In this document: positions 1 to 64,000 of the stretch, in pieces | How the letters are laid out: every line of letters begins with the position of its first letter | Numbering within the stretch: position 1 is the first letter of the stretch | Origin: Obrimoposthia wandeli | Taxonomy: Eukaryota | Assembly (NCBI GenBank): GCA_977020255.1 | Contig: CDROCS010000228.1 | Coordinates: 744,001-808,000 of the forward strand | Length of the DNA: 64,000 nucleotides | Reading direction: 5' to 3' | Position numbers and translations under genes: made by a program | Notes under the pieces: generated by a model | Databases searched by the model: none | The model's input: only the letters and a program-made list of their open reading frames with translations | Told to the model about the DNA's origin: nothing

Positions 1-210
1 ATATTGAAAATCAGGTTTTTGAATACCTGATAGATAGTAGCTGAACTTTCTTCTTTCAATTGTCACAGGATTTACTAAAGCAATCAGTTGAGCCTTCTTC
101 AAGAATCTGACTTTGTATTTGAAATATTGTTTCACTTCTTCATACATATCCTTATCCGATTCTTCAAACATTTCTTCGTCATCGCTTAATACCCGTTGGC
201 TATCATCCAT
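1..210 (-). CDS. 5' part of an unknown element-A ORF running off the window edge (MDDSQRVLSDDEEMFEESDKDMYEEVKQYFKYKVRFLKK...)
   Basis: Hand translation gives 70 open codons from ATG at 210 to position 1. It is divergent from the TBP-like gene across a CCAAT/TATA-containing spacer. Confidence 0.45.
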   Translation of the reverse strand, partial: MDDSQRVLSDDEEMFEESDKDMYEEVKQYFKYKVRFLKKAQLIALVNPVTIERRKFSYYLSGIQKPDFQY

Positions 211-305
211 TGTTGATAATTGTCTTTGATATGAATGCATTAACTGTGATTTGTCCTCCAATGGCGCATTCTTTTATACTAATTTCTAACAAAGACATGA
301 ATCTC

Positions 306-486
306 ATTGGTTAATATAACTAAAGCATTGAATTTGATTGGACTAAATCTATATTAAAAATCAAAATTGATTGGAAGAAATATATGATCCTATTATAATA
401 GGTTTGCAAGATAATTACAAGAAACGTGCAATAAAAAAGCAGGTTCAGACATATATAAAGAAGATTTTACAGAATACAATTTCAGT
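306..486 (+). promoter_or_regulatory. Pol II promoter of the TBP-like gene: three CCAAT boxes, TATA box, arthropod-type initiator
   Basis: ATTGG at 306, 337 and 370; TATATAAAG at 452-460; TCAGT at 482-486 about 30 nt downstream; ATG at 490. Confidence 0.7.
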
Positions 487-489
487 CTA

Positions 490-1028
490 ATGAAACTCGT
501 AAATATAAATTATAAAGGTAGAACAGAAGATGATGTTTCGTACTTACCATTCAATGAATGGAAGCCGAGACAATATGTAGAAAAGTTTGACAATTTCACA
601 GTTGTTATTTTTCCAACAGGTTAGTTTTTTATTTTATTTTTATATTGAATTCTTTAGGAAATTGTCGTATTATGGGATGCAAAATACCAATGCTTGGGTT
701 CAATTTACCATTTGGAATTCAAATCACTGCAATACAATCAATCAAGATTTCGGCTAATCTTGGGAAACAGATAAATCTTTTTAAAACTGCAGAGAAAATG
801 AAAGAAGAATGCATGTTTGAACCAGAAATTTTTCCTGCTCTCAGTTATTTGAAGTTTAAACCGCTATGTGTAAATATATTTTCCAGTGGTAAAGTTATGA
901 TATTGGGATTGAAAAATTTTGATTATCCAGACATAGTTGATTTGATTTTAGAAAATATATCTTATTACATCTTGTTATCTTTTTTCTATAAACAAACCCC
1001 GTTTAAACTTATTGTTTCAAATGAATAA
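490..1028 (+). CDS. TATA-binding-protein-like protein, two exons (490-619, 658-1028), 166 aa
   Basis: A 38-nt GTTAGT...TTTAG intron (620-657) joins two TBP-type repeats in frame: LVNINY...TVVIFPTGNCRIMGCK and IQSIKISANL...FEPEIFPALSY...VNIFSSGKVMILGLK. Compare TBP ALIFASGKMVVTGAK and YEPELFPGLIY...LLIFVSGKIVLTGAK. Confidence 0.85.
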
Positions 1029-1293
1029 TACTATAAATAGAGACAATGAAGTGGATCATCTTTCCGACGAAATATTTTCTGGAAAAATTAGGGGTAAAGA
1101 AATTTTATCAGAATTAAAAAATAATGATATAACAAGAGATAACATTGAAATATTGGTTAGATCACACGTTATTCGAGAATTTAGAAATCGTACACAAATA
1201 AATAAAATTATAGCCAAATATTCATTAATTAATTTTTGTATTTCATCTACAATAGCTCTAACATTGTACATTTCAATAAGGAAACTTCTATGA
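1021..1293 (+). CDS. Small protein with a C-terminal hydrophobic (putative transmembrane) segment
   Basis: ATG at 1021 overlaps the end of the TBP-like gene; C-terminus reads YSLINFCISSTIALTLYISIRKLL. Confidence 0.6.
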   Translation: MNNTINRDNEVDHLSDEIFSGKIRGKEILSELKNNDITRDNIEILVRSHVIREFRNRTQINKIIAKYSLINFCISSTIALTLYISIRKLL

Positions 1294-1330
1294 TAATATA
1301 AACAATATTAAAAATGAAAGAGTATATGCA

Positions 1331-1978
1331 ATGGAGCTAAATAATAATGCTGTATTTCAAATAGTTGGCCCAAGTAGAAGTGGAAAGACACATTTCGTCT
1401 GTAAATTGTTGCAAAATGAATCTCTTTTCAAATCTAGTTTCAAAAATATTTATTGGCATCATGGTGGAGGAGGGGAAAGCGGGTTAACCAAAACAGAAGT
1501 TTGCAAGTTGAAGGGTATAAAATTTATTGAAGGATTTGATGCAAATTGGTGTGAAAGATTGAAAAAAGAAGATGTAATAATAATTGATGATTTGTATGAG
1601 GAGGCTAACAAGGAATCGGACTTTAATAATTTATTTACAAAGATTGCAAGACATCGTGAAGTTACAGTTATATTTATCACTCAAAATCTGTTTCACCAAG
1701 GAGGTCACCATAGAACAAGAAATCTTAATGTACATTACTTAGTTTTATTTAAAAATCCTAGAGATCAAACAGTTGTTGATTTTGTGGCCAGACAGGCATT
1801 TCCTCAAAATAAGAACTTTCTAGTTGATTCATTCCACGATGCTGCTAAACAAGCACATGGGTATATATTTATTGACTTTACACAAGCTTGCCCAGATGAT
1901 TTACGTGTTTTAACAGACATATTTAATTATAAGGGAGTAACTGTTTATAAACAAATAGAGAACAATTATAAAAAATAA
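1331..1978 (+). CDS. A32/FtsK-HerA family DNA packaging ATPase
   Basis: Walker A GPSRSGKT, Walker B VIIIDD, arginine-finger/motif III ARHREVTVIFITQNLF. Intact ORF. Confidence 0.92.
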   Translation: MELNNNAVFQIVGPSRSGKTHFVCKLLQNESLFKSSFKNIYWHHGGGGESGLTKTEVCKLKGIKFIEGFDANWCERLKKEDVIIIDDLYEEANKESDFNNLFTKIARHREVTVIFITQNLFHQGGHHRTRNLNVHYLVLFKNPRDQTVVDFVARQAFPQNKNFLVDSFHDAAKQAHGYIFIDFTQACPDDLRVLTDIFNYKGVTVYKQIENNYKK

Positions 1979-1985
1979 ATTCGCA

Positions 1986-2126
1986 ATGCCTTTTACAAAG
2001 TTGATAGTAAAACGTAAAGTAAAATCTAAGATATCAAAAAAAAGAATCATTAAGAAAAAAGAAGTGAAAAGATTAATCAAATCTGTAGTTAAAAATAAAA
2101 AAAAACTTAAATTGCTTCGAATATAA
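1986..2126 (+). CDS. 46-aa highly basic protein, candidate DNA-condensing core protein
   Basis: Hand translation MPFTKLIVKRKVKSKISKKRIIKKKEVKRLIKSVVKNKKKLKLLRI* has 21 K/R in 46 residues. It fills the gap between the ATPase and the next core gene and is below the ORF-track length cutoff. Confidence 0.55.
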   Translation: MPFTKLIVKRKVKSKISKKRIIKKKEVKRLIKSVVKNKKKLKLLRI

Positions 2127-2157
2127 ACAATATTTAAATTGAACCTTTTTTATTAAA

Positions 2158-2487
2158 ATGAAGAAAATACAAAGAAGCATACCCTATTTTAAAGCTTTAG
2201 TCAAAGCCTCTTCTAATAAGAGAATGATTATTCTTAAAGCATTTCCAACCTTTGTTGTAGATGATCTATTGGAAGTTTTATATAATATAGTTTTGGGTCG
2301 AGTAAAAGTTGGAAATCGGAAAAATATATTAAAGAAATATAGAAAAACTCTTCTAGATATTGCTAATGTAAAAAGTAAAAAAAGGAAACGAAATATTATT
2401 CTTAAACAGAATGGTGGTTTCATAGGGGCTGTTATTCCAGCTGTTGCTTCAATTATCAGTAGTATTATAGCTGCGACACGTTCATAA
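2158..2487 (+). CDS. Basic core-like protein with a protease site and hydrophobic tail (adenovirus pX/mu-like architecture)
   Basis: The basic N-terminal part is followed by KQNGG|FIGAVIPAVASIISSIIAA, resembling pX MRGG|ILPLLIPLIAAAI. Confidence 0.7.
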   Translation: MKKIQRSIPYFKALVKASSNKRMIILKAFPTFVVDDLLEVLYNIVLGRVKVGNRKNILKKYRKTLLDIANVKSKKRKRNIILKQNGGFIGAVIPAVASIISSIIAATRS

Positions 2488-2515
2488 ACAATTATTTCTA
2501 AAATCAGCTAAAGAT

Positions 2516-2743
2516 ATGGGTGCTAGCCCTTCTTTACCTAAACTTAAATTTTCTTTCTATTCAAATTGTTGTAATGGAGAAGATATGGTTCAATCCAAAA
2601 GATCCAATTGGCTACACAGGAGTTTCAAAATTAGCAAAAAGAACAAAACAAAATTACAAGAAAACGCAGAAAACGCAGAAATGGCTGAGCGACCAGTTAG
2701 CCTACAGTCTGAACAAGCCGATGAGAAGAAGGTTTCCAACTAG
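2516..2743 (+). CDS. Possible overprinted small ORF with an N-myristoylation motif (MGASPS) and a CC pair
   Basis: An ATG-initiated 75-codon ORF overlaps the integrase start in another frame; it fits the MGxxxS consensus. Confidence 0.3.
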   Translation: MGASPSLPKLKFSFYSNCCNGEDMVQSKRSNWLHRSFKISKKNKTKLQENAENAEMAERPVSLQSEQADEKKVSN

Positions 2744-3610
2744 AGCTTACAAAACCAGCGGTCCTAATAATTTATGGCAAATGGATTTGATGGAGATGAT
2801 CCCATATTCTTCCATTAATAAGGGATATCGATATATTTTAACATGTATTGATGTATTTAGCAGGTTTGCTCGTGCAATTCCAGTTAAAGCAAAGTCTTCA
2901 ATAGCTATGCTTGAAGCCATTAAAGAAATATTAAAAGAGGACATTCCACAAAATGTGCAAACTGATTTAGGAAAAGAATTTTATAATAAGCAAGTTCAAT
3001 CATTATTTAAACAAAATAATATAAATCATTACTATGTGTTTTCACAATACAAAGCAGCAGTAGTAGAAAGATTTAATCGTACTCTAAGAGATCGAATAAA
3101 AAAGTATTTCACAAAAGAAGGAAATAAAAATGGATCCAAGTTTTACCTAAAATAATACATGCATATAATCACTCTGAACATAGAGGTCTCAAGGGAATGA
3201 GACCTGTTGATGTTACTAATAAAAACTCTATGGACATTTGGATGAACAGAAATAAAAAAGATAAAATTAAAAAAGCTAAATATAAGAAAAACGAATATGT
3301 TCGAATTTCGAAAATTAGCTCTACTCCATTTATTAAAAACTTTGATCAGAATTGGAGCGATGAAATATTTTGTATAAGTAAAATTGATCAAAAGAGTAAT
3401 CCAATAATGTATACTATTAAAGATGCTGACAATAATATCGTTCACGGTAAATTTTACGAGCAAGAACTACAAGTAATATCAAATAAACCTAGCGTTTTCC
3501 GTATTCAAAAAATATTAAAATCTAAGGGTACAGGTAAACATAAACAATACTTTGTTAAATGGCATGGTTATGCAGACCCAACTTGGATATCAGCATCTAA
3601 TATAATATGA
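2574..3610 (+). pseudogene. Retroviral-type (rve) DDE integrase with C-terminal chromodomain; one frameshift
   Basis: WQMDL, VQTDLGKEF and VVERFNRTL form the DDE triad; QYFVKWHGY...TWI is a chromodomain. The A5 run at 3126-3130 needs A6 to read GNKKWIQVLPKIIHAYNHSEH. Confidence 0.92.
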
Positions 3611-4665
3611 ATTATATGTATATGGTTTTACCAAGTAACGGATGTTTGAAGACTCAACCAGATAATGACTCTAGTAGCTTTATTATCGATTGGGAAAATT
3701 CTATAAATCTCCAAGGAGAATGGGAAGCGGCTTTAACAGAATTTTCTTTTTATTATTCTCCAATTACTATCAAAAAAAACTCACATATTTCGTTTACAAA
3801 ATAAGTTGATCATGAAAAAACAACTGAAGTTGTGATCGGGTTTGATAGTAAAGGACAATTCTAATACAATTGTATAGATAAAGAAATGAAAGTAATATTT
3901 AAAAATAACAAAGTCAGATTTAAAAATCGATTAAAATTTCTTCAAGTTATTAAAATTAATTTTGAATCTAAAAAAGAAGCTCTTCAATTCAGTTTTGATA
4001 GTGAACAAACAGTAGCTCGTAATAAACGGGATATTATCTCATCTAATTCGGTTAGAAATGTTCCTGGTAGAGTAGCAAAAGTGTTGTTACTTGAAACGAG
4101 AACAAAGACTGTAGTGGAACTGAAAACGTTTTCAAAAGATTATAACATAGATAGTGAAGTGAATTTCTGTAAATTAATACAGAAGGAATGTAGTGAATAT
4201 TTGGATAAATGTGAAACATTAAATGGTAAATTAACGTTTACAGTAAAGAGCAATATAAAACGAGTTTCATTTGATGATAAACTCGCTAAAAACCTTGGTT
4301 TAAACAGAAATACCTTTGAAACCCATACAATAAAAACCATAAAAGCTAAAAATAAGGCAAAACATTTAAATGCTGTTAATCATTTATATATTTATACTAA
4401 TTTAATAGAACCAACGCTTGTAGGAGGACAGCGAGTTCCACTTTTGAGAACAATATTGATATCTAAAAATGAAACTAGAGATGGGGACACTGTCGGTATG
4501 TGTATAGATCAACCAATGTATCTTCCAGTTTCTCTCTTTTCTATAAACAATATTGAAGTAAATATTAGAGTTGATTCCGGACAACTAATAGATTTCACGT
4601 ACGGGGCCAAGACAAGTTTAACAATACATTTAAGAAAACAAAATGGCGAATCCAGCAATAATTGA
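3607..4665 (+). pseudogene. Minor capsid protein (penton-like), two in-frame TAA stops
   Basis: N-terminus YMVLPSN...SSFIIDWENSINLQGEWEAALTE and C-terminus LYIYTNLIEP...PLLRTI...PMYLPV...IEVNIR...TIHLRK are typical of Polinton pentons. Both ORF-track pieces are in the same frame, separated by TAA 3802-3804 and TAA 3862-3864. Confidence 0.85.
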
Positions 4666-5020
4666 AGCTTATAGTCAAAGCCAACAAGGTGGAGAATTAC
4701 CATATTTTGTTGGTAAACAATACGGATCTGGCTGGCTTAGAACATTAGGTAGATTTGCCTTTCCTCTTTTAAAGAGACTCGGACGATTTATATCAAAATT
4801 AGGAAAGGATTACCTTTCATCTAATGACAATAAACTAATACCAACTTTTAAGAAGCATGCGCTTGATGAACTTGATAATGTTTTACCTGAAGTTGCTAAT
4901 TTGATTAGAAAACGTAAATAAAATAAAAGCCAAGGAGGTAGTGGATTTAAAAGTAAAAAGAAGCTAAAAAGTAATATAAACAAACGTAAGAATGTTGAAG
5001 GAACAATATTTGCAAAATGA
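4643..5020 (+). pseudogene. Adenovirus pVI-like maturation/membrane-lytic protein, one premature stop
   Basis: SQQGG|E is followed by amphipathic GSGWLRTLGRFAFPLLKRLG. The frame continues past TAA 4919-4921 as NKSQGGSGFKSKKKLKSNINKRKNVEGTIFAK*, with the TGA overlapping the MCP ATG (ATGA 5017-5020). Confidence 0.65.
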
Positions 5021-6244
5021 GTTGCGCCAAAACTGAATTATGTATTTTTGATAAACCGCTTCCACAAGTAGTTGTAGATAATGCTTCCTTTGAAGAAATA
5101 TTCCTAGTTAACTCAGTTTCAGGAACCACTTTAACCGATTTAGAATTTAATATTAATGGTTCCAATAGCGAGTATTTAGATTTGAATGATACTTTGCTTT
5201 ATGTTCAAATAAAAGTATTAAATCGGGATGGTACTAATTTAGATGAAAATGCCGATGTAACACCTATAAATTATCTATTTAATTCTTTATTTAATGATGC
5301 CATTGTTACTCTTAATAATGTCAAAATTGAAGGTGGAAATTCTTCCTATGCTCATAAAGCTTTGATTGAAAGTCTTTTGAATTATAGTACTGATACTCAA
5401 AATACTAATTTGGCAACCATTGGTTATGATAAAACTGATGCAACTCGCAAAGAATGGATTGCAGGTTCTAAAGCTTACGAAATGTGTGGGTCTTTGAGAT
5501 TGAATTTCTTTGAACAACCGAAATATTTAATTCCCGGTATTAATGTACATCTTCGTTTGAAACGTAATAAATGGAATTTTTCTTTGATAAGCACGGACAT
5601 TCTAAAACCTAGACTTGATATTTTGGATGCAAAATTGTATGTTCGAAGAGTTAAAACCGAGCAATCAGTTTTAATGGCACATAATATAGGAATGGAAAAA
5701 ACAATGCTTGTTATCCTATTAGAGAAACTAAACTTATATCTTATTCTTTAGGTACGGGTACACAAGCTTTTAATAAGGATCAAATTTTTGGTGATGTAAG
5801 ATTACCGAAATTCATTTTAATTTCTTTTCAAAAACTGCAAAGTTTCTAGGAAATTATACGACAGATGCAACTCAATTTGACAATCTTAATGTTGGTTCAG
5901 TAACACTTTCAAGAAATACTGATTATCGTGAAACATATAAAACAGATTTCGAAGGTAACGCTTATGCTTTGGCTTATACCCAATCTATTATTCGGAATTT
6001 GGGTCAACTAGATAAAAATATAAACAATGGTATTTCTTTCACTGACTTTAAAAAAAGCTGCCCGTTCTTCACATTTGTTTTGGCACCAGACTTTGATATA
6101 AACCAATGCCAACTACCAAAGGATGGAAATTTACGACTAGAAATTAAGTTCAATGCAGCTTCAACAAATCCTACTACGGTGCTTATTTACGGAGTATTTG
6201 ATTCGGAAATACAAATCAATAAAAACAGAACTGTCATATTATAG
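5017..6244 (+). pseudogene. Double jelly-roll major capsid protein (Polinton PY/hexon-like), two frameshifts
   Basis: CAKTELCIF...LEFNINGSNSEYLDLNDTLLYV at the start and GNLRLEIKF...VLIYGVFDSEIQINKNR at the end. One-base-short A runs at 5696-5701 and 5830-5834 explain the three reading-frame pieces. Confidence 0.9.
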
Positions 6245-6245
6245 A

Positions 6246-6644
6246 ATGGAGTAAGACATATTTTAAATTTTTATTTATTAATTTTTATTTAGTTCAAAAC
6301 AAGTAAAAGAATCAGCAGAGAAGGTCCTGGGTGATAAATTCAATGGAGTTTATCCTATTGATATGATTCCATTTTTTCAATCTGGAGGTTACATTATCAA
6401 TACTCATACTTCGAATTTACCAGGAGAACATTGGATAGCTATTTATGTTAGAGAGTGGACAATACATGTATTTGATCCACTTGCAATGTATTATCCACAC
6501 AAACTTGTTTCAACTATTCAAAAAGGACGAAGAAGAGTATTTTACAACAAGATACAATATCAGGATCCTGCGACGAGAAACTGTGGACATTTATGTATTT
6601 TATGGTTATCGTTGCAAAAACGATTAGTGTGTTATAAAAAATAA
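6246..6644 (+). CDS. Adenain-like (Ulp1 family) cysteine protease; 5-nt first exon (6246-6250), 42-nt intron, exon 6293-6644; 118 aa
   Basis: ATGGA|GTAAGA...TTTAG|T gives MDSKQVKE...FNGVYPID. Catalytic motifs GEHWIAI, FDPL and QYQ...NCGHLC are present. Confidence 0.85.
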
Positions 6645-6745
6645 AAATTTTAAATGTTTTATTTTGAATTATTTTTTAAATCTCTAAAAATTTAAGGGTA
6701 AAATAATAAAAGACATAAGACAAATTTTTTTAATACATTTATTAA
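6640..6745. terminator. Convergent polyadenylation region between the + structural cluster and the - polymerase gene
   Basis: AATAAA at 6640-6645 on + overlaps the protease stop; TTTATT (AATAAA on -) occurs near 6659 and 6738. Confidence 0.4.
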
Positions 6746-6892
6746 TCACAACATCACAATGAGATATGTCAGCAAAGATAAGGTCCATCCTAAAAATGTA
6801 TTGAAATAACAAATAAGTTAGAGTCTAGGTGCCATAGGGATCTAAAATTAAAAAAAAACTAAACTAAAAAAATCAAATAAAATGAAAACCGT

Positions 6893-9800
6893 TTAAATTC
6901 TGAAGTGTCCATAAGCCAGGCTAGCGTTCTTTTCTACCCAAAAGCGCTTGTCGTCATTACTACTCAACGCGATTTTGGTTGATTTATGGGAATACAGTTG
7001 ATGGGCTCTTGAAATAAATCTAGTTTGCTCAACGCTTTCAATACACCCAGTATCATAAACTTTCCGGTAGGCCTCATGTGTAAGATTGTTTCTTCTCACA
7101 CCCTTTGCTCTCATTGAACATGTATTATTAGATGCATGTAAACTGTAGCATTTAGACAATCATCATACGAAACCTGTCCCTCGCTTTCATCCTTAAATTT
7201 CCCGATAATGTCCTTTAAACTCATAGAGTGTAGAGGATGGTTAGCGGGATATTTATGGGTATCTAGTAAGTTGTCCCTAAACATTGCTGGTAATAATTGA
7301 TTATTTAAACTAACATTCCTACATTCTAAAAAGAAAGACAGTGTCCCCAGCTGCGATTTTAATCTCACAATTAAATTCTTGTCGGTATTTCTCCAATTCT
7401 ATGTATTGAAGCTCATACATTCTGAGTTTAGAAATGTCTAAAACCGTTTGACCTATATAACTCGGTCGATCGAGACAAATACTCTGTTTTCCTAATAACA
7501 CTGCTACCAAGTCATCTGCAATTGTAAAACTACGCTTGAAGTTGTACTTGCTAGTATATGTTATTAGTTTACGCTCATCATTGCAAAACTGTAGACAAAT
7601 ACGTTTCCGCAAATCCTCTACAGTTTTTCCAAAGAGACTATTACTTTTTAACTTGTAAAAATCTCGATCGAATTTGCTAGTGGCCAAATTATGTTTTCTT
7701 GAATTCTTCTCAATATAGTCTTTAAACACAAAGTTTTGACTGAAGCTTATAGCACGATGAATTCGAGTAACTTTCGCTCCCAACTTTAAGTAGAATTGAA
7801 GAAGCCGCCAATGCACAACATAATTCAACTTGTCTTCATGGGTTAACAATAATTTCTTAACCTTTGAATTAGGTGGGCATTGATGAACAGGCGCTACTGG
7901 AAGATCATCTAATTTATCATGCACATTGGGAGGGATTTTTATGTCCACCTCAACCAAATAGCCGACGTCGGATGAAACTGTATCAACAGTAGCCAAATCT
8001 GTCATCAACTTATTCAACTGATCCACATCATAAACCCACTTAAAGTTGGCATGAGGTAGAGGTTGAGTAAGCGCCCACCCATACAAATTATTAATATCGA
8101 TGTAGGGGAATCTCCGTGGATTGATTTTTGACAACATGATGTTTGTTGACAAAAGTCATTCCACCGCGTATACCATAATCATACATTTGATACATCGCGA
8201 GATCTTGCAGTAACTCGATATTAATTTTAAGAGTTTTTATTGCTGTTGCCCATGAAAGACCAGGTAAACTAAAGAAATGCATGGGATCTAGCCCATCTTC
8301 TGCTAAAGACTTTACACGAAAGGACTCAAAACATCAGCTAAAAGATAAATGTCTAACTTCATATAATAAAGCATATATTCGAGAAGATTTTGACAATTAT
8401 TCACCCAAAATGTACGGGCCTCATTATAGTCTTGAAGACTTACACCCTCAAATTCAGTTATGGGTGGGATTTCAGTTGTATTTTCTAAATCTGCGAAAGT
8501 TTTCGCAAATTTATACGGAAAAAATCCCCTTATCGTTAACCGAAGCTGGGAACACTGACTGTGTAATTGGCCATGCATTTAAAGATGCCGTTAAATTTTT
8601 TAAAGACCCGCTCAAAAACTGCAGAGAATCTATGAATCTTAAACTGCAGAATTCAGTATATGCAGTTAAAGATAAATATTTCTCTGAAGTTTGAGGTATA
8701 CATGAAATTTCCCAAGAGCTTAATGTACCCAACGCGTATTTAAGTATATGATGCAAATCATATCCTTTGGGGTTATGAAACACGATGGGAATGCGTGGTT
8801 TTTTAGGGAGACGACGGCCAAGGTTACAAAGGTTGCACGCCGCTCCCAAGTATCGCCCCGTAACATGATCGTGATCTCTGACTAACTTAGACTAGGTTCC
8901 ACACAAATAACATAATCTACAAGAATTAAAATTAACCCAGTCTATGCCTGTCATGATCATTGCTTGATGAGCATTGAGATCATACCACGGTTTGACAATT
9001 GTTGTTCCTAATTCCTCTAATTTTAACATAAAATCTAAAATACAATTTGGACCGGAAAATTTATGATACTGGGTAATATTGGGGCCTAAGAATAGTAGTC
9101 CTGCCGAAGCCGGTAGGTGAATACCCTCATACTGGTCGTGCAATGCTAAAATTGACTCAAAATCTGCATACACCCTGAATTCCACGGATATGCATTTTGC
9201 CCAATCCCTGACTTTTAAATTCTTATCCTTAGGCATGCTATATAGCGTATTGTCATCAGGATTCAGTGAACATAATGTCAGATGTTTGCTGTAAGAGAGC
9301 TCGGATCGGAACCCATGCAAACATCTATGACACCACTTACACCTTATCCTAACCGGTAAGGCTCCATTATCTAAATTTACAAGACGATCTAAACTGGGAA
9401 TTGCAGCATAATGGAATTTTTTATTATGTTCGAGCAAAATTAAGTTGACCTGAGTCCCCTCTTTTTTGCTCCTATAAATTACATCTACAAAAGGATTTTT
9501 AAAAATTTCTTCATCTGTTACATTAACTGGGATATCAGTATTATATTTGAATACATTAATACTCAAGTTATTAAGATGTTCAAATCTTGATATCGCAGTT
9601 AATTTAACCGGAAAATCTATTCCATGATACTGCAATTCATTTAAAAAGGGGTATATTTACTGACACGCTCTCTATGCTCAGTAATTACATCCCTTTTGAG
9701 GATGGCCAACACGCTATACAGAAAGCAAAGGTTATCACTGTTTTGTACGTTAACAATGGAACGTGAAAGTTGAAGAGATCTAGGTGAAGGAATGTATGAA

Positions 9801-11428
9801 CTCCCCGAAAGATATATCATGTCAGTGAACTTTGTTAGAACAAAGCTAACATCGTGAATTCTAACTAGAGTCCATCCACTACTTAGCTCGCTATAATTAG
9901 CAATTTTTTCATCAAGGTTTCTTCCAATTTCAGTTACAAAATTATCATAAAAAACAGTTGCTTTATGTGAAATTACCCAAGTTTTAGTTTCCTCATTGAC
10001 ATTTTTAAACTGCACTGTTGCGCAAAATTGAACCTTAGCCTGTCCTAATTTAGTCACTTCTGATTTTAAAAGATTTTCAATATTTGAATCTACACCTACG
10101 TTTAATAAAATTTCATTTCCTAATGGCACCTTAACTATAACATATTTATTATTTAGGTGATACTCTATAGTAGCACCGTTTTCTCTACGTTTTTTGGGCG
10201 GGACCTTATTAAGAAATTGGCCTCGCCTCTTTCTTCCGTTTGTCGCTGACAAACCTCCCCCTAATTGAACGGGAAGACAACTATTTATATTAATAGTTGA
10301 AACAATCGCAGCTGAGGTTGAAGGTGCTGCTATTGGTGATGCTGCCGATGTTGAGGCAATTGCAGCTGATGTGGAAGCTGCTGATATTGTTGATGCTGCC
10401 GATGTTGAGGCAACTGTAGCTGATGTTGAAGGGGCTACTGTAGCAGGTGCTGCCGATGTTGATGAGACAGTGGCAGTTGTAGAGGCTGCAATTGAAGCTG
10501 ACCTTGCCGATGAAGAAGCGGCTGATGTAGAGGTAAGTGCTGCTGAAATAAATATATTAAAAAATAAATATATTTTTTAAAATTATTACCTCTAAGGCGT
10601 GCTAACATCGATGTAGGCACTCGCAATGGTGGAGGCATATCTGTTGTAGCAGATGACGATTGTAGAAAGGTATTTCCTGAATAAATAATATAAATAAAAA
10701 ATATATATTAAAAATAAAATATATAATTACAATTTACAAAATAAAAAAAATACCTAATGAAGGCAATCCAAGTTGAGCTGGAACGAAGTCCTCTTCATTG
10801 ATGGAATCTATCCAGCTGTCGTCCGTTGACTCGATGAAATCGGATTCCTCAATGGTCTCCAACCATGAGTTGTCGCTCCACTGAGGCTGCTCCATCTCGA
10901 AATCTGACTGGGTGATATTTCGCATCCAGTCATTGTTTGAGAATTGGGTTGCTGGTGCCAACTCCTCAAAATCTTCCTCGGAGATGTCGTTCATCCACTC
11001 ATTGTTAGACATTTGAGTGGATGGGGCAGCAGCAGAATCAGGAGCCGGGAGAGAAGGACCAATGGCAGGACCATAAACTGGTAGACTGACTGCCACTGTA
11101 AATGGAGGTGGAGCTCGAGCGGCCTGCGAATCGCGCACCAATTGGACGATATCCCTCTTCTTGTTGTTGGCCGTGAAACACGATAGGTGAGCTCGATGTT
11201 CACAGAAGAATTCTCGAAACTCCTTCTTCTCCATTGTTCTGCAGAAGGGGCAGACGAAGAACAGAACACCTTGAGACTTGGTCCGGTAGTATGCAGACAT
11301 TGTCTCCATGCAGGACTCTCCTCCATGCGGAGCCGAAGCACCGCAATACGCAGGGAATAGGTTACACGTAATCTGAAATAATAAATATTAATAAGGAAAT
11401 AATAAAACTAAATTCTTACCATAGGCAT
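6893..11428 (-). pseudogene. Protein-primed family B DNA polymerase with spliced N-terminal leader; exons 11428-11420, 11372-10754, 10676-10590, 10542-6893; several frameshifts and one stop
   Basis: ExoI VYADFES, ExoII FHNPKGYD, ExoIII YMKLD; motif A YIDINNLYG, motif B KLKSNSLFGKT, damaged motif C GDT(D)S; KGV and DDKR near the C-terminus. It also has an EndoVII-like insert (CYLC...DHDHVTG...CNLCN) and a vOTU-like segment (NLCFLYS...FHYAAI). The three GT-AG introns keep frame into the core. Confidence 0.9.
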
Positions 11429-11523
11429 TATTTCAAATTGTCGGGGATTTAAATGAAGAAAGTGTTTGCTTATATACTAAAATTTATGCACACATGCTCT
11501 TTTCCTATTGGATTAAAAAATTG

Positions 11524-11713
11524 AATTTATTCCTCCACTGAGAAGGATTGTTTATCTGTTATTGGATGAAAAAATAATTTTATTCCTCCAATTAAAGAGA
11601 AGGATTGTTAATCTATTATAGGTTGAAAAAAAATTTATTCCTCCAATCAAAAGGCTTATTTGTAAATAAATGTAAAATTTTAATAATGAATTCCTCCAAT
11701 TAGAAGAATTGTT
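11524..11713. promoter_or_regulatory. Four degenerate ~55-bp repeats (AATTTATTCCTCCAAT...GAAGGATTGTT) upstream of the PolB TATA box
   Basis: TTCCTCCA(A/C)T copies near 11530, 11583, 11638 and 11691; TATATAAG on - at 11476-11469; first ATG at 11428. Confidence 0.55.
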
Positions 11714-12202
11714 TATCTACATGTCAAGTAATAATAAGAAAGACTTAAACATTTTTTATATGCGCAATGGTCACCATGATTACGATAAGGACAGCAAATA
11801 TTTTGTGGAATATTTAATAGATGATCACGTGAAATATTTAAAGTATTCAACCTCAATTTAGGAAAATATTTTTTTAAAGTCTTATATTTTTTGCCATCCA
11901 TGTCATCTAAAACATAAAAAATTCCATTTTCAATTTCAAAATTAGATTTAATAGTATCGAAAATACATATTTCACAAAAAGCCTTATGTCCTTCTTTCCA
12001 TTTTAATAAATGGAAATATTTAGTTAGATATAAGTTAGTAAATTTTTTCTTATAATCTAAACTTTTAAATGGGATATCTATATGAAATATGAAATGCAAA
12101 GGATGAAAAACGTCGCATACATCCATAATACATAATTCTTTTATAATATAATCCCCAATTTTTGTTAATGAAAGCCTCAAAATCTATGATATATTCCTGC
12201 AT
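11713..12202 (-). pseudogene. DEDD/DnaQ-like (Maelstrom-like) nuclease of the type found in insect Polintons; one frameshift
   Basis: True start MQEYIIDFEAF at 12202 (DxE motif), frameshift near 12160, then IIKELCI, TNLYLTKYFHLLKWKEG and the Cys/His tail CCPYRNHGDHCA. Confidence 0.6.
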
Positions 12203-12342
12203 AATTACCCAAATTTGTAGCAAATCCCGTTGTTTATAACGAAAAACTATTAATCAAAAATTTATTAAAATGACGAGGTAGTATTTAGACAATTTAATAT
12301 TTAGACAATTTATAACATAATCAATAAAGACAAAATAATAAT

Positions 12343-12672
12343 CTATAAAATTATTTTTTTTGTGGAAGGACCCTCCTCCGGTTTAATCTGGAGGATTCGC
12401 TTTCTTGCTGCTTGCCGAACATCCTCCGTCTCTTCTCTTCTTTTTTCCTCCACCTTCCTTTTTTCCATTTCGATTTTCTTGTTCCACTCCACAACCCGAC
12501 GTCGTTCTGCTAGCCGCCTGTCCTGAATTTCCACCCGACGATTCCACTCGGTCGCGACAGCAGTATATAAATTCTGGTTGAGGATCCTCTTTCGTAAATC
12601 TCCTTTCTTCTCATTTATTCTTATATTTGCCTCGATCTTCGTCACCAAACTTTGCATTTTAATAAATTCCAT
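12343..12672 (-). CDS. 109-aa charged coiled-coil protein of unknown function
   Basis: Intact ATG ORF rich in E/K/R; TATATATA and CCAATC motifs lie upstream (about 12700-12840). Confidence 0.6.
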   Translation of the reverse strand: MEFIKMQSLVTKIEANIRINEKKGDLRKRILNQNLYTAVATEWNRRVEIQDRRLAERRRVVEWNKKIEMEKRKVEEKRREETEDVRQAARKRILQIKPEEGPSTKKIIL

Positions 12673-12854
12673 TTTTTAATTATGAAGATGTTTGAACCTA
12701 TATATATAAATTAAAGATATTTTTAATCCAATCACAAGCAATTAAAATATATTTATCAAATGGAAGTTTAATAAATATATAACTAATCATTGCATTTATA
12801 TTTAATCCTAAAAAAATTAATTATTCATTAACAATCCAATCACATTCGAATAAG

Positions 12855-13040
12855 TTAACTTTATTTTAATAAACTTACGGAGGATATTTTAATATTATTA
12901 AATTCTAAAATTTATTGTTAACCTTGTTATTTTAATAAACTTAAGGAGGATATTTTAATATTAAATTCTAAAATTTATTTTTAACCTTGTTATTTTAATA
13001 AACTTAAGTAGTATATTTTAATATTACTAAATTCTAAAAT
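12855..13040. repeat. Three tandem ~63-bp AT-rich repeats
   Basis: TTATTTTAATAAACTTA...ATATTTTAATATT...AAATTCTAAAAT recurs near 12861, 12927 and 12990. Confidence 0.75.
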
Positions 13041-13069
13041 AAATAATAATAAAAAGACAACACAAGAAA

Positions 13070-15159
13070 CTAATGTTTATAAATTATATTTTTGAAAATC
13101 CTTACGAAGTCTTCATTGGTATCATCGGGGTCGTATTCCCTCCGACTTATTTTGATAGGAGAAAGCGGTACTGGTTCCTTCTTCTTTGGCCGGCCCGGTT
13201 TCTTTTTCGGCTTCACCGGTTGCTGTACAGCAATTGTCCTTCCCTCAGGTTTTGGCAATAGTTGCCGCAACTTTTTGGGAGGAGGTGCAGCCGATATTGA
13301 TGGCCCGGACATAGCAGCAGTAGCCTTCCTCTTCCGCGGAGCTTTCTTCTGTTTCTCCTCCTTCTCACGCTGAAGCTGGCGTGAGACGGCATCCTGTTGA
13401 TCACGCGAATCTGGAAGCATTGCGGGTGTATCCAGTTCCGCCAGGAATTCGTCCAAACCAGCGTCATCCCAGGCCCTCTTCAAGTTTTGGCTGGTTGTTG
13501 GACGAGGAGAAGCAGTATCCTGCAGGCGTTGTTGACTCGAGTGCGGACTTATCTCGATCGGCGAGACTGGGATCCTCTCATATAAGATAGGCCCGTCGTC
13601 CATTGGAGGAGGGAGAATCTCCTGCTGGCCAATCACCGCCTCAGAATAATGGCCAATTGAGGTTCAAATTTTTCTCGCGCGCCTCGTCTTCTTCACCTCT
13701 GCCCGCTTTGTCCTTTTCTTAGGGAAAGGAGTAACTTCTCCCCAAGTCTCCTCAATTATCCGGACAGGTTCCTGCAAATGAAAACAAAAATAAAATTTTA
13801 TTTTAATAAAAAAATATTTAAAATAACAAAAAATTACCTCAATAATCTTAGACGGAAGGTTTTCCTGCCGCTCAATCGTTACTTCACTCGAATTGAGCAG
13901 ACAGGATTTCGCCTTTCTAAGACGCCGTGTCTTCCGTACAGTAAGCTGCCTCGTTCGCTTATGCGGGAAAGGAGAACTTTTGGCCCACGTCTCCTCAGTT
14001 AATATTATTGGTTCCTGCAACAACAAAAACATTAATAAAATTTAAACATATAAATAATTTACCTCGATGACTGGCAGATTAGCCTTCTTCTTGGCCTTCT
14101 TCCGATGGACCGTATTGGTTTTGATTCGATGACGTCGAGCTTTCTTAACTGCCGCTTGCTTCCTATCGACAGGTAGTCTCCGAGATGCCTCCTCCCGAAT
14201 TTCCTCCACCAATTCAGCTTCCTAAGTGAATAATTAAATAAATTTACTAATTTTAATAATATACCTCAATTTTAGCCGGAGTCGGTAGGTATCTCTGATC
14301 ACTCCTGGGATCATCCTGGCTACATTGACTTGACAAGTATTGCGGTTCAATTAGCCTCTCAATCGTGGTCACTGACGGTGCCATATCCAATTGCAGTTTC
14401 TGAAAATAAAATTAAAAACATTTTAAATAAATGATTTCTAACCTCATTCGTCGCCTTTATTCTCCTAACAGGACGTATCGGAGATTGTGGCCTTCTGAAT
14501 GGATCAGGCACTGTATTGTTGGGTATCGGAGTCGGAGTTGTAGAGGGAGTGAGACCATCCCATTCGTCAGTGAACAGATCCCACTCATCGTCATCCATTT
14601 CTGCAACCATGGACTCGTTGGCTCCCGGGGCTCCGATACTTGGCTGTATCCACTCCTCCTCCCCATCCGACGGAACGTCATCAGTAAACAGCTCCTCGTC
14701 TGAGTCTGGTGCCAGTATTATCTCCAGTTGAGACAGCGGGATCAATTTCCTGGGGCATTTGATTGCCGCCTCGAAATTGTCAAAGAGATTGGATCTCCTT
14801 GCTGCTACTGCTGAAGTTGCCGGACGATTGGCTTCTGTGTTCAGCCTGGGAGTACAGTCTTCCCAATTCTCTATCGAATCCTGACTAGTCAGATCGATAT
14901 ATTGGGATCTCTGTACCCCACCTCGCACGCTCATTGGTTCTTCTCTTGGAGTTGAGCTGGCCAATGGCGGTTCTTCTAGCAACAGTTGGGCTCTTGCTGC
15001 TGCTTCTCCTTCGTCTCCTTCACTCACCACCGACGAGTCTTGACTAAGTAAGTCAATGTACTACGCCGGTGGTGGCGTTCGCTGCTGTACTGGAGAGAGA
15101 TCTCCATACAGCTGAACCTCCGTCTCTTCATCCAAATCGACGTTATTGAAATTTGACAT
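13070..15159 (-). pseudogene. Multi-exon acidic/basic disordered protein with SUMO-interaction-like motifs; exons 15159-14443, 14399-14265, 14221-14063, 14014-13838, 13771-13070; two in-frame stops
   Basis: Four phase-0 GT-AG introns (43, 43, 48 and 66 nt) join open frames. Stops are TAG near 15062 and TGA 13666-13664. Motifs include YIDLL, YIDLT, KPGRPKK and basic NLS-like clusters. Confidence 0.7.
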
Positions 15160-15242
15160 TCTTGCTTCTTGATTAATGATATTTGATTTATGAAAAAATA
15201 ATGAAAAGAGGTTTCCTTATATACAAAAATAATAGACTAATC

Positions 15243-15513
15243 CTCTTTTGTCGTCCAATGAGAGTGGGTTAATCAAATAATTTATTTGAAAATCAGTAGG
15301 CTTTTCTCAATTTTTTAACTATGTTTTAATGCTGGAATTTCATTGGATAAAACATATTTTATTCGAAAATATATCACTAAACTTTTGTCGTCCAATGAGG
15401 GCTGGGTATTCAAATAATTTATTTGAAAATCAGTAGGCTTTTCTCAATTTTTTAACTATGTTTGAATGCTGGAATGTCATTGGATAAAACATATTTTATT
15501 CGAAAATATATCT
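15243..15513. repeat. Direct duplication of a ~139-bp CCAAT-containing promoter module
   Basis: CTTTTGTCGTCCAATGAG...AAATAATTTATTTGAAAATCAGTAGGC...TTATTCGAAAATATATC occurs twice in tandem upstream of the 15159 ATG. Confidence 0.8.
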
Positions 15514-15689
15514 ATTTTCTTAAGATTTTCTTAAGATTTTCTTGTATAAGTTTAACGTCCAATGAAAACGTATTATTCAAAGAATTTATGTTATTTTCTT
15601 AAATTTTGTTAATATTTGGATTTAAAATAGTAATATTTTTTTTTGACTGTACATGTTTTGATGGTATAAAAAATTCATGAACTCATTTC

Positions 15690-16072
15690 AGGTCAAGTTA
15701 AGGTCATTACCTTATGAGGTCATCATCGTGAGGTCAAGGTCATTTAAGGTCATCATGAGGTCAAGGTTACAAAGTTGTCTAGGTCATCATGAGGTCAAGA
15801 TCACTTAAGGTCATGATGACTAATTTGATGACTCATCAAATAAAAATGCAAATTATTTCGAATTTATGTAGTTGATTATTTAAAAATTTTTTGTGACCCT
15901 ATATATGTATCTTTCTTATAAATTCTTGTAAAGAATTTTTTTTTTATGACCTTGTATATATGTATGGATATAAATTTTTATAAGGAAAATTTTTTCGCGC
16001 CCACCGGGCGCGAAAAAAAATTTCTCGCGTATAATTTTTCTGGTCTGCAGGGCGCGAAATGTTTTTTCGCGA
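15690..16072. promoter_or_regulatory. Subterminal cluster of AGGTCA half-sites, an AP-1 palindrome and E2F-type sites
   Basis: Ten exact AGGTCA at 15690-15813; TTTGATGACTCATCAAA at 15824-15840; TTTCGCGC/GCGCGAAA at 15993, 16008 and 16052, and TTTCGCGA at 16065. Confidence 0.55.
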
Positions 16073-16261
16073 GCCTGTATTTATTACTCGTTGATCCACC
16101 GCGGGCCTGTAGGGCACCCTTTGGCCAATTTTTTGGCCTCTCAGGACCTTAATCAAAATTTTGGGAGCATTATGAGATTTTTAAATTTACATGGTGTTAA
16201 ATGGAGTTAATTTTTTTTTCTTTTTTTGAGTGTTTTGGGATGGTTGGGGGTTAGAAAATTT

Positions 16262-16330
16262 TTCTACACACCTACACGAAATTTCACTCTACACACATGC
16301 ACGAAATTTCACTCCACACACCTACACGAT
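16262..16330. repeat. Three short subterminal repeats ACACACCTACACGAAATTTCACT
   Basis: Directly visible just inside the right terminus of element A. Confidence 0.65.
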
Positions 16331-16386
16331 TTTAAAGGACAAGGGGGGAGGAGGGGTGTGGATTAGAAAGGACACATCCACCTACT

Positions 16387-19300
16387 GGTCATGACCCTCT
16401 ATGGTCGGCCAACATAGCCAAGGGGTTGTGGCCGACCATAGATGAAAATATCGGATTCAGTTTTGACTTGAAGGTTTGAAGGTTTGAAGGTATGGTCATG
16501 ACCATATATGGTTGACCAACACACCTAAAGGGTTGTGGTCGTCCATATATGAAAGGGTCGGGGTCAGTTTTGACTTGAAGGTTTTAAGGTATAATTAAGG
16601 TCTATTATAGTTGATCAACACATCTAAAGGGTCATGGTCGGTCATAGTTGAAGGGGTCGGGCTAAAGACAAAATTAACTTTCAAATATCAAGGTTTTAGT
16701 ACATAGTTGGAATCATCTTTTGAAGACGAATTCATCCATAAAGGTATGGTCGTCCATAGATGAAGGGTTAAAAAAAGTTGTAAGTACATGGTTGTGTTTG
16801 TCAAAATATTGTGCGTTTAATCATGTAAAAACTTTATAGTCGTCCACAAGTTAAGGGTCAGATTTGGAACAAACTTGATAATTTTATTACATGGTTGTAT
16901 TTGTCTATTAAAATTGAGGTCAACCATATCCTTATGATCATGCATAAGTTGAGGGATCCTAGTGTAAATAAAAAAAATACTTGTAATTTAAAAAAATATA
17001 TTTATATATATATATTTTTTAATTAAAATTTTTGTAAAATAATTTTTTTTTACACTTTCAGTCATACTCTATAACTCTAATTCCTTTACACATTCGATAT
17101 TACTAACGTTTTTTTTACTTACTCTTGTTATCACTTAGTATCATTTTAAATCATACTATCTAACTCATTTATTTACATTGTGATTTACATTTACATTCAT
17201 TCATACCTTTCTAATGACTTACTTGTCTATAGTTTTACTTACATTTAGTATTATTTTAATTCATACCATCAAACATAGTGTTGTTTCCTATTAATCTTGC
17301 TGTCACTTAGTCATTCTAACTTTTAACATAACTCAGTATCATGCTTCTTACAGTTGTTTACTTGTTATTAATCTAACTGTAACTTAACATAACTTTTATG
17401 CATACGAAACCTCTATTTGAATTTACTTAGAGTCTAAATTACATTCACATTCAATCATACTCTCAACACTCTTTTTTTTAATTACTCACACTGTCACTGT
17501 TTCACACTTGCAGTTTTACATTCACTTGCTAAGACTCTTACTTGTATTTGCATTCACTTGTAATCATACATGCATTCATTTACATTCATTCTAACTCTCA
17601 TTTATTCAAACTATCATTAAAAATCATTAATATTGTATTAATTTCCATTCATACTTGTACTTGACATTCGTACTTGCAATCGTATTCTTTCTTACTTGTA
17701 CTTGTAGCTACATTCATTCATACTTGCATTCATTTACATTCATTCTTACTCTCATTTATTCAAACTATCATTCAAATTCATTAATGTTTTTACTAATTTT
17801 CATTCATACCGTCAAACTAAGTGTTGTTTTCTATTAATCTCGCTGTAACTTAGTCATTCTAACTTTTAACATAATTCAGTATCCCTGATTCTTATAGTTG
17901 TTTACTTGTTATTAATCAATCTGTCATTTAATATAACTTTTATTCATACGAAAACTCTATTTTAATAAACTTGTAGTCGTAATTATACTCGCATTCAATC
18001 ATACTCTCGACACTCTTTATTTTTAATTACATTCACTTGATAAGATTCTTACTTGTATTTGCATTCACTTGCATTCATACTTGCATTCATTTACATTCAT
18101 TCTAACTCTCATTTATTCAAACTATAACTCAAATTCATTGATATTTTTACTAATATTCATTCATTATTGTACTTGAATACATTGTTCTTGCATTCGTATT
18201 CATTCATAATTGTATTCGTAATCTTTCTTACTTGTACTTGCATTCATTCTTAATTGTAATTGCTTTTATTTAAATTTACACTTGTATTAATTCACAATCG
18301 ATTATTAATTTTATTTTTTTTCACAAGAGATTTTTAATATTTTAGAAAGTTGAATAATAAATGGAAATACTAAGTTTATAATCGAATATGTACATAATTT
18401 GATTTATTTACATATAAAACAATATAATTAAAGATTTGATATTCTAATTTATAGACGAAGCTTTCAGTAAGCTTTGAATAACATGTGTTTGCAAATTAAT
18501 TTTCGATATTCGATACAAATAAAAATAAAATAAATTTGAAGTTTTTTTTTAATGTGTTAAAGATATTTTCGACTATTTAAAGTGTAAATCGAATAATGTT
18601 AATACTCAAATTATATAAATAAACATTTCTTTAACCAAGTTTTTTAAAAATAAAGAATTCAAATTTATCAGTTTAAAAAAACTAATTAAGGAATGTTATT
18701 AAATGAGATAAAGAATTTTTAATTATTTATGTGTGTGAAGTGATCATTATAACATGTGAAAATTATGTTTGAGAATAAACACACACACGAAAATTGACAA
18801 TTATTAATATAATATAAACAGATTATTAATGTTATTCATTGGTTGCTAGTATTAATTTGATAATTACAAATTAATAATAGAAAATGATTTATCTTTATAT
18901 ATATACATATATTTTTTTTAATTTGCTTTATAATTATTATATTTTTAATATGTTTATCATTATTTTAAGGCATAAATTACAATCATAAAATAGTGCAATT
19001 TTAAAATTAATAAATATTTAAGATATTTAACTTAGAGTTATAATAAATAGGTTTGTGTTTGTATATACATTTGTTTAAATACATCAAAAGTGACAATATA
19101 AAAATCGCGGTAATTTAAAAATATGTTAGAATTAATCATTTTACAGACTTTTATCAAAATTTAAATTATTAAAATCTAAAGGGAGAGTACAAATTGTTTA
19201 AAGTACAAATTGTAAAAAAAGAATTACAAGTAAGTTAATATCTTGTATTATTCTATTATTTTTAAATAACATTTGTATTTAGTAGTTATTACTTGAACTT

Positions 19301-20600
19301 AAAGTTGTTTTTTTAATAAAAATTTTTATATATTAAAAAAAATCAAATATTACTAAAATGTATCAAAAAAAATTTAAAAAACCCGTTAAATTATAATTTG
19401 TTTAACTTTAACAAAAACTAAAAAAATAATTTGGCACAAATTTAAATTTAAATATATATATATATATTTTTTTGAAATTACAATTATTTTCATCAGAACT
19501 TTTTAATTTTATTAACCAAAATTTTTTCACATAGCATAGTGTGTATTAATACGTAATACATTCTTTAACTGATCAGAGTGAACTTTGACCTAAATGTTCA
19601 CATAGCGTAATTGATTGATTACTATAGATGTGTTTGGTACTTTAATATTTTATTTAAAAATCCTTTAAATTAAAATTTGTTTAACTTTAATAAAAACTAA
19701 AAAATTAATTTGGTAAAAATTTAAATTAAAAAAAAAATTATTTTTGAAATTACAGGTATTTTTAAATTTTTTATTTGAATATCTTTTCTTTTATTTTAAA
19801 CAAAATTGTTTAATTACATTACTAAAATTAATAAAAATTTGCGTAAATTGAAATATTTTAAAAAAATTGTTAGTAAAGTATTTTGAGTTTATTAAACATT
19901 TAATTTTGCTTAATATTGGTTTTAAATAATAGTACTTTAAAATTTTATTTAAAAAAAATCTTCAAATTAAAATTTGTTTAACTTTAACAAAAACTAAAAA
20001 ATTAATTTGACAAAAATTGAATTTTTTTTAATTTACCCCAGGATCCCTCCACTTATGCATGATCATAAGGGTATGGTTGAACTCAATTTTGCTAGACAAA
20101 TACAACCATGTAATAAAATTATCAAGTTTGTTCCAAATCTGACCCCTAACTTGTGGACGACCTTAAAATTTTTACATGATTAAACAAACAATATTTTGAC
20201 AAACACAACCATGTACTTACAACTTTTTTTAACCCTTCATCTATGGACGACCATACCTTTATAGATGAATTCGCCTTCTAAAGATGATTCCAACCATGTA
20301 CTAAAACCTTGATATTTTAAACTTGATTTTGTCTTTAACTAGACCCTTTGATTTATGGATGACCATACCTTTATGGATGAATTCGCCATCTAAAGATGAT
20401 TCAAACCATGTACTTTCATCTGTGGACGACCACAACCCCTTGGCTATGTTGGCCGACCATAGAGGGTCACGACCATACTGTGTGGCAAGACACCATATGA
20501 TGAGTCAACATATACCCTTATGGTATGACACCCTTTAACATTGTGTGTGCACACCGGGGGTACCCCCGTAAGTGGTCTAGACTCCATCAAAGTACCTACT
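16387..20600. mobile_element. Non-autonomous Polinton-family element B, interrupted in its left TIR by element A
   Basis: 16387-16960 is an inverted copy of about 20040-20474. The right end reads ...GACTCCATCAAAGTACCTACT(20600). The interior is non-coding and shares blocks with element C. Confidence 0.8.
17050..18280. repeat. Degenerate CATTCA/TACTTG-rich tandem repeat block inside element B
   Basis: Recurrent CATTCATACTTGCATTCATTTACATTCATTCTAACTCTC and TTAATCTTGCTGTAACTTAGTC units, homologous to those in the arms of element C. Confidence 0.75.
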
Positions 20601-21330
20601 TATCATAATCTACTGTTTACTTGTTGAAAACAATTTCAATTAATTTATTAACTTTGTAGTTCTGATAAAAGAGACAAGTCTGAACAGATGCTAATGAGTT
20701 TGTTGCATACAGATGCACTTTGATGTGCAAATTTAATATCAAAGGTTATTTCAATTTATTCTATGTCTTAGTTTAGAATTTCTCTTTTTCTATATTCAAA
20801 AACTGTCTATAGGACTTATTTAAATTTACATTTACAGTATTGTACAGTGCGTTTGCGATATTTCCATGAATGTTTAAAATATATTTCTGATATTTTTATT
20901 TTATAATTTCTTAGAAATTCTAAGCTTTAAAATTAAAAGCAAGTATGATAATGTTTAGAGTTTTACTGGTTAAATTCAACATTTATACAAAAAAATATGA
21001 ATCTAGGTAGTAATAAAATATTTTTTTAAAAATAACCATTTGATGAAAATTATGTAAAAAATAAAGAAATATTCATATATATTCAAAAAATTGTTTTATT
21101 TTATTTCTTGATTTATAAAAATATAACTACTTCAATGAAAAACGCGAAATTTAGTGGACATAGTTTTATTTTCACTTTTTAAGAAGAAAACGTTAAAAAT
21201 TAAGTTTAAAAATATTGTAAAATCTTCTAATTAATTATAATTAAAATTCACAATCATTAGTGAATATATTCATAAAGTATGTTTCTTTCAAAAAATGTAT
21301 AATATATTTTTTAAAATCAATTAAACTTAC

Positions 21331-21897
21331 AAAACTCGAGCAATGTTACTTTGTGCCTGGCCTGAAGCATTTTTCGCCATACAAAAGTATTCTTCAGTAT
21401 CTTCAGAAATTACTCCTATGATATCTAATATCGCGAATCCACGATCCGAAATAATGTTGAATCTACAACCTGTAATGTTAAAATATTGTAATGTCTTTGA
21501 AATTTTATGAATTCTGTAGTTAGTACAAATCTTTACATACTGGTAACAACGTCAATATTTATTTAAACGCATATAAAATTTAAAAATGTTAATATATAAT
21601 TTCATGCATATAATATGAGATTATCTAAATCAATTTTACCGGGAAAAGTAATTAAATATATTTTAAAAATTTTAATAGACAAAAAAACTTTTAACTATTT
21701 AAGATATCGATTTAAAAATCTAAAATCAGATTTAAATTAAATTTCTTTTTAATTTTGAATCTATGTTACATCCATAAATTTACCATTATCGATTGGTTTT
21801 CCTTTCTGGTACCAGTCGATAGTGAGGTTGTTGTCATTGATTGGCACTAGCCTCCCTTCAAGGTGTACCGGTTTTCCTTCTTTCATATTGAATAATC
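21331..21897 (-). CDS. Two exons (21897-21784, 21469-21331) encoding one I-set immunoglobulin domain resembling titin/kettin (sallimus) repeats
   Basis: The spliced frame reads LFNMKEGKPVHLEGRLVPINDNNLTIDWYQKGKPIDNG|CRFNIISDRGFAILDIIGVISEDTEEYFCMAKNASGQAQS, with canonical GT/AG ends and matching phase 1. Confidence 0.7.
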
Positions 21898-23519
21898 CTG
21901 TTCACACTGCTTAATTCTTACACGTAATGCACAAATATTTCGGCACAATTCTTAATCGAATTTGGGAAATTCTCAATGATCAGAATTTTTATGTGGTCTT
22001 TGTTTTAAATTATGTATATAGACTAGCTCCTTACAATTTCCAACACTTAAACGTTCAATTGTAACAAATCTGGGTTACATTTGTGTTGAGAATTTCTAAA
22101 TAACTCTCACAGTAGGTAGAAGGATGGAGTCTAAGCCACTTGACCCCCCCCTTGTGCGCACACAATGTTAAAGGATTTTTCAACATAAGGGTGTCACACC
22201 ATAACGGTGTCTTGCCACACCATAAGGGTATATGTTGCCTCACCATATAAATGTCACACCATAAGGGTATATGTTGACTCACCATAAGGGTGTCTTGCCA
22301 CACCATAAGGGTCTGGCTCAGAAAGTTTATGATAGGGGGAGGGGGGAAGGGTCAAGTGGCTTAGTCTCCACCCTTCTTTGGTATACCACTAAAGGGTTGT
22401 GGTCGTCCATAATTCAAAGGGTCAAGGTCAGTTTTGACTTGAAGGTTTGAAAGTATGGTCATGACCGTCTATGGTCGTTCAAAAATCAAAGGGTCAGACT
22501 CAGTTTTGACTTGAAACTTTGAAGGTATAATTAAGGTCAACTATGGTTGGCCGTCACATCTAAAGGGTTGTGGTCGTCCATAAATCAAAGGGTCAGACTC
22601 AGTTTTGACTTGAAACTTTGAAGGTATTATTAAGGTCAACTATGGTTGGCCATCACATCTAAAGGGTTGTGGTCGTCCATAGGTCAAAGGGTTGGGCTAA
22701 AAAAAAAAAAATTAAAATATCAAGGTTTTAGTACATGGTTGTAATCATCTTTAGAAGGTGAATTCAGTCATAAAGTATGACTGTCCATAAATCAAAGGGT
22801 CGAGCTATAGACCAAATCAAGTTTTAAATGTCAAGGTTTGAATACATGGTTGTAATCATCTTTAGAAGACGAATTCATCCATATATGTATGGTCGTCTAT
22901 AGATGAAGGGTTAAAGAAAAGTTGGAATTTCATAGTTTCAAGTACATGGTTGTATTCTTCAACATATTACGAGTTTATTCATGTACAAATTTTATGGTCG
23001 TTCACAAGTTAAGAGTCAGATTTGGCATAAATTAAGAAATTATATAGTATTCAATCAATTATTCTATGTGAAAGTTCACTCTTATCAGTTAAGGAATGTA
23101 TTACGTAATCATACACACACTATTCTATGTGAAAATTTAGTCTAAAGTTCACTCTTATCAGTTAAGGAATGTGGTTTTTAACACACACACTATTCTATGT
23201 GAAAGTTTAGATCAAAATTTTTTCCTAGGCTTATACATCTATAGAATTATGATAAAATTTCTTTAAATAACTTAAATTACATATTAAAATAAAAAATAAA
23301 ATAAGAAAGAAGTCAGAGAATAATACAAAATTAAACACATTTATTATGCAATTTCATAATATCATCTTCAAACTTAAGTGAATAACATTTACAAAGTAAG
23401 AAAGTCCATTCTTTATACATTCTTTTCGTTTCAACGACTAAGTTACAGAGGGGAAAAAAAACAACAACACTAAGTTTAACGCTATGAATGAAAATTAGTA
23501 AAATATTAATTTATTTGAA

Positions 23520-24660
23520 TATTTGAATGATAGTTTGAATAAATGAGAGTTAGATTAAATGTAAATGAATGCAAGTATGAAAAAAAAACACTAAGTTTAA
23601 CGCTATGAATGAAAATTAGTAAAATATTAATTTATTTGAATATTTGAATGAGAGTTAGATTGAATGTAAATGAATACAAGTATGAATGCAAGTATGATGT
23701 AATTTACAAGTAAGAGTCTTAGCAAGTGAATGTAATTTAAAAAATAAGAGTGTCGATCGTTTGATTGAATACAAGTGTAATTTAGACTATATGTAAATTA
23801 AAATAGAGTTTTCGTTGAATAAATTATAGTTAGATTGAATGTAAATGAATGCAAGTATGAATGCAAGTGAATGCTAGTATGAATGTCAATACAAGTAAGA
23901 GTCTTAGCAAGTGAATGTAATTTAAAAATAAGAGTGTCGATAGTTTGATTGAATACAAGTGTAATTTAGACTATAAGTAAATTAAAATAGAGTTTTCGTT
24001 GAATAAATTATAGTTAGATTGAATGTAAATGAATGCAAGTATGAATGCAAGTGAATGCTAGTATGAATGTCAATACAAGTAAGAGTCTTAGCAAGTGAAT
24101 GTAATTTAAAAATAAGAGTGTCGATAGTTTGATTGAATACAAGTGTAATTTAGACTATAAGTAAATTAAAATAGAGTTTTCGTATGAATAAAGTTATGTT
24201 AAGTTACAGTTAGATTAATAACAAGTAATCAACTATAAGAAGCAGTGATATTGAAGTATGTTAAAAGTTAGAACGACTAAGTTACAGCAAGATTAATAGA
24301 AAACAACACTAAGTTTGAAGGTATGAATGAAAATTAGTAAAATATTAATGTATTTGAATGTAATTGAATGATAGTTTGAATAAATTACAGTTAGATTGAA
24401 TGTAAATGAATGCAAGTATGATTGAATGCATCTACAAGTACAAGTAAGAAAGAATACGACTGCAAGTACGAATGTCAATTATGAATGAAAATTAGTAAAT
24501 ATATTAATGAATTTGAATGGTAGTTTAAATATACGAGAGTTAGAATGAATGTAAGTGAATGCAAGTATGAATGTAAGTGAATGCAAGTATGAATGTAAGT
24601 GAATGCAAGTATGAATGCAAATACAAGTAAGAATCTTTGCAAGTGAATCTAAAAATGCAA
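23520..24660. repeat. ~185-bp tandem units plus GAATG/CAAGT short repeats, left arm of C
   Basis: GAGTCTTAGCAAG at 23714, 23899 and 24083. Confidence 0.8.
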
Positions 24661-25519
24661 GTGAGTACTAGCTAATTATTAAATTAATACTATCAATCAA
24701 TGAAGATGATGTAACAACCTGATGAAGTTAAAATAATTAGATGTGAACTTTCATATTTTCACATAGTTTACCCCATGTTAAAGTTAACCTTTCATACACA
24801 CTCATGCAATTAAATAATTAAAATGTCTTATCTCGTTTAATAACATTCCTTAATTGAAATATTTTAAAATAATTAGATAAATTTAAATTCTTTATTTTTA
24901 AATAACTTGATTATAAAATTATATTCGTAAATATAATTGAAATTATCATTATTCGTTTCTCTTTTTAACTATTCGAAAATATATTTATATACAAATTTAG
25001 TAAATTAACTCAACAAAGAATTTTTTTTTAATTACTTGATATTTTTGCCATTCTCTTATCAATATAATATGAATATTCAATTATTTCTTAAAAAATTCTT
25101 TTTATATGTTATATAATATTTCTTTACCACATTATTGTGGTATTTTATCAAGTGATTTTAACTTTAAACTATTAAAAAATATTTTAATTATAAAGTTACT
25201 AGCTGTACCCCACCGACTGCCTATAATATAAATTTCAAATATAAAGTACTATTAAATGTATTCTTTCAAATAGTAAATGTTCTTTAAAGAATTTAAATTT
25301 ATCTAATTATTTTAAAATATTTCAATTAAGGAATGTTATTAAACGAGATAAGACATTTTAATTATTTAATTGCATGAGTGTGTATGAAAGGTTAACTTTA
25401 ACATGGGGTAAACTATGTGAAATATGAAAGTTCACATCTTAATTATTATAACTTCATCAGGTTGTTACATCATCTTCATTGATTGATAGTATTAATTTAA
25501 TAATTAGCTAGTACTCACT

Positions 25520-26900
25520 TGCATTTTTAGATTCACTTGCAAAGATTCTTACTTGTATTTGCATTCATACTTGCATTCACTTACATTCATACTTGCATTC
25601 ACTTACATTCATACTTGCATTCACTTACATTCATTCTAACTCTCGTATATTTAAACTAGCATTCAAATTCATTAATATATTTACTAATTTTCATTCATAA
25701 TTGACATTCGTACTTGCAGTCGTATTCTTTCTTACTTGTACTTGTAGATACATTCAATCATACTTGTATTCATTTACATTCAATCTAACTGTAATTTATT
25801 CAAACTATCATTCAATTACATTCAAATACATTAATATTTTACTAATTTTCATTCATACCTTCAAACTTAGTGTTGTTTTCGATTAATCTTGCTGTAACTT
25901 AGTCGTTCTAACTTTTAACATACTTCAATATCACTGCTTCTTATAGTTGATTACTTGTTATTAATCTAACTGTAACTTAACATAACTTTATTCATACGAA
26001 AACTCTATTTTAATTTACTTATAGTCTAAATTACACTTGTATTCAATCAAACTATCGACACTCTTATTTTTAAATTACATTCACTTGCTAAGACTCTTAC
26101 TTGTATTGACATTCATACTAGCATTCACTTGCATTCATACTTGCATTCATTTACATTCAATCTAACTATAATTTATTCAACGAAAACTCTATTTTAATTT
26201 ACTTATAGTCTAATTACACTCGTATTCAATCAAAATATCGACCCTCTTATTTTTTCCCAAATTACATTCACTTGCTAAGACTCTTACTTGTATTGACATT
26301 CATACTAGCATTCACTTGCATTCATACTTGCATTCATTTGCATTCAATCTAACTATAATTTATTCAATGAAAACTCTATTTTAATTTACTTATAGTCTAA
26401 ATTACACTTGTATTCAATCAAACTATCGACACTCTTATTTTTAAATTACATTCACTTGCTAAGACTCTTACTTGTATTGAAATTCATACTAGCATTCACT
26501 TGCATTCATACTTGCATTCATTTGCATTCAATCTAACTATAATTTATTCAACGAAAACTCTATTTTAATTTACTTATAGTCTAAATTACACTTGTATTCA
26601 ATCAAACTATCGACACTCTTATTTTTTAAATTACATTCACTTGCTAAGACTCTTACTTGTAAATTACATCATACTTGCATTCATACTTGTATTCATTTAC
26701 ATTCAATCTAACTCTCATTTATTAAAACTATCATTCAAATATTCAAATAAATTAATATTTTACTAATTTTCATTCATAGCGTTAAACTTAGTGTTTTTTT
26801 TCATACTTGCATTCATTTACATTTAATCTAACTCTCATTTATTCAAACTATCATTCAAATATTCAAATAAATTAATATTTTACTAATTTTCATTCATAGC
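25520..26900. repeat. Inverted counterpart of the ~185-bp array, right arm of C (one extra unit)
   Basis: GCTAAGACTC near 26087, 26274, 26458 and 26643. Confidence 0.8.
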
Positions 26901-29389
26901 GTTAAACTTAGTGTTGTTGTTTTTTTCCCCTCTGTAACTTAGTTGTTGAAACGAAAAGAATGTATAAAGAATGGACTTTCTTACTTTGTAAATGTTATTC
27001 ACTTAAGTTTGAAGATGATATTATGAAATTACATAATAAATGTGTTTAATTTTGTATTATTCTCTGACTTCTTTCTTATTTTATTTTTTATTTTAATATG
27101 TAATTTAAGTTATTTAAAGAAATTTTATCATAATTCTATAGATGTATAAGCCTAGGAAAAAATTTTGATCTAAACTTTCACATAGAATAGTGTGTGTGTT
27201 AAAAACCACATTCCTTAACTGATAAGAGTGAACTTTAGACTAAATTTTCACATAGAATAGTGTGTGTATGATTACGTAATACATTCCTTAACTGATAAGA
27301 GTGAACTTTCACATAGAATAATTGATTGAATACTATATAATTTCTTAATTTATGCCAAATCTGACTCTTAACTTGTGAACGACCATAAAATTTGTACATG
27401 AATAAACTCGTAATATGTTGAAGAATACAACCATGTACTTGAAACTATGAAATTCCAACTTTTCTTTAACCCTTCATCTATGGTCGACCATACATATATG
27501 GATGAATTCGTCTTCTAAAGATGATTACAACCATGTATTCAAACCTTGACATTTAAAACTTGATTTGGTCTATAGCTCGACCCTTTGATTTATGGACAGT
27601 CATACTTTATGACTGAATTCACCTTCTAAAGATGATTACAACCATGTACTAAAACCTTGACATTTAAAACTTGATTTGGTCTATAGCTCGACCCTTTGAT
27701 TTATGGACAGTCATACTTTATGACTGAATTCACCTTCTAAAGATGATTACAACCATGTACTAAAACCTTGATATTTTAATTTTTTTTTTTTAGCCCAACC
27801 CTTTGACCTATGGACGACCACAACCCTTTAGATGTGATGGCCAACCATAGTTGACCTTAATAATACTTTCAAAGTTTCAAGTCAAAACTGAGTCTGACCC
27901 TTTGATTTATGGACGACCACAACCCTTTAGATGTGACGGCCAACCATAGTTGACCTTAATTATACCTTCAAAGTTTCAAGTCAAAACTGAGTCTGACCCT
28001 TTGATTTTTGGACGACCATGACCCTTTAGATATGTTGGTTGACCATAGACGGTCATGACCATACCTTCAAACCTTCAAGTCAAAACTGACCTTGACCCTT
28101 TGAATTATGGACGACCACAACCCTTTAGTGGTATACCAAAGAAGGGTGGAGACTAAGCCACTTGACCCTTCCCCCCTCACCCTATCATAAACTTTCTGAG
28201 CCAGACCCTTATGGTGTGGCAAGACACCCTTATGGTGAGTCAACATATACCCTTATGGTGTGACATTTCTATGGTGAGGCAACATATACCCTTATGGTGT
28301 GGCAAGACACCGTTATGGTGTGACACCCTTATGTTGAAAAATCCTTTAACATTGTGTGCGCACAAGGGGGGGGTCAAGTGGCTTAGACTCCATCATTCTA
28401 CCTACTTCTCACCAGTTACAGTAACTGGGAAAAATATCCAATTATGAGGATGGGACAAATGCCAACCCAAACAATAATTCCGGGACTGTTCACAGACTTA
28501 TCGAAACTTTATGACGGTTTTCTTCACAACAAAACACACAATTGTGGCGATTGACTTTTAAAAACATCCTCAAACAATTCATGAAACTGTTCACGGAATT
28601 CTAAAATGCAGTAAAAATCATCTTCATTCAGGTATTGAACCAATCTAGGTCACCAAACTTTTAAGTCTTATTTATTTAAGATCGTTGAACAGTATTTCGA
28701 GTTCTGCAGAAAGACAACGTAAAGAATATTGTTTGCTGTGTCAGCACTTCTTTAGCAATCTGCCGATTTTCCTATGTGTTCACTACTGAACGAGAGAACT
28801 TAGGGAGCAGTTATTTATACCATTTGTTGTTAAAATATTTACACGAATATTAATTCTAAATGTTATGGAATGGAAACAAAAAGAAAACATGGAGATTATA
28901 TTGATATTTTGCTGAAAAAGTCACAGCAATGTACAGAAGACTTAAGAGACGCATATTAAATATTACAAAGGAAAGATTCACCAATCAAGGATTATATTAA
29001 TTTAAGCCAAGTCAATATGGTTAACTAAAAGGAAGTTGATATAAGTGAAAGTAAATTTCATTTCGGAAGAAACCATTATCAAATTTGTACATGAGAACAT
29101 TCCACCAAAAAATGCATTGCGTTTAGGAAATTGTCCGGCACGACCGAAGGAAAATGGTAAAAAACAAAAGGTTGTGTAATAAATGCTTATAGAAAGGATA
29201 TTGGACAAAAAATATTAAGTGCAGACAATTATGTCATATAGATGGATGTAGTCAAAGCATCATTGGATTTAACACATTAGAATGCAAACAAAAGATCATT
29301 GAAGTATAAGGAAACAAACTAATCCGTAAAACCAGATGCATTTGCAGGTTCAACAGAAAATAATGGTGACTTTTCGAACAATTCCAGTG

Positions 29390-31050
29390 ATCATTAAGAA
29401 TGGATTGAGGGAAAGGAAAATATATGCTTCATTGGATGATGCTTGCAATACCAGTTATATTAGTCAGGTTGTGGAAGATTATTAAAATATTATTATTAAA
29501 CTGAATTAAAAGTAACATTTCAATCGGATTAACTAGGAGAATAGTGAAAGAAATGAAATGTTAAAAGGTATATTTTAAAATTGAAAATTGAAAAATACTT
29601 TTGATAAAAATGTTAGTACATTAGCTATTAAGAATTGACTGGAAATGTAAGAGTCATAGATAGGTCTGGAGTTTAAAAAGAGTTATCCACATTTGAGAAA
29701 TATTAATTTCCCGTCAGGAAAAAGCGAAAATATTAGGGATATGCTCATAGGTGCAGACATTTAAAAATTGCATATTTTTAATGTTTTTTATATTAAATAA
29801 TTGTTATATTTTTACGAATAATTATTTCCAACTAATTCAGTTGCAAATATTTCTGTCTTCAGTAAAAAGAGCAACAACAATGATCAGCAAAAATTATATT
29901 TTCAGCAATAAAAATAAAAATAATGATCAGTTAAAATTTAGTTTTAATCAATAAATGCAATAACAATGGTCAGCAATAATTTATGTTCTCTGTAATTACA
30001 GTAATAATCTCTGTTTTCTGTAATAACAGTAATAAATATGGTCAGTAAAAATTATTATTTTCTATAGCAATTTAAAAATTAGACTTAGAAATTATAAGAA
30101 ATCTCAGGGTGGTGCATGAAAATCCAAAATTCTTTCTACTGAAATATCCAGAAAGTATAAAAAACGTATTGGACTTTATGTATATGGATGATACATTGTT
30201 TGTATTAGATAAGAAAGATATAGCTGTAAGAAATATCGCAGAATTGACGGAGATTTGGAAAGTAGCGGAAATAAAAGCCTAAAAGTGGATATCCAACAAT
30301 AAAACAGTAAATGATACGATTCCATTGTGTGACCAAATAAAGACATTTTCAAATTAAAAATGAGATCTGAGAGATAAGAATGTTTGGAATCAAATTAAAT
30401 GCTGTACATATCTATTTCACATTCAAATGTCACATAAGAAAATATCAGAATATGACTAAAAGACAATTCCTTAGTATTTTATGCACTATTTTTGATCCTT
30501 TGGGATTTGATAGGCCATTTATAATGTACGTTAAAGTTCTGATGTAAACGAATTGGTTAGACGGAATAGATTGGAATAAAAGTATTAAAATTTATTGAAT
30601 AATAATATTAAGCCTTGAATTACACAATATAAGAAGTTGCAGAGAGTAAGAAGTACAAGATGTATTGTAGAAACAAAATATGATAAACAAGATGTACATG
30701 TTTTATGGATACATCATGTGACACGTTTATCGATGTAACCAATGTCAGAAGTGTTCATAGAGACGAAATTGATGTTTTATTAATAATCTCAAAAGATGGC
30801 AGATTGTTAAAGTTTAGAGTTATCACAGGTGCTTACAGACATATGCTGTAGAGATATTAAAGACGTAATGTTCTGGTCAGATAGTGAAGATGTGTTGTGA
30901 TTGATTAAACAGTCAGGAGATATTATAAACTATTTGTAATAAATCAAATGGGGATCATACAAGAGGTGACATAAACAAATCAATGGAGGTATGTTCCAAT
31001 AAAGGAAAATCTTACAGATGTGTTGTCACAAAAATTGGAAACAGCAGAAC
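29390..31050 (+). mobile_element. Degenerate BEL/Pao LTR retrotransposon pol fragments
   Basis: Protease-like KIYASLD near 29420, RT FMYMDD near 30180, TKRQFLSILCTIFDPLG near 30455 and FWSDS near 30870. Many stops and indels; no LTRs recognised. Confidence 0.7.
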
Positions 31051-31599
31051 TCGCTTAGAGTAAACGATAGAGGAAAGGGCTGTAATTCTGTTAGCAAAAG
31101 TTCAAAGATTTTGTAAAATCTTTCGCCATTCTTGTTTACTTTACATTAAGATCTGTTATGACCATCTGCAAAAGCAACAAATACTTTAAATAATATAAAT
31201 AAAAATTAATAGTCACAAAAAAGAAAGTTTAAAAAAAATCTACATATTTTTATGGAGAAGAGATTTCATCCGCTTGGTATTGCAGCATTCTTTTCGTGTT
31301 TGTCCGTCAGCTATCCCGCAACTGTACCTTATTGTTTCATTCAGTCGTGACAGCAGCCTATATATTCTGATTTAGAATCTTCTTGTGAGAGTCTATTTTC
31401 TTGACATTCTTTCTTTTATATTTTATAAATAATGAAATAAAAAATAAAGTTAAACCTATTTATATAAATTTAGAAATAATTTTAATTCTATTATTTTCTA
31501 TAAAAAATATTTTAAAATGTAATTTTTTAATTTTAATATACTTTAATAATTCAATAACTAAATATTTAATGAAATGTAATAAAACACCTATATAGAAAT

Positions 31600-33110
31600 A
31601 TGTATGAAAGTAATTGTATTAAAAAGTAATATATTTTTCAAAGTAATAAAAAGTTAAACTAAAGCAAAATATAACTATTTAAAAAGCAATAGCTTTTATT
31701 TTAAAATATGTGAAACTTTATAAAAGTTAATTAAATATTTATAATAATATATTTCTAATATTAAATTCAAACTAAAGAAATAAAAAAATAAAGACAATTA
31801 ATGTAATTTAAAAAAATCACGAAGGGATCATTGGAATCATCATCGATATCCCTCCGACTTTGTGGTCGAGGTTTTGGACAAACTGGCTGTTTCTTCTTCG
31901 GTTGCACAACTACTGGTTGCTGTGTAACAATTTCCGTTCCAAGGGGCTTTAGTAGGATTGGCCGCGACTTTTTGGGAGATGCTGCAGCAGAAATAGATTC
32001 TCTAGTCGATGAAGTTGATGGAAGAGGTATAGAAGCTGCAACCTTCTTATTTTCTTTTTTATCTTTATTATGCTCCAGCTGCAGTGCAACTGCATTCAGT
32101 TGCCGGTTGAAAACAGGATACACCTATGTTGGTTGCGGCTATGGGTGTAGAGTCTCGAGTTCCGACAAGAAGTCGTCTTAGACTACAACGAGCCAGGCCT
32201 CTTCAAGCTACTGGATTGCTGAGGAATAAATTTCGATCAGAGCAACCGGAATTCTATCGTATAAGATTGGCCCGTAGTCCACCGGGGCGTAAGTTTCTCT
32301 TGCTCTACGATCAGCAACTCTGCAGTCACCAGACTTTTGGTGGCCACCTTCCTCTTTTTTCTGCTTGTGCACCACCACCAGCTACTTGCATCTTGGTGCA
32401 ATAGGAGCAGCCTCTCCAAGCAACTTCTTCAGTAGCTGCACCTGATTGAGTTTCTGCATTAAAAATAACCTAAACATTTTTAAAAAGTATATAAATAATT
32501 TATCTCAGTCTTCTTGATCTTCTATCGAATCCTGACTAATCAGGTCGATAAATTGGAATCTCTGTACTCTTTCTCATCCTGCTGCTCATAACCCTATTGC
32601 TGCTGATGTTGCTCTTGGAGTTGAGGTGGAAAGATGTTCGTCCAGATCCATCGGCTCTTGACTTATCAATACTGACTGGCAATACTGCTCTTTCTTGTAT
32701 CGTCGTAGGGATGGGTTGACTATACACCGTCGAGTCTTGATTAAGTAATTCAATATACTGCAACGGTGGTGGCGTTCGTCGCTGCATGGAGAGAGGTAAC
32801 CATACAACTCATCCTCAATATATTCGTCCCCGTCAATATTGAATTAAAAATAATTAAAGATAATGAACAGATATCTCTATATATACGCTAACATACGTCC
32901 AAAACTTTATCATAGTCCAATGAAAGCGTGTTATTCAAATAATTTATTTGAAAACTCGTCGTATTATTTTAAGTTTTTAACTACGTCTGTGTGTATCATG
33001 AAGTAAAATTTTTTTTTTTTAATAATCATAGTATTTTGTTAAGATTTTTTTGACTGTGTGTTGTTAAAGTAATAGATATTTTTGGTTAGAGGTAAAAAAA
33101 TCAGAATTTT
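31600..33110 (-). pseudogene. Relic paralog of the element-A disordered-protein gene with its promoter module
   Basis: LYGYLSP...QRRTPPPLQYIELLNQDS and QFIDLISQDSIE match 15159-14870. QLEHNKDK...KKAAA...PKKSRPILLKP...DDDSNDPF matches 13400-13100. GTCCAATGAAA...TTATTCAAATAATTTATTTGAAAA matches 15240-15590. Confidence 0.8.
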
Positions 33111-33199
33111 TTAAGTGTATTTGGATATAAATACTTACGCAGATTACTTTCGATACCCTATGTATATGTCGTTCCGCTCAGCGGGCCACCGCATTTTCG

Positions 33200-36100
33200 C
33201 AGTTTTGTACTCATTTAACCAAAATACACACATATCTCAATGTACAATCTATTTTTACTCGTGCAACTGATTTCAATTAGGCAGACATATATGACATTAC
33301 ACCCTTTAAATTTGTTTGTCTGTGTATGTACCAATTTAGTTGCATCAAGTTTTAGTCTTCCCAATTTTTCCATGTGTCAGTGTGTATTGTGCCAAACTCT
33401 GATCCACTTTTATGTTACAATCGCTCCGCAAGCCTAATGCAAGGAACAGCCAAATTACACCGCAGACTTGTTTTTTTGTCAATTGAAAAGTGAAAGTTTA
33501 ACAGATATTCTTATAACTCAAACATTTGAAACCGAAAATTCCATACAAACAACTCAAGCAATCAACATACCTGAACCCAATTTCAACGACATAAGAAACT
33601 TGGAGATAGAAAACCCATTACAAATAATGCCTGCTTATAAGCTAAATGTCTCATTGGACACTTTTAATGTCAATACATTTTCTTTGCCTGAAATTTTATA
33701 TAGATTTAATTCAAGCATTTGAGTTAACTAATCAGGAAAAACTTAGAATTTTTCACACATACATAAATACATTGCATTAATAATCTACAAAGGGTTAAAA
33801 AACGAGCAAAAGATGCAGCAAAATATTTTCAAAATATGACACTAGTAGTACAATCAGAACAGAATCACATAAATCAATTCAGACAACGTGAACAACATAT
33901 ATGAGTACCCATAAACATTTTAGCAGTGGAATTGTGACGATTGGCTTTAAAATCATTTTTCGAAATTGGAGAAGTAAAAGAAAAATAGGATAATACACAC
34001 CTACTTCATTTAAGCACAATATCATCATACATACTTAGCAACCGATTCAAATAAATTCAACCAAAATTTACATAATATCTTCAAAATTTGATCGAATATG
34101 CAACTAATTCAAAAAAATTACCTACAAACGACCAAAAATTCCCCTACTTATACCAGTTTAATCCTTTTTATGTTATGCTTTGTAATTAAGGTCTTTTTAG
34201 AACATATGTATGTCATTAACTTATGCCTACATAACAATCCTGAGATTGCACTTCTGAAATCATTAAATGTGAAGACATTTAATTTTTTCTATCCTTTAAA
34301 GATACAAATATATTAATTTTACATTTAACAATTAATGTACGATTTAGTCGGTTTAAGCTTTAAAGGTTTAATTAATATAAACAAAAAATATGTATATATT
34401 TTTTTATATTCTAATATGCTTTGTAATAGCTAGTTTCTAATCTCTTGCGTTAATATCGCTATTATCCTTCTTTTCACTACTAAATATATTTGCTTTATTT
34501 CTCCGAAAATCATAAATAAAAAATTATTTTAAAATATAAAATGTTTTTATAGAAGTTTATTTAGCTTTTTCTTATTTTTGATAAACATTTTACAAAAGGA
34601 TTAATTCTAAACATTATTCGAAGTAAGGATTAGTCTTTAACTACCTATTTTATATTTTTTTAATATAATTTTATTAGTATCAAAATGATTTTAAAATAAT
34701 ATTTATAAAATTGCTAAAATACCTGTTTATTTTATAAATTGTAATTTTGAAATGAAACAGATTTTTCAAAGTAATATTAAATTATTTTACATGATTACAT
34801 TAGATTAGATTGGCAAATGAATATTTTCTTATAATCTTTTACTACATTTTCACAGATACTAAATATATTTTTAAATATTCAAAAATTCAAAAATGTAAGC
34901 ATTGAAGAAATCAGTATATTATTAAAACGATAAGCTATTTTCTGGGTTACTAAAATAAATGAATCTCAAATTCAGTAGTGACACAAGACACGGCTGCAGC
35001 CACATTTTCATTTGCTTACAGAAATCGTTAATAACTCTTCAATTTTGTAAATCACAATAAATAAAATCAAAAAATATGAATATTTACAATTGGGAGTCGA
35101 ACCATTTAACCAACAATTCACCAAAATCCATACTGATGACAATACTAGTCTTTTTTACAAAATAAAAATACTTCACATCACACTAAACATTTGTTAGTGT
35201 TGTCATAGCATTTCATACTCAAATTCGATAAGTCATTTCTATACAGTTTTTGACTAAATGACATCAATTAAGAGATCAGATATCATGTGGAAACCAGACA
35301 TAAATTATAACGGTTGCATAATTTGTAGACGGAGCACTGACGTTAGGAATTTTTTAAACATGTATGAAAATAATTTTTACCTCGTTTCATAAATAGGATC
35401 ATATCGAAAATTAACTCTTTTAGAAAATTAATTTTATTCTAGGTCGGAAAGCGAAATGAGTATAAAGTTATAAAAATAATTTAATACTAAAGTATCAGTT
35501 TTCAATATTGTATTTGTTTGAATACATCAGAAACAAATTGTATATAAATTAAATATTCAAAATATAAACTTGATTAATTTCTTCGATATTATTTGAAAAT
35601 GTTTAAAAATACCGACTCTAATTTTAACAGGTATTATTTATTCCATTAAATATTAATATTTCTCTAGATATGAATTATAACAAATATAAATCTGAGGCAA
35701 TAATATTGACATCACAAATACTAAAAGATGGAACAGAAAGTATAGATCAACAAAACCAGTCATGTTTATACAGCTAAAGTAAAAATCATGTGATAAATAC
35801 AGAAAACAGTAAAAATATAAATTCTAACATGTTTAGCAAAATAAGTTGGGATATAAAAAATATGATAAAGTCTTAACAGTCAATGTTACAGTTTTATGTC
35901 ATATTCTACTACATAATCTACACATTAATTGACTAGTATTACAAATCTTTGTCAGAATGCCTCTGCATGGTATTTACACTCTGTTGCATATAATGAGATA
36001 ACTCTTTCTATATAATCTGAAATATTTTGCTCATAATCTTTGGATACGACCGCTTTAAGACAAGAACCTATTGTCGTTGTGTGTAGGATACAGCATGCAA

Positions 36101-36620
36101 AAATTAAAGCTATTCTGAGAACTGAGCTTAGATAAAATTTCTACGAAAATTTTGCAAAGTTAAATAGTGTTTCTGGGACAAAGACAGAAGCAGCACACAA
36201 ACTAATACGGATTTCTTCACATAGTTTTGCAGATATGTATACAATGTTTGGGTGTGAAAGGTCACAGGATACAGATGTTGGGAAGCTGAGATATTCGCTG
36301 CATTCAATCTTTGAGTCTTCATTTGCATAATCTCCCAATAACACATACAAATTAGGTCTCCGTCAAACACTGAATTGGAAAGAGATGCATGATTAAACAG
36401 TTTATTAAACATTCTGAAATATTCTGGAATAATTGCATTGTTCGCAATTTTTTGTATAATTGACCAATACAAACCGTTGAATTTGGTCGGTTCTGGAATG
36501 TATTTTTGTTCACATTATTTATTAACCCTTTGGATTCAGCAAAAATGCTACTAACGAAAAGAAATTTGCCGAAGGAAAATCGATACACGCAAAATAAAGG
36601 AAATATTTTGAGAAAAATGT
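33200..36620 (-). mobile_element. Possible heavily degraded DNA transposon coding region
   Basis: Scattered less-AT-rich fragments, including ...ERVISLYATECKYH near 35970-36010 and Cys-rich remnants near 33430. Family not assignable by eye. Confidence 0.25.
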
Positions 36621-39520
36621 AATAGAAATATACCTTTAATAAGTAATGTTAAAATATAATTATCTCAATTTTTTTGTTTCCGTATTTAACTACATTATGT
36701 CTATTTAAAAAGAACTGATCCCTTTAATATATGCACAATTTTAATTTAATCAATTATCACCGAAATAACTGTGACGAAATAATAATAAAGTATAACTAAA
36801 TCCAATATAAAGTCCAGGAATGAATTCTCTACTTTTAATAAATTAATACATTAAGAACAAATAAATAATAGTTTTATATTTCTATATGAAATTGATTTTT
36901 TATGAATCATTTTTATTTTTTCTTCAGTATTATTAAAATTTGAAAAAAAGTTTAGAATTTAATAGTAAAAAATGTGGGTTATTTATCAATATGTTATGTA
37001 AATTTCATTTAAATAACGCTAATTATGACATTTTGATCTTGATTCAATTTTAGCCGCCACATAAAAATTAAAGGAGATTTTAAGTCTGTAATGTTAAAAA
37101 TTTCAAATATAGCACAAAAATTGAGTTAATTTTGTCGATATCTGAGAAATTTATCAACTGACCTTCACAATTTTTGTTGATAAAATAATTAAATTTACAT
37201 CCTAAATGTTATTAAACCGAATATATAGAATTAAATTATGTATAACAAGCATTAACTATAAATTTATGTAACATAAGTAAATGTATTTGTAATAATAAAT
37301 TGATATAAGTATCTAAATAACAAAAAGAAAACCACTTTATCGATTTACATATAATACCTTTTTTAAAAGTATTATTCCAGTTTTCTACATCCTATAATGA
37401 AAACAGCAAGGAATGAAATTTATTTCACCTTATACATACTAGTTATCAATTGATAATTATCATTTTAATGTGTGAAAATCTAACACAAAAATTTATATAA
37501 ATATTGATTGAAAATAAGCTACATCTTAAATTCCTATTGATTCACGAAATATAGTTTGTATGTGTATATATTTTTCCTTATTTAAAAAAAGAAATTAAAA
37601 TATATTTTTGTTGTTGCATTTATATGCAAACTTTATATTGGGAAGGTAAAAAGGTAATTCTTTTAATTTAAAATAAATATATAAGGGCAGGTATTAACTA
37701 TACTAAATGTTTTAGAAAAGGCTTCAAATATTTAGTAACAGTCTGATTTCCGATATATAAGGTTCTTTTGTAAGTAAGTTAATAGAATCATTGAAATTGA
37801 AAAGTCATTTTTCATTATTGTAAAAAGAAAAAGATTAAAAACTATTCCTACTTCTGGATACATCAGCAAAGAACTTACTAAATCTCACACATCACACATC
37901 AATTAAATTATAATTGAATTTGAGCTGATAAAGCAATGTTGAAGTAACCCAGAAATAGCGACAGTCTACAGCTCCAACCACTTGAAACTAACAATCATCT
38001 AAAATAAAAATCACTATATCTCTCACCCAGAGATTCTCATGGGAGAAAGCAGTTGTCAGAAAGAAAATAAAGAGGAATTTTCTATGTTGGAGACTTTGAT
38101 TTAGCCACCCTGTCACTAATATAAGCATATTATTATTTATTGTTTTAATAAAGCATATTGTGGGCCTATTGTGGGAATTAGTGTAGTGGTAGTGAAGAAT
38201 AATATTATAATTTTGTATAATTTTGTCAAAATATAAGATCAAATAGTGAAGTATTGTTGATTTGATTTTCTTTTTTTGAATTTAAATTTTGAATCACTTG
38301 ATTTTTTTATTTCTCTTTGGTTTTTCTTCGCTAATTAAATTATCAACAGTCTTGATGCTTTTTAATGATTCAATATCAATCGATATTATTATATGCATTA
38401 ATTATTATCATTAATAAATTTTTAACATTTTTCTTTAGGTATTATTATTACCACCATACACATTACCATCATTTCTTTACTATTATTAATTTAATTCATT
38501 TTTGTTTCATTTATTTGCTATTTTGTTTGAAATTAAGTCACGACAGGGTCTTTATAATACTATTTTGTATCAGGGATCCTTTCTAAATATGAAAATTTAT
38601 TCAAAAAATAGACAACGCAATATGGAAATTTCCAACTTATGAAATTATGTTTTTAAGGATTGTTTTAAATTCTGAATCCCACTAATATAATTTTAATACA
38701 CAATCATGTAATACTTTATTATCTTATGTCTAAACGTTTTTTAAAATAGTATCGATCTTATTACATTGAAGTATTACTGTAACTTCAAAATTTCAATATC
38801 GGAAGTACATACTGAAGATTTTTATGGAAAAGGATATTACAGATACAAATTATAAAATGCTGATGTCTAGAGAACCTTTAATTTATAAGTTAGGTCAGTT
38901 AAATGACATATTTGAATCTTTCTTAACGTCAAGCTAAAATACATGGTTAACGTTTGCAACAATGGAATCCATAAGAAACCACAACTAGCATTTCATGTGT
39001 TCGTAGCAGGCCGTACCTAATAATTAATTGTTATAACTAAATACAATGTTTCATATATGTATGTTAAATCGTTATTTTGTTTTCTGATCATGTCGACATC
39101 TCAAAATCCTTATTAGACGGAAGTTTTAAATATCATTTTTGTAATAAGCTAACACAATTAAACTAGAAATTTGCTCTTTTGTTAAAAGAAAAAAGTAAGT
39201 TACGCATTCAAAGTTATTAGTATTGCTCAAAATGCTAAAGAGTGGCGACAGGTTAGTCACGATTTCAAAGATTCAAGCGATCAGTATCCGCAGGTTATAT
39301 CTCTTAAAATTCCGGCACAATTTACAAACAGCTTCTGATTGCACAAAATCTGATTTTGGATTAATTCAAACCTAAACATCAGGAACGCAGATATGAAACA
39401 AAGTGAATTCTCCGCACCGAATGTATTATATTATGGTTCACCAAAGATGTGCTTCCACTTGAGATAATATAACTTAATGTGTTGATAAAACAAATTTGCC
39501 GTAATTGAATCGTCTTATCA

Positions 39521-39694
39521 AAAAACATTGGCATTATTCAAAATCTTTGAAACCATTGTAGCATATTTAACTAAAAGAAAAGTTATTTTTCGTTTCTATT
39601 TAACAAAAACATTGGCCTTATTCAGGATTTTTGAAACCATTGTAGCATATTTAACTAAAAGAAAATTTATTTTTTATTTCTATTTAACAAAAAC
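39521..39694. repeat. Two tandem ~84-bp copies
   Basis: AAAAACATTGGC...TTTGAAACCATTGTAGCATATTTAACTAAAAGAAAA...TATTTAACAAAAAC occurs twice. Confidence 0.8.
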
Positions 39695-41689
39695 TTTGAA
39701 TTTATATTGTGTCAGAGATCATAAATAATAAGTCAGTGAACCGATAGACAAATCTGTGAAATTTCAGCTATATCGGTTATAAAATCGGTTAGTTGACAAT
39801 TGTTTGTGTTTAAACAAAAGATTTTTTACGAAATTATATGCTTTCATATTTTTATTTAAGAAAATTAATTAAATAAAAAACTTAAAAGGTGAAATTTATT
39901 ATTACAAACCTCTTGTACAAGGTCAATTGTATTTTCTCATACATCCACCATTCTATAAATACTTTCAGCCGCCCATGGAATTCTTATTGCTGGAATCTAC
40001 AGCACATGAAAAAACAACACTCAAAATTTCTATTACCATCCACCATATGCCATTGGAACCATGATCTATATGAATTTCTTTTTTTTCTATCTCTGCAATT
40101 TTAGTCTTTTGGTGCAACAATATCCTTGATTGTAGATAATATCAATACCAAGCGTGGGTAACTTGTGGTTTCGTTTGTATGCGGCTTTCACTGTTTAAAA
40201 GTTCCGATATATCAACTCAATATCATAAAAATTACTTTTCGGTTTTCATTACACGAATGAGTAACAAAATTTATTTCTAAATAAATGTTCCAGTCTTGTT
40301 TGTTTCTATTTATAACAATAAAGACAATAAAGAAGCATTGTTCTATTTTACATTCGCAAACTTTCTCATCACTTTAATGAATATAAAAAGTCTATGCTGT
40401 TGATTGCAGTGTTGTATAGTTTACGTTTTGAGAACCTCTTTCATATTAGGCTCATTTGGGAAATCTAGAGCCACTTGCACTAGAAACGAACTTTCTAAAT
40501 CAATCATTAAGACTATCATTTTTTTAAATAAAAAAATTGAAATATTTTTCAAAAATGTACGATCTTTCAGTTTTCCATAAACAAAATTATCATAAAAAAT
40601 ATAAAACTGTAGCAATATGTTCTAAAGTAAGTAAGAAAGAAAATAAGTCCAAGAAATAACGAAGTCAATATATACCTCAACTGAAGTTGACAAATACATT
40701 AACGAATTTTGTGCACTGTGAAAGAAGCATAAACTATCCTTGAAAATTCGGAAATAATAAGTAAAAAGAAAAGAAAGGACGAAAAATAATAGACAGAGAG
40801 AGATAGAGAAAGATAGAGAGAGATATAGAGAAAGAGTCAGCATGAGGCAGCAGTATGAGTGAACTGGAGTCTGAATAATTGATGCCATTTTATGTGTTAT
40901 CAGTTGCCATCTGTGGGCCTTTGCTGCTTTTAGACAAGTTGAAGGAGACAAAGGGGCGATGTGGAATGGGTTTGAGCATTGCGAATTGGCAGGAATAAGG
41001 TAGAGACTGATGTGATCCTTCTATCAGATTGGCTTCTGTGTCAGATAGAGAGTGAGAGAGGATCAACAACAAGTGTCTTTTATCCCAAGAATGGGGTGAA
41101 ATTTGGCTGCCAGTACTCGTATAACCACAGCTTTCACTTATATGTTTCAGAGACTGGGCAACTTGATCTTTGGTAATGTTTTCGTTATAAATGCTTCTAT
41201 TCACTTGTTGGATTATAATGTACATTTGAAGAACATTTATTGGATTCAATTTGACCACTATTTATTCATCCGGTGTTTTTTTAGCGTTTGTACACTTACA
41301 CATGTAAATATATTTAGACTGGTCTATATAAAAGCAAACATTTGATATTGTGAATTTAAATTGTTGCTAGTTGACTGTTGTGAATAAAACCAAAGTTTCT
41401 AAAAACTTAAAAAGTCCAGTTGGAGTGTGTAAAAAGTTTATTGAATTCCTAATTTATGTTCTTATCAAAATTTTGTTGCCCTTATTATCAAGGAAAATAA
41501 CCCAGTTTAACAATATTTCGTTTCTTTTGATTATAATAATTATGGAGTAATTCAGTGACGCTGATTCTGAAAATGTCACTTCTTTTATTATAGCGTGTAA
41601 AAATTGTTATCATAGGTTACTGTTTCTTTTTAGTTTTTTTTGTTGTGTAATATGCATTTTCTCTTCACTTCAAACTTCAAGAAACATGA

Positions 41690-42110
41690 TTTTAACAAAT
41701 GTTGAAAATGCGGAAATTTCTTTGTTACAATGTCCAACGAAAGTAATTAAATATAATGCAGATTATTCAAAACAGAGGGTGACGTTCAATCTTTAACTAT
41801 ACATTTAAGTGAAATTGGTTTGATACCTCTTGGGAAAGATTGAATTATAAAATAATGGTAAATATGTAAGAAGGTAAAAACGAATATCGGTTTGATAAAA
41901 TTTGATTTGATAGAGAGGAAAATATTTTTTATAAAAAATAGAACTAAAGACTAATTAAATATCATTCATTAAAACTAAACCGAGTAGAAAAAACGCAACC
42001 AGTTTTTGTATCGAAGGTTACAACAGGCTACCTCAAGAAATTTCTGCATGTTTATATAGACAGTTTAAAAGGGCAAATAAGATTATATTTATTGAACCAA
42101 TGCTATCACT
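41690..42110 (+). mobile_element. Degenerate 3' end of a non-LTR retrotransposon (CR1/L2-like)
   Basis: The tail reads ...IEGYNRLPQEI...FKRA.., like the conserved YN.LP..I...FK..L C-terminus of such ORF2 proteins. Confidence 0.4.
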
Positions 42111-44149
42111 GGGATATCAGAAAATTAGAGACAAATAAAGAAAGAAGATGACGTGTTCGGGTAAAGTTATTCACAGTTGTTAAATTTCTACGCTCTTATC
42201 CTACAATACCTCTTTCAACAAAAACGCTTACAGAGTGAGTAGAAGTATTTCATGAAAATCAAGCACAATTTTGTGGAAGATCTTATTTCAGAGAAAAATG
42301 ATAACTCACCTTATGATTTTCTAAGTCCACTATCTTCTCTATGAATCCGCTTTATTCCGTGTCTTCGTTTCAGAGTGGACTTCCGATCTGTTAGAAACCA
42401 AGGATCAATATTTTCAACTTTCAACACAAAATCGGGTTTATTTATTAAAGAACTGTCTTTACTGTTCAGAACATTTATTTAATCAGAGATAACTTTTAAT
42501 ACAATATTTGCAAAACATCATATCAAACAAAATATAATTAATATAGCACCAACTTCCAATTAATCTAAAGTTATTACACATTTGTAACTTTGAGATATGG
42601 GCTATAATATCTTTTGATCAAGAACGTCTTGATACATAGTCTGAATTCTTCAATATGAGCACATTTTTGTATAGTTACCGAAGTTTCTCTCGGAATAGTT
42701 GCCATTTGGAGCGTAGTTGTATCTGGTAAATCGAATGTTTAGAAGTACTGCGGATGTAATGTCGTCAGCTCATAAGAAAATTTTAAATGTGTACGATGTG
42801 CAGCTTTCTTCATTGAAATCGCACGAGTTAATACGAATGGCTAGCAGAACTGACCCAATATGAATACAAATTAAATCATGTGACTTTAACATTCTTTGTT
42901 TTCAATGTTTTAATTGCCGGTCTTTTGATATATTTATTTGGACTTTAAAATTTATGAATTTTAAACTTATACAAAAAATATTTCAAAGGCAAAACATTTT
43001 GAATCATGTGACCTATTTATACTCTATTCGAGCATGTGTCGAAAGCCAGTGCAGCTCAAACATACACCTCTTCAGCACCTTTGGTTTTGTAGATCCTAAA
43101 AAGATATGCATCATTGCCTTATTCATAATTCCCTGTTATCTGTTTACATAAAATTTGTTTAAATTGTATAACAATGAGCTGTGAAAGTATAATCAAAAAG
43201 TTAAAATGGAAATAAGCATACTGGTGTTTCTTTTGACGAATATTTCAGCCTTTAATTTTCAAATAATAATAATAAAACTTAATAATATAATCAGAAAATA
43301 ATTTAAACACTGAGCAAAATTTGGTTTTTATTTAGTTAAGGCGATTGAAAGATGTCATAAAATAATAAAATAAATCTACAATTGGAACTTAACTGCTCTA
43401 TTATTTAAATGCAAAAATATTGTACGTTAAATTAATTTATCTATCAATTGAAAAGCGTTTTTTCTATTAAATTCAAAATTTCAAACAATCATGTAATTGC
43501 TATTAATCGTTGTTTAACCAAATGCAATTAGTTGAAACATGGGTGAATAATGCTAATGATACTTGTGGAGAAATACTATTAACAAGAGTTATAAATTTGA
43601 AAATTAAGTGATTACATAGATTTAAGAATGTTCTTTAAAATATTCGTGTTACAAACTATGAAGTCAATTAAAAAGTCTTAAGAATAAACTTTAACTTTGA
43701 CTGAACATCGGTTTACTGGTTCTTTTCCACTACCTTAGATCTGACATAATGTATATTAGGTTATTTGCTTGTATTGGTAATCAATGTAACTTTATTAAAA
43801 ATGGTTAGAACTAATAAAATAAATTTTAAAATCTACATTTTTGTATGAAACTTTCAAGTTTATACTGCAATGAGTTGCAATACAAATACATAAAGATAAC
43901 AAAATATTAAAGTTTATTGAAAGATACATTTCAGTAACGTTTCATTAAATTGTAATTATAAACGGAAATATGAAATTAAAAAAATTAAATTGTCCCAAAA
44001 AGATATATTTGACATGTTTTAATACAAAATAAACCAAAATATTATAAGTGACATTTATTTAATAAAACAGGTCTATTCTTTACAACTACCTTCAAAATTC
44101 TTTCTGTAAAGCTTTTGTATAACAATTTTAGGACATTTCCAGATAACTT

Positions 44150-45560
44150 ATTCTATTCTTTAATAATTGCACATTTGAGGTTCTCATCGTCTTAATAACT
44201 AATATTATTCGTATTTGATAATATTCCCCACATCTTTTCTGTAACACTGAGGTCTAAGGACTTCTTCAACAGCGAAGATATATAAGAAATATCATTTTCA
44301 TCTAATAAAGATTATTATTTTGCGTTACCTTGCTGGAAGTTAAAATTATTTGGCAAGTCTTCATTTATAAGATGCTGACGTTAAAAAATTATAATATTTC
44401 TCGTTATTTATATGTTCACAGTTAGATGATAATGGCACATATCCAAAATAGATCATGACACCTGTGGCGAAGCATCATTTTCAGAAATTAACTTTCTGTA
44501 TATTTTAGTGTCAATAATAATTATATCCATTTGGCTCTATTAGGCAAAATCTTTTTCCATCAAAATCCATAATCTTATCCCAATAACTGGAATATTCTAA
44601 AAGCATTTTCTTTGAGAAATTTAACCTTGATCATGTGTGAACATTATTGAAAGTTGAGGCTTTAAATTTTCATAACTATTTAAACATTGTGAAACAGTAC
44701 TTTTACTAACTGGAACATCCTATCATCGTGATTTATTTCTAATAGTTGAATTGTTTATTTTGCCTCTTACATCTTCACTTTTTTATTATATTTTCTATCA
44801 TTATTTGGCGCAATTTACGAAGTCTTTTCGGGTTTTATTTAATAAATTTTGATATCACATTTATCTCCAGCGTGCATTTTTTCATTTCATTTACGCTGGA
44901 CGAGGAAAAACTATTTTACGATTAACTAATGCGAGATCTTGATAGAAAATATTTATTTGATTTTTTCCAATTGCTTGCAATAGATGTTAAAATTAATTGT
45001 CTGTTCACTTTGAAGTAGTTAATAATGAACAAAACCTTCAAAATTCAATCATACGAACAACAATCCATTTTTATTGAAGTTTCTTCTTTTGGCGACTGTT
45101 TTTCCACTCTCACCTTTACCTAACCATTGCTTTTTGTCTTCAGGATATTCATCAAGCTATTTGTTTTTCATTTGATATGACTATCATTTTGTAAAATATG
45201 TTATGATTAGTATACTCAAGCTGCTTTTTGCACATATCCATCCTGATTGTCCATTTGTCAAACCATAAGGAACTTATCTACGTCTCTTTGATTTTCCAAG
45301 GTCTTTTAATCTTCCAAAAACACTTGCACTGGAATTTTCAACACAGCTGATATTTTTCTGACGCTTGTTGGTGAATTTTCTTTCACATATTTTTCATGGA
45401 CTCATTTTCAACTGATTTTAATCGATTAGATCTATCTTTATGAATTTTCTAAACCATCTTTGCACCACTCTTTACATTGACATCATTTTCACCTTCTTTT
45501 CCGCATATAATTTTCTGGATTCCCACATAAGTCCATTTCACATTCCATTTTAAAATTAAT
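44150..45560 (-). mobile_element. Possible hAT transposase relic
   Basis: Weak fragments only: LWFDKW, HEKYV...H, and ILLDENDIS (like the first catalytic Asp context DE..D.S). Confidence 0.3.
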
Positions 45561-46120
45561 CAAATCTGAATATTAAAACTACTACATATGAATATTATTA
45601 AAAACAGAAACCGAATAATTAACCTTTAAAAATAATTGTTTTTTGTGATCCTAGACTCATTGGTTAGAGTGGAATATTAAGAAAATATACATTACTTTTG
45701 AAGTAACATTGTAAAATAACTTTACTTAATAATTTCAAATATATTTTAAGGTCACCAGTCGTACAGAAAGATATGGCCACCACTATATATGTATCCAAAG
45801 CATCATATACATTTTTAAAGAAAACCTGGTGTGGGAGGATATTAAAGGTAATAATTAAGTTTATGATGACAACAAAAGAATAACGATGACAGACACAATA
45901 GCTTCTTAACAGCCAAAGAGCTCATCACACTCAAACTACACTCACTTGACCGTGTGATGAAAAATATAACAATATGTTTTGCTTCTGTACACAGAGAAAT
46001 AGAGGGAACCTCGGAAAATAACTAATTTTGAAGTAGAAATAAAAAGAAAGCACTTAAAAGATATTTAATTCTATTTTTATTTCTAATTCTGATTCTTATC
46101 TGCATTTTTCTCGCTTCTAA

Positions 46121-46355
46121 TTAGCAAAGAATGGGAAGAAGACTCTTGTGTAACATACCGATAGTCTCACACTCTCCAAAGTACTCGTCATTGGACTGGG
46201 TGGACTCTCCTTGACCATCCTGGTCACTCTCTTCTGGAACACGATAGAGCGAGTAGGCAGACTGCGGCCGGGAGAACCGCGATCTGAGGCCTGTGTCACC
46301 ACTGTTGCTTCTCCTGGATAGTGGGGGCAGCACTGCATGGGGAAAACGATACACA
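46121..46355 (-). CDS. Exon of an unidentified host gene (third visible exon, possibly terminal)
   Basis: Acceptor TTACATAG| at 46356. Its phase 2 matches the donor at 53555, giving ...DDS-S-VYRFPHAVLPPLSRRSNSGD...RPQSAYSLYRVPEESD. Confidence 0.6.
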
Positions 46356-46557
46356 CTATGTAAGATTGATGACAATGATTTGCTTAATATGATTAAAAAG
46401 TAGGAAATATTATTCTATCACAACTTAGAAAGTGAAATATGTATTATTCTAAAATAATCTTATGTTTTTAGGATATTTGGCCGTATAGTATTTAAATTAT
46501 AATAATTGATTGAAATAGCAAAATTTGTAAATCATGCAACAAAAAGAAATTTTACTA

Positions 46558-46831
46558 CAGTCAGACCTCTACATAACGAACACCAACTTTTCAAAAAATT
46601 CCATGTTCGTTAAAAAAAGGAACGAACAATTTAATAAACTTTTATTTATAAAACAAAATAAACTACAATAAGACATGTATTTATTTTTTCCTAACCAAAT
46701 AGTCAGTAATGTCTTTTGGTTTTTTAGAAGCTAAAATGTTTTTTTTTTTTTTTTTTTTTTTTTTTTGGTTTACCGTTCGTTAAAAAAAAGTGTTCGTTAT
46801 GTAGAGTGTTCGTTATGTAGAGGTCTGACTG
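46558..46831. mobile_element. MITE with CAGTCAGACCTCTACATAACGAACAC TIRs and TA target duplication (Tc1/mariner-pogo type)
   Basis: TA|CAGTCAGACC...GGTCTGACTG|TA; a second copy lies at 55108. Confidence 0.9.
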
Positions 46832-48419
46832 TATATAAAACTATTTTGAAATTTTACGCATTTAGGCTGATTAGAATCCTCGACAATCCTCGACCGAGAA
46901 ACATCAAAGAATTAAAGGTGCATATTTGAACAAAAATAACCAACATTAAAAGAGAAATCTCTAAATGTAAAGTACATAATATAGTAGAAATTTTATGAAT
47001 ATGTTAAACAAAATGTATTTCATCTCCGTCGTCTTTTGTTTTTTTCTATCTTCTCATATATTTCAAACTCTTTAGCTGTATAAAGAAAACTCAAAAATAT
47101 TATCCCAATTACTAAAAAATCGGGAAAGGTAATAGGGATAAGATTTTAGAGTTTTCTGTGTATTTTCCATTTTAAATATAATAAAATTAAAAACTTTGTA
47201 AAGTAAAAAAAAATAAAGAAAAAAACGTTAAGAATCGGATATACATTTTTTAAATATGACTTAACTTTATCTATCGTATCATTTTTATTTCAGAAACTTG
47301 TATTTTTTTGGTTTCTGGTTTATATATGAGTCCGACTTATTGACAAGAATTAAGGGTTGTAAAACACTACTGAAAATAAAAAATATTAAGCTTTCAATTT
47401 GCCTTGAAGTTGTTCTAATTTACAGGTAAAAACAAAAGAAACATATTGAAAATGAACAATTGGTCTAATTAGCATGATTGTTAATTAGTATCTCATTGTT
47501 TTTCATGAAACAACAGTACAAAGAAAAACACTTAATTAAAATAATGATTAAGCTCATAAATATTTATTTAATGGGTTCAATATTTTAATTAATATTTTCT
47601 TACTGAAAAGATTTGTCAACTAAGTAATCGATTTACATGTTAAATATTGTGATTATACCATTAGTTTAATTACTGTTTAATTGCATATTCATTTGAATAC
47701 ATTGACAGAGTAGCTGTATGGTGATAATAAACTTTTATGATTTTATAATTTACATTTCCACCAAGAATTTTACATTATATAAAGAAGTTCATAGTACTTA
47801 TTTAGTCTAAATTGAAATCGAATTGTATTTAAAGGTTTAAAAGGTTATAATTTAGAAAATACAATTTTACATGTAAATTCTTGTTTCTCTACTTATTAGA
47901 TATTTTTAAGTAACCTTATACATGAATTATGTATTAAATATGTAAATCAATATTTTAATTTTTACAAAATTTGAACGTTCTGGAATGTTTTATTTGTCAT
48001 ATTTTAAATCAGTGTAAAATTCCGATTTAGAAATTTATTGTCCTACTTAATCTACAAAAATAAAATTGTGTAGGGTTCTCTAAACCATATTTTGTCATTT
48101 TCTTACATTTTTTTATTTACTCGCTTATTTGTGTAATTACGATGATTTCATTATATTTTCAAAATTTATTTCATTGAAGAAAGCGGTTATAATAATCGCA
48201 TGTATCGTCATACATTTCTAATTTAGATTTTTGTTGTTACGATTAACCGTTTCATATCACAAAGACACATCGGTTCTCTACATAGTGACTTGGTCTTGAT
48301 TGAACTATATTGCCTCGCTTTGTAAGCTCATCATTTTATATGTCCAATCTTGTACAATACAGATTTGTCGTAAAATTTACGCTAGTTGCACCAAAAATAC
48401 CACATGGCTTTCTTGCAAT

Positions 48420-48830
48420 GTATATATTTTTGGATTTTTTTCGGATTTCGGCCGGGATCAACGTACACCTTCTTTTGTTTAACATTCTTGAAGAGAAGCC
48501 ATTCATCATAACCAGTCACCAGGTGTTGAAAAAACGATTTTCTATAAGAGAGCTAATAGGGAATCAGCCAATTTGCATACTTTTCCATGCTTTTAAAGTC
48601 GCCTAATAATGGTGGATGGGTTAACGTCAAATTACTCCATCCGTGTCGTCACTTTAATTTTCATCTACCACTTCATTTCTTATCTTTTGAATCATCTTCA
48701 GACTCAACTTTCACCGATTGTTCCTTCACTGAAGAGTTTGTTAAAATTACGAAATGACTGTGAAGCAGTCCATCCTTTCTCAAAGTGTTACAGCATGATA
48801 TGACGTATTTGAAGGTGCTTATCGATAAAT
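48420..48830 (-). mobile_element. Mariner transposase relic (N-terminal HTH to first catalytic Asp)
   Basis: LQIRHIML.HFEKGWTASQSFRN..., V...STIIRRL and FQHLVTG.DEW...K, compared with Mos1-type FRHILLFYFRKG and LITGDEKW. Confidence 0.6.
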
Positions 48831-51719
48831 AATATTTTTTAATGGATATTGCCAAATAATATGGGCCATACTATTGTAATAGTATGACCTTTTTAAAAGA
48901 TTTTATGGTCATACTAGTAAGGAATATTATTTTGGAAAAATAATTGAAACAAACCAAAAAAATAAAATATATAAAGTCGTTAATTATGCATCAATCTGAT
49001 ATTAATTCATTTAATTCATAAGGAAATATAAATATTTCAAAAGTTAGTTCAAATTTTTATCGAACAATCAATAACTAATTTTGGAAAATTCCCGAGCTGA
49101 TATTTACGAAACACGACGATATATTGTTCCATGACGTCTTAATTATTATCCTAGATGTATGGCGCGATGTCATATACAAGTAGCCAATTAGCAGGATAAA
49201 TGGTTCACAATGTCTGACTTTGTAGTCAGCAAACCCGAATGTGGGGAAGATCGGGTGACATTTGGCATTTCCAGTCTTCTATACAGATAATGTAGTTCCC
49301 GGAACATATCGAGGCGACGGACTAGAAAATCAGCCAAATGCTGGGATATTACTTGCCAGAACTATTTGGCTTCTAATTCGATCCGAGCTTTGTCTCAACG
49401 ATTTATCGCTGATCGATAAGTAGAGCACATTTCCGCTTAGATTATATGAACACAATGAAATATTTTATTAAGACTAAAGAAATAAGAAAATAATTGTTAT
49501 CAATATTTCTTTCAACAGACTTTCATAACTCATAATTTATTACTAACATAAGTAAACTTGGGCAAGAGTGTATAAATTATTAGGTTACAAAATATATGAT
49601 AATTAATGACAGTTATCAAAGTAAATTTGATCTATTGTTGCCTTCGCTTCAGTTCTTGAATTGTAATTCACATAAGCATAGCCAAGAGATTTTCTCGTAA
49701 TCAATCGTCATATTTTTATAGACACGATATTTCCATCCACATTAAATTTATCATAAAGAATGGCATCAGTAACAGCAGGGTTCAGATCTCCGAAAATACT
49801 CACACAGATCACAAAATTAGTCATGTTTTCTTTATTTGCATTACATCAATAACCCACAAAAAAATACTGAGCTGATTACACCAACTACAAACCCAGACAC
49901 AAACAATCACGCACACGGATCATGCTGATTAGCCAACAACAAAGCACTTCAAAGCATTCTTTTCCAATTGGCAAATTCAAAATCCTCTCATTACGTGATT
50001 CAGCAAAATTGTTGAATCAGGTTTTCTAATCTCAATAAGCAATTGAAAGTACATTTTATTCATTTGCATCAAAAAAGCATTTTATTTAAACATACAAATT
50101 ATGACTTCTTTTTAAATATTTTTTTACAATTTTACACCATTTAAAAGATTGTTTCTTAATTATTTTTTGTCTGTTTATATTACTATTCCTTTCACAATCC
50201 GAATTTCTGCAAATATTTTCTTTGATTGGTTGCTGGATTCCTCTGAAATATTTTCAAAATCAAAAAAAATGTAAGTTATCAACATGAAATTCCTTTTTAT
50301 TTAGATATTTTTAAAAATTGCAGTATTGAGCACACAGAAAATCAAAGGTTGTAGAATTCACACAACTTAGGGAAAACATTTATTATGAGTGAAATGGAGA
50401 AAACATAAAGAATTAGTGACGGTAATACAGCCTTGCAGTTATACCCAGTGGACTTATGCTAAAACTCCAACCAATTGCTATTTCAGTCAATAAAAGCTTT
50501 GAATCACTAGTTGCCAGTTATAAAAGGTGGCATATACAAGAAAGAATATATACGAAATGATTTGTCAGTGGTTTGCAAAAGCTTGTGAAAAGCTGTATTT
50601 ATGTGTTATAAATGGCTTTCACAGATCGAACAGTTTTGAATGCACCTACACATATTACATATTGTCAAATATAAATTATATGTGTTTCTTGCGCTTGTGA
50701 TCGAAAGCTTGGTTTGTTTTAATCTCTGCTATAAAATGGTGACCACAAATTCCAATTAAATTCAATAATAATAACCATTTTATAGTTTGTTTAAATATAT
50801 AAAATATATATTTTGTGAATTGCTAAGAATTGAAGTTGTGACAGTTATTTTGAATCAATTTTTATTTCACGAGCTAAAAAAAAACGAGCTAAAGTTTCAT
50901 GTTCAATTTGACACAAAACCCTTTTTAGTGGAAGTGTATGAACTCATTTTCACACATGATATACATTTGAAGAGTAAATTATCAAGTTCAACAAACCTTT
51001 CTCCACAGTTCGACTCGTTCTCATGCTGATCGGTTTGCTAAACGTGCATCTTTTCTGACTAAACGATTTCCTAAAGACGTTCTCACGACTAAAGTACAGC
51101 ATACCGGTATCGTCTTCGTCAATGCTGAGTGGAATAAATCAAATAAGGTAACGCTGTAACCAGTGTTGCGTAGATTCCCTAAAATATACATTATGTTTTA
51201 ATAAATGGAATTACTGATTGTGTTATTCTAGGCACTTATATCACATAACTTTCAAATTTAAAAACATAGAAAAAAACTGCTATACAAAGACTAATATTGT
51301 AAAAAAATTACCGTTGTTACACAAAAACGTGCCAACTATTACCCATTCAACTTGTCATTTCATATATTTCTTTCAAAATATATGGAACCAACTTTAACTT
51401 AAAATAAGAAGTTTAGGAAACCCCTTCAATTTTATTGCATAATCGATTATGTCACCTGTCAAGCATATGACCTTTTCAACAACAAAAAAATAAACGGGTC
51501 ATTTCTTGAAAAACGGAATCAATACGTTGACAATGTAAAAATGTAGCTTTATTGTGACACTATTTCGTTTTTGTTTCATATTTCTTCTGTTGCGTTTTTA
51601 CAAAAATTAAAGATTTTTATGTATTTATTTTCTCAGGTAAGTATTCATGTAAGTTATTAATTATACCTTACATTTGTTCCTTTATTCAGAAACTTTTAAA
51701 ATTGAAACAGAAAAAGGAA

Positions 51720-52200
51720 AAGGAAAAATTACAGACTTCGTTACGTGAAAAGATATGTATTCTAGCTAGAATTTTCAGAGAACCATCTGGCATAAGTCAA
51801 CGCAAATGTGCAGAAATAATTGGGTGACCCAAATCTACAATAGCTCGGTGAGACTCTTCAAACATACATGATGCAACAATGAATTACATTGTTTTCTATC
51901 TTGAATTCTTTAGGAAGTTTTCTCTTTCAGTAGGTATACTTGGAAGAATAAAAACATAGTTGGGCTCATGTTTTATATTTTTATCAACATAGAAATATAA
52001 TAAATACTTCTTATTTCGTGTGTTAAACTTTGTGTATAAGAACAGACAATCCTTCATTAAACATTCAAAACGTTCGTCTCAAACTTATACAGATATTTTA
52101 ACAGTATTGCATTTTTTTTTCTTTCTTTCTGAGTGCTATATAAATAAAAATACTATTCGTTTAATTGTGGCATCCGCTTGGGGCAAAATACATTTTACAA
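51720..52200 (+). mobile_element. Possible Tc1-like transposase relic
   Basis: An HTH-like SQRKCAEIIG.PKSTIAR near 51800 and a V.AWG-like fragment near 52170. Confidence 0.3.
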
Positions 52201-53554
52201 ATGTCTCAATTAAGAGGATTTCCCTATATTTCGAAAATTATTAGGAATTTAAATATTTAGGTATTCTTAAATAGTAAACTTACCGTATTTCTCTGCGTAT
52301 AGACGTCCCTTCAAAAAGAAACTCCATTTTTACAAAATTTAATATATCTCTATGATGAACATATAAGCTCCATAATATATAAAAATGTAGTAAAATAGTA
52401 AACAAGACGTTGTAACTATTGACTGAAAGTCATAATCACCTCTTTTCAAGCGTATACAATAAATAATTGCCTGTGTCACGGTTACCTTCTCAATCAAATT
52501 GGAATATCGATGAGACAATTATGTATTTGGACATGATTGAGAACTCGACTGTCGATCCCCTGGTCATATACAGCTACATTTTCCCACTATCAGTACATAC
52601 ATAGGTTACGGTGTAAAATTCCAACCAATGGTGATGAGTGGAATTTCGTTTTATCGTAGTTGCCAGGTCAATTAAGAAATGCTTTACAACCGTTCCAATG
52701 GACTGCATATAGGTTGATTTCGGTGAAAAGGTAGAGGATGATGAAGAAGGAACGAAAGAGATGACATAGCTGTATGAAAAACACAATCAAGCCTTTGTCC
52801 ACGCTACATCTTCGGGTGGCCATCATTTTGAGGACTGTGACAAATTTATATGGCATATAATGGAAACAATGTAATATTTAATTGGTTTTAGATAAATTAA
52901 ATTTAATTTTTTGAACCCCTCTCAAATTAAAATCAGGAAATAAGGTTTCTTATGAAGGGGGTTTATACGCAAAGAGATACTTCAATAAGTTCACATATAC
53001 AAAGAATGAGTCATTTAATTTTAAAATCTTGTTAAACTATATCAAAAATATATATTTTGAAAAAATTATTTACATTTAAAAATGTCCCTATTGGCGATTG
53101 CCTCCTTTCTTTATAAAATTTAATATATGTAGTATTAAACGTGTTTTATGGGTGTTCTTTTTTATTAAAAACCCTGCTCCCGTTTGAAGATGTCGTCACT
53201 AGCATTATTAATATATGCTACAAATCTGGTTTATTGTGTTTAGAATTCTTGTTACTTTTCATGACATTAGATAATCAATACAAATGACAACTTGTAGAAA
53301 TAATCAAACTATAATCAAAATTTAGGTCAGCTCTTATTAATAAATAAGACTTAAATTGTACAATATGTGATTAATATAATACCAATTAATACCAATAAAT
53401 GACCATAATTCAGGATCGCATTAGAATTAAATCTCGCATACTTCATGAGTGTTATATATAATGGGACAGAATTTGTTGAAAGTCAAAAAAGTAAAATAAA
53501 TATCAACTTATTACTTACAATGAAAATTGAAAAATATTTTAAAAAAGAGCTCAC

Positions 53555-54264
53555 CTGCTATCATCTATATCTGTTATTTGCGACTTGAGAAGATACTCAT
53601 CGAGAAGACGACTGGAAGAAGAAGAAAAAAAAGACTCAGAAGAAGAAGAAGTAGGGGGAGGGAGAGGAGGATAAAGTTGTGGTGAAGATCCATGGCCTGC
53701 AAAATAGGCAGATCTGGGTCTTTGAGAGAGATTGTGATTATTGTCTGTAGTTTTAGTGCAACTGTCTCGACAGTAATTGAAGGACAGAGCTTGAGGTAGG
53801 AGCTGATGCTGATGATGGGGTTGATGTCGATTTACTAAACTAGCAGGCTCTAAAACACTACAGCCACTACTACATCTAGCACTACAACCACTGCCAGCAG
53901 CACCACAACCTGTACCAGTGATTCTGCTGCCTATGTCGCTGGTGTCTCTGTCGCAATCAGTGATGCTGGAGCATCTTGTAACAATGACAGAGACTTCAGC
54001 AGCAGCAGCAGCAGAAGCAGCAGCAGTAACATCAGCAGTGGCGGTGGTTGTGAGAGCATTGGTACAGGGTGAATGTGGTACAACTATGCAGGAAGAAGGG
54101 TCAGAAGTTGGAGTCACTGGCAATGAGGAGGACCGTCGCTTCGGGAATCTCACAGACGGAGATGGAAAGGAGCAGGACGAGAAGGACAGAAATCTGGTTG
54201 AGCTTTCTATCGGGATGGCTGGAAACACTCCACCAATCTTCAATCTAGGCACTGCGTCTACTTG
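53555..54264 (-). CDS. Internal exon of the unidentified host gene (Ser/Thr/Ala/Cys-rich, low complexity)
   Basis: Acceptor TTCAG| at 54265 (phase 0) and donor AG|GTGAG at 53554 (phase 2); GC-rich open frame QVDAVPRLKIGGVFPAIP...RPRSAY...LLDEYLLKSQITDIDDS. Confidence 0.7.
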
Positions 54265-55107
54265 CTGAATTTGGAAAATAATTTGATTAAAAATCAAATA
54301 TCAAACAAATAACTCATTAACACACGATAACCTTTTAAACGTACACAAACTTTCCTGTTAAATGCCCACAATTTCTACTTACAAATGATAATAATGGTCA
54401 TTTAAAAACGTTTATTACACATATAGTTTCAACTAAAAAGATAATGACTGAGATGCTACATTAACATAATGCAGAATACTAATACTGATCATTTGTAAGT
54501 AATAATGTTGAGCATTTTACACAGGGTCCCAGAATCACTGTGAATTTTTTTAATGTATTTACGATATTAGAATTCATAAATTTGTATCAAATCAGAGTAA
54601 AAATAGATGTATAGGAAATTTGCATCCGTACATGCTTTCAATTGCCATTTTGTTAAGATTAGTTTACATCGAGACAACAGAAAACTTTGGTAATTTTTAA
54701 AACAGTTTTCTAACATATTTTATTTCTACATGTATATGGTGAATTTGCAGACTATTCTGCTAAAATATGTACTTTTACAAACTCTAAAAGTTCTAAAAAA
54801 ATGAATCATTTAAAAAAAATTAACTCAATTTTTTAGATTAGATTTTCAAAAAGCGTTTTCAAAAATCTTTGAATTAAATAAATAATTATTCGGATAACCT
54901 TATTTTTATTTTAGTTCAACATAATATGTAAATTTTTCCAAATATTAAAAAGTTAAACCTTATGTTTAGAAAAAAAGTAGAACATTATAAATAAAATATA
55001 TTTTAAAATTAGGTATATTTTATTTTTTCGGCCAGTTCCAATTCGGATTGTGTGCATTTCTTCAGCAAATAAAAATCTTTAAAATATCAAAACTTGATAA
55101 CAATATA

Positions 55108-55321
55108 CAGTCAGACCTCTACATAACGAACACTCTACATAACGAACACTTTTTTTTAACGAACGGTAAACCAAAATTCCCTGGATTTTTATTGCTTTTT
55201 ATTGGTTAGGAAAAAATAAATACATGTCTTATTGTAAAAGTTTATTAAATTGTTCGTTCCTTTTTTTAACGAACATGGAATTTTTTGAAAAGTTGGTGTT
55301 CGTTATGTAGAGGTCTGACTG
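55108..55321. mobile_element. Second copy of the TA-flanked MITE, opposite orientation
   Basis: Same TIRs and TA flanks; the internally duplicated CTCTACATAACGAACAC is at the opposite end. Confidence 0.9.
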
Positions 55322-57940
55322 TAATTATAAATGTAAATTAAATGAAATATGACAAAGCTAGAGTAAATGGTATTAAAATACTGTTAGTTTACTTTTGATA
55401 ATTTTTTTATTTTATATTTTCAAAGAAAGTAGTTGGTTTTTATCGAAGCTCTTTTGAGTAATAAATCGCAGAAATATTAGTTGTTAGCGCTACATTAAAT
55501 ATATTACTGTTATATTATTATTATATGGACATAAAAGCAATTTTCAGCTTTATATGTATAATTATTAATAGTTATATAAATGACCTATTATAGTAAGTAA
55601 CATAAGTGCATTTAAACATTTGTTTTGTTAAAAAAGTTTAGAATTAATAATAATTTTAGTACCTAAACTTCAAGATTAACTATTAAATAATAGAGTTGCC
55701 TGAAAATGGTGTTTTTTAAAATGTTTAAAAATGTTCGAATGTTTTTTTAAATAAATTAATTCAAATAGGGTGACTTACAAACAAAAGTATAGTAAAAAAA
55801 GGTACTAAACAATAGCGATATTTTTGGACTGACCGATATACTTAATTAAATATTATGCATTGAAAAATTGTAAATTTTACAGATTTCCTTTGGCCAATCA
55901 ATAGATTAACTAGTTACCAAATATGTAGCGTCGGTGGAGCCTTAGCAGTCTATAAAGATGTAGTAAAGTTAAAATAAATTTGTAATTATTAGTTTAAAAC
56001 CATTTCGAGCAATTAATACAATGTTATTGCACCGGAAACAAGTGGTGTCATGTGGCAACAGCGGTGGAATGGCCGGCGACTATTGGCCTCCAGCTACTGG
56101 CTGCCGTTATGTGTACCGAGGAATAATTGTTGTGTGCTACAGTGTCTGCAATGGTTCCTTTCGCCATGATGTGTAGTTTTTTCCCCAGTTATATAAATGT
56201 TAATAATAAGGTACTCCTACAAAATGCTTATAATTAAATCCTTTATGCATATACATTCTTAATTAGATATTAAATATTTTTGTTGAATAATGGTGAAAAT
56301 CGAACATATAATGTTGATTGAAATTAATGTGTGCTGTTAAATCATTTTACCTTTATGTCTAATAACATTTCTAAAACACACCTCACATTTTTGACTACAG
56401 TTGAGTAAAAAAAATTTTATTATATTTAGTTTTTTTGTGGTAATTAAAAATATTTTATCAAGTCAGTTGTGAATCAATTTATACAAAAATATTTTCATTG
56501 CTATTTTAGTGTAGCATTCTTTCATTACCAGCTTTTTATGCAGCAAATCATCCATAAAATACAAGTGTGCTCTGGTAGTGTACTAAATAATGCAAGGTAG
56601 AACAGTCAAGAAATAGAAAATAAACAGAAATAAACCCACGAACGGTGCATGCAAAACATACAATAATAAAAATAATAATAACAACATCGAATATAAAGCT
56701 CACCGATAGATTAGGTCTGCAAAGTGATTGACACAATAAAAGCGAAGCCACGGTGAGAAAGTGACCCCAAAGGCATTAATTAGACGTTTGGTGTCATTTA
56801 TTATCTTAAGGCCTATGAAATAGCCACAAATATAATGATCAGTTTTATGGGTTTCACTGATGACTTTCAATAGAAAAATAATTTAACAGGTTATACGTAT
56901 TTTAGTAAATTTAAATAAACAGCAGGCGGTTATAAATATCCACTTTAAAATTGGAACTGTTGATATTTGAAAGCTAGATATCAAAGAGCAGCTAATCAGT
57001 TAAACATTGTCATATTTAACCGACCAAGTGCTCCCAACTCTGTCATTCAGAGACTAAATATTATCCGTTACCACTCGCAACTTCATTTGCGTTATCTTCA
57101 TCAAGAGCGAGAAAACTGAAGATTTTTAAGTTTAATATTTTCTTTGTTGCTACATTTTTATTTCTAACAAAAACAAAAGTTGCAGAACTATACAGGCTTA
57201 ATATGATATAGATTTTCCTTGAATCACATATATGAAAATATTCTTGCTTAAACATATACATTACTCAAGATTCAAGATAAATTGAAGCACGTTCAAACCG
57301 AGGAATACTGTAACAATAAAATAAATTGAAGAGAAATATTGACCACTTGCTTGGCCACGCAAAGGTTATGATAAACACGGAACAGGGGAATTTTAGGCCT
57401 CTAACGGTACTTAGAAAAACTGATTTAATGTCAAGTTTTTACCAGTGTGCTTACTGTAATTATTATTTTAAAAGATAAAAACACTAAAACACTTATGAAT
57501 ACTTCCTATTTATTATAAAAAAATGTTTTAATGCATACACTAGATATAAAATAAGACTCTTTTTTCAACATTCGTTCAAAATTTCAATTTATCTTCTGTT
57601 CTTTTATGCACATGTTATTTTTATTCTTAAAATGTCAAATCACAAAGTAAATTATTCTAATTAATGGCGTAGACTTAAGAACAAAAATCTGTGACTCAAA
57701 TCAAAGTCTGTCAGTAGAAGAGATAAAAGTGAATAAATAATTTAAAAAGTATTTCAAAATCTACTTCATGTTATATAATATAACTAATTAAAATTTTATA
57801 TCATGTACTCAGTTACCCAGATAATATTTACCTAAATTAAATAATTATGCAAATAATTTACTAATACACAATTAAGTAACCAAATAAAAATAACTTCCCC
57901 GTATAAAATATCGTATGTAGCGTGTATGTCAGAATTGTTC

Positions 57941-57943
<3 letters not shown>

Positions 57944-57974
<31 letters not shown>
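57944..57974. repeat. (AT)n microsatellite
   Basis: About 15 perfect AT units. Confidence 0.95.
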
Positions 57975-57977
<3 letters not shown>

Positions 57978-59649
57978 GGTACACATTATCTGTCCAAAAG
58001 ATATAAAAGAACGAGTGTTATATCAATACACATTTGCATTCGACACTGTAATATATAGATATTGTTATCATTTTTATACAGGCTATTGTATGTTTGAATA
58101 TTGCTCAGAACATTATTAATATCAAATCCCCAAGTGAATTCAAAGTTGTCTGGAAATGGTGGATATATACATTGTGTAATGAATATTCGTCGTACGTCTT
58201 CAGACAGGTGACATTAAAAATAGTCTCAACTTTAATTTATTCTAAAAAAATAAAATTTAAATTGATTTCTTGAGAATCTAGATAAAAATCATAAAATATC
58301 CATCTGATAATCTAACAATAATTCATTTACAAAAATTCAGACAATGGTTAGAAGTTTTTGAATATGATGGTTGAGTAAATATGCTTCTCCTTGTCAGAAA
58401 ACTTTCTAAAAATAGAAGTTGAAAACAGTAATGGCTCACATAACTGAAAAGATATTATTGACCAACAAGAATTCTATATAAATGTCTAAAAATATTCTTC
58501 AGACCAAACAAATATGTTGAGTCGTTCAATATCAGATTATAGGAACCTCATAAAAATCAAATATTGCAAACTAACCGAATTTGATCTAGTTGCATTAAAA
58601 TTAATAAAATTCGTTAGACAAACATAGCAAAGAAAACCAAATTATTTTTTAAGCTGTTTATTTTTTATATTTATTTTACTTTGGTAATTATTTGGAAACA
58701 TGAAAGACATCGATGACTCTCGCTAAGTTATTCGATTTCTAATTTTAAGTGAAATATACAACAAAAACATCCTCAAGAATATGAAAGTTTTAGTTTAGTG
58801 TCTTTGAAAGTGTCTTTGACAGCAAGTGTGGTAGATCATAGAAAATTATAAAAAAATGGAACTGATTTTTCGAATAAATGCAACCATCGTAGCAGTGCCA
58901 CAAAATGTGGCTCGTGAAAACAATCTCGCCCGTTGAATAACATGAGCCCCAGCTTTAAGTTAAACATTGTCACTGAAGACGAGATGCTATTGAGTCTCTA
59001 AATCCCTCAATCTAGGCGAGAGTCCAAGGCATGTATTTACTGATGGGGTGTCAGGTTGACTAGTGTCAGGGAACTTTATCCAGCAAATTTGCATCAGAAT
59101 GCCGGGACATGTTAGAAATTTAATATATCCATTTTATTTCCAATCTCATTTTATAATTTCCTATCATTATTAAATTTCATTTCATTGTCAATTTTAATTG
59201 AAAATATTACTTTATTTGAATAATCAATAATACGAATTATAATTTTCAATTAAGAAAAAAGAAGAGGAGAATGCAGCAGAAGCTCAGAGCTTTTTATAAA
59301 AATAGGTCTGTGAAAAATATTATCCATGGATCTTTGAATCAAAGCAGAAATTATATATATTCTCTGGGGAAACAGACGAAACTTATTCGAAACAGGATTC
59401 AAATCCATGGTTGACTACAAGACTACAAAGTTCATCAATGTTAATGGGAACCATCTGGAAAAAATAATATATTTATCCACAATTGCTGAGAACATAAAAT
59501 TTGGTTGTCTTTGCTATTTCATTTCTATGTTAGTCAAAGGACTTTTTGGATATTACAATGTCCTATGTTTTAGTTAGTATCTGAATGTAATTTTGTCAGC
59601 GATTTCTATTTATAGTTTGAATAGTTGGCATTATTAATATATGCTCATG

Positions 59650-60250
59650 GTTCTTATTCTGTAGATATCGCCAGATATTCTCATAAACCCGATGGCAGTT
59701 TCATCGGGTGCATCTTCATCGTCTGATTTTAGCCTTCTTTATTGTTCGCACTTTTCTTTGACAACTAAATTGACATTTCTGTGTTTAAAGACCTACATAT
59801 ATAGCAATTTGTTAATAAATATGTTAATCACTTCACCTGTCAACATGCGTTTCGATCTAGAAACAAGAAACTTTTGTTTAGAGATAACAGGTTTGTTAGT
59901 TTGCAGTTTATTACGGTAAAATCTGAAATTGAGGCATTATGTACATATTCGACAACACTAAAAGATTTCCGTGTTAAATTTGAACGACTACCGATAAATT
60001 TTATTAGGGATGTTGACTGCATATTTCCATTTTTAATTGCCGTTCAAGAAATTATTTTTGTTCGCATTTACTTTTTTCCAAGGAGCGATTTATGGTTTGT
60101 CTCGTAATGTCGTTATACCCACGATGCTCTGTAAACCACTGTCCCGGAACATATAATAAATATTCGTTTATTACCCTTGATAATCATACCATACTACTCT
60201 CAGTCCACCAACTCTGGAACTCTCTGCTGCTTGTTGATCCATGTAATTGT
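59650..60250 (-). mobile_element. Possible pogo/Tigger DDE transposase relic
   Basis: SGLQSIVGITTLRDK resembles TS.LQP.D.GII..K; heavily degraded. Confidence 0.3.
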
Positions 60251-61016
60251 AATTTTATTTTATTTTGCCATGTTAATTGAGAACTGTCAGAAATGTTAGA
60301 GGTTTAAATAAAAAAGTATTCTTATCTTCATAAAATGAACATTACTTAAAGGAAATTTTGAAACTAGCAACAAAAAATCCAATGTCAAAGAATGTGACTG
60401 CAAATTGAAAATTGACTGAATTATGAACAAGATTTCCATTTGATAATTTATGAATAGATTTTATTAAAAGAGTAAATTTCAATTTTATAATTCATATCTA
60501 TATTTAATTTTGTTATAATTATTTTGAAAAAAATTCTCGAAACACAAAAGTTTGATTTGAAACAGGTTGAAATTTTGTATTCACTCTGTGTTGGGTTGAA
60601 GTAAATTTATAAAAATATCCTAAATTTAACATAATTATATTTTTGTATACATGCTAGTAAATGCTTCGCACGTGCCATCTCAGACACATGTGTCATAGGT
60701 TCGCCAATTATGATCTAGAACCTTTTCTGGATCTGGCACTATTCCTTGCTTGAAGATAAGTTAAAATCAAAAAACCAGTTTCAACCAAATATGATTTTTT
60801 TTAAATGTCAATTTTGGAGATAAATGGCCAAGGTTATTTTCGGTTATCTACTATGACATACATATTTATTAAAAAATATTGTATTTTGAAATATTTTATT
60901 ATTAAACATTAGCTTTATTTTCTACTTCCCCGTTGGGAAACTCCAATTGAAACTATATCGATTTTGCCATATCTAAGCGGTTCAAGCCTAGAGAAAGTCA
61001 AGTGAACAGAACTCAC

Positions 61017-61667
61017 CTCATAATCAGTTATAAAACCGGAAGACAAATGGTTGGAATCGGCCAACGACGGCTCATTGGTGCGCTCGCTAGTCGGATTGGA
61101 GAGGTCATCATCGCCACCACCTCCACCTTCTCGCAGACTGGGACTGCTGTGTCTGAGGCTACTGCTGTGGTTGTCATGGTCCCCACCACAAGAGCTGACT
61201 CTGTCTGTGACATCGTGGCGAGCATGTTCGTCATCGTACTCGCCCGGCAGAGAGCCGTCATGCTCGGACTGTAGACAGATTAGATCCTGTGATTGGCTGT
61301 TAGAGGCTGCGGCCTCAAGATGCCTTGGTGACGAGCCTCCACTCATGTTGTCAAGGTCACCGTCATGATTGTCATGGTGACGACTGCTGTCATAGCGACT
61401 GTAGTAATCGTCCTCGTCGTGTCGATAGAAGCGCTCGTGATGGTTGCGACTGTGCAGTTCATTATAGCGCTCGGCTCGCTCCCGATTATAGCCGGGAATC
61501 AGGGCCGAATGATGACCACCTTCATGGTCGTCGTCATGGTTACCGAGGCCGATGGCCGGATCGGTCAGCTTGAGACTGAAGAGGTGCTGGTCGTCGTATC
61601 GCATCGGGGTGTGCACGTCCGCTGCCACAGTGACATTGTGACAAAAATTGGCGTCCACTGAGGCCAG
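61017..61667 (-). CDS. Internal exon of the unidentified host gene (His/Asp/Ser-rich), 217 codons
   Basis: Acceptor GTTGCAG| at 61668 and donor GAG|GTGAGT at 61016; phase 0 at both ends, compatible with the 54264 exon. Confidence 0.75.
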
Positions 61668-61932
61668 CTGCAACGACACACAGAACAAATTTAAAAGTCT
61701 GTCAAACAGATTTATTATGGGATTCGTGACACTGTTATCATATTTATATACAGAAATTCTATGTCTTATTAGCATTATGTGACATAAATATGTTTTACCG
61801 ATATGTGAATGTACAATGACACAATGATACGCGTTGTTTAGATAATATATAACCATTAATTGGATTGAAATTGGTATTTTCAAATATTGAGCAGCTATAT
61901 TTCATTTCATACACAAAGCCCGAATAGGACGC

Positions 61933-62486
61933 TTGGATATTAAATCGCTATATAGTAAGCGTGAAGTTAACTGTTGCCGATATGGGTGTAAAAGAAACAA
62001 CAAACCATCACCCGAGACTGTATCCCATGCTATAGTAGGATGCTATAAAATACATCCCTGGAAAGTACAGAGGCACGATATAGTAGTTCGAGAAGTAAAT
62101 GCCTTACTTAAACTTGTCCTAAATGACGGAGATATTATTGGCATGGAGGAAACTACTACGGTAATGGATGACAGTGGCAATATTCAGCGAGAAGACCAGA
62201 TATTACGGTAAAAGGTAGAACCTACATCCACTATGTGGAAATTAACGTTCCCTTTGACAGTAATATGAGTCAAAATAATAGTTACAGCAAAGCAATTGAC
62301 AAATATCAGAATCTAGTCGAGACTACGCGGAAAGATAATAGTTACAAAATGGTAGAACTCTATGTTATTAGAGTAGGGACCCTCGGGTTCTGGAATACCG
62401 ACAACAACCAACATTTCCATGATTACAAATATTCAGCTGCAGAAAGAATCTCAAGTAAAAAATACGAATCTCAAGTAAAGTCATAG
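61933..62486 (+). mobile_element. 3' fragment of an RLE-clade non-LTR retrotransposon (R2/NeSL/R4-like), degenerate
   Basis: CCHC knuckle CRYGC...ETVSHAIVGC, then RHDIVV, REDQILR (PD-like), EINVPFD, IDKY and VGTLGFW; one stop and one frameshift. Confidence 0.7.
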
Positions 62487-63229
62487 AACATACTTGTGCC
62501 CAGTGGAATTGCTTTAGACTACGTGGAGTTTCAGAAACTGTGGATACAATACCTGATCGAGTAGATGCTGACTGCCGACAAGTTGGAGAGGATAGAAAAG
62601 GGGATGTATGTATTATAAAGATAAATTACCCATTTAAAATTTCTGACAAATTCTTTTTTGGAAGAAATTGAAATACCAGAAAATATAATGTTTACTTTTT
62701 CAATACTCTGGAAATAATCAGAAAATGCAGTCACAACCTGGATAACCACCAAGCAGTTTCGCACAAACAATCTCCCTGGAGATTCATCGGTCCTACATGA
62801 AGAAGAATACACCTTATTGCTATAAGTAATTTAATTCCCTGCATGTGTTTACTATGAATATAGTTTTCTTATCTTATCTTATCTTATTTTATCTTATATA
62901 TTGTACCAGCACTTTTCTTTAATTGGCATTTAATTCTGTCAGTTTTGTTTAAAATGTTTGGCAGTTTATTTAATTGATAAGATGAAATATCAAACTGCAA
63001 ATTTATAAATAGTTAGCCTTTTAAAAAATAGTTTGGTAGAAAATATTGTTCGTTATAATAGTTTTTTGTTGGGTCAATTTATAAGAAATAGTTAGTTTCA
63101 AAAAATAGTTTGGTAGAAAATGGTGTTCTTTCTAATAGTTTTTTATTCGGGTCACAACGTATGTAAGCGATCAACTTCGGGCCTGTGTACAAAACACTAT
63201 ATGAAACATACACGATTTCAGTCTAGCAG

Positions 63230-63510
63230 ACCAGTCACGCACCAACAACGTTTTGGAAGTATGGAAGAATAAGTTTCAAACACTTATTGTATATAATTAT
63301 CCTACAGTCTCAAAGCTCATTGAGTGTTTACAAGTCGAATGTTCTCGAGCTTCTATCATTCTTTTCGTAGATGAACGTGGTATCAGACCAAGAAAAATAA
63401 CAGATAAAGTGTACACTGAACTCCAAACAAGACTTCGTAATCTTTGTGAGGACAGGTCTTCTGAGTGCAAGTCCATCCATGATTTCCTTCAGGCGTTATC
63501 TACAACTTGA
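63230..63510 (+). mobile_element. Mutator-like (MULE) transposase C-terminal fragment
   Basis: RTNNVLEVWKNKFQTLIVYNYPTVSKLIECLQVE matches the MULE RTNN..E.W...F......P pattern. Confidence 0.65.
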
Positions 63511-64000
63511 GAGGTAGACAGTTAAACATCTAATTCTGATTGACTAATTGATTGCTATAAATATTTGATTGAACTGCGATATTTTGATTTTATATTTCCT
63601 ATAAAACAATAAAATGAACATTTTCTAAATTGACTCAAATATAAAAGTATCTAAAAGCTAACTATCTTATAAATGGACTCAAATATAATTTTTTTAAAAA
63701 TTGACTGAAATCTTTTTTTTTAACTAACTATTTCTTAAAAAATGATCAAAAACCCCTATTACAAAGAACAATAATTTCTAACAAAAATCTGGAAAGTACG
63801 AAACGTCCGTGTACCCATCAATTATAACAGTTTTTTTCACAAGGGTAACTAACTTTTGAACCAATTTAGCTATATTCTATTTATTCTATTTTGAAAAAAT
63901 TATTTCGTATTTAATGATTAACAGTGTCAGATAGATCAAGACGTTTCATGGATACACATTTTCCATTTTAAAAATATTTTTATACATATTTCTTTACTCT

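Follow-up and report, generated by a model that had tools for sequence, protein, structure and literature searches.

Where does the protein-primed polymerase (pPolB) of a Maverick/Polinton element begin when the reading frame that encodes its terminal-protein end offers no start codon? The question is raised by a copy in a 64,000-nucleotide stretch of the Obrimoposthia wandeli genome (contig CDROCS010000228.1 of assembly GCA_977020255.1, positions 744,001 to 808,000; hereafter the window), where the first Met of the frame, at residue 241, lies beyond the terminal-protein-like region. The terminal-protein end of the polymerase is therefore without a start unless the message is spliced, and the original prediction proposed just that: a leader, assembled across three introns from a tiny first exon, a Cys/His-rich domain, acidic repeats and a Ser/Thr/Ala linker, that would run in frame into the polymerase, might be cut off by the adenain of the element and could, through intron retention, double as a regulator.

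The element and its setting

Judged from Pfam gene content, a Maverick/Polinton occupies the first ~16 kb of the window. The PF03175 polymerase, the rve integrase with a chromodomain and the A32-like ATPase all match above the Pfam cut-offs, and by these matches the element is a Maverick/Polinton of the adintovirus type. The capsid-like ORFs have no Pfam match and owe their name to their position and their likeness to ORFs of the related contig L061. By eye, the right end of the element likely lies near 16387, and the left end seemingly falls before the start of the window. The genes that bear on the leader are as follows.

591-1028, + strand: TBP-like ORF within the element (TBP match in Pfam, E 3.7e-11)
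1280-1978: A32-like ATPase (Pfam, above cut-off)
2143-2487, + strand: small basic protein with QNGG, a probable virion core protein
2502-3610: rve integrase with chromodomain (Pfam, above cut-off)
4634-4921, + strand: small protein with QQGG and QYGSG, a probable virion core protein
6282-6644, + strand: adenain-like protease (Peptidase_C5 match at E 0.032, short of the cut-off; by eye, it has the His, Asp, Gln and Cys motifs)

The homologue of the 4634-4921 protein on L061 carries the same QQGG and QYGSG motifs, and the protease has a QSGG motif near its own N-terminus. The family is numerous, exon 2 of the leader alone having at least 150 matches at 96-100% identity in the 1.35 Gb host assembly.

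Several neighbouring features were noted in passing. Another probably spliced gene, with acidic, Pro-rich and basic exons, lies on the minus strand at 13034-15171; AT-rich GT-AG intron candidates are found at 14062-14015, 13837-13772 and 13105-13034, with further ones by eye, and two of its ORFs have no Pfam match. Upstream of the leader, a 156-aa ORF without a Pfam match (11713-12183, - strand) resembles by eye a 154-aa ORF of L061 (4144-4608, - strand), both having an acidic motif near the start and a Cys/His-rich end. Short direct repeats with CCAAT-like words, also seen by eye, precede both minus-strand spliced genes (11500-11700 and 15240-15500) and are possible promoters. Outside the element, the large nested inverted repeats at 22111-28406, whose arms reach 774 nt with 99% complementarity, are a foldback-like host repeat.

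A predicted spliced leader ahead of the polymerase

The gene model of the leader and of the polymerase that follows it, all on the minus strand, is listed below.

11420-11428, - strand: exon 1, 9 nt, encoding MPM and supplying the start codon (53 of 57 other copies retain the ATG)
11373-11419, - strand: intron 1, 47 nt, phase 0, 85% AT
10754-11372, - strand: exon 2, 619 nt
11148-11372, - strand: Cys/His domain of ~75 aa in exon 2, a putative zinc binder (profile family, alignment and model)
10791-10997, - strand: four acidic W-x3-I-x3-DF repeats in exon 2
10677-10753, - strand: intron 2, 77 nt, phase 1, 94% AT
10590-10676, - strand: exon 3, 87 nt, Ser/Thr/Pro-rich
10543-10589, - strand: intron 3, 47 nt, phase 1, 94% AT
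from 10542 onward, - strand: exon 4
10268-10542, - strand: Ser/Thr/Ala linker, 71% S/T/A, of variable length among copies
10253-10267, - strand: QLGG/LGGG, candidate adenain sites (by motif)
10223-10237, - strand: basic patch GRKRR, candidate nuclear localisation signal
9641-10222, - strand: terminal-protein-like domain and start of the vOTU domain of pPolB (40% identity to residues 184-383 of protein P0001)
6890-9650, - strand: rest of pPolB in pieces (PF03175 above cut-off in two pieces; tblastn)

The three GT-AG introns that had been predicted, with the MPM exon and the phases 0, 1 and 1, are borne out by this gene model. Exons 1-3 are 50-56% AT, as against 85-94% in the three introns, and the leader spans 1005 nt, or 335 codons, up to 10253. 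Of the 18 ways to pair donors and acceptors around the three AT islands, only three leave the frame open; all three use the donors of the model and differ only by in-phase acceptors of intron 3. The predicted leader exons supply the sole start codon of the polymerase. The four acidic repeats described earlier are all present, with 23 D/E against one K/R in 80 aa, and their likeness to a transactivator is a resemblance of composition alone. An acidic ORF on the plus strand, 10269-10580, is set aside as the probable antisense counterpart of the Ser/Thr/Ala linker.

Past the leader, no stop interrupts the spliced frame before 9641, which makes 539 codons with the stop included. The claim that it runs into the polymerase therefore holds for the terminal-protein domain and the start of the vOTU domain, but not beyond, where the polymerase of the window copy is spread over several frames. 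These two domain names were assigned by position, after 10.1101/2024.03.18.585575, and by homology among relatives. The vOTU Cys motif N-x-C-F-L-Y-S is found in the window and in 27 of 29 copies, and the vOTU His motif was located by eye in the next polymerase piece.

Sister copies in the same genome

Comparison with 57 other copies, at 96-99% identity, found the splice sites largely kept, the GT donors of introns 1, 2 and 3 in 57, 56 and 54 copies and the AG acceptors in 57, 56 and 55, although at this identity splice-site retention by itself says little. In 26 of the 57, no stop interrupts the spliced frame as far as 10050. Beyond the vOTU Cys motif, 22 of 29 sister copies read on for more than 60 aa, five stop within 60 aa and two lack the motif.

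Indels common to at least two copies are distributed differently in introns (six non-triplet, one triplet) and exons (none and three; Fisher p 0.033), a comparison to be read with the caveat that several intron indels lie in homopolymers and are possible errors, and that repeats in the linker make triplet changes partly automatic. Net length change in the linker is a multiple of three in 25 of the 29 copies that show one. Substitution ratios for exons 3 and 4 come close to 1 or exceed it, and for exon 2 they are 0.4-0.55, the latter biased by the choice of 28 of the 57 copies for their exon-2 protein similarity; as evidence of selection, copy-level ratios were set aside as too biased or uninformative.

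The Cys/His domain

A search of 1.84 billion representative sequences returned 31 matches to the domain. Twenty-nine fit the domain profile (21 of the 29 having gone into it), and the other two, P0015 and P0038, were discarded as repetitive false matches that do not fit it. In exon 2 numbering, C21, C41, P42, C44, F55, H59 and H62 are invariant in 22 aligned sequences, and each of C3, C10 and H16 is present in 70% of them or more. The Cys/His motif first described is thereby upheld for C3, C10, H16, C21, C41, C44, H59 and H62, but not for C57 and C65, which are not conserved in relatives. The conserved residues probably form two zinc sites, one CCHC (C3/C10/H16/C21) and one C2H2-like (C41/C44/H59/H62). 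Two or three copies of the domain can also stand in tandem, in some cases behind classical C2H2-like fingers.

Structure prediction, which had been suggested as a check, gave a model of a helix, three strands and two helices at pLDDT 79.8; a single-sequence fold was unusable (pLDDT 39.6). For the window domain the best Pfam match fell below cut-off (E 0.076), the best family matching four of 22 members, and the best hit of a sequence profile search of the PDB had E 0.87. A wide fold search of the PDB reached at best Z 3.1, with an rmsd of 3.5 over 58 aligned residues. Foldseek returned no viral or PDB match at E 0.001 or better, and the Atlas gave no usable match for the window domain and GRF-type leads below 0.9 for P0027. 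By these searches the Cys/His domain defines a family for which neither Pfam nor the PDB offers a clear counterpart, which does not imply a new fold. Seven members (P0025, P0028, P0030, P0032, P0036, P0037 and P0039) end just past the domain in hydrophobic, AT-rich-type tails, as if the called frames were reading into an intron.

Fusion of the zinc domain and the polymerase in relatives

A search with the terminal-protein/vOTU region found two proteins. The N-terminal segment of P0001 (1303 aa) matches exon 2, with a pairwise E of 4e-08 and, against a domain profile built without P0001, an E of 5.6e-17. In P0001 and its contig-level twin L061, one stop-free frame of 1298-1303 aa runs from the zinc domain to the end of the polymerase, and P0018, P0021, P0034 and P0044 likewise hold the zinc and terminal-protein domains in the same ORF.

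A second Polinton family of the host genome, found by searching with P0001, completes this set, so that the two domains stand in one stop-free frame in five unrelated protein clusters and in the second family. This family has no nucleotide match to the window leader and shares 31% identity with the window over 100 aa of the terminal-protein region. All 36 of its copies (L084-L119) have the zinc domain, and in 24 an open frame leads from it to the terminal-protein domain across a linker of ~35 aa, the coding part examined being free of introns. The other 12 are broken in the zinc-domain part, ten of them at two places. These two places contain homopolymers, the polymerase matches of the broken copies are mostly open, and the breaks may reflect hot spots of slippage, errors in the assembly or lineages that move without it. 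Upstream of the L084 polymerase, inspection by eye shows a TBP-like motif and an ATPase Walker A on the other strand. Just upstream of the zinc domain of this family lies a short AT-rich intron candidate (L084 1630-1682; GT in 36 of 36 copies, AG in 35 of 36, length 41-56), and a like candidate precedes the start of the zinc domain in L061 (20-75), both close to the position of intron 1 of the window leader.

Two metagenomic contigs, L062 and L063, have four and three phase-1 introns of 46-50 nt that join open mini-exons to the terminal-protein exon, with no zinc domain detected by the domain profile in the sequence available. The mini-exons at L062 242-423 and L063 979-1156 are symmetric phase-1 units of 66 nt, two of those in L062 being duplicates that each carry IQTGG, and an upstream exon carries ALDLS in L062 and ALDFS in L063. 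The basic patch has a counterpart in the equivalent position of P0001, P0034, L062, L063 and the second family. Between the zinc domain and the terminal protein, these comparisons show a linker that freely gains introns and low-complexity sequence.

Other searches mark the limits of this distribution. The zinc domain is absent from P0002/P0006 as called, neither P0001 nor the second family shows the acidic repeats, and scans of viral contigs found no relative. Word-seeded protein searches gave none with a longer fused form among ten candidates for the zinc domain alone and no fused form among 3532 with alignment A1, the latter search being insensitive and missing P0001. Because one of 23 metagenomic pPolB loci (many distant or incomplete) has the domain, the domain is best read as marking a clade of Polinton pPolBs, not all of them, and the comparison shows the putative zinc domain to be an inherited N-terminal part of the polymerases of that clade.

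Since relatives hold domain and polymerase in one frame, the fusion does not depend on the splice prediction. That a zinc-finger leader is joined to the polymerase, as first proposed, is thus strongly supported at the level of sequence, and we regard the leader-polymerase fusion as very probable.

A candidate adenain site at the end of the leader

The adenovirus protease cuts at (M/I/L)xGG-X and (M/I/L)xGx-G and also accepts Gln or Asn at P4; the terminal-protein precursor pTP is one of its substrates (PMC4246237). QLGG and LGGG at 10267-10253 fit the relaxed form of this consensus. The proposed likeness of QLGG to the QxGG sites of the probable virion proteins also stands, as they share the Gln and Q-type motifs number five in the 4138 aa of the element's frames, against 0.43 expected, with the reservation that the motif was defined after being seen in the window element. 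The two small probable virion proteins account for three of the five; the protease and the end of the leader have one each.

In relatives, four of the nine linkers tested have a Q-type motif (window, P0001, P0034 and P0027), with a shuffle probability of 0.004-0.04 each; L062 has QTGG twice and L063 QSGSG once. QxGG or QxGxG thus precedes the basic patch in three of the seven proteins with zinc and terminal-protein domains and in the leaders of L062 and L063. The Q-type motif is absent from P0018, P0021, P0044, P0043, P0045 and the second family, and four of the seven fused proteins have neither a Q-type nor a wider motif between the zinc domain and the terminal protein. The suggestion that the adenain cuts off the leader therefore remains plausible, through the fit to the consensus and the recurrence in P0001, P0034, P0027, L062 and L063, but as an optional step, given the four fused proteins that lack the motif. 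Within the window family, we consider adenain trimming of the leader somewhat probable.

A precursor model and its alternatives

These features suggest that the replicase may be made as a precursor with the order zinc domain, acidic repeats, flexible linker, QxGG, basic patch, terminal protein, vOTU and polymerase. The leader would act before and during initiation, most likely by tethering the terminal protein/polymerase to the element ends or to host factors, the zinc domain binding nucleic acid or protein and the acidic repeats binding host factors. Where QxGG or QxGxG exists, adenain would trim the leader off the genome-linked terminal protein during particle maturation, in the manner of adenovirus pTP. 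The available text of 10.1101/2024.03.18.585575 proposes that the vOTU separates terminal protein from polymerase; if so, leader plus terminal protein would be the counterpart of adenovirus pTP. As a whole, this account of fusion, initiation or tethering, and trimming is modestly favoured, and the initiation or tethering role taken singly is a tentative assignment, conceivable but falling a little short of probable.

One alternative to a precursor is that the upstream ORF is a separate gene whose phases match by chance while the polymerase starts elsewhere. For fixed sites, three phases would agree by chance about once in 27; this reading, however, has to contend with a frame that offers no Met before residue 241 of exon 4 and with fusion of the same domain without introns in six other lineages, and is hardly tenable. 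A leader that is fused but never cut, with the zinc domain as a permanent N-terminal accessory and QLGG incidental or vestigial, would agree with the four of seven fused proteins that lack the motif, with the linker of just ~35 aa in the second family and with the lack of special protection of QLGG among copies (it is changed in eight of the 57). It would leave to coincidence the recurrence of the motif immediately ahead of the basic patch in five leaders that are unrelated, as are their linkers, at the low shuffle probabilities found where tested, and the Gln that QLGG shares with the small virion proteins of the element, and we regard it as rather unlikely.

A further alternative, close to the switch first envisaged, is that under some conditions intron 2 is retained or polyadenylated to give a free zinc-finger/acidic regulator of ~215 aa, or that the cleaved leader is an E1A-like regulator. 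Retained intron 2 would indeed lead to a stop six codons in, in 34 of 45 copies with intact exon 2, but the tail is 3, 8, 15 or 58 codons in the other 11, and an early stop is expected of any intron that is 94% AT. Neither AATAAA nor ATTAAA occurs on the coding strand from intron 2 through exon 3 and intron 3 to the exon-4 leader, down to 10253. In a message that kept the intron, the stop would come prematurely, a long way from the 3' end, and messages of this kind are expected to decay. Some relatives look like free regulators, P0019, P0024, P0026 and P0029 having the domain beside C2H2-like fingers or acidic stretches in an ORF without a polymerase, yet they are gene-caller products and may be single exons. 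P0033 has PLDLS and L062 ALDLS, which may be read as CtBP-binding motifs, but LxCxE, CR1 and PxDLS are all absent from exon 2, exon 3 and the exon-4 leader of the window. The 'Oncoid' ORFs upstream of adintovirus PolB (PMC8502044, from section 3.2) lend such a regulator a precedent. With no poly(A) hexamer and a tail that varies from 3 to 58 codons, the intron-retention switch between regulator and polymerase is unsupported, and the reading as a whole is distinctly improbable. A broader version, in which a Polinton clade encodes regulator and replicase as one spliced polyprotein, with an undescribed two-zinc domain and fast-evolving host-binding motifs (acidic repeats here, PLDLS-like in relatives) released by the virion protease, and in which maturation or alternative splicing uncouples an E1A-like regulator, we judge to be unlikely but worth stating; if it were true, some of the 'separate' ORFs upstream of PolB would be 5' exons of the polymerase.

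Relation to known replicases and regulators

The precursor model has points of contact with described systems. Three-codon first exons are a feature of adenovirus Pol/pTP, one for which the literature search gave no confirmation. With its PF03175 polymerase and N-terminal vOTU-type Cys/His motifs, the window protein is like the TP-vOTU-polymerase of Polintons and the PolB of Alpha adintovirus, as presented in the accessible parts of 10.1101/2024.03.18.585575 and PMC8502044, and it likewise lies in an element with integrase, ATPase, capsid-like and adenain-like genes. Just two domains, TP and vOTU, are described ahead of the polymerase in those parts of the two papers; unlike that architecture, the window leader adds a Cys/His domain, a variable linker and, as often in relatives, an adenain-type site upstream of the TP. 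The putative cleavage recalls adenovirus, whose genome-linked protein loses an N-terminal part at (M/I/L/Q)xGG or xGxG sites (PMC4246237). In adenovirus, however, pTP is a separate protein, whereas the candidate precursor here is fused to the polymerase and its removable part is the zinc domain.

Position upstream of PolB, Cys-richness and a regulator-like look also liken the leader to the adintovirus 'Oncoid' (PMC8502044) and 'Ziftr' zinc-finger genes (PMC11071296). These are, in the available descriptions, separate ORFs, with LxCxE/CR1 in Oncoid, whereas the window leader lacks both motifs, lies in the polymerase frame and is set apart by description; measured against an Oncoid/E1A-like pattern of LxCxE and/or CR1 beside paired CxxC, it has just one CxxC. 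Vertebrate Mavericks belong to the same element class, and the intact ones are reported as intronless (PMC8097293), unlike the polymerase leaders of the window, L062 and L063 with their several short spliceosomal-type introns. The available main text of the literature searched, taken without Repbase and supplements, contains no account of a zinc-finger leader on a Polinton pPolB, and neither does that of PMC11296320, PMC12721341, 10.1101/2023.08.22.554363 or 10.64898/2026.10.13.758929; the annotated supplementary maps of PMC8502044 and PMC11071296 could also be relevant.

The TP-vOTU-polymerase architecture of Polinton replicases would thus be extended by a conserved, unnamed Cys/His domain. 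The true start of a pPolB can sit several short introns upstream of its recognisable domains, with the consequence that ORF-based annotation truncates the polymerase and lists the leader as unrelated genes. The parallel to adenovirus pTP maturation, if it holds, bears on whether Polintons mature as virions and on how their ends are recognised.

Follow-up and report, generated by a model that had tools for sequence, protein, structure and literature searches.

Does a Polinton that lies inside the terminal inverted repeat (TIR) of a related element mean that Polintons choose the ends of their relatives as integration sites? The question is raised by a stretch of 64,000 nucleotides of Obrimoposthia wandeli DNA (G000:C228:744001-808000, within a 1.35-Gb assembly; here called the window), in which one element, A, interrupts another, B. 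A first-pass annotation had made an exact prediction for the junctions of this nesting, and it had taken the nesting to suggest that Polintons target their relatives' TIRs. If such targeting were true, it would add a new layer to the parasitism that goes on among endogenous DNA viruses. The counts speak against it, and as a general rule TIR targeting is not supported. The locus is very probably explained by chance nesting together with a retrovirus-like local target preference, the site not having been chosen as a terminal repeat.

The layout of the junction is as the annotation had described it. CACCTACT terminates at 16386 and GGTCATGACCCTCTATGG follows directly, positions 16387-16450 and 20474-20411 are inverted counterparts (92% identity), and TATCAT comes directly after the end of element B at 20600. 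The two strings predicted upstream of the window are present, TATCAT|AGTAGGTACTTTGATGG at G000:C228:742607 (1,394 bp upstream) and GGTCAT|AGTAGGTGGATGTGTCC at C228:742802; the left end of A is thus flanked by GGTCAT and B-type TIR sequence, and not by anything else. The junction prediction is a good one, with both ends borne out, and the nesting itself is ordinary. Insertion of A in the left TIR of B, with GGTCAT duplicated within the palindrome GGTCATGACC, holds, whereas the depth of 126 bp has to be corrected to 189 bp, or 195 with the 6-bp duplication included, because the arms of B are unequal. The left arm repeats a short unit of about 22 nt in tandem once more than the right. The block AAGGGTCTGGCTCAGAAAGG... 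is found in this arm and in uninterrupted copies (L070, L091, L072) and is absent from the right arm, which at the matching site reads GGTCGTGACC. The string expected between the two duplications, ending ...CCACACAGTAT-GGTCAT, was wrong as well; the outer piece of B reads ...GTTTGAGGGTAT-GGTCAT. In separate alignments, the outer piece reaches position 172 of L091 and the inner piece starts at 167, and on L072 the corresponding positions are 239 and 234. This exact overlap of 6 nt is what a target duplication requires, and it is far beyond chance. The features are collected in Table 1.

Table 1. Features of the nested elements and of the relative used for comparison. Positions are those of the window unless a contig is named.
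Feature	Position	Strand	Remarks
Element A, whole	G000:C228:742802-760386		17,585 bp; left end and GGTCAT about 1.2 kb before the window
Element A, part inside the window	1..16386	.	
Right TIR of A	16266..16386	-	121 bp; 94% identity with the left TIR; begins AGTAGGTGGATGTGTCC
TBP-like domain ORF of A	672-1028		PF00352, E 2.5e-11
A32-like packaging ATPase of A	1331..1978	+	PF04665, E 4e-5
Integrase of A, two frames	2574..3610	+	rve core 2574-3155, chromodomain piece 3197-3610
Positional candidate for minor capsid protein of A	3886-4665		no Pfam match
Piece of A's major capsid protein (look-alike of the double jelly roll type)	5017..5751	+	Atlas score 0.98
Adenain-like cysteine protease of A (look-alike)	6282..6644	+	Atlas score 0.97, PF00770 clusters
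Protein-primed family B polymerase pieces of A	7319..8891	-	PF03175, E 3e-12 and 5e-6, above cut-off
Element B, whole	C228:742607-764600		4,403 bp once A and one GGTCAT are subtracted
Inner part of B	16387..20600	.	B's outermost 189 bp precede A
Outer part of B's right arm	20475..20600	-	terminus AGTAGGTACTTTGATGG; its counterpart in the left arm is longer
Element C, B-family relative	22111..28406	.	duplication TCTCAC; independent insertion, used for comparison
A's target duplication GGTCAT, left copy	C228:742796-742801		
A's target duplication GGTCAT, right copy	16387..16392	+	
B's target duplication TATCAT, left copy	C228:742601-742606		
B's target duplication TATCAT, right copy	20601..20606	+	

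Element A is a Polinton/Maverick in which several genes are broken. A profile search of 17 ORFs in Pfam gave matches for 7, one of these being low-complexity and below the cut-off; the integrase matched PF00665 (E 6e-14) and the chromodomain PF00385 (E 1e-5). Integrase and polymerase are spread over several frames, and the capsid gene is apparently split, 5795-6244 being likely the continuation of the capsid piece. Capsid and protease are look-alikes in the Atlas only: PF21738 is found on 11% of the members of the capsid piece's Atlas cluster, Pfam and PDB sequence searches with this piece gave no significant match, and the protease ORF had no Pfam match and a best E of 0.67 in the PDB sequence search. 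Like animal Polintons/Mavericks, A combines integrase, polymerase, ATPase, protease and capsid with AGT-type termini and a 6-bp duplication. Its 17.6 kb, its 121-bp TIRs and its duplication match the Mavericks described in the available parts of PMC8097293, intact vertebrate elements being 12.7-24.6 kb long with TIRs of 46-1,447 (PMC8097293; 10.1101/2023.08.22.554363, in part). The termini are of the AG type (AGTAGG...CCTACT), whereas the same sources, as far as available, give (AGT)2 or (AG)3 for known Polintons; the TBP-like ORF and the broken integrase, capsid and polymerase genes also set A apart from the elements compared. The closest relatives of A are 98-99% identical over 601 bp and a full-length relative on C1277 is 96% identical, and the A family is therefore young.

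Element B is AT-rich and its arms are 85-92% alike. Neither B nor C contains an ATG-initiated ORF of at least 120 aa, and 8.8 kb of one 11.4-kb B-type copy have no open frame of 90 aa. C is an almost complete palindrome of 6.3 kb with a spacer of 390 nt. B, C and a third element upstream, D, have in common AGTAGGT termini (as in A), long TIRs, internal repeats and 6-bp duplications (TATCAT, TCTCAC and ACGGTC, respectively). They may be non-autonomous Polintons, to judge in the case of B from the termini and the 6-bp duplication; no coding partner was found for this family. In C/D-type ends (L069-L098) the internal tandem units resemble degenerate copies of the element's own terminus. Elsewhere in the window, the minus strand of 60915-61856 holds an ORF of 313 aa in a GC-rich patch, without a Pfam match.

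Both families are abundant, and this sets the baseline for any nesting. Exact termini number 19,760 for the A type and 13,047 for the B family (reversed controls, 0), which corresponds to about 10,000 elements of the A type and no fewer than 6,500 of the B family. The load of AGTAGG-ended elements in this genome is very high. Chance alone predicts 57-103 A insertions within the outer 600 bp of B-family ends, and one A-in-B nesting is therefore expected. The copy number of A seems to be far above that of vertebrate Polintons, for which the available parts of PMC8097293 and 10.1101/2023.08.22.554363 give a mean of 22 and examples near 290; an internal segment of A gave 1,582 candidates, a first-look figure and not a copy number.

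A preference for B-family ends should be visible in the flanks of other A copies. Adjoining B-family DNA was found at none of 89 A termini taken in contig order, at none of 23 close left-end relatives, and at 2 of the 28 termini at loci of close right-end relatives, where the adjoining DNA is in each case internal to a D-type element. Among the 30 loci in one set of relatives, 6 had no terminus at the expected place, and the window's own was excluded. Altogether 2/140 sampled termini, some of which are the two ends of one element, adjoin B-family DNA, against 4-7 expected with the window's own locus left aside. As background, B-family DNA covers 3-6% of the sequence 1-4 kb away from the termini taken in contig order, and 2.8% of a cleaned background set. 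The flanks of A are thus at background level and, if anything, poor in B-family DNA, although older A copies predating the B-family burst would dilute any real preference.

The survey for enrichment inside TIR repeats that the annotation had proposed also found none. It relied on marker motifs in place of directly counted A termini up to 500 bp inside B-family termini. The outer-TIR marker CCATAAGGG has 38,969 sites in the genome (control, 1,945) and lies within 14 nt of an A terminus 4 and 9 times in the two orientations, six of the nine being one duplicated block. The raw count is 13 against 8.55 expected (p 0.09); with duplicates collapsed it is 8 (ratio 0.94, 95% interval 0.40-1.84). GGTCAT junctions of A number 3 genome-wide against 3.5 expected, B-family DNA holding about 6% of GGTCAT sites. 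One is the window's, one belongs to a mini element in non-B DNA, and the last to a full-length relative of 17,063 bp on C1053, where GGTCAT is duplicated, on the opposite strand, in a GGTCATGACC palindrome belonging to a B-family end. The C1053 copy is a point in favour of the targeting claim, but it is a single case. GGTCAT within GGTCATGACC was rejected as a hot spot, since the exact TATGGTCATGACC sites number 4,598 and a single one of them (the window's) has a junction on this register. A set of six identical junctions within a C-type end was likewise rejected as a hot spot: the interior is common to all of them over kilobases, and 5 of the 6 readable have a common flank beyond the end of the host element. 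They represent one miniature A in a C-type end, present as six copies within a larger duplicated block (L166, L169, L171-L174), and a (GGTGT)n tract is of very different lengths in 5/6 of these copies.

True targeting of a virus-like element has a model in the type 1 Ngaro retrotransposons, 91% of which lie in endogenous virophages (EMALEs); for the EMALEs themselves the same paper found no sequence-specific integration (PMC8547959). Ngaro resembles A in B in that a mobile element is nested in a virus-like one, but the 91% found in the target contrasts with about 1-2% of sampled A termini in B-family DNA, which is at or below the genome share of that DNA.

What the A family does have is a local preference. 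The central step of the duplication is YR in 76 of 141 unselected A flanks, against 34 in control positions, and RY in 18 of the 141. The half-site TG|GWC is matched 134 times where 16-17 are expected (about 8-fold); among the first 100 matches, 82 are outside B-family context and 18 within it, as classed by eye. The full palindrome TG|GTCGTC|CA occurs in the subterminal units of the B family and is used about 30-fold above average. The motif TGGTCGTCCA in these units is a real hot register, and the half-site is favoured outside B as well. TATGGTC gave 47 matches within 16 nt of an A terminus, all classed by reading their context, and 19 of them share one spacing of 17 (12 B-family, 10 independent; 7 non-B, 6 independent). 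At other spacings there are 11 in the B family (8 without the window's and duplicates) and 17 in non-B DNA (15); off this register, B-family DNA stands at 8 against 4.9 (p 0.12) and non-B DNA is similarly high, 15 against 10.3.

At GTCGTC junctions the B-family share, read by eye from 17 nt, is 13/22 against 17% of sites (p 1e-5), and this excess needs the flanking TG/CA preference as its explanation. TG|GWCGWC is used about 34-fold in B (12 matches, of which two are the ends of one element and some are likely duplicates) and 17-fold outside (2 matches only, an estimate from 8 sites), and for the remaining TG|GWC sites the values are 11-fold and 7.5-fold, with significance reached in neither comparison. 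Among sites matched for the half-site or for the full hexamer, B-family DNA is not hit above its share of sites (12/14, p 0.54, and 6/86, p 0.32). All these folds are rough, since the site numbers are extrapolations, based on 405 kb for the background and on 30 ends for the B family (scale factor 1.8). The 12-nt terminus in these patterns is matched by a sister family as well. AT|GGTCAT|GA, the window's own junction, misses the favoured register, seen at L250 as TG|GTCATG, by one base.

This preference mirrors that of retroviral integrases with a 6-bp duplication, for which the available part of PMC4422553 reports YR enriched and RY depleted at the duplication centre. Like ASLV, HERV-K, HTLV-1 and MMTV (same source), the A family shows a weak palindromic preference with YR up and RY down, and its best sites have T two bases outside the duplication, as in those integrases. 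However, the register TG|GWCGWC|CA is peculiar to the A family, and its preference is read from fixed genomic copies, whereas the retroviral one comes from fresh integrations. The preference is modest and apparently undescribed: searches of open-access and bioRxiv full text yielded no local target preference for Polintons, which is weak evidence of absence, and neither Polinton-in-Polinton targeting nor a target motif appears in the accessible portions of PMC12220804, PMC8097293, PMC8547959, 10.1101/2024.01.15.575659, 10.1101/2025.02.07.637071, PMC6431247 and 10.1101/2023.08.22.554363, a set that covers neither subscription papers nor Repbase reports. A measured target preference of a Polinton integrase is a useful by-product, and the roughly 10,000 A-type insertions are an unusually good dataset for the full target motif.

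The junctions give the order of insertion, B and then A. The non-coding B, with its long inverted ends, inserted first, duplicating TATCAT, and a young A-family Polinton then integrated inside B's left end. A retrovirus-like integrase, presumably A's own, would have made the 6-bp staggered cut that led to the duplication of GGTCAT. Its preference would be weak and symmetric, with a central YR step, A or T in the second and fifth positions, and optimal sites resembling TG|GWCGWC|CA, as might be expected from a symmetric integrase-DNA complex favouring bendable DNA. The subterminal units of the B family happen to carry a palindrome of this kind and would so form small hot registers.

The main alternative is that integration of A is steered to B-family subterminal units beyond the local sequence, for instance by a palindrome-bound protein, the ends serving as landing pads. 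It would account for the stronger use of TG|GWCGWC in B-family units (about 30-fold, against about 17-fold outside) and for the B-family majority at GTCGTC junctions, and it fits the two full-length A copies in GGTCATGACC and the length of several nested A copies (C1277, C1053, C2505, C1719). Nevertheless, steering is unlikely, given that the residual 2-fold difference is not significant (p 0.54), that CCATAAGGG, itself part of B-family ends, shows no excess, and that B-family DNA adjoins none of the closest left-end relatives and so few termini overall. Tethering of the A integrase to the subterminal palindromes, with the roughly 30-fold use of TG|GTCGTC|CA and the residual 2-fold left over after sequence effects as its signal, is improbable to the same degree; if true, it would be Polinton-on-Polinton targeting, with non-coding B-family elements as landing pads for coding Polintons.

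Over-retention of insertions in non-coding repeats, which escape purifying selection, is an established expectation for TE-rich genomes. Nested copies could in this way be kept rather than targeted, and some have indeed spread further inside larger duplicated blocks, but this is very unlikely to be what matters here, as the termini show no overall excess to account for. That the junction is an assembly chimera, or that A and B moved as one composite, is hardly credible: both families are very repetitive and duplicated nested blocks are known elsewhere in the genome, yet two independent exact duplications stand in the right order, and the window's junction is single copy among the three GGTCAT junctions. 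Amplification of A and B as a composite was rejected for the same single-copy junction. Chance nesting with a local preference therefore remains the favoured reading.

Nesting also occurs the other way round and in other combinations. At G000:C11:616987-629289 (L156, L163) a 12-kb D-type element lies 128 bp inside an A-type end, with the duplication GTCACA. Two copies of a sister family (L104, L170, L222, L241; terminus AGTAGGTGGATGTGTGTCTTTCGG, repeats ATGAGTCATCG), each about 15.5 kb long, lie inside B-family ends (C2062, C735). At L214 a left terminus of A stands beside A-internal sequence (like window positions 91-130, by eye), probably A in A. Miniature A-type elements of 161-297 bp consist of the two ends only (L039, L050, L059, L064, L107, L133, L149), most of them with exact 6-bp duplications. 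Finally, at G000:C1225:228610-246683 GACAAC stands at one of two facing junctions and GATGAC at the other; a single GACGAC duplication whose CpG has decayed on either strand could account for both.

Follow-up and report, generated by a model that had tools for sequence, protein, structure and literature searches.

Repbase includes non-autonomous Polinton families, and palindromic phi29 mini-replicons are known. Foldback elements and MITEs of cut-and-paste transposons have long modular inverted arms, internal tandem repeats, variable length, and no transposase. To our knowledge, no one has directly watched Polintons replicate in animal cells. Intact vertebrate Polintons measure 12.7–24.6 kb, with terminal inverted repeats (TIRs) of 46–1447 bp and a median of 8 elements (PMC8097293), and mobile butterfly polintons without polB are described (10.1101/2025.02.07.637071). 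Snap-back genomes (SBGs) are known from AAV, for which end joining of broken genomes has also been proposed as an origin (PMC8235507, PMC9463555), and some non-autonomous pararetroviruses share regulatory regions with their helper (PMC5491270).

The element studied here lies in a 64,000-nucleotide stretch of Obrimoposthia wandeli DNA (the window) and represents a single insertion of a non-autonomous Polinton/Maverick family with a high copy number, here named E. Like Polintons and Mavericks (polintoviruses, adintovirus-like elements), family E has AGT-type termini, TIRs, and a 6-bp target-site duplication (TSD), and a coding family that has integrase, ATPase, and polymerase genes is the source of its ends and of a polymerase piece. 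Unlike them, it has no genes, inverted arms of 2.8–5 kb make up most of the element, and both arms derive from one and the same end; its thousands of marker matches also contrast with the vertebrate median of 8 elements (PMC8097293). Gene-depleted Polintons resemble family E in being mobile without their own polymerase and bounded by the TIRs of a helper, whereas those described so far in the sources cited retain both a left and a right end, in most cases together with some genes; the combination of one doubled end, a fixed core, and homogenized arms of several kb is not among the forms these sources describe. The snap-back genomes of AAV and the palindromic mini-replicons of phi29 likewise carry one genome end twice, inverted, and replicate with a helper, as family E probably does, but family E is integrated, heritable, and amplified as a family, and any interference with the helper, packaging, or hairpin dsRNA on its part would be hypothetical. 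Non-autonomous pararetroviruses (PMC5491270) are a similar case of an endogenous lineage swapping cis sequences with a partner, to which the E/B hybrids and mixed terminus types correspond here; however, they belong to an unrelated, non-palindromic, reverse-transcribing circular virus group. Foldback elements and MITEs share the modular inverted arms, tandem repeats, length variation, and lack of transposase, whereas family E is tied to Polintons by its termini, TSD length, and captured polymerase piece.

The element and its family

The features of the locus, in window coordinates and with the basis of each in brackets, are as follows.

1..16386, no strand: context, broken coding Polinton of family A, which begins at contig position 742,802, TSD GGTCAT (sequence comparison)
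16393..20600, no strand: context, the bulk of a related but older gene-less element that as a whole spans contig 742,607–764,600, TSD TATCAT (sequence comparison)
22105..22110, plus: left TSD, TCTCAC (sequence)
22111..24894, plus: left arm, 2784 bp (arm-versus-arm alignment)
22111..23297, plus: outer left arm, homologous to the family-B TIR (sequence comparison)
23305..23362, minus: polymerase-side-only tail of family B (sequence comparison)
23362..23424, minus: 63-bp polymerase piece, derived from the family-B gene for a protein-primed DNA polymerase, C-terminal part (sequence comparison)
23425..24652, plus: AT-rich tandem-repeat region, 121-bp x2, 184-bp x2.9, 22-bp x3.3 (sequence)
24895..25284, plus: "spacer," the left arm continued, 390 bp (comparison with other loci; loose ends at 25285 in the sequencing runs)
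25280..25291, no strand: central deletion junction, TTCTTT then AAAGAA (marker search)
25285..28406, minus: right arm, 3122 bp (arm-versus-arm alignment)
26956..27075, plus: polymerase piece with polymerase-side tail, second copy, in the right arm (sequence comparison)
28407..28412, plus: right TSD, TCTCAC (sequence)

The sequence and a global alignment confirmed the outline given by the first-pass annotation: the element begins with AGTAG at 22111 and ends with CTACT at 28406, TCTCAC lies directly outside each end, and arms of 2784 and 3122 bp enclose the 390-bp spacer. The probability that two 6-mers drawn from the window are equal by chance is 7e-4. When 22111–24894 was aligned globally with the reverse complement of 25285–28406, the arms were 99.3% identical (2761 matches and 19 mismatches), with four indels of 16–187 bp and five of 1 bp. 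The surplus of the right arm consists of one 184-type unit, one 111-bp unit, and segments of 27 and 16 bp. The longest stop-to-stop frame is 80 codons, and the autonomous Polinton gene set (integrase, protein-primed polymerase, ATPase, protease, and capsid) is absent from the element. The earlier claim that the element lacks coding capacity holds in this sense, but its origin is partly coding, as each arm includes the 63-bp polymerase gene piece. An Rfam search of the element returned zero matches.

The left flank resembles an old repeat only to about 22079 (37 matches, 0 crossing the insertion site), and the flanks of the element were unmatched in the fetched loci. Elsewhere in the window, the family-A copy is inserted into the older gene-less element. 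Family A was rejected as a parent, having only the first terminus bases and none of the arm in common with the element; the arm was absent from the left terminus of 10 family-A copies, the right ends of which lay mostly outside the sequence reached.

An assembly or fold-back chimeric-read artefact would be highly improbable. Although no listed contig (longest pieces only) of four public runs from one sample bridges 25285, and the joint at 24900–25285 is ordinary arm continuity, about 6000–6900 contigs per run lie on the element centre. The mismatches and nine indels that separate the arms, the different flanking sequences with a direct 6-bp duplication, and the many other loci of the same build with their own TSDs all stand against an artefact.

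In the 1.35-Gb assembly, an arm marker across the polymerase-deletion junction gave 4451 exact matches, a terminus marker common to families E and B gave 4390, and a core marker gave 1113; an inner marker had 177 matches, and reversed-pattern controls had 0. The long form of family E, at 9–10.5 kb, consists of an arm, a unique core of ~280 bp, and the inverted arm, and the core region is 94–100% identical across 8 elements. Insertions are multiple and dispersed, with differing flanks. Among 15 family elements with both ends seen, the TSD is a perfect 6 bp in 9, matches at 5/6 in 4, and is not clean in 2; all such element-level counts are samples from limited fetched sequence, and the sampled loci, mostly best matches to this copy, lean toward its subfamily. 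One family element interrupts a family-A gene, and the uninterrupted copy in the window has the target hexamer once. Paired-marker lengths are mostly 7–12 kb, compared with 11.6–12.7 kb for the helper. The TSDs, the absence of genes, and the termini common with family B support the proposal that the element is non-autonomous, derived from Polintons, and served in trans by an integrase that leaves 6-bp TSDs. Judged by comparison with these relatives, this copy is evidently a central-deletion derivative of a 9–10.5-kb palindromic family with one ~280-bp core, and the idea that it arose just once, by copy-back from a coding genome, was not borne out in that form.

Polymerase-side sequence in both arms

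Family B is a coding Polinton of ~12 kb in the same genome, with integrase (rve), ATPase, and polymerase. Its polymerase is 58% identical to a Pfam DNA_pol_B_2 frame, on which the polymerase assignment rests; against Pfam, the family-B polymerase frames matched only Endonuclease_7 and not DNA_pol_B_2. A protease-side marker of family B had 2394 matches, whereas the DNA search found ~28 copies and under-counts the family.

Family B and the element have the first ~1.19 kb in common. The homologous family-B TIR, about 1.1–1.2 kb with tandem units of 72, 99, 111, and 73 bp, is present at both B ends. Further in, a deletion of ~223 bp relative to family B fuses the tail to the polymerase piece, which is 98% identical to family B in nucleotides and 18–20 of 21 in amino acids. 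In family-B copies the tail lies at the polymerase end, whereas 0 of 9 protease-side pieces have it, and tail plus polymerase piece are present in both arms of 9 elements. The AT-rich repeat region is without counterpart in family B, and it is 70–85% like the interior of the older gene-less element. Sequence comparison shows each arm to be the polymerase-side end of family B joined to AT-rich tandem repeats. Within the first 100 listed matches per marker, convergent pairs within 15 kb were polymerase–polymerase in 18 elements (with 1 divergent pair), polymerase–protease in 2, and protease–protease in 0.

Both arms thus carry sequence exclusive to the polymerase side of the coding partner, which upholds the earlier view of two copies of one end; one genome end occurs twice, inverted, as in snap-back genomes, and not as the left plus right makeup of an internal-deletion derivative. 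A plain internal deletion of a coding Polinton having 3–5-kb TIRs, that is, a large MITE, is accordingly very unlikely. Butterfly Polinton TIRs of ~2 kb exist (10.1101/2025.02.07.637071), and left-plus-right forms also occur here, as the 2 mixed-end pairs and two fetched E/B hybrids (C2964 and C4263). However, the family-B TIRs stop at about 0.7–1.1 kb in 7 of 7 copies measured, and the inner arm was unmatched in 8 family-B pieces. Together with the family-A left termini, these TIR lengths largely refute A or B as a long-TIR parent.

The central junction and copying between arms

The spacer, with a GC content of 17.7%, had been described as a separate sequence. This was not borne out: in 19 of 19 other loci matching it, arm and spacer are contiguous and continue into family sequence missing from this copy. 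It is unpaired because the right arm is cut 390 bp shorter. Further copies sharing this spacer at different TSDs, as had been predicted, do not exist: the junction has 1 match in the 1.35-Gb assembly. One asymmetric central deletion removed the core and inner arrays from this copy. We lean toward a deletion in the chromosome after insertion, a step weakened by the stability of 6-kb inverted repeats with a 280-bp spacer in wild-type yeast (reported in a review, PMC7999016); a deletion in the last replication round before insertion has a substantial, if lesser, chance.

Private variants found in both arms of a single element numbered 28 in 25 arm-pair segments, compared with ~0.9 expected from cross-element pairs, and 14 of them lie inward of the helper's TIR, where ~0.55 were expected. 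Arms of one element share private variants, and therefore arm-to-arm copying recurs; its recurrence in separate lineages is shown statistically. Single-arm private variants numbered 77, so homogenization is not continuous. Arm divergence versus length was set aside as evidence, being confounded by repeat cross-hits.

It is possible, if doubtful, that every shortened copy is a fresh copy-back or snap-back molecule; here, the left arm would have been copied to 25285, folded back, re-copied from 24894, and integrated once. Such an origin has a precedent in the AAV snap-back genomes (PMC8235507). In this copy, 14 of the 19 arm differences involve alleles (one in 13, both in 1) absent from 126 other loci. 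Each of the 4 large indels also has an edge that recurs at no other place, so the two arms may have been identical at first. Moreover, 3 private variants are common to both arms in ~900 columns, and the positions of shortened junctions vary widely. However, an ordinary deletion from a palindromic parent yields the same structure. The 3 shortened junctions tested, this one and two others, are all single-copy, and the re-amplification expected for replicating defective genomes was not seen. Fold-back priming would also have had only 1 bp of microhomology, and the hairpin at the junction is no better a fold than those of shuffled sequences (z 0.92). By eye, no comparable symmetric junction was evident at the other junctions compared, and the hairpin was therefore given no weight.

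Some events did occur in the chromosome. At locus C1576, 748 bp of flanking sequence recur in inverted orientation inside the element, which keeps its outer TSD, and this requires arm switching at the chromosomal site. In C1576 and C537, the inverted duplications include flanking DNA, and their arms are 94.5–98% alike and therefore old. These loci, and junctions that are unique and mostly have few-base microhomology by eye, favor an account with no free hairpin replicon, in which integrase alone moves a gene-less element, while doubled ends, homogenization, and deletions arise by chromosomal gene conversion or template switching between inverted repeats. We consider this account unlikely as a whole, because it poorly explains thousands of copies from a non-replicative move and the doubling of the polymerase end alone (0 protease–protease pairs among 100 listed matches). 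Private-shared variants also cluster toward the termini, with 14 in 2317 columns there and 14 in the 5691 columns further inward, as expected from end correction in terminus-primed replication.

Proposed history and significance

The overall explanation, which we regard as probable, is a family-E insertion with a doubled polymerase-side end, recurrent arm copying, and a central deletion in this copy. The founder would have arisen by copying of one end over the other, because each arm is the polymerase-side end of family B; the snap-back-like origin proposed earlier is supported for family E in this respect, but not shown for this copy. Insertion would have used a Polinton integrase in trans, because the helper's termini are at both ends and there are no genes, leaving 6-bp TSDs, with family B as the likely helper given the common termini. 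By analogy with adenovirus/phi29-type replication, copying was most likely performed by the helper's protein-primed polymerase, and a displaced strand may have folded into a multi-kb panhandle, with one arm serving as template for the other. This copy also underwent the asymmetric central deletion described above.

Family E resembles a defective viral genome turned heritable parasite of its helper. Only tentatively, it may be a heritable satellite or defective-interfering polintovirus genome: a free hairpin or panhandle replicon with two polymerase-side origins, padded by arrays to near helper length for packaging, its ends renewed by recombination with the current helper and its copies as numerous as those of the helper. 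Palindromic satellites of this one-ended type might then form an unnamed class that recurs across the genomes of animals.

Elements of this type would escape gene-based Polinton surveys. Multi-kb palindromes in their thousands probably also promote local rearrangement, as seen at C1576 and C537. Family E narrows the cis sequence required for mobilization to the polymerase-side end, and a doubled one-end family with arms recopied beyond the helper's TIR would be the trace that a panhandle or hairpin intermediate has left in the genome. Its thousands of natural insertions offer a test of whether the defective-interfering genomes of integrating DNA viruses become heritable parasites.

The window element and its neighbours

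The palindromic element of the window is bounded by the following termini and has an older relative upstream.

22111, left terminus of the window element, AGTAG
28406, right terminus of the window element, CTACT
16393-20600 plus 742,607-742,801 of contig CDROCS010000228.1, older related gene-less element, target-site duplication (TSD) TATCAT

These termini, the TCTCAC hexamer on both flanks, the arms of 2784 and 3122 bp and the 390-bp spacer were all re-measured as the first-pass annotation had claimed. Two random hexamers of the window are equal with a probability of 7e-4. In alignment, the two arms match at 2761 positions and mismatch at 19; they contain several tandem arrays, and their difference in length comes from repeat units of 187 and 111 bp plus segments of 27 and 16 bp. 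The reported lack of coding capacity was likewise borne out by a longest stop-to-stop frame of 80 codons. An Rfam search gave no match.

A chimeric read as the source of the palindrome is unlikely, as the arms have diverged, a directly repeated TSD lies on distinct flanks, and the same build recurs at many parallel loci. In each of four public runs of one sample, about 6000-6900 contigs lie on the centre of the element; loose ends at 25285 match both parental continuations, with no bridging piece among those listed. An empty site was looked for in the assembly and not found.

The older relative has a different terminal variant, a short left arm and a long right side, and is 70-85% alike to the arms of the window element in a different block order. 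Nested about 195 bp inside it is a broken Polinton of a separate coding family, A (window 1-16386; contig 742,802-760,386; TSD GGTCAT). Family A is very abundant, with all 150 scored integrase matches 96-100% identical. One of its frames (591-1028) holds a TATA-binding-protein domain (Pfam TBP, E 3.7e-11, above cut-off), a region found at 97-98% in other family-A copies. A degenerate match (66-85%) of 32506-32986 to 14855-15324 of the family-A element is probably an old Polinton fragment, and long low-complexity frames at 53551-54300 and 60915-61901, which gave no match in a Pfam search, are probably host exons.

A mobile family and its shortened copies

Searches of the 1.35-Gb eukaryotic assembly, whose host is probably an animal to judge by the type of Polinton, place the window element in a high-copy non-autonomous family, E. 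The terminus pattern, which also occurs in a coding partner, family B, had 4390 matches with up to one mismatch. The arm-specific junction pattern had 4451 exact matches, the core pattern 1113 with up to one mismatch and the inner-arm pattern of the closest subfamily 177 exact; reversed-pattern controls gave 0 matches for every marker. Other members bear 6-bp TSDs too: among 15 elements, gene-less or hybrid, of which both termini were seen (1.7-12.0 kb, the window element included; best matches to the window copy, not a random sample), nine had perfect 6-bp TSDs, four matched at 5/6 and two had none clean. Moreover, a 10.1-kb member is inserted in a family-A gene whose uninterrupted window copy has the hexamer once. 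Members often lie within or adjoining other Polintons (contigs C537, C5713, C1749, C14, C1715 and C1395), which may reflect target preference or mere Polinton density. Two near-identical element-plus-flank pairs, each on one contig (L117/L118 on C3994, about 108 kb apart; L119/L122 on C5040, about 56 kb apart), are segmental duplications or unpurged haplotypes.

When the centre of the window element served as query, 1829 first-look candidates came up, 40 of which were scored. Since the left arm runs continuously into the "spacer" in 19/19 other loci returned, and then into sequence absent from the window copy, the spacer is the remainder of the left arm without its partner. The long members are as follows.

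C1196, 10.2 kb
C664, 10.5 kb
C5713, 10.1 kb
C199, 9.0 kb
C1203, 9.1 kb

Inward of the arm, these carry 134/136-bp arrays and then a shared, non-symmetric core about 280 bp long, which is 94-100% identical across eight elements and missing from the window copy and several others. The first-pass annotation had suggested a genome-wide search for copies with the same spacer; a search with the central junction matched the window copy only. Three shortened junctions, this one included, were counted genome-wide, each single-copy. The window junction has 1 bp of microhomology, and most printed junctions have, by eye, a few bases only. Because the long forms share a core that the window copy lacks, and its junction is single-copy, the window copy appears to derive by central deletion from a stable palindromic element. 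The same observations speak against its having arisen directly from a coding genome.

The doubled Polinton end

Family B measures 11.6-12.7 kb in seven copies with both ends seen (TSD perfect in 5/7) and encodes an integrase (rve), an ATPase and a polymerase, the last with 58% identity over 259 aa to the Pfam DNA_pol_B_2 frame of family A. It is an abundant family: its protease-side marker had 2394 matches, and coding B followed inward of 7 of 20 sampled termini. Its terminal inverted repeats (TIRs) extend to about 0.7-1.1 kb, equivalent to the outermost 1.19 kb or so of the arm. Inward of the TIR, each arm has a tail (23305-23362 in the window) that occurs at the polymerase side of family-B copies and in 0/9 protease-side pieces, followed inward by a deletion of ~223 bp and a 63-bp polymerase piece with 98% identity to family B. 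Tail and polymerase piece are present in both arms of nine elements (one arm partial in C1196). Among the first 100 listed matches of each marker, with pairs taken within 15 kb, the deletion marker formed a convergent pair in 18 elements versus one divergent pair; it paired convergently with the protease-side marker twice, and the protease-side marker never with itself. Judged from its sequence, family E is the polymerase-side end of a Polinton, doubled. This polymerase-side tail in both arms, together with the 18 convergent pairs, is the strongest support for the earlier idea of two copies of one end.

Hybrids fusing gene-less arm or core sequence to family-B parts occur at L112/L133 (C2964:137776-149786; 12.0 kb, TSD perfect) and L077/L078 (C4263). 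Locus L104 (C1548, about 1,023,200-1,027,112) has an arm with the older terminal variant yet a family-B polymerase piece at 98%, which suggests that ends were exchanged between subfamilies. Contig C88 (474,342-481,654) holds a tandem run of five protease-side markers spaced about 1.8 kb.

Arm-to-arm copying and the nature of the family

Substitutions shared by the two arms of an element but absent from every other sampled arm were counted in four repeat-poor segments (25 arm-pair segments, 8008 columns), after duplicate sequences, and one member from each of two segmental pairs, had been removed. We observed 28, versus about 0.9 expected from cross-element pairs, and 14 versus about 0.55 inward of the helper's TIR, with the signal densest close to the termini. 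This points to repeated copying of the arms of one element onto each other. While assembly polishing could in principle have produced such a signal, the 77 private variants confined to a single arm speak against it.

Adenovirus and phi29 are protein-primed, strand-displacement replicons. By analogy with such replicons, and given the terminus-dense signal, a panhandle intermediate would be a natural route for arm copying. In L054 (C1576:120527-126642), 748 bp of the flank are repeated inside the element in inverted orientation, with a direct TSD kept at the outer second terminus, and L047 (C537:381802-389938) is an inverted duplication including flanking DNA; arms therefore switch at chromosomal sites too. 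The single-copy junctions argue against spread of shortened forms. Most arm differences of the window copy have an allele absent from 126 other loci, compatible both with a fresh fold-back and with later mutation of homogenised arms. We lean slightly towards shortening of the window copy in the chromosome; shortening before insertion is somewhat less likely.

Intact vertebrate Mavericks span 12.7-24.6 kb, have 6-bp TSDs and TIRs between 46 and 1447 bp long, and number a median of 8 per genome (PMC8097293); the anole has a 584-bp TIR and no non-autonomous copies (PMC3014272). Elsewhere, ~2-kb TIRs bearing genes and mobile polintons without polB (10.1101/2025.02.07.637071), and 744-bp TIRs with TIR-linked rearrangements (10.1101/2024.01.15.575659), are described; PMC6431247 is a general review. 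Other published work covers AAV snap-back genomes, plus an end-joining origin (PMC8235507, PMC9463555), non-autonomous pararetroviruses (PMC5491270) and lower palindrome instability with longer spacers (PMC7999016).

In literature searches that covered few subscription papers, no listed paper described gene-less Polinton families built from one doubled end. The 2006 Polinton paper and Repbase reports are said to mention non-autonomous families. The window element is genuine: a non-autonomous derivative of a Polinton that was mobile recently, and a truncated member of its family, whose one-end-doubled build is unusual. Of the snap-back defective genome first proposed, the doubled end and the snap-back-like structure stand, and direct origin of the window copy from a coding genome is not supported. 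In structure, as far as sequence can tell, family E works like a snap-back satellite.
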